Source of the DNA: a virus
DNA length: 64,000 nt
Strand: one strand, 5' to 3'
Virus record (IMG/VR): IMGVR_UViG_3300038393_002515
In this document: positions 1-64,000 of the stretch, in pieces
Numbering within the stretch: the stretch's first letter is position 1
Layout of the letters: each line of letters opens with the position of its first letter
Made by a program: the position numbers and the translations under genes
The notes under the pieces: generated by a model
The model's database searches: none
What the model was told of the DNA's origin: nothing
What the model saw: the letters and a program-made list of their open reading frames with translations, nothing else

Positions 1-1
1 G

Positions 2-1021
2 CTGGCCGGTGCGTCCTCCGGTGAGACGTACGCGGCCGACGCCCTCAACCGCGACCTGGTCACGCAGATGCTGACCAGTTACCAGAACCTGATCTCCTCC
101 CACTACCGCCAGCGCGCCCTCGTCGTTGCCGAGGCCCAGGAGCACTTCGACTACGAAGAGCGCAACGGCAAGCGGTACGTGAAGATGGAGGAGATCTACG
201 AGGTCGACGAGGAGACCGGCGAGGGCCGGATCGTCGAGCAGCCCAAGCTCCTCATCCCCGACCTGCAGTTCAAGACGATGAGCCTCCAGGACGAGGCCGC
301 GCAGAACGAGTTCTTCGAGGCCCTGCGCGAGGCCGGTGTCCCGATCTCGGTCAAGACCCGCCTGCACAACGTCAACATCGACTTCGACGAGGAGATCGAG
401 AAGTCGCGCGACGAGGCCGTCGAGATGGCGGTCGCCGAACAGGAGACCCGCAAGGCCATCTACATCGCGCTCAAGGACAAGGGCCTGCCGATCCCGCAGG
501 ACCTGCGCTCTGACTTCGAGCCGCGCGCCCTGCCCGAGGATCAGGACCCGAACCAGATGCCGACGGCTCCGTCGCGCATCCCGATCCTCGGCATGGACCC
601 GGTCACCTCGCAGCCCACGCTCGCGCCGACCATGCAGGACCTGACCTCGATCCCGCCGGACGGCGGCGTGGCCATGCCTGGCGGCGTGCCGGAGCCGGTC
701 GACGCCGACCAGGGCGAGGGCGAGCAGCGGCCGGACGAGTCCGACGAGGCGCGAGGCGACATGCCCAAGGAGTCCTCGCTGATCCCGTACCCCCGGCCGC
801 GCCTGGACGACGCCACAGGCCTGTTCCAGAACCACGAGCGGATGAAGGCGCTGGCCGACGAGCACCGGCCCAAGGTCCTGGTGCCCGTCGCCCAGGAGGG
901 CGCGGAAAAGCCCGAGGCGATCCAGCGCAAGCAGGCCGTCGGCCTCTACCAGGGCCCGCGCCACCTCGGCATGCGCCGCCACATCCAGGAGGACGAGATC
1001 AACAAGGAGTTGCAGGCATGA
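2..1021 (+). CDS. Virion-module protein, 5'-partial (possibly the portal C-terminal part)
   Basis: The frame is open from the window edge (LAGASSGETYAADALNRDLVTQM...), so the listed ATG at 68 is internal. Acidic, disordered C-terminus. Stop overlaps the next start (ATGA at 1018-1021). The portal assignment rests on position only. Confidence 0.55.
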   Translation: MAGASSGETYAADALNRDLVTQMLTSYQNLISSHYRQRALVVAEAQEHFDYEERNGKRYVKMEEIYEVDEETGEGRIVEQPKLLIPDLQFKTMSLQDEAAQNEFFEALREAGVPISVKTRLHNVNIDFDEEIEKSRDEAVEMAVAEQETRKAIYIALKDKGLPIPQDLRSDFEPRALPEDQDPNQMPTAPSRIPILGMDPVTSQPTLAPTMQDLTSIPPDGGVAMPGGVPEPVDADQGEGEQRPDESDEARGDMPKESSLIPYPRPRLDDATGLFQNHERMKALADEHRPKVLVPVAQEGAEKPEAIQRKQAVGLYQGPRHLGMRRHIQEDEINKELQA

Positions 1022-3918
1022 CGTTCACCCTGGTCCCGATCACGCGGACCTACCTCGACGGCTCGGGGAACCCGCGTACCGGAACGGTTCGGCTGCAACT
1101 CGTCGGCGTGCTCACCAACAACGGGGAGATCGCCGACCGGCGGCCGTACAGCGCCACGCTGGACGCGCAGGGGAAGATATCCCTGAGCGTCCCGGCCACC
1201 AACGACCCGGACACGCTCCCGGTTGGGGGCGGCACCTACGAGGTGACCGAGACCCTGTCCGGGCTGGCCACGGCCACATACTTCATCGCCGTGCCGTACG
1301 ACGGAGGCCCGATCGACCTGGCGACGGCGCCCCGGCTCGCGCAGGCCCTCGCGCCGGGCATCTTCTTCCAGCCCATCAACCAGCGCGGTCTGCCCAACGG
1401 GTACGCGATCCTGGACGGCTCCGGCCGCGTCCCCTACAGCCAGCTGCCCACCGACATCGGCTCCGGCGGCGGGGGCGGCGGGGGCGCCACCCCGATCAGC
1501 GGCGACGACACCGACATCCAGTCCCTGGGCGTGCGGGCCGCTGGAGCCAGCGGCAAGGCCGCCGACGCCCGGCACGTCCACCAGATGCCGCTCCTGCACC
1601 AGGTGGGCAAGCCGACCTCGGACGTCGATCTGAACGGCAGGCGGATCACGAACGCCGCCGACGGCATCAACCCGCAGGACTACGCCACCGTAGCCCAGCT
1701 CGGCCAGTCTGTCCTCGGCTGGTTCAACGTCAAGGACAAGCAGTACGGCGCCAAGGGCGACGGCACCACGGACGACACGGCGGCCATCCAGGCCGCGATC
1801 GACGCGTGCCCGGCCGGTGGCGTCGTCTACCTGCCGCAGGGCATCTACCGCACCTCCTCGACGCTGTACCCGAAGCCGGGCATCGTCATCCAGGGAGCGC
1901 ACGCGTCCCTGATGTCCGGGGTCAACCTCACCGACCCGCCCTGCTACATCCAGCCGCTGACCTCGTTCACCGGCAACGCGCTGATCACCTTCAAGGACCA
2001 GGCCTCCGGGGGCTACGCGAACCTGCCCGCCGAGCACCGGCTGAACGACATCATGCTCGACGGCTCGACACTGGACGGCACCAAGCCGGTCGACGGCATC
2101 TACGCGGCCGGGAACATCCAGAACGTCGTCATGCGCAACGTGACGATCCGGAAGATGTCGAACAACGGCATCGTCACCGCCGGGATCGACAACGTCTTCC
2201 CCTACAGCTGGCGCCTGCACTCGGTGATGATCGACAACTGCCGTGGCAACGGCATGCTCATCACCCGCATGACCGACCTCACCATGATCGACTGTCAGGC
2301 GATCGGCTGCTGGGCCACCGGCTTCAAGTTCACGAACATCGCCAACTCCACCCTGTCGGTCTGCCGGGCCGAGTGGAACGGCAACCACGGCTTCTGGCTC
2401 ACCGGCTCCTGGGGTAACGCCGCCGGATCCGGCGGCGCCATCCTGTCCGCCTGCAGCACCGACCGCAACGGCTGGGACGGCGTACACGTGGACGCCACCG
2501 GCAACGGCCCGCTCACCATCAGCGCGCTCACCACGCGGCGCGACGGACGCAACGGCGGCTCCGGCGGCGGCGGGTATGCGGGCCTGGCCATCAAGAACGC
2601 CACGCTGCCCGTCGTCGTCGATGGCGTCACCTGCTACACCAGCACCGACGACGACGGTACCGGCGCCCCCTCCCCCGACTACGGCGCCAGCATCACCGGC
2701 AACACCAGCGTGCAGCTGTCCGTCGGCTACCTGCACGGCTTTCTCGGCGGTCTGCACGACGACAACACCAATGCCAGCCTCGTCCTCACCCCGGGCGTCA
2801 CCCTGGTCAGCGGCCCGACCACCAACCCGGCGCGTACGGTGAAGCCCTCACCGACGGACTGGATCAACGCCAAAGACCCCAAGTACGGCGCCAGGGGCGA
2901 CGGCGTCACCGACGACACGGCCGCGCTGCAGGCCGCAGTAAGCGCCGCCGCCGCCCTGAAGACCACCCTCTACATACCCAACGGCACCTACATCGTGTCC
3001 ACGCCCGTCGTCCTCCCGGCCGGAGAGGGCTACTCCATCGTCGGCTCCGGCTGGGGCACGTCCCTGAAGCTGAAGGCAGCCTCCAACTGCTTCATCCTAA
3101 AGATGACCGGCGCCGACACCCGGGTCACCATCCGCGACCTGACCCTCGACGGCAACTGCCTGGAGCAGGGCGCCACCGGCACCTCCGGCGGCATCGACGG
3201 CTCCGGCGCCGTCGCCTGCCGCATCGACAACGTGCACTTCACCGCCTGCCGCGACGACGGGCTCTACCTCGCCGGACAGACGGGCGGAGCGTTCGGGCAC
3301 AACAACCGCATCATCGGCTGCTTGTTCGACCAGTCCATGACGTCGACCGGCCCCGGCCGGGGCATCCAGATGAACAGCAACGACGAGAACCAGATCATCG
3401 GCTGTGACTTCGAGTTCCTCGGCGGCTCCGGCGGCACGGGTGCCGATACCGCCGTGTGCATCCTCGACAAGGCGGGCACGCAGTTCATCTCCGACTGCAA
3501 TTTCGTCGGCGGAGCCACGAACAACACCAAGGGCGTCCGCCTGCAGGACTGCAGCGCAACCAAGATCGAGGGATGCAACTTCGACGGCACCGCCGGTGAC
3601 TCGATCTTCGTCGCCGCCACCGGCAACGTCATCGTCGGCAACACCATCTTCAGCCCCGGCGAAGTCGGCACCCTCAGCGGCCAGGTCTCCGGCATCCACC
3701 TGGAATACGCCACCAAGAACAACCTGATCAGCGCCAACTCCATCGCCTCCTCGCCCACCAACGGCAAGACCCGCAGCCTCATCCGCGAGGAAGCAACAGG
3801 CAGCGCCGGACCCAACCTCATCACCAACAACGTCCTGATCACCAAGGGGACGCTCGCGGTGGCGGCCACCGAGTTCGCGGGCGCCGGATCCATCACGACC
3901 CCCAACCTCGGCGTCTGA
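1018..3918 (+). CDS. Tailspike/depolymerase-like protein with two tandem pectate-lyase-type beta-helix domains
   Basis: Two copies of the beta-helix N-cap signature (YGAKGDGTTDDTAAIQAAIDAC, YGARGDGVTDDTAALQAAV), each followed by Gly/Asn/Thr-rich repeats. Translationally coupled to the upstream ORF. Confidence 0.8.
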   Translation: MTFTLVPITRTYLDGSGNPRTGTVRLQLVGVLTNNGEIADRRPYSATLDAQGKISLSVPATNDPDTLPVGGGTYEVTETLSGLATATYFIAVPYDGGPIDLATAPRLAQALAPGIFFQPINQRGLPNGYAILDGSGRVPYSQLPTDIGSGGGGGGGATPISGDDTDIQSLGVRAAGASGKAADARHVHQMPLLHQVGKPTSDVDLNGRRITNAADGINPQDYATVAQLGQSVLGWFNVKDKQYGAKGDGTTDDTAAIQAAIDACPAGGVVYLPQGIYRTSSTLYPKPGIVIQGAHASLMSGVNLTDPPCYIQPLTSFTGNALITFKDQASGGYANLPAEHRLNDIMLDGSTLDGTKPVDGIYAAGNIQNVVMRNVTIRKMSNNGIVTAGIDNVFPYSWRLHSVMIDNCRGNGMLITRMTDLTMIDCQAIGCWATGFKFTNIANSTLSVCRAEWNGNHGFWLTGSWGNAAGSGGAILSACSTDRNGWDGVHVDATGNGPLTISALTTRRDGRNGGSGGGGYAGLAIKNATLPVVVDGVTCYTSTDDDGTGAPSPDYGASITGNTSVQLSVGYLHGFLGGLHDDNTNASLVLTPGVTLVSGPTTNPARTVKPSPTDWINAKDPKYGARGDGVTDDTAALQAAVSAAAALKTTLYIPNGTYIVSTPVVLPAGEGYSIVGSGWGTSLKLKAASNCFILKMTGADTRVTIRDLTLDGNCLEQGATGTSGGIDGSGAVACRIDNVHFTACRDDGLYLAGQTGGAFGHNNRIIGCLFDQSMTSTGPGRGIQMNSNDENQIIGCDFEFLGGSGGTGADTAVCILDKAGTQFISDCNFVGGATNNTKGVRLQDCSATKIEGCNFDGTAGDSIFVAATGNVIVGNTIFSPGEVGTLSGQVSGIHLEYATKNNLISANSIASSPTNGKTRSLIREEATGSAGPNLITNNVLITKGTLAVAATEFAGAGSITTPNLGV

Positions 3919-3920
3919 CT

Positions 3921-3956
3921 GCTGTCCCGGCCCGGCGGCTCCTCCCCAAGGGGTGA
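3921..3956 (+). promoter_or_regulatory. Bipartite late-gene element copy 1 (GCTGTC-N23-GGGGTGA)
   Basis: GCTGTC 3921-3926 and GGGGTGA 3950-3956. CCTCCC 3941-3946 can pair with the SD GGGAGG 3976-3981. Endolysin ATG is at 3989. Confidence 0.6.
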
Positions 3957-3988
3957 GATCTCACACCACCCCTTCGGGAGGGCACCCC

Positions 3989-4858
3989 ATGACCACGACC
4001 CCCGACTGGCGCCGCCTGGTCGACCACGTCCAGTCCATACCCGAGAAGATCTACGAGACCTGGAACAGCCGCGACGGCTGGGACAACCACACCATCTTCG
4101 GCAAGGAGTACGGCTGGGACGGTGTGGCCTGGTGCTGCATCTTCGACTGGGACATGTACCACGACTGCGGCCTCGACGCGATCGTCCCCAAGACCGCGTC
4201 CGTCGCGGGCATGACCGCCTGGGCCAAGCAGAAGGGCCAGTGGAGCGAGTACCCGAGCATCGGCGCCTGGGTCAACTTCTCCAACGGCGGCCACACCGAG
4301 ATCGTCGTCGGCTTCGACGAGACGTGGGTGTACACCAAGGGCGGCAACAGCATCCAGACCGGGTCCGAGGACAACGGCCAGGGCAACGGCGTCTGGTCCC
4401 ACACCACCGCCCGCCGCGCCACCAAGGTCGTCGGCTACTTCGCCCCGCACTTCCCCGACGGCGTCTGCCCTCCCACCGCCGACCCCAACGACCCGCGCGG
4501 CGGCAAGGCGGTCGCCTCCTGGCGCTGGTCGCCGCAGGTCACCCCCGCGCCGACCAAGCCGACCCCGTCCACCCCGGCGCCGACCAAGCCGAAGTGCCCG
4601 GCCTTCCCCGGCCGCCAGTACTTCAAGCTCGGCGCGAAGAACAAGTACGCCAAGCAGCTGCAGACCTGGCTCGACAAGGGCAACTGGGGCCCCAAGTACG
4701 TCATCGGCCCGTCCGACACCATGACCCAGAAGGACCTCGACAAGGTCAAGGCGCTGCAGGCGCACTACCTCTCCGCGCTCGGCCCGGCCGACGGCCTGTG
4801 CGGCCCGAAGACCTGGCAGTACGCCTTCGAGGTCGCCAACGGTCTGCGCAAGAAGTAG
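3989..4858 (+). CDS. Endolysin: N-terminal CHAP-type amidase/peptidase plus C-terminal peptidoglycan-binding domain
   Basis: Cys (GVAWCCIFDW) and His (GGHTEIVVGFDE) spacing typical of CHAP. Pro/Thr linker with a repeated APTKP. C-terminal LQ..L...GP.DG.CGPKT motif as in PG_binding_1. SD GGGAGGG lies 7 nt before ATG 3989; the listed GTG 3953 sits inside the repeat element. Confidence 0.85.
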   Translation: MTTTPDWRRLVDHVQSIPEKIYETWNSRDGWDNHTIFGKEYGWDGVAWCCIFDWDMYHDCGLDAIVPKTASVAGMTAWAKQKGQWSEYPSIGAWVNFSNGGHTEIVVGFDETWVYTKGGNSIQTGSEDNGQGNGVWSHTTARRATKVVGYFAPHFPDGVCPPTADPNDPRGGKAVASWRWSPQVTPAPTKPTPSTPAPTKPKCPAFPGRQYFKLGAKNKYAKQLQTWLDKGNWGPKYVIGPSDTMTQKDLDKVKALQAHYLSALGPADGLCGPKTWQYAFEVANGLRKK

Positions 4859-4868
4859 CACGCACGGT

Positions 4869-4906
4869 GAAGGCCCGGATTGTGATCATCCGCAATCCGG
4901 GCCTTC
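4869..4906 (+). terminator. Hairpin, intrinsic-terminator-like, after the endolysin gene
   Basis: GAAGGCCCGGATTG (4869-4882) / CAATCCGGGCCTTC (4893-4906): 14-bp perfect stem, 10-nt loop. Confidence 0.6.
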
Positions 4907-4909
4907 GCC

Positions 4910-4945
4910 CTGTCTGGCATGCACGCGGCTGCCGCCAAGGGGTGA
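4910..4945 (+). promoter_or_regulatory. Bipartite late-gene element copy 2 (CTGTC-N24-GGGGTGA)
   Basis: Starts 4 nt after hairpin 4869-4906. GGGGTGA 4939-4945. Next start is ATG 4987. Confidence 0.6.
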
Positions 4946-4986
4946 AGACGCCCCCACACCACCACCCTGAAGCAGGAGTTGCGCCC

Positions 4987-5337
4987 ATGGCCCAGCAGAC
5001 CGACCCCACCACCCTGGGGGACCTGTGGCGGATGATCGAGCGTGACTCGAACCTCACCCGCGAACAGGTCAGGCGTGAGATCGACGACGTCAAGGGTCGT
5101 CTGCAGAGCTTCGTGACACGCGACCACTTCGAGGCCGAGAAGCGGCTGCTGGAGGCCCGCATCGACCACCTGGAGCAGGTCGTCGAGCGCTGGGAGCAAG
5201 AGGCCGAGGAGCAGGCCAGGTCGACCGCCGCCCAGGCCGACTCCCGCAGGCAGAGCCGCCGCGAGTTCGTCTACAAGGGGATCATCCCGGTCCTCGCCCT
5301 CGTTATCGCGGTCGTCTCCATCGTCGCCTCCCGCTGA
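4987..5337 (+). CDS. Tail-anchored membrane protein with coiled-coil (candidate lysis accessory / holin-like)
   Basis: MAQQTDPTT... with a charged heptad-like middle part and one C-terminal hydrophobic helix (GIIPVLALVIAVVSIVA). Sits directly after the endolysin. Function inferred from position only. Confidence 0.6.
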   Translation: MAQQTDPTTLGDLWRMIERDSNLTREQVRREIDDVKGRLQSFVTRDHFEAEKRLLEARIDHLEQVVERWEQEAEEQARSTAAQADSRRQSRREFVYKGIIPVLALVIAVVSIVASR

Positions 5338-5343
5338 GCCCTT

Positions 5344-5379
5344 GCTGTCGCTCCACCGGCGGCAGACCCCAAGGGCTGA
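5344..5379 (+). promoter_or_regulatory. Bipartite late-gene element copy 3 (GCTGTC-N23-GGGCTGA)
   Basis: One mismatch in the 3' box. CCACCGGC 5353-5360 pairs with GCCGGTGG 5404-5411, enclosing the SD GAGGGAGG and the start GTG 5408. Confidence 0.55.
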
Positions 5380-5407
5380 AGGAAACAGGCCGTTGAGGGA
5401 GGCGCCG

Positions 5408-8236
5408 GTGGGCGGCAAGTTCGAGCGCGGCGAGCGCCTGGAGCACCAGACGCTGGGCGTGCAGCGGCTCGCGGTGCGCTCCGAGGACTACTGGGAGTAC
5501 AAGCCCGAGCAGCGCGTCCGGACGATCGACGGCGTCACCGGCGTTGTCAAGCACGTCGAGGACGGACCCTTCCCCGGTGCTGAGGAGTATCACGTCGTCC
5601 TGGACCGGGGCATGGGTGGCGGCCAGTACACCGCCTCGCAGCTCAGCCCGGCCCCCATCACCACCGAGGCCATGGAGCAGACGGCGGCCGCCGACTACCC
5701 CGAGCTCTCCCAGATCCTCGTCGAGCGCCCGGACCCGGCCCGCCAGTTCGTCACGGCGGGCAAGAACCCCTTCGCCGATGACGACAACGACGATGACTCC
5801 TCTGACGAGGGCGACGACTCTCATGACGACTCGCAAGACGACCCACATGACGAGGACGACGACTCCGACGAGGACGACTCGGACGACGACTCCGACGACA
5901 AGGACGCTGACGGCGACGACGCGCCTCCGTGGGCCAAGAAGGCGTCCTCCCTCTTCTCCGACCTGGTTGTGACGGCTGCCACCGATGTCGACTTCCGCTT
6001 CCACATCACGGCCGCCTGGCGCGACGTGGTGGCCAAGGCCAAGCGGATCCGTTCCGAGGGCCGCCTGCGCGTCACTCTCGCCTCCGACGGCTACGTGTTC
6101 GGCGAGGTCAAGGGTGACCACCACGTGTACGAGACCGGCCTGCAGCGCCTGCCTGGCCGGGTGGCCGCGCACTCCTGGTCCTGCGGCTGCAAGTGGGGCG
6201 CCTACCACTGGGGCGCCGACGACGACTTCTCCCGGTTCGCCGGGCGCATGTGCTCCCACGCCCTGGCCCTGCAGTACGAGGCCCAGTCGAGGGGGATGTT
6301 CGGCCGCGACATTCACGTGGACGAGCACAAGCCCACCTGGGTGCCCCGCAAGGTCGTCGTCCGCTACGACATCGACGCCGACACCAACCGGCTCGCGCCG
6401 TCGACCGCCCGCAAGCTCGCCTCGTGGGACGCCCCTGAACCCTCCATGTGGGACATGCATTACGGCGACGACCACGACCACGAAGCCGAGCGCCAGGCCA
6501 AGTCGGACGAGTGGGACAGCATTCACGAGGGACTGGGGGACATCCATCGAGGCGTGAACGTCCACCTGCGCCCCGAGGATCACGCGATCGTCCACGACGA
6601 GTCCCGGCCGCTACACGAGCGCGCCCAGCACCTGCTCAAGTCGCTCCCGCACAGCGACCTGGGCCGTGGCCGCGAGGGCCTGGGACGACACTGGACCGAC
6701 AACGAGGGCGTGGCTGAGTCCTTCGGTGACATGGACGACCGCCCGAACCGGCACGGCACGCACCCGACCTCGGTCATCTTCCACGCCGAGAAGCCCGACC
6801 GGCACGCGATCGACGAGGACCCGGACCAGTCGGACGGGATGATCTACGGCTACCACGACCACGGCGAGAGCGAGATCCCGCTCCACCCTGGGGCCGGGGT
6901 GAACCTCAAGGGCATCTCCTGGAAGAACATGGACACGCCCGACGAGGACTTTCGGACCTTCAAGGGCGACGGCCTCTTCGATCACTACTGGGAGCACCAG
7001 CGTCACGACTTCCCGGGCGGCCAGCACGCCTACGCGTCGCTGAGCAAGGCCCCGTTGTCCACCGTCGCGCGCGCTGCCGTGGCGGCCGGTGAGGACAGTG
7101 CCGAGGTCGAGTTGGCCATGCGCACGGTGGGTATTCGACGGACGGCCAGCAGCTGGGACGAGTACCACGAGGACGAAAACGGCCGCCGGTACACCCTCGA
7201 CGAGGACGGCGAGCCGAACTACACCTGCCACAACAAGTACTGCGACGAGGGCGGCGAGCACGGCGGCGACGGCGAGACCGCACAGCGGCACGACGACGTC
7301 TACACCGACTGGGACACCGTTCACCCGCACCTCGGTCCGCACCTCCACCGGGGCATGGCCGTCAGCCTGCCGGACGACGTGCACGGCGTCGTCCATGACG
7401 ACGGCAGGCCGGTAGAAGAGCGCGCGAGCGCGCTGGCCGACCACCTTCGCGAAGAGGGGCTCGGTACGCACTGGACCCCGAACCACGACCAGGCCAGGCA
7501 CTACTCGGGCATCACCGACGGCCGGGACCGCGACACACACGTCATCCTGCACGCCCACACCCCGGCCAAGGAGCACATCGAGACCGACCCCGACGAGCTG
7601 GCCCGCCAGGACGTCATCGCCATGGGCGACCACGACGACGCCGAGGTGCCTCTGCAGTCCGGCGCCCCGGTGAAACTGAAGGGCATTTCCTGGAGGCACC
7701 GTACCGACAAAAAGTGGACCCGGCACGACTTCCCTGGCGGCCTGCAGCACGAGGCCAACGCCAACGCGCCGTTCGGAGAGCCGTCGGGGACGTCGTACGT
7801 GCTGCCCAAGGCGCCGGGTGCGACGGCGCCGAAGAAGCCGTGGGAGAACCCGGCCTCCGCCGGGCCGCTGGCGGGCGCGGACCCGGCGGGCTGGAACCGG
7901 CAGCTGCCGCTGCAGTCGTACGCGGGCATGGACACCGCGCTGTTCGAGCCCGGCGGTACGGAGGCGACGCTGCACGACGAGCCGGAGGGGGCGCTGCCGT
8001 CCACGGACGGTGCGGTGCCGACGGACGAGGCGTCGGATCTGACGCCGTCGATGACGGCGGGTCTGAAGCGGCAGGCGCTGAAGGACTTCACCTTGGCTGA
8101 GCAGCAGGCGCTGATCAACGAGGGCGAGAACGTGCGGGCGGCGAACCTCGACCGCCTGGACATCAAGGGGACCCACTACGCCGACCTGGAGAGCGTCCTG
8201 GCGGCACAGGAGGAGGACACCACATGGCTGGCCTGA
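5408..8236 (+). CDS. Large SWIM zinc-finger protein with poly-Asp tract and two tandem ~120-aa repeats (polyvalent/ejected-protein-like)
   Basis: SWIM signature SCGCKWGAYHW...RMCSHALAL (nt 6182-6259). Asp-rich run nt 5777-5920. Internal repeat HRG..V.L..D.H..VHD..RP..ERA...GLG.HWT...LKGISW at nt 6545-6928 and 7346-7699. Start taken as GTG 5408 after SD GAGGGAGG. Confidence 0.75.
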   Translation: MGGKFERGERLEHQTLGVQRLAVRSEDYWEYKPEQRVRTIDGVTGVVKHVEDGPFPGAEEYHVVLDRGMGGGQYTASQLSPAPITTEAMEQTAAADYPELSQILVERPDPARQFVTAGKNPFADDDNDDDSSDEGDDSHDDSQDDPHDEDDDSDEDDSDDDSDDKDADGDDAPPWAKKASSLFSDLVVTAATDVDFRFHITAAWRDVVAKAKRIRSEGRLRVTLASDGYVFGEVKGDHHVYETGLQRLPGRVAAHSWSCGCKWGAYHWGADDDFSRFAGRMCSHALALQYEAQSRGMFGRDIHVDEHKPTWVPRKVVVRYDIDADTNRLAPSTARKLASWDAPEPSMWDMHYGDDHDHEAERQAKSDEWDSIHEGLGDIHRGVNVHLRPEDHAIVHDESRPLHERAQHLLKSLPHSDLGRGREGLGRHWTDNEGVAESFGDMDDRPNRHGTHPTSVIFHAEKPDRHAIDEDPDQSDGMIYGYHDHGESEIPLHPGAGVNLKGISWKNMDTPDEDFRTFKGDGLFDHYWEHQRHDFPGGQHAYASLSKAPLSTVARAAVAAGEDSAEVELAMRTVGIRRTASSWDEYHEDENGRRYTLDEDGEPNYTCHNKYCDEGGEHGGDGETAQRHDDVYTDWDTVHPHLGPHLHRGMAVSLPDDVHGVVHDDGRPVEERASALADHLREEGLGTHWTPNHDQARHYSGITDGRDRDTHVILHAHTPAKEHIETDPDELARQDVIAMGDHDDAEVPLQSGAPVKLKGISWRHRTDKKWTRHDFPGGLQHEANANAPFGEPSGTSYVLPKAPGATAPKKPWENPASAGPLAGADPAGWNRQLPLQSYAGMDTALFEPGGTEATLHDEPEGALPSTDGAVPTDEASDLTPSMTAGLKRQALKDFTLAEQQALINEGENVRAANLDRLDIKGTHYADLESVLAAQEEDTTWLA
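5777..5920 (+). repeat. GAC/GAT-rich low-complexity tract encoding ~48 mostly Asp/Ser/Glu residues
   Basis: DDDNDDDSSDEGDDSHDDSQDDPHDEDDDSDEDDSDDDSDDKDADGDD, read directly from the frame of the 5408-8236 CDS. Confidence 0.9.
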
Positions 8237-8658
8237 CGACCGACGACACCGAGTCGATGCCCGCCGAGGCGGCGGTCGACGGTACCGATCCGAAGTGCCC
8301 GTTCCTGGGTGACAGTCAGCGCTTCACCTGGTCCCGTGAGCTGGAGATGGGCCAGCTGCAGGACGAGGTCACCGAGGCCATGGGCTCGGCCGTCCGGCTG
8401 GCGGCGTTCTTCCCGCTCGATGACGAGGGGAACCGGCTCGGGGTGGACGCGCAAAATCCGGTCACCGTGTACGTCACGCCGTCCTCGGCGGACCTGGCGG
8501 CGGTGAAGCAGGTGCTGGCCGCGCACAGGCCGGATCCGTACTACGGCATGACGGACGAGGAGAAGGCGCAGGTGCAGCTGCGGGAGAAGATAGCGGCGGG
8601 CCAGGCGCTGTCTCCGGAGGAGATGACGCTGGCCCTGCAGATGCTGATCTCCGGCTGA
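8224..8658 (+). CDS. Hypothetical protein
   Basis: 144-aa ORF with G/C-rich third positions. Its ATG overlaps the end of the upstream CDS. Followed by a strong hairpin. Confidence 0.7.
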   Translation: MAGLTTDDTESMPAEAAVDGTDPKCPFLGDSQRFTWSRELEMGQLQDEVTEAMGSAVRLAAFFPLDDEGNRLGVDAQNPVTVYVTPSSADLAAVKQVLAAHRPDPYYGMTDEEKAQVQLREKIAAGQALSPEEMTLALQMLISG

Positions 8659-8670
8659 AAAACCGCATTT

Positions 8671-8708
8671 CCGTCGAGCCGCCTTTCCGTTGAAGGGCGG
8701 CTCGACGG
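8671..8708. terminator. Bidirectional terminator-like hairpin between convergent genes
   Basis: CCGTCGAGCCGCC (8671-8683) / GGCGGCTCGACGG (8696-8708): 13-bp perfect stem. Lies between the + gene ending at 8658 and the - gene ending at 8711. Confidence 0.65.
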
Positions 8709-8710
8709 CG

Positions 8711-9283
8711 TTACAGGCCCAGCATGAAAACGGGTCCGGCAACGACGGCGCCGAGGATGGCACCGGCGATCGTCTGGGGGACGGTGTGGTCCTTGAGGTG
8801 CTGCCGAGACCAGGCCACGAGCGGGATGAGCGCGGCGGAGAGAATCCACCAGGGGCCGTAGAGCAGGCCGAGCATGGCGAGTGCGCCCGACAGGACGGAC
8901 GTGTGGAAGCTGATCTTGGTGTACTTCGTGATGGGCCACAGAAGGGCGACGGTGGCCAGCATGGCGCCGACCATGGACAGGACCGGCTTCGGGGCCCCGC
9001 CGACGACCATGAGCGTCAGGCAGGTCAGGACGGACAGGACGATGACCGGGATGACGACCATCCGGCGGGACCGCTCGGGGACGTGCCGGTCGGCGAAGGT
9101 CTTCTTCTCGCCGGTGAGGACGATGAACATGATCGGTATGACGGCGCAGAAGACTATGGCCACCGCACCCCAGCCGAGGCCGGACCAGCCGTAGTTCACG
9201 CCGACGAGCATGCACAGGACGAAGATGACGTTCTTGGGGTCGACGAAGTCGGTCAGGGCTCGTGCGGCCTGGGTGCGGGTCAC
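8711..9283 (-). CDS. Integral membrane protein, PAP2-phosphatase-like
   Basis: About 6 hydrophobic helices. C-terminal half carries SFHTSV ... SRQHLKDH, resembling PAP2 motifs C2 (PSGH) and C3 (SRxxxxxHxxxD). GTGA overlap with the upstream gene. Confidence 0.6.
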   Translation of the reverse strand: MTRTQAARALTDFVDPKNVIFVLCMLVGVNYGWSGLGWGAVAIVFCAVIPIMFIVLTGEKKTFADRHVPERSRRMVVIPVIVLSVLTCLTLMVVGGAPKPVLSMVGAMLATVALLWPITKYTKISFHTSVLSGALAMLGLLYGPWWILSAALIPLVAWSRQHLKDHTVPQTIAGAILGAVVAGPVFMLGL

Positions 9284-10548
9284 GCGTGCACTCCGGTGGA
9301 AAGTCTGCGGTACATGAGCCCCAGCTGAGTCGTGTCGCGGATGGACCGGCCGACGGGGAGGAGCGTGTTCGTGGCGATGAAGGGGTCGGTGGTGCCGGTG
9401 AGAGTCGCCAGCGGCTGGATGGCCACCGGTTCGCCGTCGAACGGCTTCTCTCCGTTCCGCTTAAGCCGCATCGCTTCGCGGAGCAGGTAGGCGGCCACCG
9501 CGTGCTCCGGGAGCTTCAGCGCCCGGCCCGCAGCCCCGGCGCGGCTGTGGAGGTCCGGCGGCACGTAGTAGGCGAGGTTGAGGGCGGCATCGAGAATCTC
9601 GTTGACCCTCCTGCGAAGCCGGGTGTCCAGGTCTCGCCAGTCCCAGTACTCGCGCAGGTGGCTGGTCCGCTTGGGCCGCCGGTGTGCCGGGCAGTCGTAG
9701 ATGGCGGTGGGTACCGCGTCGGTGAGGACGGCCCACAGCGGGCGCAGGTCGTTGATGGCTCCGTGGGCCTTCACTATCTCGTTCAGACGCTCCCACTTCG
9801 GGGCCGCGCCTCCGACGACGACGAGGAGGATGCAGGTGACGAGGCAGAAGTTCGAGGTGAAGTCGACGAAGTGGTCGCCGCCGAGGAACGGTTTGTCGCA
9901 CAGGCGGGTGATCAGGTACCCGGAGCGGAGGATCCCGTACGCCGAGCCGATCGAGCAGCCGAGGGCGACGACCTGCATGCCGTACTTGAAGGGGCCCGGG
10001 GCGGCGGCGCGGGCGGCGTCGAGGCACATCAGGGTCGCGCAGATCAGGCCGAAGACGAGGTAGGCGTAGAAGAGCAGGAGGTGGAGGCTGCCCCAGAGGT
10101 GGCCTGCCTGGACGAAGATGAAGTCGGCGTCGTCCTGGTTTCCCGTCCGTCGCTGGGCGAGGGGGAAGATGGCGGTGATGACGGCGATGGCGGCCCAGGT
10201 GATGATGCGTCGGGGGTTGCTGCTGATGAGCTGCCGGTAGGTGGGCTCCCGGCGGCCGTCCAACCGGCCGGGGACGACATCGGTCACCCAGTGCAGAAGG
10301 AGGGCAACGGCGGCGATCCCCGTGAGGTGCTTGGCGAGGGTGGCGATGTCGTCCACGCCGGTGAGGTGGTAGAGGAAGTCCCCGACCGCCTGGATCTTGG
10401 TGACCATCGAGATGTCGAGGGCCAGGAAGACCATAAAGAGGGTCCGGGAGCGGGGGTTGCGGTAGGCGGCGGGTCCCCTGCGGATGACTTCCTCAGTGAG
10501 GAGGACGACGACGATCCAGGCGGGAAGATCGGAAGGTGTGGCGGGCAC
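9280..10548 (-). CDS. Multi-pass membrane protein with a soluble C-terminal domain (MAB_1171c-like putative transporter architecture)
   Basis: 422 aa. The N-terminal ~250 aa has about 7-8 hydrophobic helices and the C-terminal part is soluble. Lies directly downstream of an XRE + HExxH-protease pair, as known for that actinobacterial family. Family assignment is from memory, not a search. Confidence 0.6.
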   Translation of the reverse strand: MPATPSDLPAWIVVVLLTEEVIRRGPAAYRNPRSRTLFMVFLALDISMVTKIQAVGDFLYHLTGVDDIATLAKHLTGIAAVALLLHWVTDVVPGRLDGRREPTYRQLISSNPRRIITWAAIAVITAIFPLAQRRTGNQDDADFIFVQAGHLWGSLHLLLFYAYLVFGLICATLMCLDAARAAAPGPFKYGMQVVALGCSIGSAYGILRSGYLITRLCDKPFLGGDHFVDFTSNFCLVTCILLVVVGGAAPKWERLNEIVKAHGAINDLRPLWAVLTDAVPTAIYDCPAHRRPKRTSHLREYWDWRDLDTRLRRRVNEILDAALNLAYYVPPDLHSRAGAAGRALKLPEHAVAAYLLREAMRLKRNGEKPFDGEPVAIQPLATLTGTTDPFIATNTLLPVGRSIRDTTQLGLMYRRLSTGVHA

Positions 10549-10561
10549 CGGTTCTCATCTC

Positions 10562-11173
10562 TCAGGTGTCGAGACTTGCTCTCATGTTGTTTTCGAGGAG
10601 GGTTGCCCCACGGGGGGCGTGCTTGGCCATCCAGGTCTCGGCGTAGTACCCGAAGTCCTCGGCTTTGCGTTCGCGGTCCTCGTTGCTGGTGCCGTCGGCG
10701 CGGCACTGGACGCCAGCGGCCGCGAGGGAGTCTGACAGGAGGGCCGCCGATCCGCTGCACACCCCCCTCAGGAGGCGGAGGACGGCGGCGAGGTCGAGCC
10801 GGTTGGGCTCGTCTCCGTTGACCATGTGACCAAGCTCGTGACCGAGGACGTGGTGGTACTGCACAGGCGGGATCGTGGGGTGGGCCCACACCAGGTCGGC
10901 GTCCGGGGTGGGGTACCACATGCCGCTCGGCCCGTTCGGTGAGGTCATCCGGGAGTCGCGGCTCAGGATGAGCTTGCGGCCGCGTACCTGCTCTACATAA
11001 GCGCGCAGCAGGTCCTCAACGGTCCAGGGAGACGTGGGAAGCGCCAGTCCCGTCAGCGCCTGCCCCCAGGTCCCCTTCAGGCCGCTCCGGTTCCGCATCA
11101 GTCCCATCCAAGCCCCCAGTTGATCACTAAGGCCGCCATTTACGCCACTCAGCGTAAGGCAAGGGGCTGACAA
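10562..11173 (-). CDS. ImmA/IrrE-like zinc metalloprotease (HExxH)
   Basis: HHVLGHELGHMVNGDE motif. Sits 5 nt downstream of the XRE gene. Start is uncertain: TTG 11173 or the internal ATG at 11107. Confidence 0.7.
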   Translation of the reverse strand: MSAPCLTLSGVNGGLSDQLGAWMGLMRNRSGLKGTWGQALTGLALPTSPWTVEDLLRAYVEQVRGRKLILSRDSRMTSPNGPSGMWYPTPDADLVWAHPTIPPVQYHHVLGHELGHMVNGDEPNRLDLAAVLRLLRGVCSGSAALLSDSLAAAGVQCRADGTSNEDRERKAEDFGYYAETWMAKHAPRGATLLENNMRASLDT

Positions 11174-11178
11174 TGGCC

Positions 11179-11754
11179 CTACCCGGTCTGGTCCTCCTGG
11201 GCCCCCTGTAGGCCGAGCAGCGCGAGACGCAGGATGGCTCTTGCCTGCCCGGAGTCCGCCCCGTCGAGCCCTCGGAAGAGGGCGCCCATCAACGCCGTGC
11301 CCTGGGTACTCTCATCGCTACCCTCCGTAGTGCTGTCGAGCTTCTGGATGGCCTTGGCCGCTTGCACGCCGAGCTCGATGAGTTCCACTTCGCGCTCGAT
11401 CTGTCTGGTTCTCTCCGTGGCGTCGGTGCCGACGCGCCAGTAGTCCGTCTCGACCCCGAAGAACAGACTGAGCGCCTCGATGATGCTGAACGGCGGGTTC
11501 GTCCGCTTGCCGTCCTTCAGGTCGCTCAGGTACTGGCGGTTGACGGCGTCGGACTCTGCTCGAATCATCTCGCACGCCTGTGCGATTTCCTCCATACTGG
11601 CACCGGCGTCCTGGAGCTCCTGGGTCACCCGCGAAATCTTCTTGTCGCGGTACAACCCTGAGGCCCTCGCGGCGATCTCACTCAACGGGTACGTCTGCCC
11701 GTCCGGTCCGCGCTTGAGGTCACGCAACTTGCGGAACTTCTCACCGAGCGGCAT
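11179..11754 (-). CDS. XRE-family helix-turn-helix regulator (candidate prophage repressor, ImmR-like)
   Basis: N-terminal HTH (KFRKLRDLK...YPLSEIAARASG...ISRVTQ) and a second HTH-like segment (NRQYLSDLKDGKRTNPPFSIIEALSLFFGV). Strong SD GGAGGGGGGAGG before ATG 11754. Divergent from the + strand genes. Confidence 0.75.
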   Translation of the reverse strand: MPLGEKFRKLRDLKRGPDGQTYPLSEIAARASGLYRDKKISRVTQELQDAGASMEEIAQACEMIRAESDAVNRQYLSDLKDGKRTNPPFSIIEALSLFFGVETDYWRVGTDATERTRQIEREVELIELGVQAAKAIQKLDSTTEGSDESTQGTALMGALFRGLDGADSGQARAILRLALLGLQGAQEDQTG

Positions 11755-11870
11755 GGCCTCCCCCCTCCGTGTGTCTAGTTGAAAAAAGTCGGCCCATGGA
11801 GGCGATCCTAGCGCCGCCGTAAGGATTCATGACACCGGGAACCCGGAAACGAGCTGAAGCGTCAGAAAAG

Positions 11871-11901
11871 TTGACACCAGCACCACTTGGCGTCATACGA
11901 T
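11871..11901 (+). promoter_or_regulatory. Possible sigma70(HrdB)-type promoter in the divergent control region
   Basis: TTGACA 11871-11876, then a 19-nt spacer, then TACGAT 11896-11901. The spacer is longer than optimal, so this is tentative. Confidence 0.25.
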
Positions 11902-11992
11902 CAGCTCAACAAACTGACAGACCGCGAACTGACGGGGGTGACGGGGCATGGGCGCAGCGCCGACAACCGCACCGATCCCCTTCTCGTGGATC

Positions 11993-12027
11993 CTGTCCGG
12001 GCGCACCTGTACGTCGGCAAGGGGCGA
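11993..12027 (+). promoter_or_regulatory. Bipartite late-gene element copy 4 (CTGTC-N23-GGGGCGA)
   Basis: CTGTC 11993-11997 and GGGGCGA 12021-12027. Next start is GTG 12053, after SD GAGGAG. Confidence 0.55.
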
Positions 12028-12052
12028 AGAGTCCCCGGCCCGAGGAGACAAG

Positions 12053-12358
12053 GTGCTCACGCCCCCAGCCATCATCCGGACGATCGTCCCCTCGATCGTC
12101 GGCTTCATCCTGGCGTTCCTCGCCTCGCACAACATCCATGTCAGTGCCGAGGTCGAGACGTACCTGACCGGCCTGCTGACCGTGGGTCTCGGCGGCGTCT
12201 ACTACGTCGTCGCCTCTGCTCTGCAGTCGCGCTGGCCGCTCGCGGGCCTGCTCCTCGGCTCCACCGCTCGGCCGACCTACACGGGACGGCACCGCCTGAC
12301 CAGCGCCACCGATCCGACGACCGCCACGTCGGATCCCACTCCGGAAGACCGGCCGTAG
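12053..12358 (+). CDS. Small two-helix membrane protein (holin-like topology)
   Basis: VLTPPAIIRTIVPSIVGFILAFLAS ... LTGLLTVGLGGVYYVVASAL: two hydrophobic helices and a polar tail. SD GAGGAG lies 5 nt before GTG 12053; the listed ATG 11948 extension looks non-coding. Confidence 0.6.
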   Translation: MLTPPAIIRTIVPSIVGFILAFLASHNIHVSAEVETYLTGLLTVGLGGVYYVVASALQSRWPLAGLLLGSTARPTYTGRHRLTSATDPTTATSDPTPEDRP

Positions 12359-12390
12359 ACCGCCATCTACCGCTGACGAAGACCGGAGCC

Positions 12391-12437
12391 GAGCCCCGGC
12401 CGACCCACTTCCTCGCCAGGAAGGTCGGCCGGGGCTC
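12391..12437 (+). terminator. Strong terminator-like hairpin
   Basis: GAGCCCCGGCCGACC (12391-12405) / GGTCGGCCGGGGCTC (12423-12437): 15-bp perfect stem, followed by TCTCTGTATTG. Confidence 0.7.
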
Positions 12438-12494
12438 TCTGTATTGCCGGTCTGCGGGCGTCACGTTCTTCAACGACGCTTCGGGTGAACGGTA

Positions 12495-12525
12495 GCGACA
12501 AACTCTTAATAAGTCTATTTGTCGC
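12495..12525. repeat. AT-rich inverted repeat in a 400-bp non-coding gap
   Basis: GCGACAAA (12495-12502) / TTTGTCGC (12518-12525) around the loop CTCTTAATAAGTCTA. This is one of the most A+T-rich spots I noticed in the window. Confidence 0.8.
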
Positions 12526-12686
12526 CAAAGCGAGGTTCACGCCTCCGCTTCGGCAACAAACCGGTCGCCCAACCTGAATTGTGCCTCAACCCTTGGCCAC
12601 AGGTTCCCCCTTCACGAGGCCTATACAACTCCGTATCGAACCCGTTGCCGCCAACGCCCTCCTGCCCGCCCAGCGCACGAGACCTC

Positions 12687-12721
12687 CTGTTCGTCACACC
12701 CCCTCCGCCCCCAAGGAGCGA
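12687..12721 (+). promoter_or_regulatory. Bipartite late-gene element copy 5 (CTGTT-N23-GGAGCGA, degenerate)
   Basis: CCCTCCGC 12701-12708 can pair with GCGAGGG 12718-12724 (one bulge). Next start is GTG 12762. Confidence 0.45.
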
Positions 12722-12761
12722 GGGCGCACCATGCGCCGCCGCCCGCACAGGAGGACCCGGT

Positions 12762-15700
12762 GTGCTGAAGTTCGCCACGGCCCAGATCATCGCCGCGTCG
12801 CTCGGCGACCAACAGCGCATCACCAGGGCGGCCCACCGCGCGGTCTTCCAGTACGAAGCGCGCCCCGGCTTCTTGTACGTACGCAGCAGGGCCATCAGTT
12901 CACGCTGCAACGACAACTTCGACGAGTTCCCCGCCGAAGAGATCGAAAAGTCGTACAAGACCTTCGTCGGCAAGCCGGTCTTCGTGAACCACGTCAACGA
13001 CAACCACCGGCGCGCCCGGGGCGTCATCATCGACGCCGCCCTCCACCGAGACCGCAACCCCGACGGCACGCCGGACACATGGGCCGAAGTCCTCATGGAA
13101 ATCGACGCCGTCCGGTTCCCGAAGCTGGCCAAGGCGATCCTCGCCGGACACATCGACCGGACCTCCATGGGCTGCGACGTCGAGCGCTCCGTGTGCTCCG
13201 CCTGCGGCAACGAGGCCCGCACGCCCACCGAGTACTGCTCCCACATCCCGCACCTGAAGGGCAAGCGCATCTTCCGCGCCACCGCCAGCGGGAAGAAGGT
13301 CGGCGAGCTCGTCCGCGAGACCTGCTTCGGCCTCCGGTTCTTCGAGAACAGCGTGCTCGTCGAGCCCCCGGCGGACCCGACTGCTCATTTCCTCGGCGTG
13401 GACTCTTCCGGCCTCGGCAAGGCCGCCTCGAAGAGCGCCGCGATCGACTACTCCGCCTTCGAGGACAACGACGACCTGGAGGCGGACGACGACGGCGAGG
13501 ACACCGCGCCTCAGCCGAAGCCCGCCTACCCGGCCTCGCACGCCAAGTCGCCGGTGCCGCATGTCCCGTTCGAGGGCACCACGCACGACCACCAGCGCCG
13601 CCAGGACGCGGTGCAGCACGCCCGGCCCTTCACGCCGCTCAAGCCGAGCCTCAACGGCCTGCAGGCGACGGCGGCCGCGAAGAAGCCCGCGCCCAAGGCG
13701 GCCGAGCCCGAGGTGGACGAGTACGGCACCCCGAAGCCGAAGCGAGGCCAGCCGTACGAGCCTGCGGGAGACCACCCCTGGTACAAGCAGGTCCCGCTGC
13801 ACCACTCCAACATCGTCGACCACTGGGACAAGGCCACCGACGAGGAGAAGGACTCGGGCATGCGCTGGTACAGCGACGCCCACCACGTCGCCAAGGCCAT
13901 CGCCCGCCTCGACCCGCGCATCAAGACCGACGAGGAGGCCGCCCACAAGGGCGCCGGTGTCCTGTCGGCCTACAGCCCGCGCACCAACTGGCCGCAGAAC
14001 ATGTTCAACGCGGCCCACTCCTTCCACCGCCAGGCCGCCGTCCGCCCTCTCAAGGACGACCCGGACAAGCCCGCCCACGTCACCACCATGGGTATGCACG
14101 CCGACAAGGCGCAGCGCATCATGGACGGCGAGCACCACCAGCCGGTCCTGAACTCGCCCAAGACGCAGGACTTCGCCCACCTCATCGAGCACGGCGGCTA
14201 CGAGCCGCAGACCGAGGAGGAGAAGAAGTCCGGTGCCGAACGGCGGCACAGCGGCCGCGTGGTCATCGACCGCCACGCGCTGTCCGTGGCGGCCGGGCGC
14301 CGGATCACCGACGTCGAGAACGACGCCCACCAGGGCTTCCCCGGCGCCTCCAGCGGCAAGCACGCACGGCACTACTACGAGCACGCCGCCAACACCTACC
14401 GCAACGCGGCCGCCGCCATCTCCGAGAAGGAGGGCAAGCCGGTCGCCGCGCACCAGGTGCAGGCGGTGACCTGGCTGGTGCGCCAACGGCTCAACACCGC
14501 CGAGGACCAGGCCAACGCGAACGCCAGCGCGAAGAACCTGGGCGCGGGCCGCAACAAGGCCGAGGAGAACATCAAGGGCCACTGGAAGGACTTCGCGGGC
14601 GAGCACACGCCGGAGCTGAAGGAAAAGGGCAACTCCCACGTGGCCAGGCTCATTGACGCCACGTACATCAACGACGACGGCACGATCCGCGCCATCGCGT
14701 ACGGGGAGATCAAGGCACCGGCCGACGTCGACACGCTCCGCGAGGAGAACTGCCCGGTCTGCGGCGACAAGGACACCTTCGACGGTATCCAGTGCCAGAT
14801 CTGCGGGTTCATCAACCCGCCCGAGCAGTTCCGTGACCCCGACCTCGACAAGGCCAAGACCCTCGACCTGCGCAAGCAGATCGTCGACCCCAGCCTCGTC
14901 GACGACAACGGCGAGCTGCAGCGTGTCAACGACGACGGCACCGGCATGCCGCAGGAAGACGGCATGCCTGGCGACGAGGAACAGCAGCTGGGCCCCGACG
15001 GTCAGCCGCTCGACGAGGACGGCCCGCAGATGGTCGACCCCGAGCAGCTCGACGAGAACGGCCTGCCGCCCTCCCCGTGGGGCGACCAGACCCTCGACGG
15101 CACGATGCAGGGTGCCCCGACCTTCTCCGACCGCAACGGCGACGGCATGATCCAGCCGGACGAGATCGACCCCGACGGCAACGTCAACGTCCAGCAGAAC
15201 ATGATGGTCGACCCCGAGCAGGGCGGCCAGGCAGGCCCGCGCGAGCTGCCCGGCCGCGCCAGGGACCGCACGGGCGACCCGTTCACCCCCGGCCCCGACA
15301 TGCCCCGCCTCCAGGGCCCCGAAGGACCGGAAGACGGACTGGACGACGAAGACACCTTCCAGGCCGGTCCCGGCATGGGAGCTCCGCAGGAGCCGATCCT
15401 GGCGCACCCCGGCGACTACACCGGCGACGAGAGCGAGACGCCGCACTGGTCCTGGAACAGGGACGTGGACGAGGAACCCCAGGCGCCCAACGAGGACGAG
15501 GACCCGCAAGACCCGCGTCGCCGACGCCTTGGGATGTCGGCGGCCCCGCGCACCCCGAAGGACGGACAGCCGAACGACGGCGCGCCCGACCTGAGCTGCC
15601 CCCACTGCGGATTCGGAGCGGACGCCACCGCCCCGCAGACCCAGGACATGGGCAACCCGCAAGGCGCGACCGACGGCATCGTCGCCGGAGACGTCTGCCC

Positions 15701-15794
15701 GAACTGCCGCAAGGCCCAGCTGCTCACCCCCGCCGAGCTGCAGGGCGAGTCTTCCGTCCCTCCGCCTGCTGTCCCGCAGCTGTCCCGGAGCTGA
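12762..15794 (+). CDS. Giant head-module fusion protein: N-terminal prohead-protease-like domain, central helical domain, Asp/Glu/Pro/Gly-rich tract, two zinc ribbons
   Basis: Start at GTG 12762, 7 nt after AGGAGG; the upstream part of the listed ORF is low-complexity and non-coding-like. N-terminal region FVGKPVFVNHVNDNHRRARGVIIDA...TSMGCDVERSVCSACG. CxxC pairs at nt 14751-14804 and 15598-15707. Sits directly upstream of the scaffold-like and capsid genes. The protease call is positional and motif-level only. Confidence 0.7.
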   Translation: MLKFATAQIIAASLGDQQRITRAAHRAVFQYEARPGFLYVRSRAISSRCNDNFDEFPAEEIEKSYKTFVGKPVFVNHVNDNHRRARGVIIDAALHRDRNPDGTPDTWAEVLMEIDAVRFPKLAKAILAGHIDRTSMGCDVERSVCSACGNEARTPTEYCSHIPHLKGKRIFRATASGKKVGELVRETCFGLRFFENSVLVEPPADPTAHFLGVDSSGLGKAASKSAAIDYSAFEDNDDLEADDDGEDTAPQPKPAYPASHAKSPVPHVPFEGTTHDHQRRQDAVQHARPFTPLKPSLNGLQATAAAKKPAPKAAEPEVDEYGTPKPKRGQPYEPAGDHPWYKQVPLHHSNIVDHWDKATDEEKDSGMRWYSDAHHVAKAIARLDPRIKTDEEAAHKGAGVLSAYSPRTNWPQNMFNAAHSFHRQAAVRPLKDDPDKPAHVTTMGMHADKAQRIMDGEHHQPVLNSPKTQDFAHLIEHGGYEPQTEEEKKSGAERRHSGRVVIDRHALSVAAGRRITDVENDAHQGFPGASSGKHARHYYEHAANTYRNAAAAISEKEGKPVAAHQVQAVTWLVRQRLNTAEDQANANASAKNLGAGRNKAEENIKGHWKDFAGEHTPELKEKGNSHVARLIDATYINDDGTIRAIAYGEIKAPADVDTLREENCPVCGDKDTFDGIQCQICGFINPPEQFRDPDLDKAKTLDLRKQIVDPSLVDDNGELQRVNDDGTGMPQEDGMPGDEEQQLGPDGQPLDEDGPQMVDPEQLDENGLPPSPWGDQTLDGTMQGAPTFSDRNGDGMIQPDEIDPDGNVNVQQNMMVDPEQGGQAGPRELPGRARDRTGDPFTPGPDMPRLQGPEGPEDGLDDEDTFQAGPGMGAPQEPILAHPGDYTGDESETPHWSWNRDVDEEPQAPNEDEDPQDPRRRRLGMSAAPRTPKDGQPNDGAPDLSCPHCGFGADATAPQTQDMGNPQGATDGIVAGDVCPNCRKAQLLTPAELQGESSVPPPAVPQLSRS

Positions 15795-15859
15795 AGCGGT
15801 GAAAACCCGCCCACGGCAAGTCGTCGTGAGCTGAAACAGGCTTTGAAGGAGTAACCAGT

Positions 15860-16729
15860 ATGAGCCGACCGCTCATGACCGCCGTGGCCGCCCAGCAGGC
15901 CGTCATCGACGAGCAGCGCCAGCAGCTGGCCGCCGCCCACCGGCGACTGGCCGTCCAGGGGCAGCAGATCGCGCTGATCGCCCGGCTGGCCGGTGTCACC
16001 GACGAGGTCGAAGCCCTCGCCAAGACCGCCGACATCGCCAACCCCGCCCAGCCCATCCCGGACGGACCGGAGCAGGCGCCCTCGGAGACCACCGAGCAGG
16101 CCGCCACCCCCGAGACCAACGACGACGTCCGCTCCCCGGGCCAGACCGGCAACTCCACCCAGGGCGTCCCGGCCGCCGCGACCGACACCGCCCTCACCCC
16201 CGGCGGCACCATCCCGGCCGAGCCCTACGGCAACCTGCAGGACGTCACCTCCCCGGTCTCCGGCGTCAACACCGGCGAGATCCCGCTGGACGAAACCCGC
16301 ATCGAATCCGACGTCCGCGTCGGCAACCCGGCCAACTGGGACGTCGCCTTCCCCTGGACCATGGGCGACAACAAGTCCAACAGCAACCCGGTGACCACCG
16401 GCGAGATGGCCGGGGCATCGCCGTCGCGTACCCACGCCTGCCTCCGCCTGGCACGCCTGCAGATCCAGGCCGGACTCACCCCCGGCGCCGACGACCTGCA
16501 GCTGGCCGCGAGCCTGGAAGCCGACACCAACCGCACCGACACGATGATCAACCACGAGATCGGCGTCCTCACCGGAGTCGTCAAGGCCGCGACCGCCCGG
16601 ACCGCGCCGTCGGGCGCCCGCGTCGCAACCCGCAGCGCGGAGCGCGTCGCCCCCTCCCTGGCGTCCCAGGCGACCGCCTCGGCGGCCCCGCTCGCGGGCG
16701 ACGACGGACTCTCCGACCTGTTCGAGTGA
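15860..16729 (+). CDS. Scaffolding-like protein
   Basis: SD GAAGGAG before ATG 15860. N-terminal coiled-coil (QQAVIDEQRQQLAAAHRRLAVQGQQIALI) followed by a long Pro/Thr/Gly-rich region. Lies between the protease-like and capsid genes. Confidence 0.6.
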   Translation: MSRPLMTAVAAQQAVIDEQRQQLAAAHRRLAVQGQQIALIARLAGVTDEVEALAKTADIANPAQPIPDGPEQAPSETTEQAATPETNDDVRSPGQTGNSTQGVPAAATDTALTPGGTIPAEPYGNLQDVTSPVSGVNTGEIPLDETRIESDVRVGNPANWDVAFPWTMGDNKSNSNPVTTGEMAGASPSRTHACLRLARLQIQAGLTPGADDLQLAASLEADTNRTDTMINHEIGVLTGVVKAATARTAPSGARVATRSAERVAPSLASQATASAAPLAGDDGLSDLFE

Positions 16730-16741
16730 GCCACTGAGCGC

Positions 16742-16771
16742 AGAGGGCCTGGCACTTACGCCAGGCCCTCT
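16742..16771 (+). terminator. Terminator-like hairpin
   Basis: AGAGGGCCTGGC (16742-16753) / GCCAGGCCCTCT (16760-16771): 12-bp perfect stem, 6-nt loop. Confidence 0.65.
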
Positions 16772-16804
16772 CGCATGTCCCCAGAAATTCCTTGCGGTTC
16801 GGCA

Positions 16805-16840
16805 CTGTCTCCCACCCCATTGCCAGCGCCTAGGGGGTGA
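16805..16840 (+). promoter_or_regulatory. Bipartite late-gene element copy 6 (CTGTC-N24-GGGGTGA)
   Basis: Follows hairpin 16742-16771. GGGGTGA 16834-16840. Next start is ATG 16896. Confidence 0.6.
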
Positions 16841-16895
16841 AGACGGCCTGCCGGTCCCTCGGCGGCCAGCCGAGACCCACTGGAGGGCGGAACAC

Positions 16896-17408
16896 ATGAT
16901 CCGCGTGCGGGCAAACCTGGCCCACATCAAGCGCACCCTGCGCCCGCTGTACGCCTGGACCCAGGCAACTCCCGCGTCCGTGTTCCTTGACCCGGCGTGG
17001 GACCGCAGCATCCCGATCTACCCCGGCATGGTCCTGGCCCAGACCGCAGGCGAGACGGTCAGCCTCATCGGCGCCTCCGGCGTCCCCTACGGCCTCGCCG
17101 GTGACTACGTCGGCGGCGACGGCTTCGACCCGCTGCTCGACGTCGGCGTCAACGCCACCTCCGTGTGGATGCTCGGCTCGGACGCTCAGTTCGAGGTCCT
17201 CTCGCCCGCGTTCGACGACACCCAGACCTGGACCGAGCCGACCGGCACCACCGAGAAGCTCGTCTACGCGATCACCGCCGGTACCGGCCGAGGCAAGCTC
17301 GCGCTCGCCACCAACGGCGCCGTCGCCACCGCGATCTCCACGCTGCCGGTCGCCCGACTGGTCCGGGTCAACTCCCCGTCCAAGATCACCATCGGCGGCC
17401 TGCGCTGA
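16896..17408 (+). CDS. Head-associated protein (possible decoration/auxiliary capsid protein)
   Basis: 170-aa ORF immediately upstream of the major capsid gene. No recognisable enzymatic motif; the call is positional. Confidence 0.6.
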   Translation: MIRVRANLAHIKRTLRPLYAWTQATPASVFLDPAWDRSIPIYPGMVLAQTAGETVSLIGASGVPYGLAGDYVGGDGFDPLLDVGVNATSVWMLGSDAQFEVLSPAFDDTQTWTEPTGTTEKLVYAITAGTGRGKLALATNGAVATAISTLPVARLVRVNSPSKITIGGLR

Positions 17409-17442
17409 CGCGCCTGAGCCGAGCGAGAGGACTCAACTCACC

Positions 17443-18429
17443 ATGACCGCAGCGCCCGCCGCCACCGGCCACGTCCGCACCGCCAGGAAGTCGGACGACT
17501 ACGTCGCCGAGATCCTCGCCCGACGCGAGCAGCGCGGCAACCAGCCGCTCTCCTTCGAGGCCAAGCGCCAGCGCCTCCAGGCCGTCGCCAGCGACTCCGT
17601 CAACGGCATCAAGCGCCTCGGCGTCGGCATGATCGGCCCCATCCAGCTCAAGCTCCGCTACCAGGGCATCACCCGAAACGTCCTGGTCGAGGACCCCTGC
17701 ACCCCCGGCACCCCGGTCGAGTACGACGTCTGGGATGACCTCGGACAGGCCTACATCATGTCCGGCACGGACGGCGAAGTCCGCATCACGCCGTTCGAAG
17801 GCAAGCGCATCCAGGTGCGGTTCTTCCGCATCGCCAGCCGCCCGGCCATCCGCAAGGAAGACCTGCTCTACCTGCGCATCAACGCCGTCGAGCAGGCCCA
17901 GGACGAGACCAAGCAGGCCATCCTCAAGCAGGAAGACTCGCGCCTCGTTACCATCCTGCAGGCCGCGATCTCCGACTACGCGACCCGCTCCGACCACACG
18001 GTCACCCCGAACCACACGATCACCGAAGCGTCGGGCTACCTGACCCCGGGCTCGCTGTACTCGGCCGTCTCCATGACGGACATGCACGAGCTGCAGTCCA
18101 GCCGGATCCTCATCAACCCGATGGACTACCGGGACATGTACCGGTGGGACATCAACCAGACCGGCTGGGCGTTCAAGGACCGAGTCGTCGCAGGTGAGAC
18201 CATCACCAGCTTCGGCGAGTTCCAGATCCAGCGCTCCATCGTCATCCCGCAGAACAAGATCTTCCTGACGCCGGACCCGCAGTTCCTGGGCGTCTTCCCG
18301 GTCCTGTACTCGCTGGACGTCGAGGAAAACCACCGTGTCGAGTCCTTCTGGAAGGGCTGGGTGTTCGACGAGATGGTGAGCATGCTGATCCTCAATCCGC
18401 GCGGTTTGGCGGTCATTCAGAAGAGTTGA
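17443..18429 (+). CDS. Major capsid protein (HK97-fold type)
   Basis: 328 aa starting at ATG 17443. Position after the scaffold/decoration genes, typical length, and a C-terminal pattern (...FLGVFPVLYSLDVEENHRVESFWKGWVFDEMV...) resembling HK97-like/encapsulin-like shell proteins. Followed by strong hairpins. Confidence 0.8.
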   Translation: MTAAPAATGHVRTARKSDDYVAEILARREQRGNQPLSFEAKRQRLQAVASDSVNGIKRLGVGMIGPIQLKLRYQGITRNVLVEDPCTPGTPVEYDVWDDLGQAYIMSGTDGEVRITPFEGKRIQVRFFRIASRPAIRKEDLLYLRINAVEQAQDETKQAILKQEDSRLVTILQAAISDYATRSDHTVTPNHTITEASGYLTPGSLYSAVSMTDMHELQSSRILINPMDYRDMYRWDINQTGWAFKDRVVAGETITSFGEFQIQRSIVIPQNKIFLTPDPQFLGVFPVLYSLDVEENHRVESFWKGWVFDEMVSMLILNPRGLAVIQKS

Positions 18430-18476
18430 TCATGAACCCCTAACGGGGGATCGACTCCTGGATCTGGCATGATCAA

Positions 18477-18511
18477 CGAAGGCCCCCTCGGTCGCTGCGA
18501 GGGGGCCTTCG
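18477..18511 (+). terminator. Strong terminator-like hairpin after the capsid gene
   Basis: CGAAGGCCCCCTCG (18477-18490) / CGAGGGGGCCTTCG (18498-18511): 14-bp perfect stem, 7-nt loop. Confidence 0.7.
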
Positions 18512-18744
18512 TCATGCCCACTGGCTTCGGGGGCGCCGCCATAGGCTCTGGCCTTCCAGCTCGTGGGCGGTGGCTGGTGGCCATCGTGAGCCCTGGCCCC
18601 CGAAGGGGGACCAGGGTCACCGCCGGGCGTTGCGCTCGGTGTGTCGTCTGGCGGGTGACATATTCTCACCTTGGCACAGTCGGGGCGTAGTTGGAACCCC
18701 ACCTTCAGTAATTCTGGCCGCTGGAGAGAATTTTGGCCATGGTC

Positions 18745-18780
18745 GCTGTCTCCTGGCCCGCTGAGATCCTTAGGGGGTGA
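18745..18780 (+). promoter_or_regulatory. Bipartite late-gene element copy 7 (GCTGTC-N23-GGGGTGA), orphan copy inside the non-coding spacer
   Basis: GGGGTGA 18774-18780 followed by GGAGGG, but no convincing ORF. The next feature is hairpin 18832-18866. Confidence 0.55.
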
Positions 18781-18831
18781 GGAGGGTTTGTGGTGGGCCC
18801 TCTGTGCGGCTCCGTTCTCCGGCCGCTGGGC

Positions 18832-18866
18832 CTCGACCCCCGGGTTCCCCCTTCCCGGGGGTCGAG
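18832..18866 (+). terminator. Terminator-like hairpin
   Basis: CTCGACCCCCGG (18832-18843) / CCGGGGGTCGAG (18855-18866): 12-bp perfect stem. Confidence 0.6.
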
Positions 18867-18867
18867 T

Positions 18868-18903
18868 GCTGTCTGGGGTGGGGTTGGGCTGCTCAAGGGG
18901 TGA
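18868..18903 (+). promoter_or_regulatory. Bipartite late-gene element copy 8 (GCTGTC-N23-GGGGTGA)
   Basis: Begins 2 nt after hairpin 18832-18866. Next start is ATG 18937, after SD AGGAGG. Confidence 0.6.
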
Positions 18904-18936
18904 CGGAGGATCCGTCCCTTTGATCTAGGAGGCGTC

Positions 18937-19320
18937 ATGCCTGTCCAGCAGCTCCAGGTGTCCAACCCGTCGGATGGTGTCACGGTCGTGACTCCAGACC
19001 CTGACAAGCCGAAGTCGTACCTGCGTTTCGAGGGCAAGGGCGATGAAGCGGGTGGCGATGTCCTGTTCGTGTCCCGTGACACGGCGCTGCTGGCGCCTTT
19101 CGTGCGTGCGGTGCGCAACGGGACGCTGGTCATCGACGACGACATCTCGGCCGACCCGGAGCTGCTGCGTGTCCTCGGCACGGTCAAGGAGCGTCAGCCG
19201 GAGGCTCAGGCGCCGTTGACCGCGATCCGTGTGGTCAGCGAGTGGGACGAGGCTGACGAGTCTTACAAGTCTGTCGACAAGCCCCTCCGTGTCGTCATCG
19301 AACCCCTCTTCAAGGCGTGA
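18937..19320 (+). CDS. Hypothetical virion-module protein
   Basis: 127-aa ORF with SD TAGGAGG 6 nt upstream and G/C-rich third positions. Confidence 0.7.
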   Translation: MPVQQLQVSNPSDGVTVVTPDPDKPKSYLRFEGKGDEAGGDVLFVSRDTALLAPFVRAVRNGTLVIDDDISADPELLRVLGTVKERQPEAQAPLTAIRVVSEWDEADESYKSVDKPLRVVIEPLFKA

Positions 19321-19325
19321 GTCAC

Positions 19326-19610
19326 ATGAGCATGAGCGATCACGAGCGGGCGTTGCTGGTCACCGGCACGCTCGACACTTCCGGCGTCGGCGGCAGCCCG
19401 TACGCGCGCCTCGACATGGTCGCCGTGGCGTTCGGCGCCGAGACGGCCGAGGCTTCGGTGGCCGAGGAGGTCGCGGAGCCGGAGGAGAAGGCGGCCGAAA
19501 ACAGCCCCTCGGTGCCGGAGCCCAAGGTCGAGGAAAGGGCTCAGGCGCGTACCACGACCAAGCGTTCCCCGGCGAAGAAGGCGCAGGCGTCCGCGCCTGC
19601 TGAGAAGTAA
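19326..19610 (+). CDS. Hypothetical acidic/Ala-rich protein
   Basis: ORF in the gap between flanking genes. ATG 19326 is preferred over the listed GTG 19317, which overlaps the upstream stop. Confidence 0.55.
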   Translation: MSMSDHERALLVTGTLDTSGVGGSPYARLDMVAVAFGAETAEASVAEEVAEPEEKAAENSPSVPEPKVEERAQARTTTKRSPAKKAQASAPAEK

Positions 19611-19622
19611 AGGAGTGGGCTG

Positions 19623-20630
19623 ATGGCCGCATCTGACCAGACAGGCACCTACCAGACCGACGGGTCGATCGGCACCAAGGGTCTGCCGGGTGCGGCCCCC
19701 AGCCCGGTCACGGCGCCCGACACCAGTGGCGTGGCCCTTGGTACCTCCGCAGGCTGGGCGCCGACGTCGACCAATCTGTCGGGTACCAAGGACACGCTGT
19801 ACGGGCCGGTGGTCGACAAGTACCCGGCGCCGCATGCGCAGCCGGTGCCTTCGGCGGCGTCGAACGCGGACACCACGAAGACGGACTCGCCCGTGGGTAA
19901 CGGCATCACTCAGCCGATCAACCCGATCGTCTGGATGTCCGGTACGACGGACACTGCAGCGTTCGGCGCTGTTCCGGCGGGCACCACGACCGTACCGGCC
20001 GCACCCGCCGCGCCCACGGCTGTCGCTGGGGACCGCTACATTCAGGTGTCCTGGACGCCGGTTTCCAACCCGGGCGCGGACGCCAAGGTCACCCAGTACG
20101 TCATCGAGTCGGACACCGGCGGCCACGTCTTCGCGGCCGCCAATGCGACCTCTGTCCGGTTCGACAACGTCAAGGGCGGCCAGGCGTACAAGTTCCGTGT
20201 CTGCGCGGTCAACAAGAACGGCGACGGCCCGTTCAGCCCGTTCTCGGCGGCCGCCGTCGCGCCTGGCAACGAGGACGAGGTCCGTCCCGTGTCGCTGGCT
20301 GCCGACAACGCCGTGAACCCGATCTACAACCAGGACGGCTCGATCAAGCCGGGTTCGTACGGGGCACCGACCGCGCCCGGCAAGCCGACCGTGGCGGCCG
20401 GTGCAACGACCACCGCCAACGTCACTTGGACGGCGCCGTCCACTGGTCAGCCGTCTGGCGGCTACGACGTGAAGGCCTCCTCGGGCCAGACCGTCCACGT
20501 CGGTCCGGCCGTCCTGACGGTCAACGTGCCCGGTCTGACGGTGTCGCAGGTGATCACGTTCACCGTCACCGCGATCGGCCAGCTGCAGAACGCCACGTCG
20601 ACTCCGTCGAACAACTACACCGTGGTCTGA
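19623..20630 (+). CDS. Protein with two fibronectin type III-like domains (virion surface/decoration candidate)
   Basis: Two segments with the FN3 pattern (...IQVSWTPVSNPGADAKVTQYVIE...YKFRVCAVNKNGDGPFS and ...ANVTWTAPSTGQPSGGYDVKA...ITFTVTAIGQL). SD AAGGAG before the ATG. Confidence 0.75.
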   Translation: MAASDQTGTYQTDGSIGTKGLPGAAPSPVTAPDTSGVALGTSAGWAPTSTNLSGTKDTLYGPVVDKYPAPHAQPVPSAASNADTTKTDSPVGNGITQPINPIVWMSGTTDTAAFGAVPAGTTTVPAAPAAPTAVAGDRYIQVSWTPVSNPGADAKVTQYVIESDTGGHVFAAANATSVRFDNVKGGQAYKFRVCAVNKNGDGPFSPFSAAAVAPGNEDEVRPVSLAADNAVNPIYNQDGSIKPGSYGAPTAPGKPTVAAGATTTANVTWTAPSTGQPSGGYDVKASSGQTVHVGPAVLTVNVPGLTVSQVITFTVTAIGQLQNATSTPSNNYTVV

Positions 20631-20648
20631 GTTCAGCTGGTCTGGCGG

Positions 20649-20674
20649 CCCCGTCCCACGACTCCGGGACGGGG
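20649..20674 (+). terminator. Terminator-like hairpin
   Basis: CCCCGTCCC (20649-20657) / GGGACGGGG (20666-20674), followed by CTGCTTGCTGTT. Confidence 0.6.
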
Positions 20675-20680
20675 CTGCTT

Positions 20681-20716
20681 GCTGTTCGTGGCCCTCTCGC
20701 GGCCGCCAAGGGGCGA
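20681..20716 (+). promoter_or_regulatory. Bipartite late-gene element copy 9 (GCTGTT-N23-GGGGCGA)
   Basis: GCCCTCTC 20691-20698 pairs perfectly with GAGAGGGC 20729-20736, which is the SD of ATG 20741. Confidence 0.55.
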
Positions 20717-20740
20717 AGGCGACATGAGGAGAGGGCGGCG

Positions 20741-21400
20741 ATGTCCGGTACGACACCACGGCTGGGGCTGAAGACGTGGGATCAGTCCGATCCCTTCCTC
20801 CGCCAGGACTTCAACGACAACAACGGGCGCCTGGACGCCTATCCCGGTACCTACATCTGCACGTCTGGTTCCCGGCCCGCCTGGGGTGGCGCGCAGTCGG
20901 GCATGCGTATCTTCGAGACGGACACGCGGCGTGAGCTGATGTGGAACGGCACGGCGTGGCGGGAGCCTTTGGTCACGCCGCCGGTGTGGACGGGGTATAT
21001 CCAGCCCCAGGCCACGATGGGCAAGGACACGCACGTCTACTACAAGCTGGCGACGTTTCAGGTCAACCGGCCGGGTGCGCTTCTGGTGCACCTGGAGGTC
21101 GAGGTCACGGTCCAGTCTCTGTATACGGCGAACATGTCGGCGCGGCCGCAGGTGGATGGTGGTGACTGTCAGATCGGCAGTACGGCGTCGTACATGCGGG
21201 TGGCGCAGACGAACACTTCTGGCAGTGGTTGGCAGAGGCACTGGATGATGGGTGCGGTCGGCCTGCGTTCGGTTGGTGTGGGCTCGCACAACTTCGGTCT
21301 CCACTTCTACACGACGCCGACGTCGACCACGTCTTCGGTGTCGGTGATGCTGTCGTCGGTGCGTGGCTACGCAATGCTCGTCAACTCGCAGGACACCTGA
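20741..21400 (+). CDS. Minor tail/fibre-like protein
   Basis: N-terminus MSGTTPRLGLKTWDQSDPFLRQDFNDNNGRLD resembles the conserved N-terminal motif of actinophage minor tail proteins (from memory). Internal start in the listed ORF was chosen from the SD and repeat-element position. Confidence 0.6.
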   Translation: MSGTTPRLGLKTWDQSDPFLRQDFNDNNGRLDAYPGTYICTSGSRPAWGGAQSGMRIFETDTRRELMWNGTAWREPLVTPPVWTGYIQPQATMGKDTHVYYKLATFQVNRPGALLVHLEVEVTVQSLYTANMSARPQVDGGDCQIGSTASYMRVAQTNTSGSGWQRHWMMGAVGLRSVGVGSHNFGLHFYTTPTSTTSSVSVMLSSVRGYAMLVNSQDT

Positions 21401-22275
21401 TGGCGATCGACGAGTACACGGACCGGGCCTACGTCTCTCGTTATGCGGCGGCGGACTTCGGGCTGCAGGTCATGCGGGATGGCGTGCCGGGCGAGGCTGA
21501 CGGTGACGTCACGGTGGCGCTGCTGCACGACACCGATGCGCAGACGCAGGTGTTCTCCCGGGCGGCCGACCATCCTGGTGTCGGTCAGTACACGGTGCGC
21601 TTGTCGTCGAAGGAGACGGCTGCTCCGGGTCCGTACGTGCTGGTGTGGACGTACGCCGTGGCCGGGTCCGCCGAGGAGTGGCGGTACTGGCTGGAGGTCG
21701 GCAAGGCGGCTCCGGAGTACGACCGGCTGGCCGACTCGATGAAGGCGGTGATCGAGACCACGTGGAACCGGTTCAGCGACCTGTTCGACTACGCCACCGA
21801 AGGCCCGCACCTGCAGTCGTACGTCCAGTCGAACTTCGGCCGGAACCGTCTCGCTCAGCTGCTCAGGATCGCCGTCGGCCGCCTGAACACGGTGGCGCAG
21901 CCGTACCAGACGTACACCCTCGACGGTGACGGCGGCGCAACGTTCCCGGTGCAGCAGTGGGGCTCTCTGCTGGAGTCCGCGCTGTATGTGGAGTGTCTGA
22001 AGCACTTGATGCGCTCCTACGTCGAGCAGCCTGAGGTGCAGTCCGGTTCGGGGGTCTCGCGGCTGGACCGGCGGGACTACATGGATCGTTGGGGCACCGT
22101 GCTGCAGGGCGAGGACCAGGTCCTGAAGTCCCAGCTGGACACCTTCAAGATCGCCCACATGGGGCTCGGTACCGCCCGGGTCCTGGTCTCCGGCGGTGCC
22201 TATGGCAGGTGGGGTCCGACCCGGCTGCCGCTGTCTGAGGCCGCACGGCCTCGTTGGCTCACTCGGTTCTACTGA
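21400..22275 (+). CDS. Hypothetical virion protein (head-tail connector region)
   Basis: 291 aa. TGATG overlap with the upstream gene. No enzymatic motif. Confidence 0.65.
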   Translation: MAIDEYTDRAYVSRYAAADFGLQVMRDGVPGEADGDVTVALLHDTDAQTQVFSRAADHPGVGQYTVRLSSKETAAPGPYVLVWTYAVAGSAEEWRYWLEVGKAAPEYDRLADSMKAVIETTWNRFSDLFDYATEGPHLQSYVQSNFGRNRLAQLLRIAVGRLNTVAQPYQTYTLDGDGGATFPVQQWGSLLESALYVECLKHLMRSYVEQPEVQSGSGVSRLDRRDYMDRWGTVLQGEDQVLKSQLDTFKIAHMGLGTARVLVSGGAYGRWGPTRLPLSEAARPRWLTRFY

Positions 22276-22294
22276 TCGGTAACAAGGAGGGGCC

Positions 22295-22471
22295 ATGTCC
22301 GGTGGCGCCCAAGAAGGTCCTGCACCGTCCGTCGAATTCGACCTGGGTGTTCTCGCCCCGGGCCAGGTGGTGGTCTCGCACCGCACCTGCACCTACGGCG
22401 AGATCGTCGAGTCCCTCTACGACGCCGAGAAGTTCCGCATCCTGCACATCTGCCCCGGCCCGCAAGCCTGA
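22295..22471 (+). CDS. Small hypothetical protein (58 aa, not in the supplied ORF track)
   Basis: AAGGAGG lies 5 nt before ATG 22295. Reads MSGGAQEGPAPSVEFDLGVLAPGQVVVSHRTCTYGEIVESLYDAEKFRILHICPGPQA, with G/C-rich third positions. Fills an otherwise empty gap. Confidence 0.5.
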   Translation: MSGGAQEGPAPSVEFDLGVLAPGQVVVSHRTCTYGEIVESLYDAEKFRILHICPGPQA

Positions 22472-22482
22472 CGGGAGAACCC

Positions 22483-23040
22483 ATGTACAGCGTCACCCTC
22501 AAGGCCGGTCTGGTCGACGTCGTCCTGCCCAACGGCAACCGCTACCAGGGCGGCGACACCGTCGCCCTGTCCGACACGCACTACGGCCAGATGTCGGCGG
22601 CCACACGTGCGGCCGTATTCGCCACCGCGCCTTCGCCCGCCTCCTCGGCCACGCAGGAGCTGTTCCGGGCAACCGGGCTGACCCTGAACGCCAGTTCAGA
22701 CATCGTGACAGCGAATACCGTCAACCAGGCCACGGGCAAGACCGGCGTGATCGATGTGTCGGCCGTCCAGAACGGCCTCCTCGTCGTCAGCGTGGCCTCC
22801 GTATCCGGCACCACCCCTGGTCTGGCAGTCTTCTTCGACTGCCAGGACGCCGCCGGGAACTGGGTGCAGACCTCCGCGCCAACGTCGATCGGCGGAGTCG
22901 TCCTGAACGCCTCCGGCTACACCTACGGCGTCATCAACAACGGCTACCGCCTCACGCACAAGGGCCGTATCCGCTGGACCGTCACCGGCACCGGCAGCCC
23001 CACGTTCAACGGCGTCACCTTCAGCCTGTTCGGCAGCTGA
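22483..23040 (+). CDS. Hypothetical virion protein
   Basis: 185-aa ORF, SD GGGAGA, tightly packed with its neighbours. Confidence 0.65.
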   Translation: MYSVTLKAGLVDVVLPNGNRYQGGDTVALSDTHYGQMSAATRAAVFATAPSPASSATQELFRATGLTLNASSDIVTANTVNQATGKTGVIDVSAVQNGLLVVSVASVSGTTPGLAVFFDCQDAAGNWVQTSAPTSIGGVVLNASGYTYGVINNGYRLTHKGRIRWTVTGTGSPTFNGVTFSLFGS

Positions 23041-23042
23041 CG

Positions 23043-23708
23043 ATGAGAACGACCCGAGGCACGTACGTACGGGCCCAGCAGAACTGGGCCGTCGACCAGG
23101 AACGCCAGCGGCACGATCAAGCCCTGTGGGCTCTTGGAGAGAGCACTCTGTTCTGCCTGCTCTGGACGGCCCGGGACTACGACAACGGGCTCGTCGGCCT
23201 GTGCACGGTGTGCGCGTCCGACCGCATCTCCAAGGCGTACGGGCAGCCGACCCGGAACAAGTGCCCGAACTGCTTCGGCACCCGCTTCGAGGGTGGCTAC
23301 CGGGCGCTCATCGTCCGCCCGGCCATCTTCACGGACGCCGACGACGGCCAGTCCTTCACCGCCCGGGGTGTCGTCTCGCCGCAGGAGGTCCATCTGGAGA
23401 CCACCAGCGACTTCCGCGTCCACGGCGGCGACTACGCTATGCGCGCCACCGGTGAGCGCCTGCAGCTGCGCACCCCGCAGCGCACCACGCTGCGCACCGG
23501 CTTCGGGACCCCGCACCAGCGCGACGTCGGCACGGCGTACAACCTGACCCGGGCGGCCGTCGAGGACGAGGACTCCGTGGCCTACACGATCCCGCCGAAC
23601 ACCACCGACCTCATCACCATCCTGTCCCGTTCTGGGTCAACTCCTCCCAGTTGGTCCGACGTGGAAGTAATTCGGGCTCCGCTGATTCCGCTGTACGAGC
23701 GAGACTGA
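23043..23708 (+). CDS. Hypothetical virion protein with a CxxC...CxxC zinc-ribbon
   Basis: LCTVCASDRISKAYGQPTRNKCPNCFG. Internal ATG 23043 is 2 nt after the upstream stop. Confidence 0.65.
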   Translation: MRTTRGTYVRAQQNWAVDQERQRHDQALWALGESTLFCLLWTARDYDNGLVGLCTVCASDRISKAYGQPTRNKCPNCFGTRFEGGYRALIVRPAIFTDADDGQSFTARGVVSPQEVHLETTSDFRVHGGDYAMRATGERLQLRTPQRTTLRTGFGTPHQRDVGTAYNLTRAAVEDEDSVAYTIPPNTTDLITILSRSGSTPPSWSDVEVIRAPLIPLYERD

Positions 23709-23741
23709 GCCCGCCACACCACCACACCAAGGGGTACCGCC

Positions 23742-24461
23742 ATGCCCGAGCCCACCTTCCGCGACGACGTCACCGTCGAGCTGGTCAAGCACACCGCGTC
23801 CGACGCCGATGTTCTCTTCGCCGCCCGGGTATCCACCGGTACACCCACTGCTCTCGAAGAGATCGGCGCTCTCACAGACCGCGACACCGGCCTCATCAAC
23901 TACCTGATGAGAGACCGTCATGGCAGCCCCTTCGAGCACAACTCGATGACGTTCTTCGTCAGCGCGCCGATCTTCGTGTTCCGCGAGTTCATGCGCCACA
24001 GGGTCGGGTTCTCCTACAACGAGGAGAGCGGGAGGTACCGCGAACTGCAGCCGGTCTTCTACGTGCCCGGGGAGGACCGCAAGCTCGTTCAGACCGGCAA
24101 GCCGGGTGCGTACACCTTCCTCCCCGGCCCGAAGAGCCTGCACGAGCAGGTGTACCGCGAGATGGCCGAGGCCTACGACCGGTCGTACGCGCACTACGTG
24201 AGCCTGCTGGGCAAGGGCGTCGCCCGCGAGGTCGCCCGCGCCGTCCTGCCGGTGGGTCTGTTCTCGTCGATGTACGTCACCTGCAACGCGCGCTCGCTGA
24301 TGCACTTCCTCGGCCTGCGCACGACCCACCCGGACGCCAAGGTGCCCTCGTTCCCGCAGCGTGAGATCGAGATGGTGGCCGAGCAGATGGAGGCCGCCTG
24401 GGCCGAGCTGATGCCGGTCACCTACGCCGCCTTCAACGCCAACGGCCGCGTCGCACCGTAG
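23742..24461 (+). CDS. thyX: FAD-dependent thymidylate synthase ThyX
   Basis: ThyX signature RHRVGFSYNEESGRYRE (RHRxxSxNExSxRY) plus the second conserved Arg-rich C-terminal block (ARSLMHFLGLRT). SD AAGGGG 7 nt before the ATG. Confidence 0.9.
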   Translation: MPEPTFRDDVTVELVKHTASDADVLFAARVSTGTPTALEEIGALTDRDTGLINYLMRDRHGSPFEHNSMTFFVSAPIFVFREFMRHRVGFSYNEESGRYRELQPVFYVPGEDRKLVQTGKPGAYTFLPGPKSLHEQVYREMAEAYDRSYAHYVSLLGKGVAREVARAVLPVGLFSSMYVTCNARSLMHFLGLRTTHPDAKVPSFPQREIEMVAEQMEAAWAELMPVTYAAFNANGRVAP

Positions 24462-24495
24462 CGCTCTGGATAAAAATTGGGTACGATCTGGATTC

Positions 24496-24828
24496 ATGAC
24501 GGATATCAAGCGTGTTCGTACGTCCAGTGGGGATGTAGTCGACGTCAAGGAACGCATCCGCGAGGGCGTGCCTGAAGGCGATGTTGGTGACGCGGTGGCC
24601 GAGGTGGCCGAGCTGCGTGGCAGGAGTGGCGACGTACAGCTGCACACCAAGCTCGTCCCGGATGCCAACCAGGCCCTCGTCGAGGCGATCGTCCGAAGCG
24701 GTCTCGGCAAGTCGGAAGCGGTCAACCGACTCATCATGATCGGTGGCTTCTTCGACAAGATGAAGAGGCAGGGCTACGACCTGCTGCTCAGCAAGGACGG
24801 CGCGACCGAGAAGGTCCACATCGTCTGA
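24496..24828 (+). CDS. Ribbon-helix-helix-like small protein
   Basis: Segment VQLHTKLVPDANQALVEAIVRSGLGKSEAVNRLIMIG fits the strand-helix-helix pattern of CopG/Arc-type proteins. Preceded by an AT-rich patch and has no repeat element. Confidence 0.55.
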   Translation: MTDIKRVRTSSGDVVDVKERIREGVPEGDVGDAVAEVAELRGRSGDVQLHTKLVPDANQALVEAIVRSGLGKSEAVNRLIMIGGFFDKMKRQGYDLLLSKDGATEKVHIV

Positions 24829-24844
24829 TCATCTGAGCCCTGCA

Positions 24845-24879
24845 CTGTCCGCGCCTCCTCCGCCGCCCTCAAGGGGTGA
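24845..24879 (+). promoter_or_regulatory. Bipartite late-gene element copy 10 (CTGTC-N23-GGGGTGA)
   Basis: GCGCCTCCTC 24851-24860 pairs perfectly with GAGGAGGCGC 24883-24892 (SD). Start GTG 24894 follows directly. Confidence 0.65.
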
Positions 24880-24893
24880 GCAGAGGAGGCGCC

Positions 24894-25565
24894 GTGCTTG
24901 TTTCGTTGGCCGCGTGGTGGACGACAGATCCCGATGAGTACCGCGAGTACGAGAACATGCACGACCCGGACTACCGGCTGCGCGACCCCAAGGAGACGCC
25001 GGTAGCCCGGCGCAACCGGTTCATCAAGCACGTCTCCGACGCCCATGGCGTGGATGAGAAGGCGGCCACCAACGCCCTCAAGCACGTCGTCACGCGCGGC
25101 CTCGGCGGCTTCGACGACCCGGAGAGCTACGGCTTCGCCAGCTCGGCGAACCAGATGACGCACTACTCCCACAGCACTCGCCAGAAGCTGATGGACCCGA
25201 AGACCTGGGCGGGCAAGAAGGAGGAGAGCATCCCCCTTCACCAGGAGATTCACGCCAGCCAGAACTTCATCCGGCCGGACTCCGTGGCGCACAACCTCTT
25301 CCACCCTGGCAAGCGCCAGGCATATGACCACGAGGCCGTTGGCGACCCGGACTACGACCCGAGCTGGGACGAGGACTCACACCGCGAAGAGGACGAAGGG
25401 TCGGAGTCCACGCCCGAGGAGCGCGCTCTGCATGGCACCGCGCGGTTCATGCGGCGCAACAGCGGTCGCCTGGAGGTCGTGGACGGGCATCACCGGGTCG
25501 CTGCCGACATGCTGCTCGGCAAGCCCCACACCAAGGGTGTGATCATCCACGAGCGGGACCTGTAA
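24894..25565 (+). CDS. ParB/sulfiredoxin-like nuclease-domain protein
   Basis: C-terminal LEVVDGHHRVAADMLLG (the DGxHR core of the ParB/Srx fold), preceded by IPLHQEIHASQNFIRPDSV. Start chosen at GTG 24894 after SD GAGGAGG. Confidence 0.65.
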   Translation: MLVSLAAWWTTDPDEYREYENMHDPDYRLRDPKETPVARRNRFIKHVSDAHGVDEKAATNALKHVVTRGLGGFDDPESYGFASSANQMTHYSHSTRQKLMDPKTWAGKKEESIPLHQEIHASQNFIRPDSVAHNLFHPGKRQAYDHEAVGDPDYDPSWDEDSHREEDEGSESTPEERALHGTARFMRRNSGRLEVVDGHHRVAADMLLGKPHTKGVIIHERDL

Positions 25566-26290
25566 TGCTGGTCGAGGTCCCGGAGGTCCACCTGGTCACC
25601 CATCCCGACCGCATGATCATGGTCGAGAAGGGGCTGTCGCCGAAGCGCGCCCGTGCCGCCGCGCTGGAGGCCGTACGACAGGCCCGGCGCCGGATGCCGA
25701 AGCTCACCGGCGCCGCCGCGCGCGGGCTGCAGCCGCTGTACGGCAAGGGGTACTTCGGGCTCTCCTGGGCCACCGAGGTCGTCTGGTACCAGGACCACGG
25801 CACCAAGCCGTTCACCATGCGCTCGCTGGCCGGGCGGGTCATCCCGATGTGGATCGACGACCCGACCGGCCAGGAGCGGCGCGACAACCCCAAGGCCAAG
25901 ACGCGCACCACGGAGTCCGGGAAGGTGCAGGTGCTGATCTTCCGGCGCGCGGCCCGCATCGGGGAGCGGAAGAAGGTCTACCGCAAGGACCCGAAGACGG
26001 GTCTGAAGGTGCTGGTCTCCGACACCCCGGCCCACTACCCGGGCGCGCCGGGCCGCATCGGCTGGCGTGAGGCCAAGCAGCCCTGGACCAGGCCGGGAAA
26101 GCGGCCGGGCGCCATCCACCCGGGCAACATCGGCGTCTGGTGGCGCCACCCGGGCCTGAAGCCCCGGAGTTTTTTGAACACGTCCATGACCCTCGCGGCG
26201 CAGAAGAACGGCCTGGTGGCCGAGCGGGTCTACGTCGCCGACCGGTCCTGGAGAAACAGCGTCCGCCTGCACGGCGAGGAGTTCCGGTAG
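25565..26290 (+). CDS. HK97 gp10-like head-tail/tail-completion protein with a basic insertion
   Basis: RRMPKLTGAAARGLQPLYGKGYFGLSWATEVVWYQDHGTKPF resembles the gp10-family core (aP..TG.L..S...yGT). TAATG overlap with the upstream gene. Confidence 0.5.
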   Translation: MLVEVPEVHLVTHPDRMIMVEKGLSPKRARAAALEAVRQARRRMPKLTGAAARGLQPLYGKGYFGLSWATEVVWYQDHGTKPFTMRSLAGRVIPMWIDDPTGQERRDNPKAKTRTTESGKVQVLIFRRAARIGERKKVYRKDPKTGLKVLVSDTPAHYPGAPGRIGWREAKQPWTRPGKRPGAIHPGNIGVWWRHPGLKPRSFLNTSMTLAAQKNGLVAERVYVADRSWRNSVRLHGEEFR

Positions 26291-26293
26291 GGA

Positions 26294-26328
26294 GCTGTCC
26301 GGCCCGCCTCTCGCACCCCAAGGGGTGA
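26294..26328 (+). promoter_or_regulatory. Bipartite late-gene element copy 11 (GCTGTC-N22-GGGGTGA)
   Basis: GCCCGCCTC 26302-26310 / GAGGAGGGC 26331-26339 (one mismatch) sequesters the SD of ATG 26344. Confidence 0.6.
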
Positions 26329-26343
26329 CGGAGGAGGGCTGCC

Positions 26344-27099
26344 ATGACCTTGGTGTGGTCGCAGATCATTCGGCTGAGCCAGTGGGGCGACGACTGGGCG
26401 CCGAAGGACAGCGACGAGGACGTCCACCCGGGCGAGATCGAGAGTCACCGGGGCAGCTGGGAGCTGAACCAGCATCATGTCAACCGGCTGGCCGACTCCA
26501 TCCGGCAGCACGGCTACAGCCCGGAGCGGCACGGCGTGCTGGGGTGGAACTTCCACCAGGGCGGCGAGAACGTCTACAACCACGCCTCGGGCACCGAGAC
26601 CGACCCCAACGACCACCTGCACCACGAGCATCTGCTGCAGGCGCTCAAGGACGTCGGGCACGGCCCGGTACGGGTGCACATCCACGATCAAGACTCGGAC
26701 GAGCGCGGCAACTCGCCTCGGTACTACCACGGCACCACGGTCGAGGATCTCAAAGAGGTCAAGCCCAACCACAGCACGCGGGGCTCCTTCGGGAACAACG
26801 GAGCGATCCACGAGCCGGGCTACGCCTACGCCACCAGCCGCGAGAACGCTGAGAGCTACGCCGAGAGCAAGGCCGAAATCCATGGCGGTCGCCCTCTCGT
26901 CTACCGCGTCTCGCCGCTGGGTCCGGTCGAGAAGGACCCTTCGCACGACGCGCAGGGGCGCAGCAGGGCTAACTACGAATCGGACGTCCGGTCCAAGCAC
27001 GGCTTCCAGGTCCTGGACCACGTCTGGTCCGGCGAGCACCCGGACGGCGACGAGGCATGGCACGACGATGAGGATGATTACGACGGCGGGTGGCACTGA
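26344..27099 (+). CDS. Fusion protein: N-terminal ParB-like segment plus C-terminal Arr-type (rifampin-ADP-ribosyltransferase-like) domain
   Basis: The C-terminal half YYHGTTVEDL...GYAYATSRENAESYAE...GRPLVYRVSPLGPVEKDPSH aligns by eye with the Arr core (FYHGT...YFSA...A.WGAE...IYIVEPTGPFEDDPN). The N-terminal NQHHVNRLADSIRQHGYSPE is ParB-N-like. Confidence 0.65.
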   Translation: MTLVWSQIIRLSQWGDDWAPKDSDEDVHPGEIESHRGSWELNQHHVNRLADSIRQHGYSPERHGVLGWNFHQGGENVYNHASGTETDPNDHLHHEHLLQALKDVGHGPVRVHIHDQDSDERGNSPRYYHGTTVEDLKEVKPNHSTRGSFGNNGAIHEPGYAYATSRENAESYAESKAEIHGGRPLVYRVSPLGPVEKDPSHDAQGRSRANYESDVRSKHGFQVLDHVWSGEHPDGDEAWHDDEDDYDGGWH

Positions 27100-27734
27100 T
27101 GTACATCACCCGGGTCAAGGCCCTCGCCATCGAGGCGCTGCAGGCGGTCTTCGACAGCCAGTATCCCGTGACGGAGTTCCGGGGTCTGCACTGCTCGCTG
27201 GAGTACCCGGTCGAGAAGTCGTCGTTCCCCGAGGTCTGGGTGCGCTACAACGACACCGGCCCGCTGCGGCGGGCGGGCGTCTCACACGTCGAGGACACCG
27301 ATCCGGGTGACGGTGGCCGGGTGCCGCCGTACACGCGTTTCCGGTTCGAGGGCTCCTGGGAGTTCGTTGTCGTCGCGCTGTCGAGCGTGGAGCGGGACCG
27401 GGTCTACGACGAGCTGGTCGCGACGATCGCCTTCTCCGGCTTCGATCCGTTGCGCAGCCGGTTCCGGTCGTACCTGGAGAACAACGACCTGATCGACCTG
27501 ACAATCCGGACGGACGAGATCGAGTCGACCGGCGAGTCGGCTGAGCCGGGCACGCCGTGGGGGACGGACGAGGTCGTCTACGAGCGGACGTTGGCCATCG
27601 ACCTGATCGGGGACTTCACGCCGGACCCGATGCAGGCCGGAGTGATCGTGCCTCTGTCGAAGATCGTGGTCACGCCGACCGCCGACCCCACCCTCGACGA
27701 CCTCAGCGACAGCGGCTTCGACTCCTGGCACTGA
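27099..27734 (+). CDS. Tail-completion/terminator-type protein (positional)
   Basis: 211 aa. TGATG overlap with the upstream gene. Last + strand gene before the sheath gene. Confidence 0.55.
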   Translation: MYITRVKALAIEALQAVFDSQYPVTEFRGLHCSLEYPVEKSSFPEVWVRYNDTGPLRRAGVSHVEDTDPGDGGRVPPYTRFRFEGSWEFVVVALSSVERDRVYDELVATIAFSGFDPLRSRFRSYLENNDLIDLTIRTDEIESTGESAEPGTPWGTDEVVYERTLAIDLIGDFTPDPMQAGVIVPLSKIVVTPTADPTLDDLSDSGFDSWH

Positions 27735-27736
27735 GA

Positions 27737-27982
27737 TCAGGACCCTAGCGATCCGCCTTCGTTCTCCCAGACCTCCACCATCGTCCTCCAGGAGGCTTCC
27801 TTGCGCCTTCGCTTCGAGCGGTTCAGAGTGTGCCACCAGCCACATACGCACTGGTAGGGCTTGTGGACGTCGCCGTCCCTCTCGTGTAGCTCCTGGCACT
27901 TCAGGAGAGCCAAGTCCTTGCTGAACTTCCGCTTCTTCGTCGGGCATGGAACGTACCGCCTGCGCCCACCTCTCCTCGCCAT
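27737..27982 (-). CDS. Small basic Cys/His-containing protein on the opposite strand
   Basis: 81 aa, Arg/Lys-rich, with C..(x)..C..H and YQCVCGWWH motifs (possible zinc-binding nucleic-acid binder). It is the only reverse-strand ORF wedged between the tail-completion and sheath genes. Third-position G/C is moderately high. Confidence 0.45.
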   Translation of the reverse strand: MARRGGRRRYVPCPTKKRKFSKDLALLKCQELHERDGDVHKPYQCVCGWWHTLNRSKRRRKEASWRTMVEVWENEGGSLGS

Positions 27983-28005
27983 GCCAGGACTCTAGCGATC
28001 CGCTC

Positions 28006-28039
28006 CTGTCCACCGCCGCCCCGTCAGCCCAAGGGGTGA
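28006..28039 (+). promoter_or_regulatory. Bipartite late-gene element copy 12 (CTGTC-N22-GGGGTGA)
   Basis: GTCAGC 28023-28028 / GCTGAC 28042-28047 places CCAAGGGGTGACA in a loop. Sheath ATG is at 28068. Confidence 0.6.
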
Positions 28040-28067
28040 CAGCTGACCGACGCGACTGGTGGGTGGC

Positions 28068-29594
28068 ATGCCCGACATCTCTTCTGCGACGTACACGCCG
28101 CCCGGCGTGTACGTCAGCGACGAATCGACTCCCACGGTCACCCCGCGCGGTGTGTCGACCACGACCGTCACGGTGATCGGCCCGGCCCTGGGCTACCAGA
28201 CGACCAGCGAGGTCGTCACCGTCAACTCCGCCTCGGCGACCGCGCTGTCGCAGCGCGGCGTGTACACCACGGCCGTCGTGGGCCCGCCTGCCATCGCGGC
28301 GCCCGTGGTCACGACCCTGTCGGGCACGGCCATGGTCTACAACACCGACTACACCTTCGTGGTGACCGCCGGTTCCGGCGGTGCGGCGACGGCGGTCACC
28401 TCGATCAAGCGGCTGTCGGCCAGCCAGAGTGACCTGACCCAGCCGTCGCCGAACGGTCTGAAGGACGGCGACCAGGTCCGGGTGACGTACGCGTTCACCA
28501 ACGCGACGTACTACGAGCCGACCGAGTTCGAGGACTACGACCAGATCGTGGCCACGTACGGGCAGGCGATGGTGACGACCGCGCCGACGAGCCCGACCGC
28601 GTCGCAGGTCGCCTCGGCGCTGACGCTGGCGGCGAAGATCGCCCTGGAGAACGGCGCGGCCAGCGTCCTGTGCGTCGCCACCAACCCGTCGGCCGGGGAC
28701 TACAGGGCGCAGCTGCAGGCGGCGTACAGCAAGCTGGAGGCGGACTACCGGGCGCAGATCCTGGTGCCGCTGTTCGTGGACGGTGCGTACAACGCGCACA
28801 CGCCGACGAACGTGGCGAACCTGCTGGCCGACGTCAAGAATCACTGCGAGACGGCGGCGGCCGACGGCTACGGGCGCCTGGCGTTCACCGGCCTGGCCAC
28901 GAACTACGACAACACGGTCGGTCACGACCAGCTGGCGCTGGCGCAGGCCAGCAAGCGGCTGGTGCTGTGTTACCCGAACCGGCTGTTGGCCTTCAACTCG
29001 GCTGTGAACGCCTCTACGGAGGTCGACGGCTTCTACCTGGCCGCCGCGATGGCCGGGCGTCTGGCGCGGAACGCGGTCGCGCGTGGGCTGACGAACCAGT
29101 CGCTGACGTCGTTCACCGGTCTGCCCGCGACGATCGCGCAGGCCATGACCCGGACCTTCCGTAACAACCTGTCGAAGTCCGGTGTGAACGTCGCGGAGAT
29201 CAACCAGAACGGCCAGCTGGTCGCCCGGCACGGCGTCTCGACGAACATGTCGTCGATCCTGACGCAGGAGATCTCGCTGACCCGGATCGGCGACGTCCTG
29301 CTGCAGATGATCCAGGTCGGCATGTCCAACGCCGGGCTGATCGGTGAGCCGATCACGGCCGAGACAACGATCAACGTGAAGTCGGCGCTGATCGGCCTGC
29401 TGGAGCAGGCGGTCTCCGACTCGATCATCGTCTCCTACGCGAACGCGCAGGTGCGGCAGCAGTCGGCGGACCCCTCGGTGATCGAGGGGACCTTCAGCTA
29501 CAAGCCCCCGATCCCGATGAACTACGTCGTCGTGAAGTTCGCCGTCGACCTGACAACCGGCGACACGACCACGGAGACGGACCAGAACGCCTGA
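28068..29594 (+). CDS. Tail sheath protein
   Basis: N-terminus MPDISSATYTPPGVYVSDE carries the PGVYV motif typical of contractile-tail sheath proteins. 508 aa, followed by the tube and chaperone genes. Confidence 0.85.
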   Translation: MPDISSATYTPPGVYVSDESTPTVTPRGVSTTTVTVIGPALGYQTTSEVVTVNSASATALSQRGVYTTAVVGPPAIAAPVVTTLSGTAMVYNTDYTFVVTAGSGGAATAVTSIKRLSASQSDLTQPSPNGLKDGDQVRVTYAFTNATYYEPTEFEDYDQIVATYGQAMVTTAPTSPTASQVASALTLAAKIALENGAASVLCVATNPSAGDYRAQLQAAYSKLEADYRAQILVPLFVDGAYNAHTPTNVANLLADVKNHCETAAADGYGRLAFTGLATNYDNTVGHDQLALAQASKRLVLCYPNRLLAFNSAVNASTEVDGFYLAAAMAGRLARNAVARGLTNQSLTSFTGLPATIAQAMTRTFRNNLSKSGVNVAEINQNGQLVARHGVSTNMSSILTQEISLTRIGDVLLQMIQVGMSNAGLIGEPITAETTINVKSALIGLLEQAVSDSIIVSYANAQVRQQSADPSVIEGTFSYKPPIPMNYVVVKFAVDLTTGDTTTETDQNA

Positions 29595-29640
29595 GCCCGC
29601 GCGACAGGCGCTGTGACGGGCCGCCTGCCGCGCTCTTGGA

Positions 29641-29670
29641 GGACCCCCGGTGTGAGGGCGCCGGGGGTCC
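29641..29670 (+). terminator. Terminator-like hairpin after the sheath gene
   Basis: GGACCCCCGG (29641-29650) / CCGGGGGTCC (29661-29670): 10-bp perfect stem, followed by TCTGCTGT. Confidence 0.65.
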
Positions 29671-29673
29671 TCT

Positions 29674-29709
29674 GCTGTCCGTGGTCGCCCTCCCCGCCGT
29701 AGGGGGTGA
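29674..29709 (+). promoter_or_regulatory. Bipartite late-gene element copy 13 (GCTGTC-N23-GGGGTGA)
   Basis: Begins 4 nt after hairpin 29641-29670. CCGTAGG 29697-29703 / CCTACGG 29712-29718. Tube ATG is at 29734. Confidence 0.6.
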
Positions 29710-29733
29710 GACCTACGGATGGGGTGGTGAGCA

Positions 29734-30237
29734 ATGCCTGCAGGCAAGGTCCGCGTCACCGGCTCCGGCTACAGCACGTTCGTGTACGCCGGTAAGCCGA
29801 TCGCGTTCCTCAACTCGGTGGAGGACTCCGGCCAGCGGGCGTGGAGCGACAAGGGGCAGGCGTACAGCTTCATCCAGCCCCTCGGCTCGCGCACGCCGGT
29901 GGAGATCGCGACCTCCCGCGTTCTGGGCGGCGGCACGCTGCAGCTGACGATCCAGGAGCTGTGGAACCAGGCGATCTGGGAGCAGCTGGCCGGTCTGGCC
30001 GGAACGAACAACATCGTCGAGATCTTCGACCGCCTGGCGCGGACGCCGAACTACGTCACCGCGCAGACGATCATCAAGCCGCCGGGCACCGAGGCAACCC
30101 CCTCGAAGTGGCGCGGCAAGATCTATCACAACGTCACCGTGGTCGACATCGCCGACGGCGACACCTTGACGGTCGGCGGCCTGGACGTCGCCAAGCCCGT
30201 GGTCTGCGCCTACACCCACACATCCCGACTGCGCTGA
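29734..30237 (+). CDS. Tail tube protein
   Basis: 167-aa ORF directly after the sheath gene and before the frameshifted chaperone pair. Confidence 0.7.
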   Translation: MPAGKVRVTGSGYSTFVYAGKPIAFLNSVEDSGQRAWSDKGQAYSFIQPLGSRTPVEIATSRVLGGGTLQLTIQELWNQAIWEQLAGLAGTNNIVEIFDRLARTPNYVTAQTIIKPPGTEATPSKWRGKIYHNVTVVDIADGDTLTVGGLDVAKPVVCAYTHTSRLR

Positions 30238-30251
30238 CCAGGAGCGACGCG

Positions 30252-30767
30252 ATGACGGACACCTACGGCACCTTCGACCCCGCCGACCGGCCGGGCCGTA
30301 AGGCCGCCATGCCGGAGGCCAAGCCGAGCCTGAAGGCCGAGGACGGCACGGAGCTGCCCGGCTTCGACCCGCGCTACACCGAGGCGTTCGAGGGGCTCGC
30401 TTTCCTGGGCTCGCTGACCGAGAGCTTCTCCTGGCTCGGGCACGAGTTCGTGATCCGCACCCTCGGCGTGGACGAGCAGCTCGCCGTCGCCCAGGTCACC
30501 GCCCGGTACAAAGACGGCGGCGAGCAACTCGCCTACGTCGCGGCCGTGGTGGCCATGTCGATCGTGACGGTCGACGGCGAGGAGCTGCCTACGCCGATCG
30601 GTGAGGACCAGCAGCTGGCGGAATGGGCGCACCGGCGGTTCGCCTACGTCAAGGCCAACTGGTTCCAGCCGACGATCAACGAGGTGTTCCAGCGCTACCT
30701 GAAGCTGGAGGACACGGTCGCCCAGGTCGTCGAGGCCATGGGAAAAGCGTTCGCCCCGGCCGCATAG
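30252..30767 (+). CDS. Tail assembly chaperone (G-like, zero-frame product)
   Basis: 171 aa, located between the tube and tape-measure genes. Has a slippery heptamer 21 nt before its stop. Confidence 0.8.
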   Translation: MTDTYGTFDPADRPGRKAAMPEAKPSLKAEDGTELPGFDPRYTEAFEGLAFLGSLTESFSWLGHEFVIRTLGVDEQLAVAQVTARYKDGGEQLAYVAAVVAMSIVTVDGEELPTPIGEDQQLAEWAHRRFAYVKANWFQPTINEVFQRYLKLEDTVAQVVEAMGKAFAPAA

Positions 30768-31180
30768 ATCCGTGGCTGGAGCGCCGTCTGCGGATCGCTG
30801 AGCGGCGGGGGCTGCTGTCGGGGCGGCACCTGTCTCGGGTGCAGGAGTTCGGCCTGGAGCTGCTCATCCTCGCCGACGGCTGGAAGGCGGCCGAGCAGGA
30901 CGAGAAGGCGTTCGAGGACCAGCTGAAGTTCGCCCTGGTGGCTGCGGGCGTGGACGCGCCCGATCTGTGGCCGAGGGACGCCGCCGACGTCCCGGACGAC
31001 GAGGACGTCGACTACGACTACTCCGCCGTCGACTGGCAGCAGGGGTCGACGGACGACTGGGAGCGCATGCAGCAGGCTCTCTCGGCCTCGCGGGTGCAGG
31101 TGTCCGGGGACCGGCAGGAGCCGGAGGACGAGCCGCCGGTGCCGGACATGGACGACGGATTCGATCGGGAGTGGCAGTAG
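30252..31180 (+). CDS. Tail assembly chaperone, -1 frameshift fusion product (G-T-like)
   Basis: After G_GGA_AAA (30740-30746) the -1 frame reads GKSVRPGRIDPWLERRL... and stays open to 31180, ending 1 nt before the tape-measure ATG. Confidence 0.7.
30740..30746 (+). other. -1 programmed ribosomal frameshift slippery site G_GGA_AAA
   Basis: Fits the X_XXY_YYZ pattern in the zero frame (atG GGA AAA Gcg). The canonical position is conserved in tailed phages between the tube and tape-measure genes. Confidence 0.7.
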
Positions 31181-33313
31181 ATGGCGACCCCTCCGCCGCC
31201 CCCTCCGGGTGGCAGCACTCCGCCGGGCGGCCTGACGGGCGCCCTGCAGTCGTTGGCCATGCAGCTGCAGGCGCTGCTGCACCAGAACCAGACGTTGCAG
31301 AACCTGCCGTCCAGCACGGCCAACGCGCTGCGACAGGCGCGACAGAACATCCTGAACCCGCAGGCGCTGATGGGCGGCCAGGTGCCTGCTCCCGTCGCGC
31401 CGAACGCGCAGTGGCTGCAGCAGACGGCCGCGCAGTTCCTGAGCCAGGTGGTGCTCAACCAGCCTCAGCGTTCGACGGGATCGGGGCCGACGCCGCCTGG
31501 GCCGACGCCTCCGACCACACCGCCTCCGCCCGCGCCCTTGGGTATGCCGTACCCGTACCCCTTCCCGTACGTGAGCCCGTATGGGCACCCGCACATGCCG
31601 TACACCGGCCCCATGCCGGGCTACGGCGGCCCTCTCGTTGCGCCGTCGCACCCGGGCAGCAGCGGCGGCCACTCCTCGGGCATCGGCTCGTGGACGAAGT
31701 CGATGCTGCCCCGTGTCGGCGCGGCCATCGGCGGCCCCTGGGGCGCCGTCGCGGGTGCCGCTGTCGCTGCGGCCACGGACATCCCGGCAGAGATCCGCAG
31801 CCAGCGCGACAAGAACGCCTACTACCAGTCGATCGAGGGCGGCTCGAACTTCGACGGCTTCGGCGAGCGCCTCCACGAGGAGGCGTACCGGTGGACGACG
31901 TTCGGTGTGCTCTCCTCCGACGAGGCCCGCCAGGCATTCAAGGGCGTCACGAAGTTGGGCTACAACTCCAAGGTGGAGGGCGGCATCGGCCGCCAGGACG
32001 CGCTGAACTTCATCTATCACGGCAAGACCCGGCGCGGTGAGACCGTCGGCGAGTCCCTGCAGCAGCTGCAGGTGAACTCGAAGAACGCCCTGGGGTCGCT
32101 CAACGATCTCAACGATGCCCTGAACGCGGTCTCCGACAGCGCGGGCAAGGCCGGGGTCAACGCGCAGCAGGCGCGCGCCGAGTTCACCCAGCTGATGGAC
32201 CAGGCGATCAAGAGCGGCTACGGCTCGTCATCGACGGACGTGGCACGCCAGGAACAGGACCTGAAGAACAGCTACGGCCGGTCGTTCCAGGACATCGACG
32301 CCTCGGGCCGTCTGTCGCAGTCGCACGCCTACATGGCGGCTTCCCTCAGCGGGATCTCCGTCTCTCAGTACCTCACTGGAGGGGTGGAGACGAAGGCGCA
32401 CGCCGATCAGGTCCTGGACCGGGCCACGGTGAAGGCCGCACTGAAGCCGGGCGTCGAGGACTGGATCAAGGCGCACGTCAAGGCTGCCGGAGGGAAGCTC
32501 GACGAGCAGGCGGCGACCCAGCTCGGCCAGGAGATGCTCCAGCAGTTCTACCCCAACGACCCTTACGCTCTCTCGGCTGTCGTGGCGTCGCTGTCCGGGT
32601 ACTCGAACCTGGGAAGCGACCCGGTCAAGGCCGCTACGTGGCTCGTTCAGCAGTACAACGGCAAGGGTGCGCTGGCCACGGCCAAGGCGGACGAGAAGAA
32701 GACCAGCAAGTCGAACGCGGTCAAGACCGGGCTGACCAGCATCAGCTACCCGGACCAGGAGAAGCACGGCGGCTTCCTGGGCTTCGGCGCCAGCAACTCC
32801 AAGGCGTGGGACGCCTACTCGAAGTGGGTGCACGAGAAGGGCCACGGCAAGCTGCAGGACGACCCTGTCATCGACAGCCTGCTCAACAAGATCAAGGGCG
32901 ACGACAAGACGAAGGTCGCCGTCACCACGAAGTCCGGCAAGCGGGTGGTGTCGCTGGCCGACGCGATCAAGAACCACCGCAACGAGCTGGCGTCCGGCAA
33001 GGCCGTCATCGTCGAGGGAGACCAGGCGGGCAAGTCCGTCGCCGACATCCTCGGCAAGGGCGGTGTCGACCCGCTGCGCGACTTCTCCAAGGAGGCCAAG
33101 GCCACCGACAAGTCCGGCGAGTCGTACGCCAAGTGGGAGCAGGGCAGCAACGCCAAGGAGAGGAAGGCGCGGCAGAACCTGCAGCTCACTCTGACGCCGG
33201 AGGCGCGGCGCCTGCTGACCGTCCTGGACTCCACCGGTGTGGCCGGGTCCTCCGCGACCGCCACGCCGCCGCTGAGCCCGTACGCCTCGAACCCCAGCTA
33301 CGGCGGGGAGTAG
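31181..33313 (+). CDS. Tape measure protein
   Basis: 710 aa directly after the G/G-T pair. Pro/Gly-rich N-terminus, then long helical Ala/Gln/Lys-rich segments. Confidence 0.8.
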   Translation: MATPPPPPPGGSTPPGGLTGALQSLAMQLQALLHQNQTLQNLPSSTANALRQARQNILNPQALMGGQVPAPVAPNAQWLQQTAAQFLSQVVLNQPQRSTGSGPTPPGPTPPTTPPPPAPLGMPYPYPFPYVSPYGHPHMPYTGPMPGYGGPLVAPSHPGSSGGHSSGIGSWTKSMLPRVGAAIGGPWGAVAGAAVAAATDIPAEIRSQRDKNAYYQSIEGGSNFDGFGERLHEEAYRWTTFGVLSSDEARQAFKGVTKLGYNSKVEGGIGRQDALNFIYHGKTRRGETVGESLQQLQVNSKNALGSLNDLNDALNAVSDSAGKAGVNAQQARAEFTQLMDQAIKSGYGSSSTDVARQEQDLKNSYGRSFQDIDASGRLSQSHAYMAASLSGISVSQYLTGGVETKAHADQVLDRATVKAALKPGVEDWIKAHVKAAGGKLDEQAATQLGQEMLQQFYPNDPYALSAVVASLSGYSNLGSDPVKAATWLVQQYNGKGALATAKADEKKTSKSNAVKTGLTSISYPDQEKHGGFLGFGASNSKAWDAYSKWVHEKGHGKLQDDPVIDSLLNKIKGDDKTKVAVTTKSGKRVVSLADAIKNHRNELASGKAVIVEGDQAGKSVADILGKGGVDPLRDFSKEAKATDKSGESYAKWEQGSNAKERKARQNLQLTLTPEARRLLTVLDSTGVAGSSATATPPLSPYASNPSYGGE

Positions 33314-33316
33314 GCC

Positions 33317-33976
33317 ATGGCTCTCGCGTCCCTGGGCTTCGCGGGCGGCCCGCAGATCACGTTCCGGATCAACCCCACGTCGATCGACTGGGGGTTCGAC
33401 ATCCACACCTCGGTCACCCCGACCGTAGGCGGCAGGGTCGTGCAGATCACCGGCGCGACCCTGCGGGACGTGACGGTCGTCGGCTACCTCGGCGAAAACC
33501 GGAAGGCAGGAGCGGCCCCACGCGGCCAGGACCACCACGGGGCCAGCTGGCGCCTGCACGAGGCCTTCATCGCCAAGTGCCGAGCCATCATGGAGCACCA
33601 GTCCCGGGACTCCCGTACGCCCGGCAAGATGCACGCCCCGGCGGTCTTCAACTACCCGCCGCACGGCTGGCGCTGGCAGGTCTACCTCACCGAGGTCTCC
33701 GACATCGACGGCCAGGCCTCGATCGAGCACCGCACCGGGAAGTACTCCCACGGCTACCAGCTGAGGCTGTTCATCGTGCAGGTCGGCTCCGACTCGCTGG
33801 TCAAGGCGGGCACCTCGAAGAACGCGGTCGACGCCGCCCAGGAGAAGGCCATCGCCTCCTACATCGCCCGCATCAGTGAGGGCATCGGCTGGCGCCAGAC
33901 CGAGTACAACGGCGGCCTCATCGACGACGGCCAGACCAGCAAGGAAAGCGACAAAGGCCAGAAGGAGGACAAGTAG
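33317..33976 (+). CDS. Baseplate/tail assembly protein
   Basis: 219-aa ORF between the tape-measure and hub genes. Positional call. Confidence 0.6.
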   Translation: MALASLGFAGGPQITFRINPTSIDWGFDIHTSVTPTVGGRVVQITGATLRDVTVVGYLGENRKAGAAPRGQDHHGASWRLHEAFIAKCRAIMEHQSRDSRTPGKMHAPAVFNYPPHGWRWQVYLTEVSDIDGQASIEHRTGKYSHGYQLRLFIVQVGSDSLVKAGTSKNAVDAAQEKAIASYIARISEGIGWRQTEYNGGLIDDGQTSKESDKGQKEDK

Positions 33977-34197
33977 TGGCCAACCAGTGGGGCGCCGACG
34001 TGCCCGTCTCCATGCCGCAGCCGCTGCGCGCCGACCAGAAGGCCATCGTGCCCATGGGCGGCTTCGTGATGACCCTCGACGGCCTCTTCCCGGACATGTC
34101 CGCCGCCGACCACGAGCGGCTCGCCACGCCCTCCTACGCCCCCTACAACCCGCACCGGCCGGTCCAGGAGACGATCCCCGACCCCGAGGAGGAGTGA
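33976..34197 (+). CDS. Small hypothetical tail-module protein
   Basis: 73 aa. GTG overlaps the upstream TAG. SD GAAGGAGG 7 nt upstream. Confidence 0.55.
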   Translation: MANQWGADVPVSMPQPLRADQKAIVPMGGFVMTLDGLFPDMSAADHERLATPSYAPYNPHRPVQETIPDPEEE

Positions 34198-34200
34198 GCC

Positions 34201-34854
34201 GTGGCCGACACCCGCAAGGGCCTGAACTGCACGCTCACCTACCCCAAGGACGGAACGAACCACACCTTCCGGGTGCGCGCCGACGTCCTCGGCCACGGCA
34301 TGACGATGGTCGCCGACTCCTCCAGCGCACGGAACGCGCGCGCGTACTACCCGCACCGGCCGACCCCGTCCCGCTTCTACCTGCGGGTGCTGCTCAAGGG
34401 GTACAGCGAACGGAAGGCGTTCGCCGACTGGATGCAGGGCTACGCGAACTTCGTCATGAACCCCGGCCTGCCCGCCGGAGACAAGTTCCCCGACATGCGA
34501 GTACTCCTCCCCGCCCGGGGCTTCGACCGGGAAGGTGTGCCGCTGTCGGGCTTCGAGTGGGGCAACACGGTGGGAGCCATGGTGTGGACGCCGGTCATCA
34601 CGTTCGAGTGCACCCGGGAGCCGCAGGACACCGAGTCCTGGGCGCCGAGCAAGTTCGTGGACGCCAAGGACCCGGACATGAAGTACTTCTGGCCCATGGG
34701 CACACAGCTCGGCGGCAACGCGGTCCCGTCCGGCAACTACCAGACCATCGACCCCAGCAGCGACGGCGGCTCCGACCCCGGCCAGACCGAGCCCAGCACC
34801 CCAATGCCCAACGAGGGCACCCCGCCGAACGAGCGGTACGACTACGGGAACTAG
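34201..34854 (+). CDS. Hypothetical tail-module protein
   Basis: 217 aa. GTG 34201 after SD GAGGAGGAG. Confidence 0.65.
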   Translation: MADTRKGLNCTLTYPKDGTNHTFRVRADVLGHGMTMVADSSSARNARAYYPHRPTPSRFYLRVLLKGYSERKAFADWMQGYANFVMNPGLPAGDKFPDMRVLLPARGFDREGVPLSGFEWGNTVGAMVWTPVITFECTREPQDTESWAPSKFVDAKDPDMKYFWPMGTQLGGNAVPSGNYQTIDPSSDGGSDPGQTEPSTPMPNEGTPPNERYDYGN

Positions 34855-34903
34855 GCCTTGACGGGAATAGGCCGACACACTGGTCATCCTTCCAGAAGCC
34901 TCA

Positions 34904-34938
34904 CTGTGAAGAGACCTCTTTCGCCCACCAAGGGGCGG
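34904..34938 (+). promoter_or_regulatory. Bipartite late-gene element copy 14 (CTGTG-N23-GGGGCGG)
   Basis: CCACC 34925-34929 / GGTGG 34940-34944, plus outer GAGA/TCTC pairing. Start is GTG 34949. Confidence 0.5.
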
Positions 34939-34948
34939 AGGTGGTCTC

Positions 34949-37432
34949 GTGCCGAATTTCGTCCTGGCCCCGGGCGTGAAGGCATACATCGCGACGGAGA
35001 AGCACGGAATCATCGACGTCTCGGACGACCTTGTCGAGGGCTCGATGACGCGCCGGTCGGACGGCGTCAGCTCATTCAATTTCAGCCTGCAGAACACCCG
35101 GCGGAAGTACGACGGCGTGCTCACCCCGAACGACCGCATCTCGGTGCAGATGAAGCGGCTGAAGTGGGTGCAGGTCTTCACCGGCTACCTGAACAAGGTG
35201 CCGCTCGTGACGGCCTGGCCGCGTGTCGTCCACCTGACCGCTTCGTGCTCGCTGAAGCGGCTGCAGTACTGGTACTGGGACTCCCACGCCGAGGCGTCGC
35301 AGGCCATGGTGCGCCAGGCCCTGGAGGACGCGGGGAAGGACACCGGTGTCTCCGACGGCGGCATGACGAATGTCGCGCTCACCGTGCTGAAGAAGGTCGT
35401 CGGCTGGCCCGAGTCGAAGGTCCACATCGCCCGTATCCCGGGCACCTGGTTCTCCGTCGTCGAGACCCTGGCCAAGCAGATCAACGCCCAGCTCGACGAC
35501 GCCGACGAGATCGCGCGTGCCCTGTTCGAGCAGCTTGGCACCGCGTCCGTCGGCGGTACGGGCGGTGCCGACGCCAGCTCGCTGAACGGCACCTACGGCG
35601 GGTTCAACAACCCGGACCAGAAGGCCAACGCCGCGATCATCTACAACGTCGGCAAGGAGAAGGGCGGCTCCGGCCGCGACTGCATCATCGCGATCATGGT
35701 GGCGATGCAGGAGTCAGGCCTGCGCAACCTCAAGGGGGGCGACCGGGACAGCGCAGGCCTGTTCCAGCAGCGGCCCTCACAGGGCTGGGGTACGTACGAG
35801 CAGGTGACGGACCCTCGGTACGCGTCGGGGAAGTTCTTCGACGCCCTCTTCGAGGTCAAGAACCGCAACAGCATGGAGCTGTGGCAGGCATGCCAGGCCG
35901 TGCAGCGCTCCGGGGTCCCGAGGGCGTACGCGAAGCGCGAGAAGCCTGCGACCGCCATGGTGCGCGACCTGGAAAAGGGCGGCGGGAAGTACGGGGACCT
36001 CAAGTCGAAGCCCCAGGGCACCATCTCCGGCGTCGACCTGGCCCAGCTCGCGGTGAACTTCTGCCAGAAGTACCCGAACATCCCGTACACCCAGAAGTAC
36101 GGCGGCACCCAGCTCGACGTACTCTCGCAGAACCCCCCGCCCGGCCTGGACTGCTCCAGCTTCGTGCAGGCCATGTACCTGCGCGCGTTGGGCTCGCTGT
36201 ACGGCCTGCCGCGCGTGGCGTCCGCGCAGTACGACGCCTGCAAGAAGGTGTCGGTGGAGAAGGCGCTGAAGACGCCCGGGGCGCTCGTCTTCAAGGGGTC
36301 CTCGCCGGACGGCATCTACCACGTCGAGATGAGCCTGGGTGACGGCAAGAGCACGATCGGCGCGCACCGCGCCGGGGCCAAGCCGCACGACGTCGGCATC
36401 AACCCGCCGTCGGCGCCGTCGTACTGGGACTACGGCGGCTTCCTGCCTCGCGTCGCGTACACCACCGGCGCGGGCACGGTCATCTTCGAGGGGTCGGACG
36501 GCACCAGCGGCGGCGTCAACGACATGAGCGGCGATCCCGGGGTCGAGCTGTCCACCGGCGCCGACGCGCCTGGGTACAACCCCAAGGACCCGTTCGACAA
36601 GATGTTCGGCGACAACGCCTGGGCGCCGATCTCGACGGCGGAGAACGACCCGAACTACTTCCTGGCCCAGGCTCTGGCCGGACCGCGTGCGCTGCTGAAC
36701 GACCAGCCGCTGCTGCCTTACCTGAAGAACCTGTTCAACTCGACGATGCGGAGCTTCTGCAGCGCACCGAATGGTGACCTGATCGCCTGGTACCCGGACT
36801 ACTACGGGATGTGGGGCACGGCCGCCAAGATGGTCATCCAGCCCATCGAGGTGCAGGACTTCGAGGTGTCCTGGTCGGACGACTACATGGTCACCCACCA
36901 GTTCGTCGTCACCTCGCCGCAGACGCGAAACCTCTTCGACCCGGCGACTGGAACCGTGCAGCAGTCCGTCGCTGACTCCGTCCTGGCGAACATGGCCGTC
37001 TTCACCACGGGCGTCGTCACCGTCGACTTCCCGGGCGTGTGGAAGGCCCTGTTCGGGATGGACATGACGGAGAAGCAGGCGAAGGCGTACGCGGACTCGA
37101 TCAAGCAGCGGTTCGGTGCCCGGCCGGACTACCAGCAGCTCCCTGGTCTCGTCGGCCCGAAGGCGCAGCTGTTCACTGCGATCTTCCTGTTCATGCGGCA
37201 GTTCGCCTTCCAGTACCAGGCGTCCATTCCGTTGACCTTCATGCCGGAGCTGTGGCCGGGCATGCTGCTGCAGTTCCCGGCCTTCAACTTCCAGGCGTAC
37301 GTCACGACGGTGACGCACAGCTTCAAGTTCGGCGAGGGCGGTTACTTCAACACCTCGGTCAGCATCGCGGCCCCGGCCCGTCTCACCGGTGACAAGAAGC
37401 TGCTCGGCCTGCCGATGGCGGGAGGCAACTGA
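34949..37432 (+). CDS. Baseplate hub (gpD/gp27-like N-terminus) carrying two cell-wall hydrolase domains including NlpC/P60
   Basis: N-terminus resembles late-control-D/hub proteins. Middle region has ...MVAMQESGLRNLKGGDRDSAGLFQQRPSQGWGT (muralytic-domain-like). NlpC/P60 signature GLDCSSFVQAMY...GIYHVEMSLGDGKSTIGAH. Confidence 0.8.
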   Translation: MPNFVLAPGVKAYIATEKHGIIDVSDDLVEGSMTRRSDGVSSFNFSLQNTRRKYDGVLTPNDRISVQMKRLKWVQVFTGYLNKVPLVTAWPRVVHLTASCSLKRLQYWYWDSHAEASQAMVRQALEDAGKDTGVSDGGMTNVALTVLKKVVGWPESKVHIARIPGTWFSVVETLAKQINAQLDDADEIARALFEQLGTASVGGTGGADASSLNGTYGGFNNPDQKANAAIIYNVGKEKGGSGRDCIIAIMVAMQESGLRNLKGGDRDSAGLFQQRPSQGWGTYEQVTDPRYASGKFFDALFEVKNRNSMELWQACQAVQRSGVPRAYAKREKPATAMVRDLEKGGGKYGDLKSKPQGTISGVDLAQLAVNFCQKYPNIPYTQKYGGTQLDVLSQNPPPGLDCSSFVQAMYLRALGSLYGLPRVASAQYDACKKVSVEKALKTPGALVFKGSSPDGIYHVEMSLGDGKSTIGAHRAGAKPHDVGINPPSAPSYWDYGGFLPRVAYTTGAGTVIFEGSDGTSGGVNDMSGDPGVELSTGADAPGYNPKDPFDKMFGDNAWAPISTAENDPNYFLAQALAGPRALLNDQPLLPYLKNLFNSTMRSFCSAPNGDLIAWYPDYYGMWGTAAKMVIQPIEVQDFEVSWSDDYMVTHQFVVTSPQTRNLFDPATGTVQQSVADSVLANMAVFTTGVVTVDFPGVWKALFGMDMTEKQAKAYADSIKQRFGARPDYQQLPGLVGPKAQLFTAIFLFMRQFAFQYQASIPLTFMPELWPGMLLQFPAFNFQAYVTTVTHSFKFGEGGYFNTSVSIAAPARLTGDKKLLGLPMAGGN

Positions 37433-37665
37433 TGATGGGTCCGGGGAACGCCGCTACGCACGGGATCGGCTGGACGGTCAAGCAGGTCCGGGTCCGCGAG
37501 CTGATAGCGGGCAAGAAGCTCGCTCTGTGCGTGGACACCGAGGGCACGCAGATCGAGGTCACCACGGCCATCCACCGCACCGGCATCACGCCGGTTGTCG
37601 GTCAGGACTGGCTGGTCGACCGCACATACGGGGTATGGAGCTTCGCCGCCTGGCTGGACGTGTAA
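37432..37665 (+). CDS. Small baseplate-associated protein (spike/OB-fold-like, positional)
   Basis: 77 aa. TGATG overlap with the hub gene. Confidence 0.55.
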   Translation: MMGPGNAATHGIGWTVKQVRVRELIAGKKLALCVDTEGTQIEVTTAIHRTGITPVVGQDWLVDRTYGVWSFAAWLDV

Positions 37666-37686
37666 AAAACTGACGGCCCGGAAACC

Positions 37687-37702
37687 GTGACATGCATGTC
37701 AC
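37687..37702. repeat. Palindrome copy 1: GTGACATGCATGTCAC (parS-like candidate)
   Basis: 16-bp perfect palindrome, 22 nt after the + gene stop (37665). Confidence 0.9.
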
Positions 37703-37720
37703 AGAATCCGAGCCGTCCAA

Positions 37721-37744
37721 ATCTGTGACATGCATGTCACAGAT
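37721..37744. repeat. Palindrome copy 2: ATCTGTGACATGCATGTCACAGAT (parS-like candidate)
   Basis: 24-bp perfect palindrome with the same 16-bp core, 7 nt beyond the parB-like stop (37751). Confidence 0.9.
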
Positions 37745-37750
37745 CCTGAG

Positions 37751-38635
37751 TCAGCCGGTGAGCAGGCCTTCGGCCTCGGCCACCCTCTTCTTCATGTCCT
37801 CGACGTACTCCTCGGCGGACTGCCGGTCGACCTTGACCAGCTCCTGGAGGAGCGCCAGGTCGATCTTCCCGGCGGCACGGGCCTCCTTCAGGCGGACGTC
37901 GACAGGACGCGGCTGGCGAGCGGTGATCTCCTTGGGCCCTTTGGCGGCCAGGGCGGTGGCCTCCATGAGGCGGCGGAGGTGCCTCACCGCCGAGATGGTC
38001 ACCGGGCCCTCCTTTGCCAGCTCGGTGTACTTGGCGCGGAGGAGGTCGTGGTCGTCCTTGCCAATGGTGTACAGCTCGTCCACGACGTTCTGGGCCAGCG
38101 GCTCGGTCAGCAGGCCATCGAGCGCGGTGTAGACGACGTGATGCTTGATCGCGCGGTAGTAGGTGTGCCGCTCGATGCCGATGGAGTGGGCGAACTTCTC
38201 GACGGACTTGTGGCCGCCCGCCTTGTAGCTGCCCTTGGCCTGGACCTCGGCGAGCCAGCGGCCGGTGAGGGTCCAGTAGTTCTTCTCGATCTCGGCGAAC
38301 CCGCTGCCAGCCGCCTCGCCGATCTTGCGGATCTGGCGTTCCGCGTGCGCGAGGTGCTGCAGGTCGCTGATGTCGTCCGGCGCGGGGACGTACTGGAAGG
38401 GGTCGGCGGGCTCCGGGGAGTGGACGATCCCTTCAAGAGGCGCCTGAGCGACCTGGTGGGGCACCTGCGGCTCATCGGCCGGTTCGCTCACAGCGGCGGC
38501 GGCAGCGGCTTCCAGCTCATCGTCCTCGCCTCGGCGGGCCTGAGAGCTGACGGCCTGAGCGGCGGCCAGCGCCGCTGCGGCCCGCTTCTGGGCGGCGGTC
38601 TGCTTCGGCTTCGGTGCGACAGTCACTCGGCCCAT
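37751..38635 (-). CDS. Partition-operon partner protein (ParB-analogue/centromere-binding candidate) with an HTH
   Basis: Translationally coupled to the ParA gene (TGATG at 38633-38637). Ala-rich acidic N-terminus and an HTH-like segment KSVEKFAHSIGIERHTYYRAIKH. No classical ParB GxxRxxA box seen. Confidence 0.6.
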   Translation of the reverse strand: MGRVTVAPKPKQTAAQKRAAAALAAAQAVSSQARRGEDDELEAAAAAAVSEPADEPQVPHQVAQAPLEGIVHSPEPADPFQYVPAPDDISDLQHLAHAERQIRKIGEAAGSGFAEIEKNYWTLTGRWLAEVQAKGSYKAGGHKSVEKFAHSIGIERHTYYRAIKHHVVYTALDGLLTEPLAQNVVDELYTIGKDDHDLLRAKYTELAKEGPVTISAVRHLRRLMEATALAAKGPKEITARQPRPVDVRLKEARAAGKIDLALLQELVKVDRQSAEEYVEDMKKRVAEAEGLLTG

Positions 38636-39432
38636 CAGGCGGCCAGTCCCTTCATGAGGTGGCGGAACAGCAGGCCGAACTCTTCGAGGTGGCCTCGCTT
38701 CGGGGTGGTCTCCCAGGCGCGCGGGTAGTCCGGGGAACCGCTGATCTGGAACTCCTTCGGCACGACGGCTGCCTTAACCCGGGAGGGGTCCTCGGCTTTG
38801 ACGATGGCCTCCAGGACGGGGCGCTGCTCGTCGGCGAGCGTGTTGTTGCCGGAGCACTTCACCAGGAAGACCGAGACGGCGAGATCCGGGTTGGCCTTGG
38901 TGCCCTTGGCTGCCTGGCGGATCGACGCCTTGATGCGGGAGATCTCGAAGCCGGACGGGGCGACGGGGAGGATCACCATGTTGGCGACCTTGCACATCTC
39001 CCAGTACGTCTCCTTGCCTGCGCCGCCGATGTCGACGATGACGACCTGGTAGGACTTCTTGAGTTCCTCGATCACGTCGTCGAGGTCCGGTCCGTCTTCG
39101 TCCTTGGGGTCGTAGTTGACGAGGTCGAAGGGGACGTGCTCGGGGGCGGGGTTCCCCTCGTCGTCGACTCGGTTCTCGCGGATCCGGTACCAGTTGTCGA
39201 CCGTCTGGGAGTTGTCGTCGGTGTCGACCACCGCAACCTTCAGGCCGAGGAGGATGGACAGGTACAGCGCCAGGAAGATCGCGCTGGTCGTCTTGCCGGT
39301 GCCTCCCTTGAGGACGCCGATCCCGATGACGAGGCAGCCGTTCTCGTCGAGCCACGCGAAGATCTCCTCGCGCGACGCGGCCTGTGCCATCACCTTCTTG
39401 TGCTGTTGTCTGGGGAGCGTAGAAGTCTTCAC
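38635..39432 (-). CDS. parA: ParA/Soj-family partition ATPase
   Basis: Deviant Walker A VLKGGTGKTTSAIFLA, then VVDTDDNSQ and VIVDIGGAG boxes. Start placed at GTG 39432 (SD AGGAAGG 6 nt upstream); ATG 39390 is an alternative. The listed start 39552 would overlap the divergent gene. Confidence 0.8.
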   Translation of the reverse strand: MKTSTLPRQQHKKVMAQAASREEIFAWLDENGCLVIGIGVLKGGTGKTTSAIFLALYLSILLGLKVAVVDTDDNSQTVDNWYRIRENRVDDEGNPAPEHVPFDLVNYDPKDEDGPDLDDVIEELKKSYQVVIVDIGGAGKETYWEMCKVANMVILPVAPSGFEISRIKASIRQAAKGTKANPDLAVSVFLVKCSGNNTLADEQRPVLEAIVKAEDPSRVKAAVVPKEFQISGSPDYPRAWETTPKRGHLEEFGLLFRHLMKGLAA

Positions 39433-39504
39433 TCCGGGTCCCTTCCTAGGCGGTTGTCGCCCCACATCTTGCCGCACCGGCGTTGCCCGGGTGCGCAGGA
39501 CCCC

Positions 39505-39539
39505 GTGTTTCACCCCCGATTTGAAGCGGAAGGGGGTGA
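39505..39539 (+). promoter_or_regulatory. Bipartite late-gene element copy 15 (GTGTT-N23-GGGGTGA, degenerate 5' box)
   Basis: TCACCCCC 39510-39517 pairs with GGGGGTGA 39532-39539. SD GGAGGTGG and ATG 39551 follow. Confidence 0.45.
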
Positions 39540-39550
39540 GGAGGTGGCTC

Positions 39551-39979
39551 ATGAAGACGCTGGCTCTCGTCGGCGGTGACCTGGCACTGGGGGATGGCGG
39601 CTACCGGACGCTCACCGGCGCGGCCCGCATCCGGCAGGACCTGGCGCTCGCGCTCGCCGAGCCGTACGGCCACGACACCTACCACCCGCAGTTCGGGTCG
39701 GTGCTGGCCGCGCACATCGGTGAGCCGCTGACGCCGGAATTGGAGCTGCTGGTCCGCGCGGAGGTCGTGCGGGTGGTCCAGCAGTACGTGGACGGCCAGC
39801 AGGCTCAGATCGCAGCCGACGCCCTGTCCGGTTCCCGGTCACGGTTCAGCTTCCAGGATGTGGTGCAGTCGGTGCAGTCCATCAGTACGGACATCCAGTA
39901 CGACACGATCAAGGTGACCATCGCGCTGAAGACGCAGTCCGGCGGTACGGTCCGAGTGCTGCGGACGGTGAGCACCTGA
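39551..39979 (+). CDS. Baseplate wedge protein, gp25/GPW-like
   Basis: 142 aa. MKTLALVGGDLALGDGGY...IRQDLALAL...G...P.FGS pattern typical of the GPW/gp25 family. Precedes the J-like gene. Confidence 0.7.
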   Translation: MKTLALVGGDLALGDGGYRTLTGAARIRQDLALALAEPYGHDTYHPQFGSVLAAHIGEPLTPELELLVRAEVVRVVQQYVDGQQAQIAADALSGSRSRFSFQDVVQSVQSISTDIQYDTIKVTIALKTQSGGTVRVLRTVST

Positions 39980-39981
39980 TT

Positions 39982-40001
39982 CTGTGACATGCATGTCACA
40001 G
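39982..40001. repeat. Palindrome copy 3: CTGTGACATGCATGTCACAG (parS-like candidate)
   Basis: 20-bp perfect palindrome identical to the core of copy 2, 3 nt after the gp25-like stop. Confidence 0.9.
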
Positions 40002-40135
40002 GTCCGCTGAATCGGTATGGTGGTGCGCCTCGGGCGACGCGCGTCCGATTCAGCAGAAGACCTCACCGCTCCGAACCGGGTGACGCCGGGGAGCACCGGG
40101 GTCGGCGCGGCCCCCAGTTCCAGCTGGAGGCAGAA

Positions 40136-40172
40136 GGCGGAGTCCACCCATAGGGACTCCGCCTTCATTTTT
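40136..40172 (+). terminator. Canonical rho-independent terminator
   Basis: GGCGGAGTCC (40136-40145) / GGACTCCGCC (40154-40163), followed by TTCATTTTT. Confidence 0.75.
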
Positions 40173-40208
40173 GCTGTGCGGTGCCTTCCTCTCGTCCTCA
40201 AGGGGTGA
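40173..40208 (+). promoter_or_regulatory. Bipartite late-gene element copy 16 (GCTGTG-N23-GGGGTGA)
   Basis: Abuts the terminator's T-tract. GCCTTCCTCTCGTC 40183-40196 pairs with GACGAGAAGGAGGGC 40207-40221 (one bulged A), burying the SD AAGGAGG. ATG is at 40227. Confidence 0.65.
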
Positions 40209-40226
40209 CGAGAAGGAGGGCGCCGC

Positions 40227-42077
40227 ATGGGTGTTTCCAGGGACGACATCGTCTCGCAGATGCGTGACGCGCTGCTGGTGTCCGACCCGGAGCTGGACAC
40301 GTCCATCGGCACCCCGGTGCGGAAGATCCTGGACGCGGTCGCAGCGTCGCTGGCCGACGCCTACGTCGAGAACCACCTGCTGTCGTACGCCTACGACATC
40401 GACAGCAAGACGGACGCCGACCTGGACTCCTTCTGCCAACTGTTCGGCATCGCGCGGATCGCGGCCCGGCGCTCGGTCGGCACGGTGACCTTCTCCCGGA
40501 CCGGCGACCTGACCCCGACCGTGTTCATCCCGGTCGGCACGGAGATCGCGTCCTCGTCGGACTCCTCGGTCGTGGTCACCACGGTGGTCGGCGGCACGCT
40601 CATGCCGGGCGCCTCGTCGGTCACGGTGCCAGTCCAGGCCGTGACGGCCGGTCCGGAGGGCAACCTGGGTGCGGGGATGGCCACCCAGATCACCTCCCCG
40701 ATCCAGGGCGTCAACACCGTCACGAACACGGCTGCCTTGACCGGTGGCCTGTCCCGGGAGACCGACTCGGAGCTGCGGACCCGCTGGAAGTCGACCGTGT
40801 TCCGGTCGCTTGCCGGTACGGAGCAGATGTACCGGGGCGTGGCCCTGGACGACACCGACTGCTACGCGGTGTCCGTCGTCGGCTCCTCCCGGACACGATC
40901 GGAGATCCTGCAGGTGCCCGCGACCGGCAACACGGTCTGCCAGATCACGGACGCCCGCTACATCTACTCCTCGCCGGTGCAGGTGACGAAGTCCGACGGC
41001 ACGCCGCTGATCAAGGACTACGACTACACGTGGATCCCGTCGAATCCGCCCGCCATCGCCGGACTGTCGGCGTCGTTCCCTGCGGCCGGTGAGCTGCTCA
41101 CGGTCGAGTACCAGTACCTGCCGGTAGTGAGCCGGAACGACCCGGCGAACAACATCACGAACCGGGTGGACATTTTCGTCGGCGGCACCCGGGCGCAGTC
41201 GGCCCAGACGTCGCTGGTGTTCAAGCAGACGAAGAGGTTCCAGACCGTCTCGACTGTGGACCTGTACACCGGGGCGTGGCTGCGGTCGGACCAGACACGG
41301 CCGGACGCGAACAACGTCTTCGTGCCGCTGCCGTTCGGGCCGATCGTGACCGTGCCGTCCACGATGTCGGTCGCGGGCACGACGTACGGTCTGGCTACGA
41401 CGGCACACCCGCTGGGTACGGTGGCCAACGGCGTGACGTACGCGTACACGGTTGTCCATGAGGACACGGTGGACGGCTGGACGCCGACCTCGCGCTTCGG
41501 CCTGGAGTGGCACCGCACCTACCTGCCCGCCGACAACTCGCCGGTCTCCGTCGGCGGTAACGGCGACTACACCTACAACGAGGTACCCGCCTCGGTGCAG
41601 GACGCGGTCAACCGGTGGCGGTTGACAGGGATCGACGCCCAGGTTCACCAGGCAAAACAGCGCTGGCTGCGGTTCGCGCTGGGCGTGATGTACACGGCGT
41701 CGTCGACTGGGTCGGTTGACTCGGTCCAGGACGCCATCCGGTCCGCCTTGAGTGACTACCTGAACCGGATGGACTTCAACTCCAACGTCCAGATCAGCGA
41801 CGTCCTCACAGTCATCCACCAGGTACCCGGCGTGGACAACTGCCGCCTGCTCAACGGCGCGGACGTGACCGGCTACACCTCGGCCAACCCGAACGCGTCG
41901 ATCGTGGGCGTCCAGCAGATCGCTCCGAACGCGGCTCCGAACTCCGCCGCGCTGTTCTCCCACGTCGACCCGGCAACCGGCCGGGCCAAGGACATCTACT
42001 TCCGCGACGACGAACTGCCCGTGCTCGGAGGCGTGGTCTTCAAGACCCTCGCCCGCAACTCCTTCGGGGTGCTGTGA
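40227..42077 (+). CDS. Baseplate J-like protein
   Basis: 616 aa. N-terminal third matches the Baseplate_J pattern (...GTPVRKILDAVA...DLDSFCQLFGIARI.A..SVGTVTF...VPVQAVTAGPEGN...ALTGG...ETDSELR.R). Confidence 0.8.
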   Translation: MGVSRDDIVSQMRDALLVSDPELDTSIGTPVRKILDAVAASLADAYVENHLLSYAYDIDSKTDADLDSFCQLFGIARIAARRSVGTVTFSRTGDLTPTVFIPVGTEIASSSDSSVVVTTVVGGTLMPGASSVTVPVQAVTAGPEGNLGAGMATQITSPIQGVNTVTNTAALTGGLSRETDSELRTRWKSTVFRSLAGTEQMYRGVALDDTDCYAVSVVGSSRTRSEILQVPATGNTVCQITDARYIYSSPVQVTKSDGTPLIKDYDYTWIPSNPPAIAGLSASFPAAGELLTVEYQYLPVVSRNDPANNITNRVDIFVGGTRAQSAQTSLVFKQTKRFQTVSTVDLYTGAWLRSDQTRPDANNVFVPLPFGPIVTVPSTMSVAGTTYGLATTAHPLGTVANGVTYAYTVVHEDTVDGWTPTSRFGLEWHRTYLPADNSPVSVGGNGDYTYNEVPASVQDAVNRWRLTGIDAQVHQAKQRWLRFALGVMYTASSTGSVDSVQDAIRSALSDYLNRMDFNSNVQISDVLTVIHQVPGVDNCRLLNGADVTGYTSANPNASIVGVQQIAPNAAPNSAALFSHVDPATGRAKDIYFRDDELPVLGGVVFKTLARNSFGVL

Positions 42078-43411
42078 TGGCAGACGACCAGCTCCACCAA
42101 GGCGACGGAACCTTCGGAACGGCCGTCATCTCCGGCGGCCTGATCCCGTTGCAGGCCGACGTCACCGTGCCGCAGTCCACCGCGCTGGCCAGCGGCACGG
42201 GCATGCTCGTGGCCGACACGGCCGTCGCCGAGCAGCTGCGGCACTTCCCCGAGGAGGTCTACGACCTCCGGCCCACCTCGCACCTGGTCCGTCTGATGCA
42301 GGCTCTCCTCGGGGACTCGGGCGTCGGCCAGCTCCGCAAGCGGCTGCTGGTGGCCCAGATGCAGAGCCTGTCCGCCTCCGGGGCAAGGTTTTTCGATCTC
42401 GACCGGTTCTACGGGGCGATCTTCAACGCCACCCGGAACGACGCCGAGGTCCTGCCGATCAACCCCATGGAGACGTCGGCCGCCACGGCCGCCGAGTGGG
42501 ACTCGATCGAGGCCGCCGATGCCTCCTTCCGGGACCGGATGACCGCGCTGGCCAAGGCAATTGCCATGGGCGGCACCGTGCCGGGCCTCAAGGCGGCCGC
42601 CGAGGCCATCACCGGCGTCGAGGCCGACGTCTACGAGTCCTGGGCCCTGATCGACGCCGCCGGAGACACCGACGAGACCGCACACACCTGGGAGTGGATG
42701 GAGGGCGGCACCTGGGGGGACTACGAGGGCGAGATCTGGGGTGCGCTGGAGGGCACACCGTTCTACGGCCGCTCCGGCTCCCTGACCCGCAGCGAGGTCC
42801 TGGTCCGGGTCAACCGCGACTACCCGACCACTCCGGAGGGCCGGGCGCAGCAGGCCAGCGACGAGTCGGCGCTGGTGCGCGTCCTTGAGCGGCTCAAGCC
42901 CGCTCACCTGCTTCTCACGGTGGACACGCAGGGCACCTCGGCCCTCGTGGCACGCGGAATCGCCGGTGTGCGCGCGGACAGCGAGAACTGGGAGATCGTC
43001 CCTCAGGTCACCCCGAGCCAGGTGCCGACCAGCACGAACCCCTACCCGCTGTCGGCGATCCAACAGCAGGACGGCGTGGACCCGAGTTCTCCCCGCGTGC
43101 TGCCGCGCCCGCCACTGACCGCCCGGCTCGGAGACCAGTGGTCCTACGGACAGCAGGTCCCCACCTGCCGCTCCTACGCAGTCGCCCCGGATGACACGGC
43201 CGACTTCACTACGCCCGGAACCGTCCCGGACGCCGACCTCGGCTCGATTGACCAGACGGTTGTCTGGCGCGACGGCACCTCGACCGTCTACCGGGCCTCG
43301 CTCGGCGCGCTCGACCCGCTGCTGAGCCATGCCGCCCGCGCCGGAGGCGACGGCGTGCTGATCGCCAATCCGTACTCCGGCGACCGGCGGACGGTCCTTA
43401 CCACTGACTGA
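42074..43411 (+). CDS. Baseplate protein (gpI-like position)
   Basis: 445 aa, overlapping the J-like stop (GTGATG). Start is GTG 42074 or ATG 42077. Confidence 0.65.
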   Translation: MMADDQLHQGDGTFGTAVISGGLIPLQADVTVPQSTALASGTGMLVADTAVAEQLRHFPEEVYDLRPTSHLVRLMQALLGDSGVGQLRKRLLVAQMQSLSASGARFFDLDRFYGAIFNATRNDAEVLPINPMETSAATAAEWDSIEAADASFRDRMTALAKAIAMGGTVPGLKAAAEAITGVEADVYESWALIDAAGDTDETAHTWEWMEGGTWGDYEGEIWGALEGTPFYGRSGSLTRSEVLVRVNRDYPTTPEGRAQQASDESALVRVLERLKPAHLLLTVDTQGTSALVARGIAGVRADSENWEIVPQVTPSQVPTSTNPYPLSAIQQQDGVDPSSPRVLPRPPLTARLGDQWSYGQQVPTCRSYAVAPDDTADFTTPGTVPDADLGSIDQTVVWRDGTSTVYRASLGALDPLLSHAARAGGDGVLIANPYSGDRRTVLTTD

Positions 43412-43423
43412 CAGACTGGCGCG

Positions 43424-43693
43424 GTGAAGAAGTTCAACGGCTCCGCTAAACAGCGGAGAAAGGCGAAGTCGCAGGTCTATCACCTTCAGGAGGGGCGCTG
43501 CGCCGAGTGTCGGCGCTCCCTTGTGATCGAGCAGATGCGAATCACGCGCATCGACAACAGCACGAAGTCGTGCGCACGGGCGAACCTGCGCGTGGTGTGC
43601 GAGCTGTGCCTGGAGTTCATCGACCGAGAGCGCCACGAAGCGGCGATGGCACGGCGTGCGGCACGTGAGCAGGAAGCCGTACCTCCCGCGTAG
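43424..43693 (+). CDS. Small HNH-like zinc-ribbon protein (catalytic His apparently missing)
   Basis: CAEC...NLRVVCELC spacing as in HNH ββα-Me fingers, but RITRID sits where H-x-x-H is expected. Visibly more A/T-ending codons than its neighbours. Weak SD. Confidence 0.45.
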   Translation: MKKFNGSAKQRRKAKSQVYHLQEGRCAECRRSLVIEQMRITRIDNSTKSCARANLRVVCELCLEFIDRERHEAAMARRAAREQEAVPPA

Positions 43694-43697
43694 GCCT

Positions 43698-43733
43698 GCT
43701 GTTCTTCAACCCTCCGGCGTCACCAAGGGGTGC
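43698..43733 (+). promoter_or_regulatory. Bipartite late-gene element copy 17 (GCTGTT-N23-GGGGTGC)
   Basis: CCCTCCGGCGTC 43710-43721 pairs perfectly (12 bp) with GACGCCGGAGGG 43739-43750, which contains the SD. The loop is ACCAAGGGGTGCAAGGA. ATG is at 43763. Confidence 0.65.
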
Positions 43734-43762
43734 AAGGAGACGCCGGAGGGAGCCACACCGAC

Positions 43763-46700
43763 ATGGCCGACCTGTACGCCAACTACGCCGCGCTGGCCGC
43801 CGCGCGGCAGATCGGTGTGGACTACCGGATCCTGGTCCGTACGCCTCCGGGCTCCCGGCTGGCGCACATCGCCATCCACGGTGGCGGCATCGAGCCGGGC
43901 ACCACGGAGGTCGCGGACTACCTGGCCGGGTCAGCCAGCCGGTTCTACTCCTTCGACGGCATGCTGACGTCGGGAAACAGCGACCTACACATCACCTCGA
44001 CGAACTTCGACGAGCCGCAGGCCCTGGACCTGGTCGCGGCCGCCGACTACGTCATCTCCTGGCACGGCGCGGCCGGGGCCGAGCCGATCACTTACGTCGG
44101 CGGCCTGGACACAGAGACGGCTGAGCGGATCAAGGAGGCTCTGGAGCAGGCAGGATTCACGGTGTCGCCTGCCAGCGAGGAGCTGAACGGCGGCGACCCG
44201 GCGAACATCTGCAACAAGGGCACCCGGCTCATGGGCGTGCAGATGGAGCTGTCGCTGGGCCTGCGGCAGTCCTTCTTCGAGGACTTCACCCGGCCCGGCC
44301 GGGACAGCGGCGCGCGCACCTCGGTCTTCTACGCCTACATGGTCGCGATCCAGACGGCACTCAACGGCCTGGACGTGCCGGGCAAGGCGATCGGGTCGGC
44401 GTGGAAGGGCCGGGTTGCCCAGCCCGTGACCGGCACCGGGTCGGCGTCCGGAGACTTCGGTATTCCGGCCCTGGCGCCGTTGACCGTGGACGGCATGCCG
44501 CTTGACTCGCTCAAGGACGCGTTGCGCCTGTCAACTCAGCGGCAGGCGTCGGGCAACATGGAGCGGTTCTGGTCAAGTGCCCCCCGCGACAACGGTGACC
44601 CGGTGCGGGAGGTGTTCGAGTTCTCGCTGGCCACGGCCCGGCCGGTCAACCGCGTCTCGTTCTCTCTCGCGCGGTTCCCGCAGCGGGCCTGGGTGCAGTA
44701 CCGCGACGCCGACGGGCTGTGGCGGCCGCTGCAGAACGCGCGCCTGGGCGGCCCGGTCCAGATCAGCATCCTGGACTCGGTCCCGGCGGTGATCCCGGCC
44801 GGTGTGGCCGACGACGTGAAGCTGCACCCGCAGCACTTCGGTGCCGGGCACTGGATGGCGCAGGAGGTCGACGTCCAGCCGGTCACGGCGAGCCGGTTCC
44901 GGATCGTCATGACCCGGCTGCCGTCGTCGGCGTACCCGCGCGGCTCGGACAACCAGCCGGTTGCCTACTCACTCGGGGTCAAGGACGCGCTGGTGTCCTA
45001 CCGCGCCTCCAGCTTGACCGACCTGCCGTGGCTGCCGCAGCAGGACGCCGAGCACACGGTGCCGATTGCCGGGTCAACCGACCTGCTCGGCTCCCAGGTT
45101 GACTACCTGCTCCGGCGCAACCGGGCGGACAACCTGGTACCACCCGCGAGCGGCGTGTGGCGTTGCGCACCGCAGCCGGTCCCGAACGCCGTGGTGAGCC
45201 TGTACCTGGACCTGCGGACCTCGGACGGCAGCGCTCAGGTCGTGGACCGGCTCTACGTTGACCCGGTCACGTCGGGTGTGTCGTGCAACCTGTACTACAC
45301 CGACGCCACGGTGGTGCCTGAGCGGTTCGAGCCGTCCGACGCGCCCTTGACCTTGCCTCTTGTCCGGGCAAGCACGGACACCCCGGTCGTTGACAGCGAG
45401 GGCGTGCTCTTTGACTCGGCCGACTCCTACCTCGACGTGGACAACAGGGCCTGCCAGTTCGACCCGGGCCAGCCGTTCCTGATGGGCATGGTGGTCTACC
45501 CCCAGTTCACCTCCGGCGACACCGGTCAATTCACCGTCCTGGACACCCCGGCCATGACCATCTGGTTCGAGGCCGGGTCGGTCAAGGTGCGCCTGGGTGA
45601 CCGCACAGTGGAGATGGACCCGGTCACGTTCGGAGTCAACGAGCGGATCCCGCTGGCGGTTGCCTACGACGGGTCGACGTTGACCGTGCGCACCCCGTGG
45701 TCAACCCGGATTCAGGAGGCAACTCACGTCGTTGCCCAGGCACCGCCGAACGTGATCCGGCTCGGCGGCCCGCTCTCGGGTCCGGGCGGCTCGATCCGGT
45801 TGCGCAACCTCTTCCTCGCGCTCGGGCGCGCCGCCGACGTCGACACCATCGAGGCCTACTGGGACGACCCGGCGGCCTACGCCCTCAGCCCCGGCTACGG
45901 GCAGGACGGGACCGCGCACACCAGCGCCAGCGCGATCTTGCGGATGGACCCCAGCCTGATCACGGCTGGGCAGGAGTCGGTGTGTCCGTGGGGGCTGATC
46001 GGTGGCCCGCCGGTCGCTCTGGACGACCTGGTGTGGACACCGGTCCCCGGGGACTTCACCCTGCGCAAGGGGCTGATGAAGTTCCGGCCGATCAAAGCCC
46101 GGCATCTGAAGATGGAGTTCACCAACCTCCAGCCGATGGTGCTGACGCCGTCGCAGGCCTCGCCGCTGGTGGAGACCAGGCTGTTCCCGGCCGACACCGG
46201 GCAGGGGTCCAGCATCGTCGCGTCCGGCGCGACCGTCTCCGGCGCGGCCCCGGCGGGCGCCCGGGTCGCCACCGAGCAGGGCGCGGTCTACCAGTACGTG
46301 GACGCCAACCGGATCGTGTCCTCCACGTCCAGCAGCGCCCCGTACCTGCCCACGGAGGCCCTGTACGCGCCGGATCCGCTCGCAGCGCAGCAGCTGCGCC
46401 GCTCGGGCCAGCGGTTCCCGTACATGCCGCTGCCGGGCACCAAGGCGCCGCGCTTCACCAGCACGGGAGTGCACCGCTACCACGTGGTCCAGCTGGCCAT
46501 GGACACCAAGGTCGGCTACACCGTCGCTCTGTCCCAGGTCCTGGCCTACCTGGCCGACCCGGTCGCGCAGCGCGACACCGAGCAGTACGTCGAGCTGTTC
46601 CACGACACGGCCTACCTGTCCGGCTACGACGCGTCCCAGCAGGGCGGATGGAAGCACACCGGCACTGCGATGGTCACCACCGATCAGCCGCCGTCCCAGG

Positions 46701-47944
46701 GTGCGCAGGCCGTCTCCAAGACGTTCGTCAGCAAGCGCCGTGTCCTGGCGGTGCAGTTCGCCGCGCAGACCTCCCAGCCCAAGCAGCTGGTCGCCGATCC
46801 GGACTTCGACGACCCGAGCCTGCACTTCTGGCGGCCGGTCGGTGACGCCACGGCGGAGTCCTCGACCCAGTACGCCTCCACGATCGGCCGCATGGCCAAG
46901 GTCACGCGTGGCCACGCGGCGTCCTCCTGGGGCTCCCTGGAGTCCCGCTTCCCCACCTGGGGGGACATCGAGGACTCCGACCCGCTGCCGAACCGGCCGC
47001 TGTGGTGGGAGATCGAGAACGCCACCAGCTCGGCCGACTTCGGCGGCATCGAGTCGCTGTGGCCGGTGAACCCGGCGCCGCGCGGCCGCCTGTACGCGGC
47101 GGCCCGGGTCTACACCGACGCCCCGCTGGCCGCCCCACTGCTGCTGCAGCTCGTCAACGGCGACGGCCGGATCATCGCCTCGACCGCGCGCAGCTTCGAC
47201 TCGGCGCAGGTCGGCGAGTGGTACGTCGGCGCCACCATCGACACCAGTCCGCCCAACCCGCTCACCTGGGACACCGTGTCGGCCCACGACACTCGCACGT
47301 GGTCGGACATGGAAGCCCTCGGCATGTGGGGTGACGTCGCCCAGGACTGGGACGTGGATGACGTCCACGATGTCCGCGTCCGCGTCATCCAGGAGGGCAG
47401 CGCGGGCACCGGCGTGTGGCACGTCGACAGCCTCGCCATCTTCAACGACCCGATCGTCTGGGAGATCTCCCGCGACGGCGGCGTGAACTGGTACGAGATG
47501 ATCGACATCAAGAACAACCCGCGCGGCGTGTTCCAGTTCCCGGATCTGCCCAACACCGACCGCTCCGGCGGCACTCAGCTGCGGTGGAGGGCCACCGGCT
47601 ACGCCCCGGGTCTCTCGCTGTCCTCGGTCGTCCTGCGGCCGTGGTACGCCACGCTGACCGGCGCGGTCCCGTACCAGGACACCCTGCAGGCGGCTGGGGC
47701 GGCGAGTTCGCTGGCCGACTACTACCCGCCGGTCGATTCCGATCCGCTGTTCCAGGGGTGGAAGAGCCCTATCCCCGAGGACTGGTGGCTGGCGTTCCGC
47801 CAGTGGATGCAGCAGAACGCCCCGAAGACCGACCCGCTGCCCGCGATCACTCTGCCCGAGGCGGTGGCCGAGGGCACCAACGAGGGCGCTCCGCCCGCGC
47901 TGGCTCGCCACGTCCTGTCCGACGCCTTCGTCCTCAACCGCTAA
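43763..47944 (+). CDS. Giant tail fibre/host-recognition protein with an N-terminal poly-gamma-glutamate-hydrolase-like (DUF867/PghP-type) domain
   Basis: N-terminal ~175 aa: IHGGGIEPGTTEVA...LHITSTNFDEP...ISWHG...VGGLD...LNGGDPANICN...GVQMELS..LRQSFF matches the PghP/UPF0714 signature blocks. The remaining ~1200 aa are beta-rich. Confidence 0.8.
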   Translation: MADLYANYAALAAARQIGVDYRILVRTPPGSRLAHIAIHGGGIEPGTTEVADYLAGSASRFYSFDGMLTSGNSDLHITSTNFDEPQALDLVAAADYVISWHGAAGAEPITYVGGLDTETAERIKEALEQAGFTVSPASEELNGGDPANICNKGTRLMGVQMELSLGLRQSFFEDFTRPGRDSGARTSVFYAYMVAIQTALNGLDVPGKAIGSAWKGRVAQPVTGTGSASGDFGIPALAPLTVDGMPLDSLKDALRLSTQRQASGNMERFWSSAPRDNGDPVREVFEFSLATARPVNRVSFSLARFPQRAWVQYRDADGLWRPLQNARLGGPVQISILDSVPAVIPAGVADDVKLHPQHFGAGHWMAQEVDVQPVTASRFRIVMTRLPSSAYPRGSDNQPVAYSLGVKDALVSYRASSLTDLPWLPQQDAEHTVPIAGSTDLLGSQVDYLLRRNRADNLVPPASGVWRCAPQPVPNAVVSLYLDLRTSDGSAQVVDRLYVDPVTSGVSCNLYYTDATVVPERFEPSDAPLTLPLVRASTDTPVVDSEGVLFDSADSYLDVDNRACQFDPGQPFLMGMVVYPQFTSGDTGQFTVLDTPAMTIWFEAGSVKVRLGDRTVEMDPVTFGVNERIPLAVAYDGSTLTVRTPWSTRIQEATHVVAQAPPNVIRLGGPLSGPGGSIRLRNLFLALGRAADVDTIEAYWDDPAAYALSPGYGQDGTAHTSASAILRMDPSLITAGQESVCPWGLIGGPPVALDDLVWTPVPGDFTLRKGLMKFRPIKARHLKMEFTNLQPMVLTPSQASPLVETRLFPADTGQGSSIVASGATVSGAAPAGARVATEQGAVYQYVDANRIVSSTSSSAPYLPTEALYAPDPLAAQQLRRSGQRFPYMPLPGTKAPRFTSTGVHRYHVVQLAMDTKVGYTVALSQVLAYLADPVAQRDTEQYVELFHDTAYLSGYDASQQGGWKHTGTAMVTTDQPPSQGAQAVSKTFVSKRRVLAVQFAAQTSQPKQLVADPDFDDPSLHFWRPVGDATAESSTQYASTIGRMAKVTRGHAASSWGSLESRFPTWGDIEDSDPLPNRPLWWEIENATSSADFGGIESLWPVNPAPRGRLYAAARVYTDAPLAAPLLLQLVNGDGRIIASTARSFDSAQVGEWYVGATIDTSPPNPLTWDTVSAHDTRTWSDMEALGMWGDVAQDWDVDDVHDVRVRVIQEGSAGTGVWHVDSLAIFNDPIVWEISRDGGVNWYEMIDIKNNPRGVFQFPDLPNTDRSGGTQLRWRATGYAPGLSLSSVVLRPWYATLTGAVPYQDTLQAAGAASSLADYYPPVDSDPLFQGWKSPIPEDWWLAFRQWMQQNAPKTDPLPAITLPEAVAEGTNEGAPPALARHVLSDAFVLNR

Positions 47945-47953
47945 GGAGCCTCT

Positions 47954-48775
47954 GTGCGCGCGCACTTCAACCGCGCCCTGCTCGACCTGCAGGGCAACCA
48001 GGTCCCCACCGCCACGGTGCGGCTCCTGGCCCCTGGCACCACCACGCCGTACGGCCAGACCATCTACGCCGACGCGACCAGCGGTACGACCCGCACCAAC
48101 CCGTGGACGACCACGACCGGCGAGGTGGACTTCTACCTCGACGCCCCGGACCGCGTACGGATCGGTGTCCAGGTCGGCACAGACCCGGAGGAGTTCTGGG
48201 ACAACGTCGATGTGACGGCCGTCGGTACCGACTCCACCCATCCCGGCTCGGGCAACCAATCCCTGCAGATCGGTGTCGGCGCGGCCGCCACCGGTGTGCA
48301 CTCCGCCGCGCTGGGGCAGGGCGCCCAGGCCACCGCTGACTCCACCGTGGCGGTGGGCGAGCAGGCGACGGCCTCCGGCGTCGGGGCTGTCGCCACAGGC
48401 TCCCAGGCGGACGCCACGGCGCCCGGCGCGGTTGCGCTCGGCCAGTCGGCGCTGGCGCAGGGCACCCAGGCCACGGCCATCGGCGATGCCGCGAAGTCGC
48501 AGTGGAACCATTCCACCGCCGTCGGCGCGGGCGCCCAGACCGACCGCCCCCACCAGGTCGTCATCGGCACGTCGGCCGAGACTGTCTTCTTGCCCGGCGG
48601 GATCGCGCTGCAGAGCCCCAACGGCAGCACCTTCATGGTCGGCGTCACGAACGACGGTCTGCTGTACACCCAGCAGCTGCCCACCTACGTGCCGCCGCCG
48701 GTACCGGACGAGGGCTCGGGCGAGAGCACGGGAGACGGCGGGGACACGCTCCCGGGCGACGTCAGCGGGGGCTGA
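47954..48775 (+). CDS. Tail fibre protein with Ala/Gly-rich YadA-head-like repeats
   Basis: SD AAGGAG before GTG 47954. Repeats of the form S.A.G..A.A....(S/T)VAVG. N-terminal domain is paralogous to those of the 48843 and 51790 products. Confidence 0.7.
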   Translation: MRAHFNRALLDLQGNQVPTATVRLLAPGTTTPYGQTIYADATSGTTRTNPWTTTTGEVDFYLDAPDRVRIGVQVGTDPEEFWDNVDVTAVGTDSTHPGSGNQSLQIGVGAAATGVHSAALGQGAQATADSTVAVGEQATASGVGAVATGSQADATAPGAVALGQSALAQGTQATAIGDAAKSQWNHSTAVGAGAQTDRPHQVVIGTSAETVFLPGGIALQSPNGSTFMVGVTNDGLLYTQQLPTYVPPPVPDEGSGESTGDGGDTLPGDVSGG

Positions 48776-48794
48776 CGCCGGTTATCTACTCCTT

Positions 48795-48829
48795 GCTGTG
48801 CCGCGCCTCCCTCGTGACTGAAGAGGTGA
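48795..48829 (+). promoter_or_regulatory. Bipartite late-gene element copy 18 (GCTGTG-N22-GAGGTGA)
   Basis: CCTCCCTCGT 48806-48815 pairs perfectly with ACGAGGGAGG 48829-48838 (SD). Start is GTG 48843. Confidence 0.55.
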
Positions 48830-48842
48830 CGAGGGAGGCGAA

Positions 48843-50456
48843 GTGGCGCGAGCACATGTGATGCGGCCGATCATCGGTGACACGGGCGACCTGTTGTACG
48901 GCGCGCAGGTCACCGTGCGCGAGGCCGGACAGTCGGTGAAGGTGGCTCAGCCGATGTATGCGGGGCCCACCGGTGAAGAGCAGCTGACGAACCCGTTCAT
49001 CACCGCCAACGGCGTGATCGACTTCTGGATGGACACCCCGCAGCGGGTGTCGGTCCTGGTCCAGAAGGACGGCTTCTCCGACATCCTGGTCTACCTCGAC
49101 GCCGCGCCGCCGCCGGAGGAGACCGCCCGGACCGACAGTCCGCTGCTGATCGTCGGCGACCAGGTACCGGGTAACGTGCTGCTCGCCGGTGACACTCCTG
49201 GGCAGGCCGTGTGGGGGCCGGTCCCGGCCAACTCCGGCGTCACCCCGAGGGTCACCGTCATCAACGAGGACTTCGACCTCGCCCGTGACCCGGCAGGCTG
49301 GACATTCACTCAGGCCGCGACCAGCACCCGCGACTACCCGGCCGAAGCACCCACCGACTGGGGCTACAGCCGGTCTCTGCACGGCAAGCACACCGGCAAC
49401 GCGGGCGACCTCGTCGTCGTCACGCCGGGCTTCACCCTCACCGAGGCAGGCTTCGTCTCCCTGTGGGTGCGGCCGACCCTGGCCACCGGAGAGAGCGTCA
49501 TCATCGCCGCCACCACCCAGGGCGGCACGAAGACCGTGCTGGAGACGCTCACGCAGACCCGGCCGTGGGGCTTCTACCGGTACCCGCTCGCCGCTGGCAC
49601 CTACCAGTCGGTCTCTGTCGAGTTCAAGGGCGCGGCCGCCTTCGTGGCGGGCTCCGGCCACGAGATGTGGACAACCGGCCTGCAGGTCCTGTACGGCGGC
49701 ACGGTTCCCACGCACACCCACTCCGGCTCCGGCACCGGCTCCGTCGCACTGGGCACTTCGGCCGCCGCCTCCGGTGTCGCCTCCGTCGCCATCGGCACCT
49801 CCGCTCAGGCCACTGCCAGCAACGCCACCGCGTTCGGAGCCCGCGCGCAGGCCACCGCCACCGATGCCGTTGCCGTCGGCCCGGACTCCAAGGCGCTGTC
49901 CCAGAACGGCGTCGCGGTCGGGGCACGGGCCAACGGTTCGCTGGCGGCCACCGGATGGACGGCTGTCGGCGCGGACGCCTACGTCGACTCCACCGACGGC
50001 ACCGCGATCGGCCGCCAGGCCAAGGTGTACGGGCAGTCCGGGGCCGCGATCGGTCCCACCGCGTATGTCGGCCCCAGCGCGACCGGCGCCGTCGCGCTGG
50101 GGCAGAACGCGCAGGCCCTGGCCAGTGGCGGCGTGGCGCTCGGGCCGAACTCCGTCGTGGGGTCCACCCACAGCAACGCCACGGCGATCGGCAGCAACGC
50201 CAAGACCAGCGCGGCCCTGCAGACGATGTTCGGCAACCCCAGCGTCACCAGCGGTGCCGTGATCTTCTGCGGCAAGCTCTACGCCCTCTCCGCCGTCAAC
50301 CTGGGCACCGACGCCAGCTCCAGGCTGGGCTTCTTCGGCGCGGAGGGCACCGTCAAGCCCACCGTGACCGGCTCGGACGGCAGCAACCTCGCGCTGCGCA
50401 ACCTCATCTCCGCGCTGGCCGGACTCGGCCTGCTGATCAACAACACCACGAGCTGA
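48843..50456 (+). CDS. Tail fibre protein (paralogue 2) with YadA-head-like repeats
   Basis: N-terminal domain similar to the 47954 and 51790 products. Long run of (A/S).A.G..A.A repeats. C-terminal FFGAEGTVKPTVTGSDGSNLALRNLISALAGLGLL motif. Confidence 0.7.
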   Translation: MARAHVMRPIIGDTGDLLYGAQVTVREAGQSVKVAQPMYAGPTGEEQLTNPFITANGVIDFWMDTPQRVSVLVQKDGFSDILVYLDAAPPPEETARTDSPLLIVGDQVPGNVLLAGDTPGQAVWGPVPANSGVTPRVTVINEDFDLARDPAGWTFTQAATSTRDYPAEAPTDWGYSRSLHGKHTGNAGDLVVVTPGFTLTEAGFVSLWVRPTLATGESVIIAATTQGGTKTVLETLTQTRPWGFYRYPLAAGTYQSVSVEFKGAAAFVAGSGHEMWTTGLQVLYGGTVPTHTHSGSGTGSVALGTSAAASGVASVAIGTSAQATASNATAFGARAQATATDAVAVGPDSKALSQNGVAVGARANGSLAATGWTAVGADAYVDSTDGTAIGRQAKVYGQSGAAIGPTAYVGPSATGAVALGQNAQALASGGVALGPNSVVGSTHSNATAIGSNAKTSAALQTMFGNPSVTSGAVIFCGKLYALSAVNLGTDASSRLGFFGAEGTVKPTVTGSDGSNLALRNLISALAGLGLLINNTTS

Positions 50457-50463
50457 GCGAGAC

Positions 50464-51780
50464 ATGGCCACGAACTCCGTACCTGGGCAGGTCGCCGCCG
50501 GACTCATCGACGGCTACCTCCGCGACGACGCAGACGACGGCACCCTCGGCCTGCCCGACTACTCCCCGGTCCCGTACACGTACTCCCAGATGCTCGGGGA
50601 CGTCAGCTCCAGCCCCCAGTGGTTCGTCACCCAGTACAAGTCCACGTCGTTCGCCGGGTTCAAGGGCAGCCCGGACGGCTACGGCGCGCTGCGGGACACC
50701 GGCGGGGTGCGGGGCGCGGCCAGCATCACCGTCGTTCCGCAGGCCACGGGCACCCTCACGTCCAGTCCGGACGGCAGCCGTGCACCGGACTACACCTGGG
50801 GGCCTCGCGACTTCGCCTTCGCCGTGAGACACCCGGGCACACTGTGGACGTCGGCCAGCGTGGCCCGTACCTACGTAGCTCTCACCCAGGGCACCAACAC
50901 CGTCGGTATCCGGCAGACCGTCCCCAGCTCCGCGCTGGGCCCGTGGGACGCAGAGAAGGCCGACTCGGCGGCCGTGGCCCTTCCCTCGGCGATCAACGTG
51001 TGGGACGGCAACCCGCACGTCTTCACCCTAGGGACCTTCGGCCAGAACGTCTTCTGCCTCGTGGACGGCGCCTTCTGCGTACCGTTCCGCTCGCCCAGGG
51101 CCTACAAGCGCAACGCCGACGGCTCGACGAACACCGGCGTGTTCTCGGACATGTCGTCGACCGGCAGCTTCGTCGGCGTCGACTGGCGAGGCTCGGACAC
51201 CAACCTCTACGAGTGGGTCGCGCACCAGCAGCCCAGCGGCGACTTCTTCCTGCACGACATGGGCCCGACCACGGTGCAGGCCGCCCCGAGCACGACCTAC
51301 ACGCCGACCACCACGGCGTCCGGCGAGACCTGGTCGCTGTCCGGCACCGTCACCGGCAGCAAGGACGGCATCCTGCTCGCCGCCAATGCCACGGCCTCGT
51401 TCAACGTGCCCTGGCCGTACGGCATCCTGTGCACCCGCTGGGGCACGGCCACGGCCGAGGGCGGCCTGGTCTTCCGCAAGCAAGATGCAAACAACTTCTA
51501 CCAAATCACCTCGACCGGCATCTACAGCTGCATCGGCGGCACGCTGACGAAGTTCTTCACCTTCACCACGGCGCTGACCTCCGGCTCCCACGTCGCCGCC
51601 AAGGTCAGCCCCACCAACCTCCGGGTGTTCAACAACGGCGTCCTGATCGCGAACGTCACCATCTCCAGCTTCCAGACGGCCACCGGAATCGGGTTCCGCA
51701 GCCCCTCCACCGGTACCTCGCAGTGGCGCTACATCACCTACCTGCCGCTGGTCTCCGACATCGTCCTGCCCACTTCCTGA
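50464..51780 (+). CDS. Tail fibre-associated / receptor-binding candidate
   Basis: 438-aa beta-rich ORF between two fibre paralogues. No enzymatic motif recognised. Confidence 0.6.
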   Translation: MATNSVPGQVAAGLIDGYLRDDADDGTLGLPDYSPVPYTYSQMLGDVSSSPQWFVTQYKSTSFAGFKGSPDGYGALRDTGGVRGAASITVVPQATGTLTSSPDGSRAPDYTWGPRDFAFAVRHPGTLWTSASVARTYVALTQGTNTVGIRQTVPSSALGPWDAEKADSAAVALPSAINVWDGNPHVFTLGTFGQNVFCLVDGAFCVPFRSPRAYKRNADGSTNTGVFSDMSSTGSFVGVDWRGSDTNLYEWVAHQQPSGDFFLHDMGPTTVQAAPSTTYTPTTTASGETWSLSGTVTGSKDGILLAANATASFNVPWPYGILCTRWGTATAEGGLVFRKQDANNFYQITSTGIYSCIGGTLTKFFTFTTALTSGSHVAAKVSPTNLRVFNNGVLIANVTISSFQTATGIGFRSPSTGTSQWRYITYLPLVSDIVLPTS

Positions 51781-51789
51781 GAGGCCATC

Positions 51790-53385
51790 GTGGACCGCTG
51801 CCACCTGTACCTGCCACTGGTCGACTCCTCCGGCGTCACCTATCCGTACGCGGAGGTGACACTGCTCGACCTGGAGACGGGGAACCCGATCGACGAGCCG
51901 GTCTATCTCGACCCGTACGGCGGCGCACCGCAGGGGTGGCCCATCCTGATCGACCCGGCCGTCATCAGCTTCTGGACGGACAACCCGCTGCGGGTGACCG
52001 TGCAGGCGCTGCTGCCCGGTGGCGTGACCTACACCCGGTCCGGCGTCGACATCGTCCCGGCTCCGGCCGCCAGTGTGCGCAGCAAGGACCCGGTGCACAT
52101 CGGGTCGGCCGACGGACTGTCCGGCGATGCCATGCTGGCCGTCTCCCCGGACGGCTCGGCCGTCTGGCAGGTGCTGGATGTTCTGCGCTTCCACGAGCAC
52201 GAGGGTGACGCCCCGGACTCCACGGTGCTGGGCAGCCCCGACCTCACCGACATCTACCCGGGTCAGACGTGGCTCGGCAGGACCCCCTCCGGCGCACAGG
52301 GCGAGGACACGGCGGTCCTCGGCGCCGACGCTCACCCTGGCGGAGACGACGCGGTCGCCCTCGGCCGGGCCACCGCCGGACCCAACGCGGTCGCCGCCGG
52401 TGCCACGGCCAACGCCACCGACTCCAGCGTCGCCCTCGGCGCAGCAACCAACACTGGCCAGCCCGAGCAGGTCGTCCTCGGCCGCGCCGCCACGGCGGCC
52501 GCAGCACCCGCCGGAGCCATGGTGATCGGCGCGGGCATCACCGCGCCCGCTGCCAACCTCGCCAACGTCGGCTCCGGCATCCAGATCACCGCCGACGGAA
52601 AGATCATCATCGGGCAGGGCACCCTGCCCGACCTGAGCTGGGCCACCTGGGCGGCCGCCGTCCTCGGCAGCGGCGTCATCCCCCGGTACTGCGGTGTCCG
52701 CGCGGACGCAGTCCTCGGCTCGACGACCGGCACTCTCGGCGCGTACGGCGCAGCCGGGACCGTCCAACCGCTGGTGGACAGCAGCGGCGTCACCACGTCC
52801 ACACCGGGCCGGGCCGCTCTGCTGTCCTTGCTGTCCGCCCTCGACCAGCTCGGGCTCGTCTACCTGACCGACGGCGCGGTCGACGACCAGCTCGCCGACT
52901 TCACGAAGTCGTTCGCCCACGACAGCAACCTGATCCTGGAGACCGGTGACGCCGACGGCTCGAAGGCGGGCGACCTGAACCGGGCCCGGCGCAACGCCGC
53001 CGGTACGGGCTCGGTCACCTACCAGCGCACCACCGGGCTCCGGGACTTCCGTGCCCGGATCTTCGCATTGCAGCCGAGCGGGCCGGACCTGGCCGCCCTC
53101 GCCAACGAGGTGGTCGCCGACGTCTCCCCGGACAACACGGTCTGGACTCGTATCCCGCTGGGCTTCCAGACGATGACGGCAACGACGAACTCCTGGTACC
53201 AGACCTGGGTGGCCAACGCGCGCCCGCTGCCGACCGGAATGAAGTACCTGCGCCTGACAGTCCAGGTGAACACCACCGTCTCCACCCCACAGATCGGCCG
53301 GGTCATCGTCCGCGCCGTCGATCCTGCCTCTCCCGCTGGCTTCGGTAACAGCGGCTTCGGCACCGGCCCCTTCGGAGGTAGCTAG
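51790..53385 (+). CDS. Tail fibre protein (paralogue 3)
   Basis: SD GAGAGG before GTG 51790. N-terminal anchor domain and Ala/Gly repeats as in the 47954 and 48843 products. Has a YGAAGTVQPLVDSSG...ALLSLLSALDQLGLV motif. Confidence 0.7.
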   Translation: MDRCHLYLPLVDSSGVTYPYAEVTLLDLETGNPIDEPVYLDPYGGAPQGWPILIDPAVISFWTDNPLRVTVQALLPGGVTYTRSGVDIVPAPAASVRSKDPVHIGSADGLSGDAMLAVSPDGSAVWQVLDVLRFHEHEGDAPDSTVLGSPDLTDIYPGQTWLGRTPSGAQGEDTAVLGADAHPGGDDAVALGRATAGPNAVAAGATANATDSSVALGAATNTGQPEQVVLGRAATAAAAPAGAMVIGAGITAPAANLANVGSGIQITADGKIIIGQGTLPDLSWATWAAAVLGSGVIPRYCGVRADAVLGSTTGTLGAYGAAGTVQPLVDSSGVTTSTPGRAALLSLLSALDQLGLVYLTDGAVDDQLADFTKSFAHDSNLILETGDADGSKAGDLNRARRNAAGTGSVTYQRTTGLRDFRARIFALQPSGPDLAALANEVVADVSPDNTVWTRIPLGFQTMTATTNSWYQTWVANARPLPTGMKYLRLTVQVNTTVSTPQIGRVIVRAVDPASPAGFGNSGFGTGPFGGS

Positions 53386-53387
53386 TC

Positions 53388-55028
53388 ATGTTCGTCAAGA
53401 TCCCCAGAGGCCAGACCCCATGGGACGACTCGGTCAACAACGCCTTCACGGATCTGCAGAGCCAGATCACGGCGCTGCAGACCAAGTCGGGCAACCTGCC
53501 CTTCATCTCCGTGCTGGACTACGGCGCCAAGGGCGACGGCACCACGGACGACATGGCCGCCATCCAGTCGGCGCTCGACGCGGTGTTCACGGCGGGCGGC
53601 GGCACGGTGTACTTCCCGCCCGGCCGCACCTACGCCCTCAGCGACTACCTGCACATCCTGACCGGCACCACCGTCATCGCCTACGGGGCAACGATCAAGG
53701 GGATAGCCAACCGGGGCCTGGTCAAGCTGTACAAGGACTCTGACACGACGTTCACCGGGTACACCGGGCACTCCCGGATCCGCGTGTTCGGCGGCGTCTG
53801 GGACGCCAACGCGGCGGACGCAGGCGTCGGCACGGTGACTGCGATCGTGGACGCCTTCCTGCTGTCCCACAACAACGACGTCGTGTTCGAGCACGTCACC
53901 TTCCGAAACGTCTCCAGTGGCCACGCCCTCGACATAGTCGGCTCGCAGAACGTGCGCATCCTGGACTGCCGGTTCGAGGGGTTCAAGGACAACACCTCTG
54001 ACCAGTCCAGCAGCTTCCGCGAGGCCATCCAGGTCGACTTCGCCATCTCCGGCTCGGGCAGCAACGGCGCCTTCGACAACACCCCCTGCAAGAACATCCG
54101 CGTCCAGGGCTGCTGGTTCGGCGCCTCCGTCCGGCTGGGCGGCTTCGGCCGGGCCGTCGGCTCCCACACCAGCGCCAACGCCACCACCTGGGCCGACGGC
54201 ATCCAGATCCTCGGCAACAGGATCGAGGCCACGCTGCAGGAGGGCATCCGAGCCTACGCCTGGCGCAACGCCACCATCGCCGACAACAACATCTCCGGCA
54301 CCGGCCTGTCCGGCATCATGGTCACCGGCCCGGACCCGGCCGTCGCCGGATACGCCATCGCCTGCCAGAACATCTCCGTCCACGACAACACGGTCGCCGC
54401 CCCGGCCTCCGCCTCCGCCAGCCCGATCCGCGTGATCGGCTTCGCCACCGCCCGGCCCACTGGCGTGACGATCACGAAGAACACGGTCTCCGGCTCGCTG
54501 TCGACCGGCATCTACGTCTCGCAGGCCGACACCCCCCAGATCTCCGTCAACCGGGTCCTGGCGTGCACGACGTCCAGCATCTACGCGATCACCTGCGTGT
54601 CCCCGGCCATCACCGGCAACCACGTCAACAGCGCGGGCGGGGCCAGCATCGGCGCCGACACCTGCACCGGAGGCCACGTCTCCGCCAACAACGTCGAGAA
54701 CGCAGGCGGCCACGGGATCCTCGTGACGGCCGGGTCGGACGTCATGGTCTCCGCCAACCGGGTCTACGCCGCGAACAACTCCGGCATCCGCGCAACCACC
54801 AGCACCGCGCGGGCCCGGATCATGGGCAACACGATCATCCGGGGTGGGACCACCGACATCGGCCTGGACGTCACGGCGTCCGCCACCGACTGCCTGATCG
54901 TGAACAACGACCTCACCGGCGGCGGCTGGACGGCTGCCGGAGCGCAGGCGTACAACCTGGTCGGCACCCGCCAGATCACCGACTTTGCCGGGGGCTCCGC
55001 CGTCCCGGGCCAGAACATCGCCAACTGA
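53388..55028 (+). CDS. Beta-helix tailspike/depolymerase (pectate-lyase superfamily)
   Basis: YGAKGDGTTDDMAAIQSALDAV...GGGTVYFPPG N-cap signature. Repeated N-I-x-I/V beta-helix rungs (NVRILDCRF, NIRVQGCWF, NISVHDN...). Confidence 0.8.
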   Translation: MFVKIPRGQTPWDDSVNNAFTDLQSQITALQTKSGNLPFISVLDYGAKGDGTTDDMAAIQSALDAVFTAGGGTVYFPPGRTYALSDYLHILTGTTVIAYGATIKGIANRGLVKLYKDSDTTFTGYTGHSRIRVFGGVWDANAADAGVGTVTAIVDAFLLSHNNDVVFEHVTFRNVSSGHALDIVGSQNVRILDCRFEGFKDNTSDQSSSFREAIQVDFAISGSGSNGAFDNTPCKNIRVQGCWFGASVRLGGFGRAVGSHTSANATTWADGIQILGNRIEATLQEGIRAYAWRNATIADNNISGTGLSGIMVTGPDPAVAGYAIACQNISVHDNTVAAPASASASPIRVIGFATARPTGVTITKNTVSGSLSTGIYVSQADTPQISVNRVLACTTSSIYAITCVSPAITGNHVNSAGGASIGADTCTGGHVSANNVENAGGHGILVTAGSDVMVSANRVYAANNSGIRATTSTARARIMGNTIIRGGTTDIGLDVTASATDCLIVNNDLTGGGWTAAGAQAYNLVGTRQITDFAGGSAVPGQNIAN

Positions 55029-55031
55029 GAA

Positions 55032-55057
55032 GCCGCATCAACGGAAATGCGGTTTTC
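55032..55057 (+). terminator. Rho-independent terminator at the end of the tail module
   Basis: GCCGCAT (55032-55038) / ATGCGGT (55047-55053, one G·U pair) followed by TTTTC. Confidence 0.6.
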
Positions 55058-55126
55058 TCGATGGATCGGCAGATGGATAAATCTCCTAATCCATCCCGGT
55101 CCGCCCTGGTGGCTACGGTGACCTGC

Positions 55127-56677
55127 ATGGATGCCCCGGTCTTCCACAGCCCGCACGGCCTCTTCCCGTGCCAGCAGGAAGGCACCGCGTTCGCCTACAT
55201 GCAGCGCTCCGGCCTGCTCGTGGCCGACACCGGCATCGGCAAGTCCGTCATCGCCATGGCGCTCGCCGCCCTGCTCTCCGAGGACGGCGCCGAGGACCTC
55301 GTGCTGCTCGTGTGCAAGCAGAACAAGATCGCCGAGTGGCACGAGGACTTCGGCTCCTTCACCACGCTGGCGGCCGCCGTCCACCACGGCCCCAGCCGGA
55401 TGAAGGCCCTGCAGCGCGGCCTGCCTCACGTCGTGATCAGCACCTACGAGACGCTCCGCGCCGACCTGGCCCGCTTCTCCATCCCACCGGGCAAGCGCAC
55501 CAAGGTCGCCACCCCCGGGCCGTTCCTGGAGGCCCTGCTGGCCGCCCAGGCCGACGGCCGCCGCGTCCTCGTGGTCTACGACGAGATGTCCGACAAGCTG
55601 CGCAACCGCTCCAGCCAGCTCTACAAGGCCCACGGCTTCGCCCTCGCCCAGCTGCGCCGACGCCAGAAGGACCTACGGGTCGTCGGCCTGACCGCCACCC
55701 CGATCAGCCGCTCTTACGAGGACGGCTTCAACCTGCTCCGGCTCGCGGTCCCGGCCGCCATGCCGACGGTGAAGGCGTTCGAGGACACGGTGATCAGGAG
55801 CCGGGACGACTACGGCCGCCCGCGCTACGACGACGCCGGGGTCGAGTGGTTCGTCTCTCTGGCCCAGCCGCACATCTGGCGCAAGCGCAAGACCGACCCG
55901 GACGTCCGCGACCTGTTCCCCCGCCGTATCGAGGAGTTCCGCACGCTGCAGATGGGCCGGGAGCAGGAGCGGTTCTACGCCGAAGTGGCGTCCCTCCAGG
56001 GCGGCTTCGAGGAGCCCGTTCCCGGCCTGCACGCGGCCCTGAGGCAGATCGCCGCCCACCCGATGGCCCTGGCCCACTCGGCGGCCGCAGGGACCTCCCG
56101 GCTGGCCATGGAGCTCGTCGAGGCGTACGGCGTGGACCACCTGCGGTCGCTGCCCTCGCGGAAGACCGAAGAGCTTGTCGAGTACCTGTCATCCATCGTG
56201 CACGGGCAAGGCGACAAGGCCGTGGTCTTCTCCCAGTTCGGGCCATCCGTCCTGCCACTGCTGGAGGAGGCCCTGCGCAAGGAGGGCATCCGCTCCTACC
56301 TCTACACCGGCGCCCTCGACGGCGCCGACCGCGAGCGCGCCCGCACCGGCTTCCGCGCCGACCCCGACCCCTGCGTGTTCCTGACCTCGGACGCGGGCAA
56401 GGACGGCATCAACCTGCCCGAGGCAACCTACCTGGTCGAGTACGAGTCGGCCCTGACCTACGAAACCCGCACCCAGCGCCTCGGCCGGATCGACCGCATC
56501 ACCTCACAGGCCGCCTCCATCACCTGCACCACGTTCGTCCTGCAGGACACCGTGGAGGAGGGCATCGTCGAGTCCATGCTGGCTCGGAACGAGATGGCCG
56601 ATCGGTTCCTCGGTGACACCGGCGCGGACGGTCACGTGGGGGCCCTGCAACGGCGTCGAAGCTACCTGGTGGCGTAA
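55127..56677 (+). CDS. SNF2/Rad54-family helicase
   Basis: Motif I LVADTGIGKSV, motif II VVYDEMSDKL, motif III GLTATPISRS, C-terminal helicase motifs FLTSDAGKDGINLP and RTQRLGRIDRITSQ. Start ATG 55127 chosen; the in-frame ATG 55061 and GTGs at 55109/55118 are possible alternatives. Confidence 0.8.
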   Translation: MDAPVFHSPHGLFPCQQEGTAFAYMQRSGLLVADTGIGKSVIAMALAALLSEDGAEDLVLLVCKQNKIAEWHEDFGSFTTLAAAVHHGPSRMKALQRGLPHVVISTYETLRADLARFSIPPGKRTKVATPGPFLEALLAAQADGRRVLVVYDEMSDKLRNRSSQLYKAHGFALAQLRRRQKDLRVVGLTATPISRSYEDGFNLLRLAVPAAMPTVKAFEDTVIRSRDDYGRPRYDDAGVEWFVSLAQPHIWRKRKTDPDVRDLFPRRIEEFRTLQMGREQERFYAEVASLQGGFEEPVPGLHAALRQIAAHPMALAHSAAAGTSRLAMELVEAYGVDHLRSLPSRKTEELVEYLSSIVHGQGDKAVVFSQFGPSVLPLLEEALRKEGIRSYLYTGALDGADRERARTGFRADPDPCVFLTSDAGKDGINLPEATYLVEYESALTYETRTQRLGRIDRITSQAASITCTTFVLQDTVEEGIVESMLARNEMADRFLGDTGADGHVGALQRRRSYLVA

Positions 56678-56695
56678 GAGCTACTTTCTCAGCAA

Positions 56696-56743
56696 CGACA
56701 CACCCCCAGGGGGCGCAGCCTGGGGGGTCACATTGAATGTGTC
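56696..56743. repeat. Inverted-repeat element copy A (~48 nt, internally self-complementary)
   Basis: CGACACACCCCCAGGGGGCGCAGCCTGGGGGGTCACATTGAATGTGTC. Inner hairpin is CCCCCAGG 56703-56710 / CCTGGGGG 56719-56726; outer pairing is GACACA/TGTGTC. Sits between convergent genes. Confidence 0.85.
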
Positions 56744-57006
56744 AGAGCTGAGAATCCCCAGTTCAGAGGGTTGTTGCTGGGCTTCTTGGCGGCTATCTCC
56801 AGCGCGGCGAGGGCCCTGGGGAGGTCGGCATCGGGCTGGAACCCGACGTATACCGCGAAGCCTTGGCCGTAGGAGTCGATCTTGGCGCACATTTCGTAGG
56901 GCTTCCTGAAAAACCCTTGGCGCTTCATGTCCTTGCGTATGCGTGTGAGGGCTGCCTTGGCTTCAGCGCGGGGCAGGCTCCGAGTGGCGGGGATCGGTCG
57001 CTGCAT
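56728..57006 (-). CDS. Hypothetical small protein, probably leaderless
   Basis: 92-aa ORF with no SD. A TTGTCA-N18-TAGTGT promoter-like pair ends 6 nt before the ATG. The 3' end runs into repeat copy A. Confidence 0.5.
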   Translation of the reverse strand: MQRPIPATRSLPRAEAKAALTRIRKDMKRQGFFRKPYEMCAKIDSYGQGFAVYVGFQPDADLPRALAALEIAAKKPSNNPLNWGFSALTHSM

Positions 57007-57012
57007 GTCGGC

Positions 57013-57042
57013 ACACTAAGCGCACCGAAAACAAGCTGACAA
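57013..57042 (-). promoter_or_regulatory. Sigma70(HrdB)-like promoter candidate giving a leaderless transcript
   Basis: On the minus strand: TTGTCA (57042-57037), 18-nt spacer, TAGTGT (57018-57013), then 6 nt to ATG 57006. Confidence 0.35.
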
Positions 57043-57088
57043 GACCACGTATCGGCTCTGACCAGCGGAAAGATCGCCACATGAGGGG

Positions 57089-58321
57089 TCAGGCTGCGCA
57101 GGCGAGGGCATTCCGACGAAGCAGCTCGTCGTAGTCCGGCTCGTCAACCACCAGCAGGAACCGGCCATCTGACGCCACGACCAGGTCCTCGATGATCTCG
57201 CCGGTGGCCGGATTGAACGCGCAGCCGTCGACCACCCAGCTCTCCTGAACCTCATCCCCCCGGATCGGCACCACGTCGGGCATCCGGCGCTCCCGCAGGC
57301 GGGGGACGACCATGCCGCGCCAGACCGCCCGCTGGTCCTTGTGGGCCTGCTGACGGCGCCAGGCGGTCCCGTACGTGCCGATCTCGGCCGCCACGGTGTC
57401 CCAGCCCTCCCAGGCCCCCGCGAGGGCCTCAGCGGCCGTCTCAGTGAGCGCCCACAGGCCGTCCTCACGAGCAACCAGGCCGTACTCGGCAAGGCGCTTG
57501 AGGTGCCGGTACGCGGTCGCCTGGCTGACCATGGCGGTCTCGGTCAGCTCTGCCACGGACTGGGGATCCCGCAGGTGAAGGGCGGCCAGCATCTTCAGGG
57601 AGGAGGCACCCAGGCCCCGGTGGGCGAAGGCGTCCAGGCTCATCAGACGCTCGATGACGGCACCGTCCAGTTCACCGTTTCTCACCGTCGACACATTCGA
57701 CTGTGCCCCCCCAGGCTGCGCCCCCCTGAGGGTGTGTCGCTCGTGAGAACCGTCTCGCAGGCACCAGGTGGAGCCCTTGTCGGCGGTGCCGACCTCAACG
57801 AGACGGAGCCAGGCCCAGGAGACCAGGCGCTTGGCGGCCAGGTAGGCCGTGCGGGCGGTGCACCCGGCGATCTCGGCCGCCTCACGGTGAGACAGGGTGT
57901 ACATCCGCCCACCGGCCTTCTTCGCGGCGTGCCAGTGAGCCATCAGCACACGCAGAGCGGTGGAACCAGCCAGGCCACGCCAGCAGTTGGCGGAGGCGAT
58001 CTTGTCGCGGAGGGCAACGAGATCGACAATCGCGTCCTGACGGGAGCCGATCGGGGTGCTGTAGCGAACGTGTCGGCGGGCGCGCTCCCAGATCTTGTCC
58101 AGGCGCCGGTGGGCCGAGGTCATGCTCATCCCGCGCACGAAGCTGCCGGGACGCGAGGGCCAGTCGATCATGGCCTCGATGAACTGCTTACGGGTCCAGC
58201 CGTAGCGGACGCATCCAGCGGCAGCGGCGGCCAGGACGGCGTGCTGGTGCTGGGCCTTGGTCCTCTTGCTGGACTTCGAGGTGGAGGAGCCGTAGCGCAG
58301 GCCGGTGTCGCCGTCGGTCAT
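57089..58321 (-). CDS. DNA-binding protein with two winged-helix (MarR/ArsR-like) modules; candidate replication initiator or regulator
   Basis: HTH segments LSHREAAEIAGCTARTAYLAAKRLVSWAWL and SVAELTETAMVSQATAYRHLKRLAEYGLV. Start set at ATG 58321 because codons upstream (to 58609) lose the G/C third-position bias. Repeat copy B lies in-frame in the linker. Confidence 0.6.
   Translation of the reverse strand: MTDGDTGLRYGSSTSKSSKRTKAQHQHAVLAAAAAGCVRYGWTRKQFIEAMIDWPSRPGSFVRGMSMTSAHRRLDKIWERARRHVRYSTPIGSRQDAIVDLVALRDKIASANCWRGLAGSTALRVLMAHWHAAKKAGGRMYTLSHREAAEIAGCTARTAYLAAKRLVSWAWLRLVEVGTADKGSTWCLRDGSHERHTLRGAQPGGAQSNVSTVRNGELDGAVIERLMSLDAFAHRGLGASSLKMLAALHLRDPQSVAELTETAMVSQATAYRHLKRLAEYGLVAREDGLWALTETAAEALAGAWEGWDTVAAEIGTYGTAWRRQQAHKDQRAVWRGMVVPRLRERRMPDVVPIRGDEVQESWVVDGCAFNPATGEIIEDLVVASDGRFLLVVDEPDYDELLRRNALACAA
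57689..57739. repeat. Inverted-repeat element copy B (reverse orientation, inside a CDS)
   Basis: The reverse complement CGACACACCCTCAGGGGGGCGCAGCCTGGGGGGGCACAGTCGAATGTGTCG is ~90% identical to copy A. Translated as ...HTLRGAQPGGAQSNVSTV... in the winged-helix protein. Confidence 0.85.
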
Positions 58322-59340
58322 CAGCGTCGTGATGTGCGCCGAGAGCGCAGGAAAGCGGCGGAGCCAGTGCTGCGGGTGAAGATTCGGTAGAGACGCGCAG
58401 GACAGCGGCGCGGTTGCCCCAACATTGGCGAGATTTTCGCCATGGGTGGCGTGCGGCACGGGCAGGTGGCCCGTAGACTGACGTGGCACGGCGGGGGTGC
58501 CCTTTCCTGGAGGTTGTGGGCCGAACCAACACCGTGCTGGCGGCGGTCTGGCCGAATAGGTCGCGTCGCCTGGCGGAAGAACTTGCACTGTTCTTCCCGG
58601 GAGGTCCACTCGTGGCGGAGAGAACCTCCCACGGCCCAGGCAGGGCCGTTATGCGGCGAGGGGCGTCGCGGAGATGGCGATCTCCGGGCGCCCCTCAAGC
58701 CTTTCTGCAGGAAGTTCGTAAGCCATCGTCAGCCCCCTTGGCGGGTTCGGGCACGCGTGTGCCCGGGGGTGGTTCGTGGTGGTGGTGCCAGGCTGGCGGG
58801 CCCGGTCTGGAAGACATTGAACATCATCGACGGCGGAAAAGGACAGCCGCGCTCCGAACGGGTTGCGGGCGCTGGCCTGCGGCGGCGTGTCGTCACCTCG
58901 GGTCGTGTACACCGAGGGCAGTTCTTGGGTAGGCTGGCCCATGCCAGCGACCTCCAGAGGCGTAGCTCGATCTGATGGGTATGAGGTTGTTGGCCCCACC
59001 GACAGATCGACCGGCCAAAGTTTCTCTGTCGGAAGGCCGCCAAGGGATCAAGATCCCGAGGGCGGCCGTGGTGTTTCTGGAGCCAGGTGAAGCGGACGCG
59101 ACCCTCGGTGGGCGGAACCGACGATGGTCGCGTGGGTCACCCTAGTACCTTCCGAGTGCTCGATGCACGGACCCCGCGCACGAAATCTGCGAGCGCGCCT
59201 CCACCTGACGGCCCGTCGCCCCCCGGCAAATCCGTCGGACGAAAAACGCGACTTCGCCCGGAGTGCTGTGTAGCGTCGCGAACGCCGCAAGGAACTTCCT
59301 GCTCACCGCCATGAGCATCACCACCCTCAAGGGGCCCATC

Positions 59341-61431
59341 ATGTCGTCCGCGACGTCTGCGACCTTTTTGTCCCTGCAAGAGCTGTTCGCGAAACACCTC
59401 CCGGGTTACCGCCGTCGCCCGCAGCAGGAACACCTGGCACAGGCCGTCGAGCTGACACTGACCCAGGACCTCACCGAGCACGACCCCATGCACCTGCTCG
59501 CCGAGGCGGGCACCGGGACCGGCAAGTCGTACGCCGCCCTCGTCGCCGCGATCCTCGCCAGCCGGGCCGGGGGAGAGGGCCGGAAGCGGTTCGTCGTCGC
59601 CACGGCCACGAACGCCCTGCTGACCCAGTACACGAAGAAGGACCTCCCGTGGCTGGAGGAGGTCCTGGCCGAGGTCGGCATCGACTTCACCTGGGCCCCG
59701 CTCAAGGGCGTCGCCAACTTCGTCTGTCTGGCCAAGATGCACGACCAGCCCAAGATCGAGAACGTCCTGGGCCTGATGAAGGAGATCAGCGTCGAGGGCC
59801 ACACCGGCGACCGCGACGACGTCACCACCCCGGTCGACCAGCGACGCGAGTGGCCCCTGGTCTCCTCCACCAGCGACGAGTGCCCCGGCCGGGGGAAGTG
59901 CTCCTTCGCCGACCAGTGCTTCGCCCTGAAGCACAAGGAGGCCGCCATGGGGGCCGACATCGTCGCGACCAATATGGCCGTCCTGCTCACCGACACCAAG
60001 ATCGCCCGGGAGACCGCCGGAGAGGACGGCGAGGGCCCCCGTCAGCACCTTCTCCTCGGAGACTACGACGGTCTCATCATCGACGAGGCCCACGAGCTGG
60101 AGGACCAGGCCACTAGCCACCTCGGCTTCGACATCAAGCAGGGCGGCCTGCTCAAGTGGGCCGACCAGGCCATGAGCTTCCTCGCCGTCCACGAGGGCGT
60201 GGACGAGCAGCGCGCAGGGAAGAGCTACGACGCCCACCAGGACGTCCTGAACGCCATCGACGCCCTCACCCAGCCGATCGCCGACCAGCTGGAGCACGAC
60301 CAGACCGGCGGCATCGACGCCGACTTCATCAGCACCCACGCCGACAAGTTCGTCGCGCTGTGGATGAACCTCGAAGTCCTGCGCCAGCGCGTCATCAAGC
60401 GGAAGATCGCCGACTCCTCCGACCAGGAGAAGGAGGAGGCCATCCGGAACCGGATCATCACCGTCGGCCGGAACTTCCTCGCCAACATCAAGGCCGTCCT
60501 CCTCGCCGACCCCAACGAGATGGTCCGCTGGGCCGAGATGTACGGCCACGAGCGCATGACCATCGGCAAGCGCTGGATGATCAAGACCGCGCCCATCAAC
60601 GTCGGCCCGTACCTGCGCGAGGAGCTCTGGAGCCGCTACCCGGCCGTCCTGATGTCCGCCACCCTCAGCGCGGGCACCGGCGAGCACCGCTTCGACTACA
60701 TCGCCGGACGCCTCGGCCTGAAGGACACCGCCGCCACCCTCGACGTCGGCAGCCCCTTCGACTACCGCCACCAGGCCCTCACCTTCCACCCCGACAAGTC
60801 CGTCCCCGCCCCGGCCGGACAGACCCGCAGCGAGTGGGAGAACTGGGTCACCGCCGCCACCCTCGAACTCGTCCGCGCCGCCGGAGGAGGAGCCCTCCTC
60901 CTCTACACCTCCCGCAAGGCCATGAACGAGGCCTACGACGTCATCGGCCGCCAGCTGCGCGCCGACGGCATCAACTCCTTCGTCCAGGGCGGCGACATGA
61001 GCGTCAAGGAGATGGCCGACCGCTTCCGAGCCGACAAGGACAGCGTCCTGTTCGGCCTGCGCTCCTTCATGACCGGCATGGACTTCCCCGGCAACACCTG
61101 CCGCCTGGTCGTCGTCGACAAGCTCCCCTTCGCCGTCCCCACCGACCCCATCCACAAGGCCCGCGCCGAGGCCATCGAGCGCCAGGGCGGCAACGCCTTC
61201 GCCGACCTGGTCGTGCCGTCCATGACCCTCACGCTCCTGCAGGCCTACGGCCGCCTCATCCGCAGCGTGGGTGACTCCGGCGTCGTCGCCCTCATGGACC
61301 CGCGCCTGGCCAGCAAGGGCTACGGCCGGGGCATCGTCAAGGCGCTCCCGCCCGCGCCTGTCACCACGGCACTGGCCGACGTCGTCGACTTCTACAAGGG
61401 GTTCCAGGTCGAGCTGACCGCCGCCGCTTGA
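59341..61431 (+). CDS. DinG/XPD(Rad3)-family Fe-S DNA helicase
   Basis: Walker A AEAGTGTGKSYA, DEAH box IIDEAHELED, Cys cluster (FVCLAKM...SDECPGRGKCSFADQCF), C-terminal helicase motifs (LLYTSRKAM..., FGLRSFMTGMDFPG, QAYGRLIRS). ATG 59341 follows AAGGGG by 6 nt; ATG 59311 is an alternative. Confidence 0.85.
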   Translation: MSSATSATFLSLQELFAKHLPGYRRRPQQEHLAQAVELTLTQDLTEHDPMHLLAEAGTGTGKSYAALVAAILASRAGGEGRKRFVVATATNALLTQYTKKDLPWLEEVLAEVGIDFTWAPLKGVANFVCLAKMHDQPKIENVLGLMKEISVEGHTGDRDDVTTPVDQRREWPLVSSTSDECPGRGKCSFADQCFALKHKEAAMGADIVATNMAVLLTDTKIARETAGEDGEGPRQHLLLGDYDGLIIDEAHELEDQATSHLGFDIKQGGLLKWADQAMSFLAVHEGVDEQRAGKSYDAHQDVLNAIDALTQPIADQLEHDQTGGIDADFISTHADKFVALWMNLEVLRQRVIKRKIADSSDQEKEEAIRNRIITVGRNFLANIKAVLLADPNEMVRWAEMYGHERMTIGKRWMIKTAPINVGPYLREELWSRYPAVLMSATLSAGTGEHRFDYIAGRLGLKDTAATLDVGSPFDYRHQALTFHPDKSVPAPAGQTRSEWENWVTAATLELVRAAGGGALLLYTSRKAMNEAYDVIGRQLRADGINSFVQGGDMSVKEMADRFRADKDSVLFGLRSFMTGMDFPGNTCRLVVVDKLPFAVPTDPIHKARAEAIERQGGNAFADLVVPSMTLTLLQAYGRLIRSVGDSGVVALMDPRLASKGYGRGIVKALPPAPVTTALADVVDFYKGFQVELTAAA

Positions 61432-61450
61432 GAATTCCGAATTTCTTGCG

Positions 61451-61472
61451 CTTACCCCATCAGTGGGGTAAG
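61451..61472 (+). terminator. Terminator-like hairpin after the helicase gene
   Basis: CTTACCCCA (61451-61459) / TGGGGTAAG (61464-61472), 4-nt loop. Confidence 0.55.
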
Positions 61473-61527
61473 TTGAGATCACGCTCTCCGCCAAGAGCGC
61501 ACAACCTCACACGCACAGGAGCATCAC

Positions 61528-62280
61528 GTGACTTCCGCCCCCGCTACGGAAACCACCAGCACCGAACTCGTCCCGACCTTCGACTTCAGCAAGGCCATCT
61601 CCGTCCTCGAAAAGGACGAGAGCGTCAACCTCTCCGACGTGCTGGCCCAGCTGGCCACCATCCCGGTCGTCGCACCCCCCGCCGTCAAGAAGAAGGTCGA
61701 CAAGGACGCCGTCGCCCGCAAGCTCGAAGAGGACCGTGCAGCCCTCACTGCCCTCCCGGACGCCTTCGGCGTCGTCGAAGAGCCCGCTTCCCGTCGCCTC
61801 CTCAGCAAAGCAGAACTGGCTCAGGCGATGAAGGAGAAGACCGCCCTCTCCGAGGCGAAGAAGGCCGTCACCGCGCGCGAGGCAAAGCTGAACGAGTGGC
61901 TCTCCACCCACTTCGACGTGTACGCCGAAAAGCTGAATCTGGTCGACCCGGAGAAGACGCCCAAGGACGCCAAGGGGCATTACCTGATCGGCGCCATGGG
62001 CAACCGGCTGGAGCAGGCCGTCGAGGGAGCGGACAAGATCTTCACCCGCGAGAAGGACGCGGACAAGGCTCCCATGAGCCACGAACTCCTGCTCGCCGCC
62101 TTCGAGGACGGGAAGATCACTCGCGCTGAGTACCTCGCGTTCACGACGACCGTTCGCGTCCTCGACGAGAAGAAGATCCGCACGGCGATGCTCTCGAAGG
62201 CCAGGCGCGAGCGGGCCCAGGAGATCATCGCGATGATCACTCAGGTCAAGCCGGGCAGGCTCAGCGTCCACGTGCGCTAG
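61528..62280 (+). CDS. Hypothetical coiled-coil protein (early/recombination module)
   Basis: 250 aa. GTG 61528 lies 7 nt after AGGAG. The central Lys/Glu/Ala-rich helix is followed by a globular C-terminus. Function not assigned. Confidence 0.65.
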   Translation: MTSAPATETTSTELVPTFDFSKAISVLEKDESVNLSDVLAQLATIPVVAPPAVKKKVDKDAVARKLEEDRAALTALPDAFGVVEEPASRRLLSKAELAQAMKEKTALSEAKKAVTAREAKLNEWLSTHFDVYAEKLNLVDPEKTPKDAKGHYLIGAMGNRLEQAVEGADKIFTREKDADKAPMSHELLLAAFEDGKITRAEYLAFTTTVRVLDEKKIRTAMLSKARRERAQEIIAMITQVKPGRLSVHVR

Positions 62281-62320
62281 GAATCACGCGATCTCTACGA
62301 CAACATTGCAACCCCGCCAC

Positions 62321-62341
62321 CTCCGCCCCGCCAGGGCGGAG
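62321..62341 (+). terminator. Terminator-like hairpin
   Basis: CTCCGCCC (62321-62328) / GGGCGGAG (62334-62341), extended by CCAC/GTGG with a 2-nt bulge. Confidence 0.5.
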
Positions 62342-62365
62342 GTAGTGGCATGTGGAAGGACGAAT

Positions 62366-62833
62366 ATGCCTCCCCTGACCATGGAGCCCATCATCGTCGA
62401 GCCCGAGCGCCAGCAAAGAGACCACCTGGCCAGCTGCCAGGCAGGACAATTCTCGCTGCACGACTACGACTTCCCCGTGGAGAAGGACCCGAGGTACAAG
62501 GTGCCATCGGGCATGCCACCACTGCGCCGTCCGCACTTCCAGCCGGGAGTGGTCGCCGAGGTGTTCTTCGGACGGACCCCGGAATGGATGAAGGAACGGC
62601 TCAAGGGACCGCCCTACCAGAAGACCCCCCTGATGGTGGACGACGAGACCCCGCTGGTGATCCGCATTGTCCCCCGGGGCAAGACCGGCGAACGCCGCTT
62701 CACCCTGGCAGACATCGAGCGACTCGCCTGGGCCCTCTACCAACGCGGCGACATCGACGGCCACACCCTCCAGGGCGCCTGCGAGATCCTGCACGCGGTC
62801 GCTGAACTGCACAAGCGGAAGCCGACGTCCTGA
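62366..62833 (+). CDS. Protein with a C-terminal MerR/excisionase-type HTH
   Basis: ATG 62366 after GGAAGGA. Segment RRFTLADIERLAWALYQRGDID resembles excisionase/MerR-family DNA-binding helices. Confidence 0.55.
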   Translation: MPPLTMEPIIVEPERQQRDHLASCQAGQFSLHDYDFPVEKDPRYKVPSGMPPLRRPHFQPGVVAEVFFGRTPEWMKERLKGPPYQKTPLMVDDETPLVIRIVPRGKTGERRFTLADIERLAWALYQRGDIDGHTLQGACEILHAVAELHKRKPTS

Positions 62834-63711
62834 TGCGACCCACCCTGCTCATCGACGGCAACAACATCCTGATACGCGCCGTCGAGGCCACACGCCGAAC
62901 CTCCATGCACAGCGACGACGGCACCGACACCAGCGGCCTCGTCGTCTTCATCAACACCATCTCCCGCTACATACGCGAGGTGAAGCCCTTCCGCGTCATG
63001 GTGCTCTGGGACAGCGGCCCGGACTGGCGCAAGCAGATCTACCCGGCCTACAAGGCCAACCGGCCCCAGGTCACCGACGAGTACCGCAGCGTCACGCGCC
63101 GACTCGTCCGCCAGTTCCTCTCCCTCGCCCGCGTCCCCTGGACCTACCTCCCCGGGTACGAAGCCGACGACCTCATCGCTGCCCACTGGCGCCACGCCTA
63201 CGCGCCGGTCGTCATCCTCTCCAGCGACAAGGACCTCCTGCAGCTCGTCGGCGAGACCCCAAACGGGTACGAGTGCACGCAGATCCGCGTCTCCAGCGCC
63301 AACACCCCCACCGACCGATGGGACGAGGCCAAGGTCATCGAGCACTACGGCTGCACGCCCGCCCAACGCCCCCTCGTGATGTCCCTGACCGGCGACGCCA
63401 CCGACGGCATCCCCGGCGTCAAGGGCATCGGCGACGTCTACGCCCTCAAGCACCTCACGGCCGCCGACTGGGACCTGGACTCCGTCGAGCACCAGGCCAT
63501 CGCCGAGGCCCGCGACAAGGGCGAGATCGCCGTCTACCGCCAGCTCGTCGACCTCCGCGACGCCCCCTACGAGATCATCCCCACCGGCCCCGGCCCGTTC
63601 ATGCCCGTCACCCCCGGCACGGACGCCGCCTGGCAGGCCCTGTGGAAGTTCCTGAACGAACTCCAGCTCCGCGACATCCAACGCCGTCTGATGGCCGGAG
63701 AACTCTGGTAG
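62833..63711 (+). CDS. 5'-3' exonuclease (FEN/Pol I N-terminal domain family)
   Basis: LLIDGNNILIRA, YKANR, GYEADDLIA, SSDKDLLQLV and TGDATDGIPGVKGIGDV motifs. TGATG overlap with the upstream gene. Confidence 0.9.
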   Translation: MRPTLLIDGNNILIRAVEATRRTSMHSDDGTDTSGLVVFINTISRYIREVKPFRVMVLWDSGPDWRKQIYPAYKANRPQVTDEYRSVTRRLVRQFLSLARVPWTYLPGYEADDLIAAHWRHAYAPVVILSSDKDLLQLVGETPNGYECTQIRVSSANTPTDRWDEAKVIEHYGCTPAQRPLVMSLTGDATDGIPGVKGIGDVYALKHLTAADWDLDSVEHQAIAEARDKGEIAVYRQLVDLRDAPYEIIPTGPGPFMPVTPGTDAAWQALWKFLNELQLRDIQRRLMAGELW

Positions 63712-63834
63712 GCCACTTTCTTGCTCTCGACCTGGACCGGCGGTTAGCGTCAAAACGCCTCACCGCCAAGAGGCCCTCTTCCACGGCAGACCGCCATCTT
63801 GCCGTGCCCAGCCACCGCCAGGTTGGAGACCCCT

Positions 63835-64000
63835 GTGCTCGACTTCTCTGCTGCTGCCTACGGCAAGGCCGCCATGGCGTCCGCGCCGCTGGCGACCATC
63901 CGTCCCGCCACTGCGCCCGGCCCCGTGTCCATGGCCGCCACCGACCTCCTCGACGCCCCCATGGACTGGTCCTGGGAGCAGCTGCGCGACTACGTCATGC
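63835..64000 (+). CDS. Hypothetical protein, 3'-partial
   Basis: GTG 63835 lies 5 nt after GGAGA. The frame stays open to the window end with strongly G/C-rich third positions (VLDFSAAAYGKAAMASAPLATIRP...). Confidence 0.45.
   Translation, partial: MLDFSAAAYGKAAMASAPLATIRPATAPGPVSMAATDLLDAPMDWSWEQLRDYVM

Follow-up and report, generated by a model that had tools for sequence, protein, structure and literature searches.

The window analysed here, a 64,000-nt stretch of viral DNA, carries a conserved gene (26344-27099) whose product has two domains. The C-terminal one is an Arr-like H-Y-D ADP-ribosyltransferase (ART) by fold and sequence, and the N-terminal one is predicted to adopt a ParB/sulfiredoxin (Srx) fold. 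The product is best explained, with a little more confidence than doubt, as an effector which is made late, is probably delivered with the virion, and ADP-ribosylates a host macromolecule. The gene belongs to a Streptomyces myovirus-like element of ~155 kb which appears to be maintained as a plasmid. Relatives have been deposited as, or assemble into, replicons of plasmid size (about 151-160 kb). The window itself encodes a ParA/MipZ-type ATPase.

A conserved two-domain gene

The open reading frame (ORF) at 26344..27099 (plus strand) is a real conserved gene encoding two domains. Its GC3 of 0.90 and GC2 of 0.42 are usual for a high-GC actinomycete coding sequence, and 43 homologues of the protein were found at 47-63% identity. 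Plasmid pRLB1-9.1 of Streptomyces sp. cg35, a related element of ~150 kb, also encodes a homologue. The following parts were distinguished.

26344..27099 (+): two-domain coding sequence, ParB/Srx-like plus Arr-like ADP-ribosyltransferase; 251 aa, ATG start
26344..26388 (+): N-terminal leader beginning MTLVW, residues 1-15, a low-confidence part of the model
26401..26691 (+): ParB/sulfiredoxin-fold domain, residues ~20-116, from the predicted structure
26716..27039 (+): Arr-like H-Y-D mono-ADP-ribosyltransferase domain, residues ~125-232, from Pfam, profile, Foldseek, and alignment
26728-26730 (+): catalytic-position residue H129, aligned to H19 of Arr-ms
26827-26829 (+): catalytic-position residue Y162, aligned to Y49 of Arr-ms
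26935-26937 (+): catalytic-position residue D198, aligned to D84 of Arr-ms
27040..27096 (+): acidic tail with His and Trp, residues 233-251, disordered in the model

Leader residues M1, L3, and W5 are kept even among standalone ART relatives, and two proteins matching the leader region only (P0147 and P0154) are truncated derivatives of the same gene. The M[ST]L[LV]W start is absent from all other ORFs of the window, and the leader was on that ground rejected as a capsid-targeting signal. No capsid-targeting sequence was recognised in the protein, nor was a MuF, portal, or other known packaging domain found in it. The whole protein has a net charge of -23 and 25 His residues. Its tail, described as unusual and His/Asp-rich when the sequence was first read, is indeed acidic and His-rich (net charge -9 over residues 233-251). 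Within it, W239 is the counterpart, in the alignment, of the Trp conserved in Arr and of the one in the PEDW motif of the clade.

A tblastn search with the protein found no match in INPHARED phages or PLSDB plasmids. Megablast of the 7-kb region matched only ThyX fragments, in unrelated Streptomyces phages, so no annotation was available from an isolated phage or a curated plasmid record. PADLOC defence models matched neither the protein nor its ParB-like neighbour nor two standalone relatives.

The C-terminal domain is an Arr-like ADP-ribosyltransferase

The Pfam model Arr-ms (PF12120) matched the window protein over profile positions 1-96 of 99 with E=2.5e-4, at 21.6 bits, slightly short of the gathering score of 25. 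It matched all 19 aligned family members (best E 1.8e-8) and scored 30-123 bits in more distant members of the clade. A PDB search from the single sequence returned chance matches only; a family profile was required, and this profile detected Arr (2HW2) at E=0.0024. When an AF2 model of the full protein (pLDDT 80.6) was searched with Foldseek, the top three matches were all Arr structures (2hw2, followed by 9iaf and 9iba; E from 1e-5 to 4e-4, probability 1.00). A viral model labelled 'Ms Rifampin ADP-ribosyl transferase' was also among the structure matches. The likeness to Arr exceeds chance, and the Arr-type domain proposed by the first-pass annotation is borne out by the Arr-ms matches and by 2HW2 as the top structural match.

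The three catalytic-position residues, whose conservation had been put forward as a check, are invariant in alignment A1 (19 sequences) and common to three bona fide Arr sequences. In the same alignment, H129 and G130 are invariant in the block YYHGT, and A161, Y162, A163, and T164 are invariant in YAYAT (residues 160-164). The block VYRVSPLGPVEKDP (residues 186-199) has V186, Y187, V189, P191, G193, P194, E196, D198, and P199 invariant, and RSKHGF has R216, S217, H219, G220, and F221. The HGT, aromatic-SA/TA, and VY.V.P.GP.E.DP blocks singled out at first reading are thus conserved across the family. A regular expression for the motif string matched 43/43 homologues.

Departures from the rifampin enzymes

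The phage protein shares with Arr (2HW2, Arr-2/Arr-3; PF12120, NF033144) the fold and the H-Y-D positions, together with the motifs HGT, A..AE, and V.V.P.G..E.DP, one conserved Arg, and one conserved Trp, at an identity of about 23-26%. Residue roles and rifampin (RIF) binding sites are used here as defined in PMC8492726. Against the NCBIfam equivalog model NF033144, which has a cut-off of 130 bits, the window protein scored 18.6 bits and its relatives P0002 and P0042 scored 29.6-32 bits. RIF site 2 of Arr (PMC8492726; roughly positions 126-133 in the alignment of Arr) is borne by a C-terminal helix of ~28 residues. The phage clade lacks this helix, and its sequences stop at or just past the conserved Trp (alignment A3); where Arr has the helix, the window protein has its disordered acidic tail. 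The region of RIF site 1 is SHDAQGRSRANYESDVRS in the phage protein versus NVTDKKLPGNPTRSYRT in Arr. Arr also lacks both the N-terminal ParB/Srx-like domain and the acidic tail, and its gene is a standalone chromosomal or integron gene, whereas the phage gene lies in a virion module.

Judged by its sequence, the ORF product is not a bona fide rifampin Arr: its score is far under the cut-off, and it lacks the helix that bears RIF site 2. The same two results weaken the earlier suggestion that it could modify a rifamycin. NCBI labels the homologues 'NAD(+)--rifampin ADP-ribosyltransferase', and virome surveys count such matches as phage-borne resistance genes (e.g. PMC10227523, PMC10469157). Resistance may be the wrong label for a considerable group of 'phage arr genes', since the scores are far below the threshold, one of the two rifampin sites is missing, and the domain occurs in tape-measure and polyvalent proteins.

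The N-terminal domain has a predicted ParB/sulfiredoxin fold

The N-terminal domain is assigned to the ParB/sulfiredoxin fold on its predicted structure, at TM-scores around 0.45-0.5, and the assignment holds at the level of fold only. Modelled alone, it reached a pLDDT of 85, and the top 22 PDB matches to this predicted model were all Srx, ParB, PadC, pNOB8 ParB-N, or Atu1540. Nineteen of these 22 had a probability of at least 0.9, with a query-normalised TM-score (TMq) of 0.39-0.50, and unrelated folds appeared only at 0.1 or below. In the Foldseek search with the full model, sulfiredoxin, ParB, and PadC came next after the Arr structures. Many phage ParB/Srx models also match the predicted structure. 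The Srx/ParB superfamily is the sole confident fold match of the domain, and the predicted topology (strand, helix, two strands, helix, strand) is common to both (1XW4, 3CYI, 6SDK, 6RYK). The ParB box-I-like LADSIRQHGYSP and LLQALKDVGHGPVRVHI segments are collinear in the N-terminal domain.

The ParB-like N-terminus claimed by the first-pass annotation therefore holds for the predicted fold, but not for Pfam, where ParB/ParBc had no match at E<0.1 in any of the 19 members. The sole PDB profile match of the domain, Noc (7nfu), was non-significant (E=0.43). Residues G57, Y58, P60, H63, G64, A100, L101, H106, and V109 are invariant. [quoted passage not shown] It has [AS]-G-[ST]-E-x-[DH]-P there instead, followed by a His-rich insertion of 8-10 residues. 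Unlike ParB, it has no HTH or dimerisation domain and is acidic (net charge -13). The missing arginines and this charge argue against direct DNA binding by the domain, and the step once taken from a ParB-like fusion to a nucleic-acid target is weakened by them. Paralogy of the domain with its DGHHR ParB-like neighbour was considered and rejected, at an hhalign probability of 0.1. Joined to an ART, the ParB/Srx fold would stand in a new functional context.

Genomic setting and rate of change

The neighbourhood of the ART gene contains the following genes.

16987: major head protein
24876..25565 (+): separate ParB-like protein, motif VVDGHHRVAA
25565..26290 (+): orthologue of Myrnavirus gp116, a virion-module gene upstream of the ART gene (phrog_2819)
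27099..27734 (+): orthologue of Myrnavirus gp117, downstream of the ART gene and directly upstream of the sheath block (phrog_2748)
28059: sheath
29734: tube
34949: virion structural protein with lysozyme/tape-measure-like matches and an NlpC/P60 domain

The position inside a virion module, recognised at first reading, is confirmed by the head, sheath, tube, and structural protein genes. The flanking genes had been called gp10-like and tail-completion-type, labels that found no support; they are orthologues of the Myrnavirus hypothetical proteins gp116 and gp117 and match PHROG families with no assigned function. The ART gene is an insertion between the two orthologues and has no counterpart in the related Myrnavirus module. 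Relatives differ in where it lies with respect to the gp116-like gene. In other relatives, as in a distant phage locus (L022), the gene immediately preceding the ART gene encodes a homologue of the ParB-like protein at 24876..25565. ThyX is encoded in the same block as the ART gene, so a position among structural genes is no proof of packaging. A search of 40 ORFs of the window for a Macro, NADAR, ARH, or NUDIX partner gave none.

The ART protein is 48-64% identical to its relatives. In the ten loci which share the gene order of the window, identity is 76-92% for the gp116-like protein, 53-80% for the gp117-like protein, and 65-84% for the sheath. The ART was less conserved than the gp116-like protein and the sheath in all ten of these loci, and less conserved than the gp117-like protein in nine. 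In the six loci with another gene order it was no less conserved than its neighbours. In loci with the gene order of the window, the ART gene thus evolves faster than the genes around it.

A recurring hairpin element precedes the gene

Directly upstream of the ART gene lies one copy of an element made up of the following parts.

26295..26339 (+): recurring late-module element, copy before the ART gene, from motif and hairpin folding
26295-26298 (+): CTGT of the element, then a variable 5' arm
26318-26329 (+): conserved apex CCAAGGGGTGAC
26330-26338 (+): SD GGAGGAGGG in the 3' arm of the hairpin

The 9-mer CAAGGGGTG occurs eight times, always on the plus strand, against 0.66 expected. The bipartite CTGT-N20-22-CAAGGGGTG hairpin also stands ahead of further virion genes on the plus strand, that of the sheath among them. 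The pattern CTGT-N20-22-CAAGGGG[TC]G yielded 38 distinct copies in the window plus its relatives, and no reverse-strand match was reported. The recurring late-gene element described earlier is supported by these counts. The hairpin before the ART gene (26301-26339) has an MFE of -34.2 kcal/mol (z -2.2) with the SD inside it, and when copies were folded one by one the apex fell on the motif in 31/38. RNAalifold over the copies recovered only an apical stem of 3-6 bp, as the pairing register of the long arms differs between copies. No repeat of the 39-nt hairpin, exact or close to it, was found, and the element is recognisable only by its short conserved core. Rfam had no match in the window or at the hairpin, and a sigma-70 consensus scan of 23000-31000 detected no promoter.

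That the ART gene has an SD-sequestering element of its own is true of the window, but only of its lineage. In 10/16 loci of relatives, the ART start overlaps the stop of the gp116-like gene (ATGA or GTGA), and there the element precedes the gp116-like gene. In the window, the ART stop overlaps the start of the downstream gene (TGATG). A conserved hairpin which heads the late units of this phage group is a testable regulatory feature.

The phage-borne clade and polyvalent proteins

The clade was surveyed by an exhaustive representative search covering 207 representative proteins; a word-index search with the ART domain alone returned one protein, P0044. The clade occurs in four other forms: standalone ARTs encoded beside ParB-like and tail genes, fusions to GNAT, multiple copies, and ARTs within a tape-measure protein. 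In locus L021 the ART lies inside a protein of >2500 aa with tape-measure matches and an HExxH motif. In locus L022 a standalone ART gene lies between an Ig-domain major tail gene and a ParB-like gene, which overlaps it. Clade members also occur within proteins 1000-3178 aa long, as multiple copies, and alongside GNAT, NUDIX, and 2H domains; one member combines three ART domains with NUDIX and a 2H phosphoesterase.

The giant proteins of the clade fit the polyvalent virion-injected proteins described in PMC5512222, a link drawn from relatives with only 36-39% ART-domain identity. The window protein shares the H-Y-D site and the phage late-gene context with ART-PolyVal (Tox-ART-HYD2, PF18760; Iyer et al. 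2017, PMC5512222). Relatives of its ART sit in giant multidomain or tape-measure proteins with GNAT, NUDIX, 2H, and zincin-type domains, and ParB-superfamily domains are a known component of polyvalent proteins (PMC5512222). However, the window protein is small, with 251 aa and two domains, and has no peptidase, MuF, or virion-component domain. Arr-ms fits it better than ART-PolyVal does (E 2.5e-4 vs 0.016). The DdrB-like ParB domains have a conserved active-site arginine, which its N-terminal domain lacks. If it is an injected effector, it would offer a tractable 251-aa two-domain model for the ART domains of polyvalent proteins.

A broader reading, which we regard as doubtful, is that the phage Arr-like clade is a distinct family of virion-delivered ARTs misnamed as rifampin resistance and marked by an MSLLW leader, a C-terminal PEDW end, and no rifampin-site helix. 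In the form fused to ParB/Srx, an Srx-like domain lacking arginines would recruit a new class of substrate, which could be a protein of host defence or transcription, a nucleotide, or the end of a nucleic acid. If true, Streptomyces phage-plasmids would have a counter-defence or takeover mechanism not described before.

Proposed role and alternatives

In the proposed mechanism, the ART gene would be transcribed with the head-tail genes, in units headed by the conserved hairpin element, and would be translationally coupled to the adjoining structural genes. We propose that the product is made late and at least partly carried in the virion; phage ARTs, above all those of myoviruses, are reported to lie often in the midst of morphogenesis genes and to be probably packaged (PMC9503650). 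The C-terminal domain is predicted to be catalytically competent, as an Arr-like mono-ADP-ribosyltransferase of the H-Y-D type that depends on NAD+. Its N-terminal partner would be a degenerate ParB/Srx-fold module whose arginine motif for binding nucleotides or acting as a nuclease has been lost and which, for that reason, probably has a targeting, partner-binding, or regulatory role. In the next infection the enzyme would ADP-ribosylate a host macromolecule, most likely a protein, since the enzyme itself is very acidic. By analogy with T4 Alt and AcrIF11, the host would be redirected or its defence disabled, and a takeover or counter-defence effector of this kind fits the evidence.

Alt, packaged in the head, and the anti-CRISPR AcrIF11 are phage mono-ARTs that modify host proteins for takeover or for disarming defence, which is the logic proposed here. 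Alt is encoded with late genes and injected (PMC5512222, PMC9503650, PMC12421852). The parallel does not extend to the proteins themselves: Alt belongs to the R-S-E clade and is unrelated to the H-Y-D ART of the window, and neither Alt nor AcrIF11 has a ParB/Srx domain or a sequence relationship to the window protein. Their functions are proven, whereas that of the window protein is inferred.

A weapon against a host molecule is more likely than an antibiotic-resistance gene, because the drug-binding end of Arr is missing. To our knowledge, rifamycins are the only established substrates of the Arr family, which counts against the effector. Streptomyces habitats are rich in rifamycin-type or diffusible compounds, and the enzyme might detoxify such a small molecule: a rifamycin/ansamycin or another diffusible actinomycete metabolite would be ADP-ribosylated, shielding host RNA polymerase or the phage much as Arr does. 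Arr is the nearest characterised family in sequence and structure, the NAD-site and catalytic residues are conserved, and NCBI names the homologues after the rifampin enzyme. Phage Arr-family ARTs have been read as modifiers of antibiotics or diffusible anti-phage compounds and filed under small-molecule resistance (PMC9503650). We nevertheless consider detoxification rather improbable, given the score far below the Arr equivalog cut-off (18.6 vs 130 bits), the clade-wide absence of RIF site 2, and the different RIF site 1 region; nor is there an obvious reason for a resistance enzyme to occur within tape-measure or polyvalent proteins or in a ParB/Srx-like fusion. Modification of nucleic acid is unlikely too. 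The ParB/Srx-like domain would guide the ART to ends or bases of DNA or RNA, marking phage DNA against restriction or damaging host nucleic acid. ParB-fold domains are often fused to DNA-modifying enzymes such as ParB-methylases (PMC5512222), the ART gene repeatedly adjoins the canonical DGHHR ParB-like gene, and other H-Y-[EDQ] ARTs, such as DarT and Tpt1/KptA, act on nucleic acids (PMC9967889); the clade member joining three ARTs to NUDIX and 2H phosphoesterase points the same way. Against this, the N-terminal domain is acidic, lacks the GxxR arginines, and shows no detectable relationship to the DGHHR family (hhalign probability 0.1), the charge of the whole protein (-23) is unusual for a nucleic-acid binder, and no reversing hydrolase (Macro, NADAR) was found in the window.

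The plasmid-sized relatives and the ParA/MipZ-type ATPase would also suit a toxin module for plasmid addiction or abortive exclusion, with the ART held in check by the ParB/Srx-like domain or the ParB-like neighbour and active in plasmid carriage, not in infection. The ParB-like and ART genes of L022 overlap like a two-gene cassette, and many bacterial ARTs are toxins of toxin-antitoxin (TA) systems (PMC9967889). Such a module is very improbable: the gene belongs to a late structural operon, is preceded by the element that also precedes the sheath gene, and is coupled to structural genes, with no known antitoxin-type hydrolase nearby and no PADLOC defence match. Least credible of all is an ART fold exapted as a non-catalytic structural or assembly accessory in head-tail joining. 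The location between conserved head-tail genes and the translational coupling to them would agree with such a role, but the 19 aligned sequences all keep the H-Y-D triad and NAD-site motifs unchanged, and each of the 43 homologues has the motif string. The gene is moreover missing from the related Myrnavirus module, shifts position between relatives, and evolves faster than its neighbours in loci sharing the gene order of the window.

An Arr-type ADP-ribosyltransferase gene and its family

26344-27099 (+), ART gene: ATG start, 251 aa, ParB/sulfiredoxin (Srx)-like N-domain followed by a C-terminal Arr-like ADP-ribosyltransferase (ART) domain

The codon positions of this ORF (GC3 0.90, GC2 0.42, GC1 0.69) show the pattern of a real high-GC actinomycete gene. 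In a collection of 5.8 billion proteins 43 homologues were found (47-63% identity, 230-266 aa), all with a precomputed PF12120 match; several, from Streptomyces and Kitasatospora assemblies, bear the name 'NAD(+)--rifampin ADP-ribosyltransferase'. The Arr blocks that the first-pass annotation had picked out by eye are real: YYHGT (H129, G130), YAYAT (160-164), VY.V.P.GP.E.DP (186-199) and RS.HGF (216-221) are conserved in an alignment of 19 family sequences, and a regular expression over this motif string matches 43 of 43 homologues.

The proposed Arr-type domain was examined by profile search and by structure comparison. Positions 1-96 of the 99 in the Pfam profile Arr-ms (PF12120) align to residues 127-227 (E=2.5e-4) with 21.6 bits, slightly below the gathering score of 25 bits, and the profile matches 19 of 19 aligned relatives (best 1.8e-8). 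Against the PDB, the family profile matched Arr-ms (2HW2, E=0.0024), and the three best Foldseek matches of the AlphaFold model (mean pLDDT 80.6) are Arr structures (2hw2, 9iaf, 9iba). H129, Y162 and D198 correspond in the HMM alignment to Arr-ms H19 and Y49, which are NAD+-site residues, and to the catalytic D84 (PMC8492726); R216 corresponds to the invariant Arr arginine. Together, these matches and aligned residues make an Arr-type, probably active ART domain a well-supported prediction.

The N-terminal half had been read as a DNA- or NTP-binding ParB segment. Pfam ParB had no match at E<0.1 in any of the 19 family members, and the sole PDB profile match of the N-domain was the ParB-family protein Noc (E=0.43), with two aligned segments at the expected ParB positions. 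In the Foldseek search with the full model, sulfiredoxin, ParB and PadC rank next below the Arr structures. Modelled alone from a broader alignment (pLDDT 85), the N-domain found only ParB/Srx superfamily members among its best 22 PDB matches (query-normalised TM-score 0.39-0.50, probability at least 0.9 for 19 of the 22); unrelated folds appeared only at probability 0.1 or below, and many phage 'ParB/Sulfiredoxin' models also matched. On these models a ParB/Srx-like fold is accepted. The site that holds GERR in ParB and GCHR in Srx is, however, occupied by [AS]-G-[ST]-E-x-[DH]-P and then a His-rich insertion, and the domain carries a net charge of -13. Because it is acidic and degenerate at the arginine motif, the DNA- or NTP-binding label was not accepted. 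Across subfamilies only G57, Y58, P60, H63, G64, A100, L101, H106 and V109 are invariant.

Comparison with bona fide Arr proteins

A rifamycin substrate, one option of the first-pass annotation, is disfavoured. The NCBIfam Arr equivalog model NF033144 has a cut-off of 130 bits; the window protein scores 18.6 bits and two relatives about 30 bits. When the phage-borne clade was aligned with the Mycobacterium ulcerans plasmid arr, Arr-2 and Arr-3, a common core was found (HGT, A..AE, V, E.DP, R and one Trp). The clade ends at or just past this Trp, whereas Arr runs about 28 residues beyond it as a C-terminal helix, the location of rifampin-binding (RIF) site 2 (PMC8492726). In place of the helix the window protein has an acidic tail that is modelled as disordered, and its RIF site 1 segment also differs. 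Judged by its sequence, it is not a rifampin enzyme itself.

Two terminal motifs mark the clade. A leader, M[ST]L[LV]W (26344-26358 in the window), occurs in the ParB/Srx-fused versions and in some standalone ones (P0058, P0063, P0109, P0117 and others), whereas Arr-2 and Arr-3 begin with MVKDW; the C-terminus is typically ...MPEHMGxPEDW (window region 27040-27096). Given these motifs, the ParB/Srx-like domain of the fused proteins looks like an insertion between leader and ART core. Metagenomic variants with large internal deletions also exist, e.g. P0154 (33 aa) and P0147 (94 aa), the latter joining the leader and the N-domain start straight to the ...VRSKHGF... end, and P0100 is a fragment with two tandem ARTs. 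Such sequences point to frequent decay and rearrangement of the gene.

The wider Arr-like clade

When 1.84 billion representatives were searched exhaustively with a profile, 207 clade proteins came up, and only about 9 of them share the N-domain. The others carry the ART alone (100-170 aa), with GNAT, in 2-3 copies or within proteins of 1000-3178 aa; one member combines three ART domains with NUDIX and 2H phosphoesterase. Two IMG/VR loci illustrate the contexts:

L021 (47-kb contig), 4822-12330 (+): frame that stays open for more than 2500 codons and runs off the locus end, with an Arr-like ART, a HEWGH zincin-type (HExxH) motif, long low-complexity linkers and a region matching tape-measure PHROGs
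L022: 124-aa standalone ART, encoded between a canonical DGHHR ParB-like gene, whose end it overlaps, and an Ig-domain major tail gene that follows

The L021 frame is an ART-bearing tape-measure or polyvalent protein. In architecture the clade agrees with the polyvalent, virion-injected proteins that Iyer et al. described (PMC5512222). It also fits the conclusion that ART genes of phages, above all of myoviruses, often sit among morphogenesis genes and that their products are probably packaged (PMC9503650). Phage Arr-family ARTs have been filed under small-molecule resistance (PMC9503650), but the contexts of this clade point elsewhere.

ARTs in phage morphogenesis modules, H-Y-D ARTs and ParB-superfamily domains in polyvalent proteins, and Arr-family genes in actinophages were already described (PMC5512222, PMC9503650). 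New relative to these papers are the compact ParB/Srx-like plus Arr-like two-domain architecture, a helix-less phage-borne Arr-like clade extending into tape-measure proteins, and the systematic naming of this clade as rifampin resistance.

Insertion into the virion module

The window has a myovirus-type virion module:

Starts 16987: major head protein
Starts 19623: fn3 decoration-type protein
Starts 28059: sheath
Starts 29734: tube-type structural protein
Starts 34949: virion structural protein with lysozyme/tape-measure-like matches and an NlpC/P60 domain
Baseplate J: one of the 40 window ORFs scanned

The sheath shares about 29% identity with its counterparts in Mycobacterium Myrnavirus/Bixzunavirus phages (155-165 kb). 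The module is collinear with Myrnavirus ScoobyDoobyDoo (21229, gp113; 22254, gp115; 25565, gp116; 27090, gp117; sheath, gp118; tube, gp119), in which gp116 and gp117 adjoin. The ART gene must therefore have been inserted in this lineage specifically, and so must the block of ThyX, a 110-aa ORF and a ParB-like ORF (23742-25565).

Relatives show two gene orders. Ten loci have the window's own (ThyX, gp116-like, ART, gp117-like, sheath) and six have ParB-like (one or two copies), ART, gp116-like, gp117-like, sheath. ART identity between the window and its relatives is 48-64%; in the ten loci of the first order the flanks are better conserved (gp116-like 76-92%, gp117-like 53-80%, sheath 65-84%), and in the six of the second the ART is conserved at least as well as its neighbours. 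The gene thus moves within the module, and among the closer relatives it evolves faster than the other members, as would be expected of a conflict gene.

Three further ORFs lie nearby:

23742-24461 (+): ThyX thymidylate synthase (Pfam Thy1, E=1.3e-48)
24876-25565 (+): ParB-like protein with an invariant ..DGHH.V.A.. motif
27737-27982 (-): basic, Cys- and His-containing 81-aa protein (…CPTKKRKF…CQELH…YQCVCGWWH…)

ThyX sits inside the head-tail structural string, between the gp115 and gp116 orthologues, an odd site for a nucleotide-metabolism gene. The DGHH ParB-like family is separate from the N-domain and recurs beside the ART gene, sometimes as two tandem copies (L013 5381-5983; L015 4868-5506; L018 4259-5515; L019 4682-5938; L022 736-1284). 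Its top PDB profile matches are ParB 4umk, SbnI and a serine kinase, and the two genes appear functionally linked. In that part of the module the 81-aa ORF, placed between the sheath gene and the gp117-like gene, is alone on the reverse strand; it was called as a gene in L002, and tblastn found none in the other relatives.

A recurring hairpin element

The 53-nt spacer before the ART gene contains a GC-rich hairpin (26301-26339, -34.2 kcal/mol, z -2.2) with the SD in its 3' arm. No exact repeat of the whole hairpin was found; only its core repeats. The core, CAAGGGGTG, occurs 8 times in the window (0.66 expected), always on the + strand and upstream of genes, with CTGT 20-22 nt upstream. The pattern CTGT-N20-22-CAAGGGG[TC]G gave 38 distinct copies in the window and relatives (L001, L006-L009, L011, L014, L017, L020), with no reverse-strand match reported. 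Eleven are in the window:

3922, 4910, 11993, 18869, 20682, 24845, 26295, 28006, 34904, 40174, 43699 (+): element copies

The layout runs from CTGT(C/T)CG through a variable 5' arm and the conserved apex CCYCAAGGGGTGA into a 3' arm complementary to the first; this 3' arm is often rich in purines and contains an SD, and it ends 3-30 nt before the start codon. Folding placed the conserved motif at the apex of the minimum-energy hairpin in 31 of the 38 copies, z is below -2 in 20, and the arms differ between copies yet stay complementary (co-vary).

A copy of the element precedes the ART gene, as the first-pass annotation had proposed, but stands directly in front only in the window's lineage. 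In relatives it is found in front of the sheath, gp116-like and gp117-like genes; where gp116-like lies directly upstream (ten loci), the ART start overlaps the gp116-like stop (ATGA or GTGA), and in the window the stop of the ART gene and the start of the following one overlap (TGATG). The ART gene therefore always lies within an element-headed late unit. Rfam had no match for the element, and a scan of 23000-31000 with the sigma-70 consensus found no promoter. Candidate roles for it are those of a promoter or operator for late genes, a site of RNA processing or an operator acting on translation.

Proposed function and alternatives

We modestly favour the reading that the protein is an active NAD+-dependent mono-ART, produced alongside the virion proteins and probably delivered to the next host, where it would ADP-ribosylate a host macromolecule. 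A protein would be the most likely target, since both the enzyme as a whole and its ParB/Srx-like module are highly acidic, without the arginines that bind nucleotide or DNA (the whole protein has a net charge of -23 and 25 histidines). The N-domain would serve as a targeting or regulatory module. The earlier suggestion of a counter-defence or takeover effector fits the evidence. The analysis demonstrates the two-domain architecture, the conservation of the catalytic residues, the missing rifampin-site helix, the insertion of the gene, its relative evolutionary rate and the relatives embedded in tape-measure proteins; enzymatic activity, late timing, packaging and target are putative.

Nucleic-acid modification, also suggested earlier, draws on the ParB-like gene context and is weakened by the acidic N-domain without the ParB/Srx arginines; we consider it unlikely. 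Detoxification of a small molecule, the role implied by the names of the homologues, is unlikely too, in view of the missing RIF site 2 helix. An addiction or toxin module would suit a plasmid-like replicon but is very improbable; a search for a Macro, NADAR, ARH or NUDIX partner among 40 window ORFs was negative, and PADLOC gave no match for the ART protein, the neighbouring ParB-like protein and two standalone relatives. A non-catalytic structural role, compatible with a place in the virion module, is hardly credible beside the conserved catalytic residues. Overall, the first-pass observation is upheld and its interpretation supported in part.

A possible phage-plasmid

38638-39552 (-): ParA/MipZ-type ATPase with a KGGxGK[ST] Walker motif
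1719-1796, 2859-2936, 53495-53572 (+): 78-nt repeat encoding the DYGAKGDGTTDDTAAIQAA-type start of pectate-lyase/beta-helix domains

Among the relatives, L006 (NZ_CP191269.1) was deposited under the title 'Streptomyces sp. cg35 plasmid pRLB1-9.1, complete sequence' (151,251 bp), and many others, from isolate genomes and IMG/VR, form contigs of 151-160 kb. The exact window protein is also found on a 309,833-bp contig, the longest that carries it and about double the unit length. The whole element looks like a Myrnavirus-like myovirus maintained as a plasmid (phage-plasmid). Pfam Pect-lyase_RHGA_epim and Beta_helix each match two window ORFs, and the window's ORFs further include YadA-head repeats and a poly-gamma-glutamate hydrolase. 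The set probably represents genes for tail fibres or depolymerases.

Follow-up and report, generated by a model that had tools for sequence, protein, structure and literature searches.

Three copies of the palindrome GTGACATGCATGTCAC lie close to a two-gene cassette, parA-orf294, and are probably the parS centromere sites of this partition cassette, which would stabilize a myovirus-like Streptomyces phage-plasmid of about 155 kb. The original prediction had taken the copies for sequence-specific parS-like sites of a parA/parB-like cassette. Our comparison supports this proposal, since the sites are restricted to the cassette, co-vary with its HTH protein, and this protein appears to be remotely homologous to ParT. 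The window referred to below is the whole stretch of 64 kb that was analyzed. It contains the following features:

37664-37717, minus strand: terminator-like extended hairpin of the parA-orf294 operon, enclosing copy 1
37687-37702, no strand: copy 1, distal parS-like site, perfect 16-bp palindrome
37721-37744, no strand: copy 2, proximal parS-like site, perfect 24-bp palindrome ATCTGTGACATGCATGTCACAGAT
37751-38635, minus strand: orf294, 294-aa ParT-like (CTPase-less, ParB-like) HTH protein, predicted centromere-binding protein
38635-39390, minus strand: parA, small Walker-type ATPase of the ParA/MinD family, 251 aa from MAQ
39391-39550, no strand: intergenic region from which parA and the gp25-like gene diverge and where the parA promoter is presumed
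39982-40001, no strand: copy 3, accessory parS-like site, perfect 20-bp palindrome CTGTGACATGCATGTCACAG
40002-40172, plus strand: structured non-coding insert of about 170-185 nt, always found with the third site

Palindromes at the parA-orf294 cassette

Sequence and pattern searches of the 64-kb window found GTGACATGCATGTCAC exactly three times (37687-37702, 37725-37740 and 39984-39999) and no further match when up to three mismatches were allowed. The positions and symmetry of the copies, including the 24-bp and 20-bp extensions, as well as their absence from the rest of the window, are thus as predicted. The chance expectation is 0.18 matches, three matches were reached in none of 100 shuffles, and no other sequence of at least 14 nt is repeated three or more times within the window. 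In copy 1 the perfection is limited to 16 bp, and in its 18-bp form CGTGACATGCATGTCACA one outer position breaks the symmetry. This copy starts 22 nt past the stop of a 77-aa gene (37665) and 49 nt past the orf294 stop, a position that relatives share. The 24-bp palindrome of copy 2 ends 6 nt before the orf294 gene end (37751), its 16-bp core begins 11 nt after the orf294 stop, and the cores of copies 1 and 2 are 38 bp apart from start to start. Copy 3 lies beyond the gp25-like gene, 2,259 bp from copy 2, and starts 3 nt past the gp25-like stop (39979). The distances of 22, 6 and 3 nt from gene 3' ends agree with the earlier description.

The parA product has a deviant Walker A motif (KGGTGKT). 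It matches MipZ, CbiA and AAA_31 in Pfam and PHROG 164 (ParA-like partition protein), and its match to NCBIfam ParA_partition stays below the curated cut-off. The gene is called as 251 aa with the MAQ start in identical contigs and relatives, and its start most likely lies at 39390. With this start copy 3 is located about 590 bp upstream of parA; the upstream position had been predicted correctly, the distance of about 550 bp had not. The parA stop codon overlaps the orf294 start codon at 38635, and a ParA gene adjoins the orf294 homologue in every relative examined. The region upstream of parA (39391-39550) contains neither a palindrome copy nor a half-site, and a sigma-70 promoter scan of 37400-40400 gave no match. 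As no site is present in the parA promoter region, the sites do not explain autoregulation.

The window is about 90% identical to pRLB1-9.1, a closed circular 154-kb plasmid with genes for capsid, tail, DNA Pol III alpha and DnaB. It belongs to a family of myovirus-like Streptomyces phage-plasmids of about 155 kb. Complete pRLB1-9.1 carries only two copies of the palindrome, both just 3' of the cassette, after the orf294 homologue. Many scattered copies, which the original prediction named as an argument against parS sites, are therefore not seen in this complete relative. The orf294 family is small, its named members are all from Streptomyces, many are located on contigs of 151-157 kb, and the proteins are 63-80% identical across the elements compared. 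In the phage GenBank collection the locus had no DNA match and orf294 no tblastn match, and the baseplate J protein is only about 30% identical to those of Cluster C mycobacteriophages. A metagenome scan with the orf294 protein alignment confirmed no relative. Moreover, a degenerate 16-mer was found at 120 or more loci in genome contigs. Among the matches listed, 118 were single and spread over many unrelated taxa, which is consistent with chance, and only Streptomyces sp. MH60 (L125) had a 38-bp pair adjoining an orf294 homologue.

The original prediction had the copies bracket the cassette, an arrangement that is not conserved, as the third copy is missing in most relatives. A third site is present at a matching distance in L139 and, as its own variant GTGACACGCGTGTCAC, in L011, and absent from L001, L008, L009, L013, L135, L137 and L140. 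The structured insert beside it was found in three elements only. Its three versions align with non-triplet indels, RNAalifold predicts 63 pairs, 11 of them with compensatory changes, and its end forms a stem-loop with a T-run (40133-40166), a separate terminator-like match about 130 nt after copy 3. Rfam and ARAGORN returned nothing for the insert when run on the window, and its best-conserved 16-mer was found in IMG/VR in no contig other than the one already known. The insert may represent a small RNA. The predicted core array is the tandem pair 3' of orf294, to which the third copy appears accessory.

The orf294 protein and ParT of SCP2

In the AF2 model of orf294 a disordered region (residues 1-65) is followed by helices only, with pLDDT below 50 at residues 1-6 and 30-65. 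The layout comprises a basic disordered N-terminus, a long helix (about 91-134), an HTH (about 145-171), a linker of low confidence (about 232-244) and C-terminal helices (245-293). ERHTYYRAIKH is the predicted recognition helix. Family alignments show that the basic N-terminus bears a near-invariant ARRGE motif and frequently an MxR start. Searches of Pfam, PHROGs, NCBIfam and PDB sequences gave no match for orf294, and a ParB/Srx-like CTP-binding N-terminal domain was not found in them. Likewise, 24 family members had no Pfam match at E<=1, PF02195 included. Foldseek searches against the PDB with the full and truncated domain models returned nothing at E<=0.001. For the truncated model the DNA-binding domain of Noc (6y93_B) ranked second (E 0.97, TM 0.39/0.48) as the best, non-significant ParB-family match, and VirB (3w2a) was at rank 42. 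Hence orf294, without a CTPase/ParB N-terminal domain and without a Pfam match, is not a canonical ParB.

A 1,091-aa protein (12519-15794) was also considered as the binder, as its homologue in pRLB1-9.1 is annotated "ParB/RepB/Spo0J family". In Pfam it matches DUF7178 alone, its gene is 22 kb away, and the sites accompany orf294 into contexts where the flanks examined lack this gene. It was set aside.

Sukhoverkov et al. reported the ParATS system (ParA-ParT-parS) of the Streptomyces coelicolor plasmid SCP2 (PNAS 2025, PMC12260392). ParT, first described in that study, is a ParB-like protein without a CTP-binding domain, and experiments validated the 18-bp inverted repeat TGTCTCCAATTGGAGACA as its parS (PMC12260392). 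When the orf294 profile (A4) was compared with a ParT profile (A5), hhalign gave 98.1% probability (E 1.3e-13, 128 columns), aligning orf294 residues 83-225, the long helix and HTH domain, with ParT 66-200. With the single ParT sequence the family reached 85%. BLAST and phmmer detected no similarity between orf294 and ParT, the two families have no common members, and tblastn of plasmids matched pRLB1-9.1 alone. We conclude that orf294 is very probably a remote homologue of SCP2 ParT.

Both systems are found in Streptomyces, and in both a small Walker-type ParA is followed by an overlapping gene (stop/start codon overlap) for a CTPase-less HTH protein of about 300 aa. The AF2 layout of orf294 agrees with the published description of ParT, namely a flexible basic N-terminal peptide, a long alpha-2 helix, an HTH, a linker and a C-terminal helical domain (PMC12260392). 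The candidate sites equal the parS of SCP2 in length and, like it, have TGT..C arms. However, homology to ParT is confined to the central 130 or so residues, the N- and C-terminal parts of orf294 do not align, and the SRR motif of ParT is absent from the orf294 family, which has ARRGE and MxR (or FGGRG) instead. SCP2 has a single parS inside the parT coding sequence, whereas here two to three extragenic sites lie just 3' of orf294, in tandem 37-38 bp apart and with one built into a terminator. Furthermore, SCP2 is a conjugative plasmid of 31 kb and not a myovirus-like phage-plasmid of about 155 kb.

Canonical type-I ParABS systems (Spo0J/ParB, P1 ParB, F SopB) also have a Walker-type ParA, with the gene of its partner downstream, and the basic N-terminal peptide of this partner is presumed to stimulate the ATPase. 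The centromere would lie downstream of the operon, like those of P1 and F, and as in chromosomal parS the site is a palindrome of about 16 bp. Chromosomal parS is of the GTTTCAC type, to which the palindrome appears unrelated in sequence. In contrast to type-I partners, orf294 has no detectable ParB/Srx-like CTPase N-terminal domain, its model does not match the structures of ParB, Noc or KorB significantly, and the ParA is without the N-terminal HTH that type-Ia plasmid ParAs carry. In its small size and the lack of this HTH, the ParA resembles type Ib (ParF-ParG of TP228, delta-omega of pSM19035), where the flexible N-terminus of the binder, with an arginine, is likewise thought to stimulate the ATPase. 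Type-Ib binders are small ribbon-helix-helix dimers, though, whereas orf294 is an all-helical HTH protein of 294 aa in AF2, and their repeat array upstream of parA doubles as operator, while the sites here are downstream and none is at the promoter. Cassettes of the parABS type were also described in RedRock and other Cluster A mycobacteriophages (Dedrick 2016, via Wetzel 2020, PMC7157519). According to the latter paper, these temperate actinobacteriophages keep an extrachromosomal prophage by parA-parB and flanking cis sites, the cassette replacing integration-based maintenance as may be the case here. In the same account, an 8-bp motif is directly repeated about eight times in their parS loci, which flank parAB, instead of two to three palindromes of 16-24 bp. 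These phages are siphoviruses of about 50 kb and have the cassette at a different position.

Variation of the sites and alternative readings

In every relative examined, one to three palindromes start just past the stop codon of the orf294 homologue, or overlap it in two cases. Tandem copies are 33-49 bp apart, and 10 elements keep the spacing of 37-38 bp. In these 10 elements the mean pairwise identity of the sites is 0.97, compared with 0.48-0.55 for spacers and flanks. Elements of the ATGCAT type have identical sites. The P0022/P0025 clade carries the variant GTGACACGCGTGTCAC in all copies, including the distant third copy of L011. The sites thus change symmetrically and in all copies together, alongside the predicted recognition helix of the orf294 homologue. 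P0028 and P0030 are 48% identical overall, share an identical predicted recognition helix, and their 31-bp palindrome is 96.8% identical. In distant relatives (21-40% identity), all of them ParA-adjacent, the sites and the parA-orf294 pair occur together in unrelated gene contexts. At the stop codon, each carries one or two copies of a palindrome of its own, from 3 nt before the stop-codon end to 11 nt after it:

L141: TGTCCCATGCGCATGGGACA
L142 and L144: TGTGACCCAcTGGGTCACA
L145: TGTGCCCCAacTGGGGCACA
L146: TTGTCGCACGTGCGACAA
L148: CCTTCCCAGCGCTGGGAAGG, two copies
L149: TGTGAACCATGGTTCACA, two copies

This co-variation comprises about eight site types on one phylogeny, which are not independent events.

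Every copy lies 3-22 nt from a gene's 3' end, and the palindromes could simply be terminators or hairpins in the RNA where genes converge, conserved by descent and without a sequence-specific protein partner. The distal copy is enclosed by GC-rich outer arms (37672-37682 and 37707-37717) in a longer hairpin, followed by a T-run on the minus strand of parA-orf294 (plus-strand A-run 37664-37669), and a terminator scan gave a minus-strand terminator-like match at 37688-37673. The 3' UTR of the operon folds with -53.5 kcal/mol (z = -7) ahead of UUUUUU, and copies 1 and 2, being identical, could pair with each other in the RNA and give a very stable terminator in the window. Moreover, single palindromes in L141, L142 and L144 are located between A and T runs as in bidirectional terminators. 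However, only the distal copy, on the minus strand, combines a GC-rich stem-loop with a T-run, which is missing at copies 2 and 3. Thus, of the bidirectional terminators that had been suggested, the terminator capped by the distal copy is retained but would act in one direction only. In L008, L137, L148 and L149 separate canonical terminators follow the sites, which are therefore dispensable for termination there. An element conserved for its structure should drift compensatorily, as the outer stems of the hairpin do, whose sequence differs among relatives while complementarity is kept. The 16-20-bp core is instead invariant between flanks of about 50% identity, core changes are identical in all copies of an element, even in the one 2.26 kb away, and two to three identical tandem hairpins at a fixed spacing of 37-38 bp would be superfluous for termination. 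We therefore regard this explanation as quite improbable.

It is also unlikely that the sites are operators, bound by orf294 as repressor or by another phage HTH/XRE repressor, instead of a centromere. Such operators might govern either the adjacent small-RNA-like element or read-through between the cassette and the late structural operons. The HTH of orf294, whose partition role is a prediction, would fit, as would the third site directly 5' of the conserved structured RNA-like insert, the antisense location of the cassette between late transcription units with promoter-like motifs of their own, and the several HTH regulators encoded elsewhere in pRLB1-9.1. Yet the promoter-like regions of parA and of putative regulators contain no site, both sites of the whole 154-kb relative are downstream of the operon, and most relatives lack the third site. 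The sites accompany parA-orf294 into unrelated contexts, which disfavors the phage-repressor operators considered in the original prediction, and they co-vary with orf294 and with no other gene; the strict pairing with a ParA ATPase and the ParT homology point to partition. Least expected is that the palindromes serve recombination or delimit a mobile cassette, for instance as tyrosine-recombinase targets or a dimer-resolution site marking the insertion point of parA-orf294 (plus gp25) in the baseplate module, a reading we consider very improbable. The copies flank the parA-orf294-gp25 block in the window, the cassette occupies differing contexts in distant relatives, and pRLB1-9.1 encodes two tyrosine recombinases. 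In most relatives, however, all copies are on one side, so that the cassette is not bracketed, the third copy is part of a separate insertion of about 185 nt, and the recombinase genes of pRLB1-9.1 are more than 50 kb from the cassette. Perfect palindromes without an asymmetric core are atypical of tyrosine-recombinase sites, and the site sequence tracks the HTH protein.

A predicted partition module of Streptomyces phage-plasmids

Taking the palindromes as parS sites, orf294 would act as a ParT-type, CTPase-less ParB-like HTH protein, as suggested by homology. Its dimer would bind each 18-20-bp repeat, with one HTH per half-site, (C)TGTGACATG and CATGTCACA(G), and the tandem pair 38 bp apart, 3' of orf294, would create a high local concentration of the protein. 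Like ParT of SCP2, orf294 may load at the sites and diffuse onto flanking DNA without CTP. Its arginine-rich disordered N-terminus (ARRGE, MxR) would contact ParA and stimulate its ATPase, and nucleoid-bound ParA-ATP would separate the plasmid copies by the usual Brownian-ratchet mechanism. Judged from sequence and folding, the distal site may also cap the intrinsic terminator of the parA-orf294 transcript. As this terminator would act in one direction only, late (tail/baseplate) transcription on the opposite strand would not be stopped. The third site, 2.26 kb away, may be an optional extra loading or regulatory site that arrived with the small structured-RNA insert.

A more speculative extension, which we think has little chance of being correct, is that the ParT-like protein and its sites couple assembly of the partition complex to control of the small RNA or of late (tail) read-through. 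The clamp would then be an insulator between lysogeny and lysis, evicted or loaded by transcription through the sites. This idea starts from the location of the third site at the 5' edge of the structured insert, between two baseplate transcription units, and from that of the distal site within the operon's own terminator.

Until now CTP-independent partition of the ParT type was represented by one conjugative plasmid (2025). If the sites are centromeres, the system would extend to a sequence-distinct family in large phage-plasmids of Streptomyces as well as to further cassettes linked to ParA, with a different centromere design in which extragenic sites lie in tandem and a terminator is fused to one of them. 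A centromere is predicted for each family member, and the resulting natural series of about eight helix/site pairs of differing specificity would help to understand DNA recognition by ParT-like proteins. Besides, closed Streptomyces "plasmids" of about 155 kb would be recognized as myovirus-like phage-plasmids that possess a defined module for their maintenance, which may serve annotation, incompatibility prediction and vector design.

Palindrome copies at the parA-orf294 cassette

The tail and baseplate module is built of plus-strand genes and interrupted by two minus-strand genes, parA and orf294, the latter encoding a 294-aa helix-turn-helix (HTH) protein predicted to bind a centromere. The following gene map was derived from codon-position GC bias and family searches.

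Genes around the partition cassette
34949-37432, + strand, NlpC/P60 virion protein
37432-37665, + strand, 77-aa gene
37751-38635, - strand, 294-aa gene (orf294)
38635-39390, - strand, parA
39551-39979, + strand, gp25-like baseplate gene
40227-42077, + strand, baseplate J

The parA product is a small Walker ATPase (Pfam MipZ/CbiA, PHROG 164 'ParA-like partition protein', KGGTGKT motif), and the parA stop codon overlaps the start codon of orf294. Running antisense, the cassette (37751-39390) splits the baseplate module (34949-42077) in its middle, with the 77-aa gene on one side and the gp25-like gene on the other. Most relatives share this position, including the loci L141 and L144. The homologues in L142, L148 and L149 are found in unrelated, non-structural gene contexts, so the cassette behaves like a portable unit.

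A pattern search of the 64-kb window located the 16-mer GTGACATGCATGTCAC at 37687-37702 (copy 1), 37725-37740 (copy 2) and 39984-39999 (copy 3) and no further copy with up to three mismatches. Copy 2 is a perfect palindrome of 24 bp (37721-37744), copy 3 of 20 bp (39982-40001) and copy 1 over 16 bp only, so that the original prediction of three palindrome copies was correct in position and description. The wild-type form of the window-type palindrome is CTGTGACATGCATGTCACAG. Shuffled sequence gave a mean of 0.18 matches and never reached three; moreover, no other word of at least 14 nt reaches three copies in the window. Copy 2 starts 11 nt and copy 1 starts 49 nt past the orf294 stop, and copy 3 lies 3 nt past the gp25-like stop.

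The palindromes had also been described as bracketing the cassette. This holds for the window but is not a conserved property, because copy 3 belongs to an insertion missing in most relatives. It forms the 5' edge of this insertion of about 185 nt, located between the gp25-like stop and a promoter-like motif of baseplate J, which is absent in seven relatives (L001, L135, L008, L009, L013, L137, L140) and alignable in L011 and L139. The third copy of L011 is an ACGCGT variant as in its own primary sites, and thus the primary sites and the third copy evolve together. The non-coding insert itself, about 170 nt long, was present in only three examined elements.

Non-coding insert
40002-40172, + strand, window
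165-368, - strand, L011
2318-2521, - strand, L139

In all three elements a parS-like palindrome of the element's own type precedes the insert. Its alignment contains non-triplet indels and a predicted consensus multi-stem fold of 63 pairs, compensatory changes being seen in 11, and its 3' end is a stem-loop with a T-run (40133-40166). No Rfam family matched, and a search of IMG/VR for the most conserved 16-mer found no further examples. We regard the insert as a candidate small RNA gene with an extra predicted binding site on its 5' flank. Besides, a two-part motif, CTGT(C/G)C and C(T/C)CAAGGGGTGA(C/G) separated by about 17-19 nt, recurs on the + strand of the window (3945, 18892, 24868, 26317, 28028, 40197, 48818). 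It precedes the start codons of late structural genes, baseplate J among them, by 20-45 nt and may represent a late promoter of the phage or an element of the 5' UTR. A sigma-70 region-4 protein is encoded by pRLB1-9.1, a closed circular relative of the window.

Conservation of the sites and co-variation with the protein

Close relatives were fetched via the protein (L001, L008, L009, L011, L013, L125/L138, L135, L137, L139, L140) and all carry two or three palindrome copies. The first copy starts 8-13 nt after the stop of the orf294 homologue, with 37-38 bp from each copy to the next. Across ten elements the mean pairwise identity of the site is 0.97 (1.00 among the ATGCAT type); that of spacers and flanks in the same elements is 0.48-0.55, and the orf294 proteins of close relatives are merely 63-80% identical. 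In the most divergent close clade, defined by the orf294-family proteins P0022 and P0025, the site reads GTGACACGCGTGTCAC, which differs symmetrically at two positions in all copies of each element.

The check for many scattered copies, which had been proposed together with the palindromes, was borne out in favour of the cassette: complete pRLB1-9.1 contains the palindrome twice only, both at about 8504-8557 of the record, just past its orf294 homologue and with the 38-bp spacing of the window, and the next-best sequences differ at four positions. Among the matches listed in a scan of 185,579 genomes, the degenerate 16-mer gave at least 118 single matches in scattered unrelated taxa, as is expected by chance, and the 38-bp palindrome pair was found at only one locus, which encodes an orf294 homologue.

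In distant relatives (21-40% identity) parA is always directly upstream of the orf294-like gene, and a palindrome is always located at the stop codon, starting between 3 nt before the codon end and 11 nt after it.

Palindromes (arms divided by a slash or by central bases) and predicted recognition helices
Window clade: TGTGACATG/CATGTCACA; ERHTYYRAIKH
P0022/P0025 clade: GTGACACG/CGTGTCAC; (E/K)RH(G/D)YYRAIKH
L141: TGTCCCATGC/GCATGGGACA; DRKQYYRLIEG
L142 and L144: TGTGACCCA-c-TGGGTCACA; TRQDVYRLRRA
L145: TGTGCCCCA-ac-TGGGGCACA; TRKDVYRYKDA
L146: TTGTCGCAC/GTGCGACAA; SRQHAYRAMQS
L148: CCTTCCCAGC/GCTGGGAAGG, two copies 49 bp apart; KGKDYYRIIDA
L149: TGTGAACCA/TGGTTCACA, two copies 33 bp apart; SGRTARNWMDA
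ParT of Streptomyces plasmid SCP2: validated parS TGTCTCCAA/TTGGAGACA, within parT (SCP2 record positions 3566-3583); KRAHAYRMIEG

Each distinct predicted helix has its own site and identical helices have a common site. At the predicted recognition helix the proteins P0001 and P0025, which represent the two close site types, read SIGIERHT and FNGMKRHD, respectively. Accordingly, P0028 and P0030 are 48% identical overall with the same predicted recognition helix, and the 31-bp palindrome of their elements is 96.8% identical despite different gene contexts. Such co-variation is what a protein and its cognate DNA site should show, as a correlation along the phylogeny and not as proof.

Relationship to ParT and probable function of the sites

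None of 24 orf294-family members searched matched Pfam, PHROG or NCBIfam, even with hits up to E<=1 included. There was also no relative among PDB sequences, Foldseek with full and truncated models returned nothing significant, and only 17 relatives emerged when 1.84 billion representatives were searched exhaustively with HMMER. The AF2 model (pLDDT 78) comprises a disordered basic N-terminus, a long helix (91-134), the HTH (145-171), more helices, a low-confidence linker (about 232-244) and C-terminal helices. In the family's N-terminus ARRGE is near-invariant and an MxR start frequent; the remainder is variable. This predicted architecture matches the published layout of ParT (SCP2.04c), a ParB-like protein without CTPase from the ParATS system of SCP2 (PMC12260392). 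We retrieved the SCP2 record, collected ParT homologues and compared the family profiles by hhalign; the alignment of 128 columns, which spans the long helix and HTH domain, has a probability of 98.1% (E 1.3e-13). The two families have zero common members and are mutually undetectable by BLAST.

The distal copy 1 usually lies inside GC-rich outer arms followed by a T-run on the parAB strand. These arms vary between elements yet stay complementary (window 37672-37682/37707-37717, L001, L135, L013, L139), and the 3'-end RNA of the parA-orf294 operon folds with -53.5 kcal/mol (z = -7), followed by UUUUUU. Copy 1 is therefore predicted to be part of a terminator as well, in one direction only, which retains part of the earlier suggestion of bidirectional terminators. 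That the palindromes are purely terminators is nevertheless improbable, since copies 2 and 3 lack a T-run and a separate canonical terminator follows the sites in L008, L137, L148 and L149. An operator for a regulator is somewhat less improbable, though still unlikely; its variant as a phage-repressor operator, also raised earlier, is weakened because the complete relative has no other sites and the sites travel with parA-orf294. We consider a recombination or boundary site the most remote of these explanations.

The anatomy and conservation of the sites, their co-variation with the protein and its homology to ParT are observed here, and the palindromes are probably the parS-like centromere sites of the partition cassette. 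From the ParT work and general knowledge of ParABS systems, dimers of the ParT-like protein would bind the 18-20-bp inverted repeats, and the tandem array, possibly together with CTP-independent sliding, would raise their local concentration. The arginine-rich N-terminal peptide would stimulate ATP hydrolysis by ParA-ATP, after which plasmid copies would be segregated. Judging from sequence and folding, the distal site would be common to centromere and operon terminator. A system consisting of a Walker ParA, a CTPase-less ParB-like HTH protein and an inverted-repeat parS was described in 2025 for one plasmid (PMC12260392), and by its sequence the window system appears to be a distinct branch of this ParATS kind. 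In contrast to SCP2, where parS lies inside parT, its tandem sites are extragenic and one of them is predicted to be fused to a terminator; furthermore, the orf294 N-terminal motif differs and the host is a phage-plasmid.

Streptomyces phage-plasmids carrying the cassette

DNA and protein searches of a phage collection found no deposited phages resembling the locus, and baseplate J is about 30% identical to its counterpart in the distant Cluster C mycobacteriophages of about 155 kb. pRLB1-9.1, recorded from Streptomyces sp. RLB1-9 as a closed circular 'plasmid' of 154,158 bp, shares about 90% identity with the window region. Among its gene products are an HK97-fold capsid protein, proteins of tail and baseplate, DNA Pol III alpha, DnaB, thymidylate synthase and others of this sort. 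The orf294 homologues are a small family, falling into 25 clusters at 90% identity; all clusters with a source name are from Streptomyces, and many members lie on contigs of 151-157 kb.

Complete myovirus-like phage genomes occur as 151-157-kb contigs or closed 'plasmids' in several Streptomyces assemblies. They have genes for capsid, sheath, baseplate, Pol III alpha, DnaB and ThyX and no counterpart in the deposited phage collection. Relatives of the window replicon are NZ_CP041653.1, JBHTRK010000017.1, JBFBHY010000019.1 and NZ_MULI01000008.1. Two contigs with an orf294-family protein measure about 304-310 kb, about double that size, and might be a circular replicon assembled as a dimer. At locus L003 (NZ_CP041653.1 69862-71032) a tgmA gene (ATP-grasp-modified RiPP precursor) and an MvdC/MvdD-type ATP-grasp ligase make up a small biosynthetic gene cluster within a phage genome, outside the plasmid part aligned to the window. 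In the head-gene region, a 1,091-aa protein (12519-15794, + strand) has a pRLB1-9.1 homologue annotated as 'ParB/RepB/Spo0J family partition protein'. Pfam detected DUF7178 alone, and it may be a ParB-fold fusion protein unconnected with the partition cassette.

The close identity to pRLB1-9.1 and the Streptomyces homologues, many on 151-157-kb contigs, place the window in a family of large myovirus-like phage-plasmids of Streptomyces, for which a partition system is the expected maintenance function.
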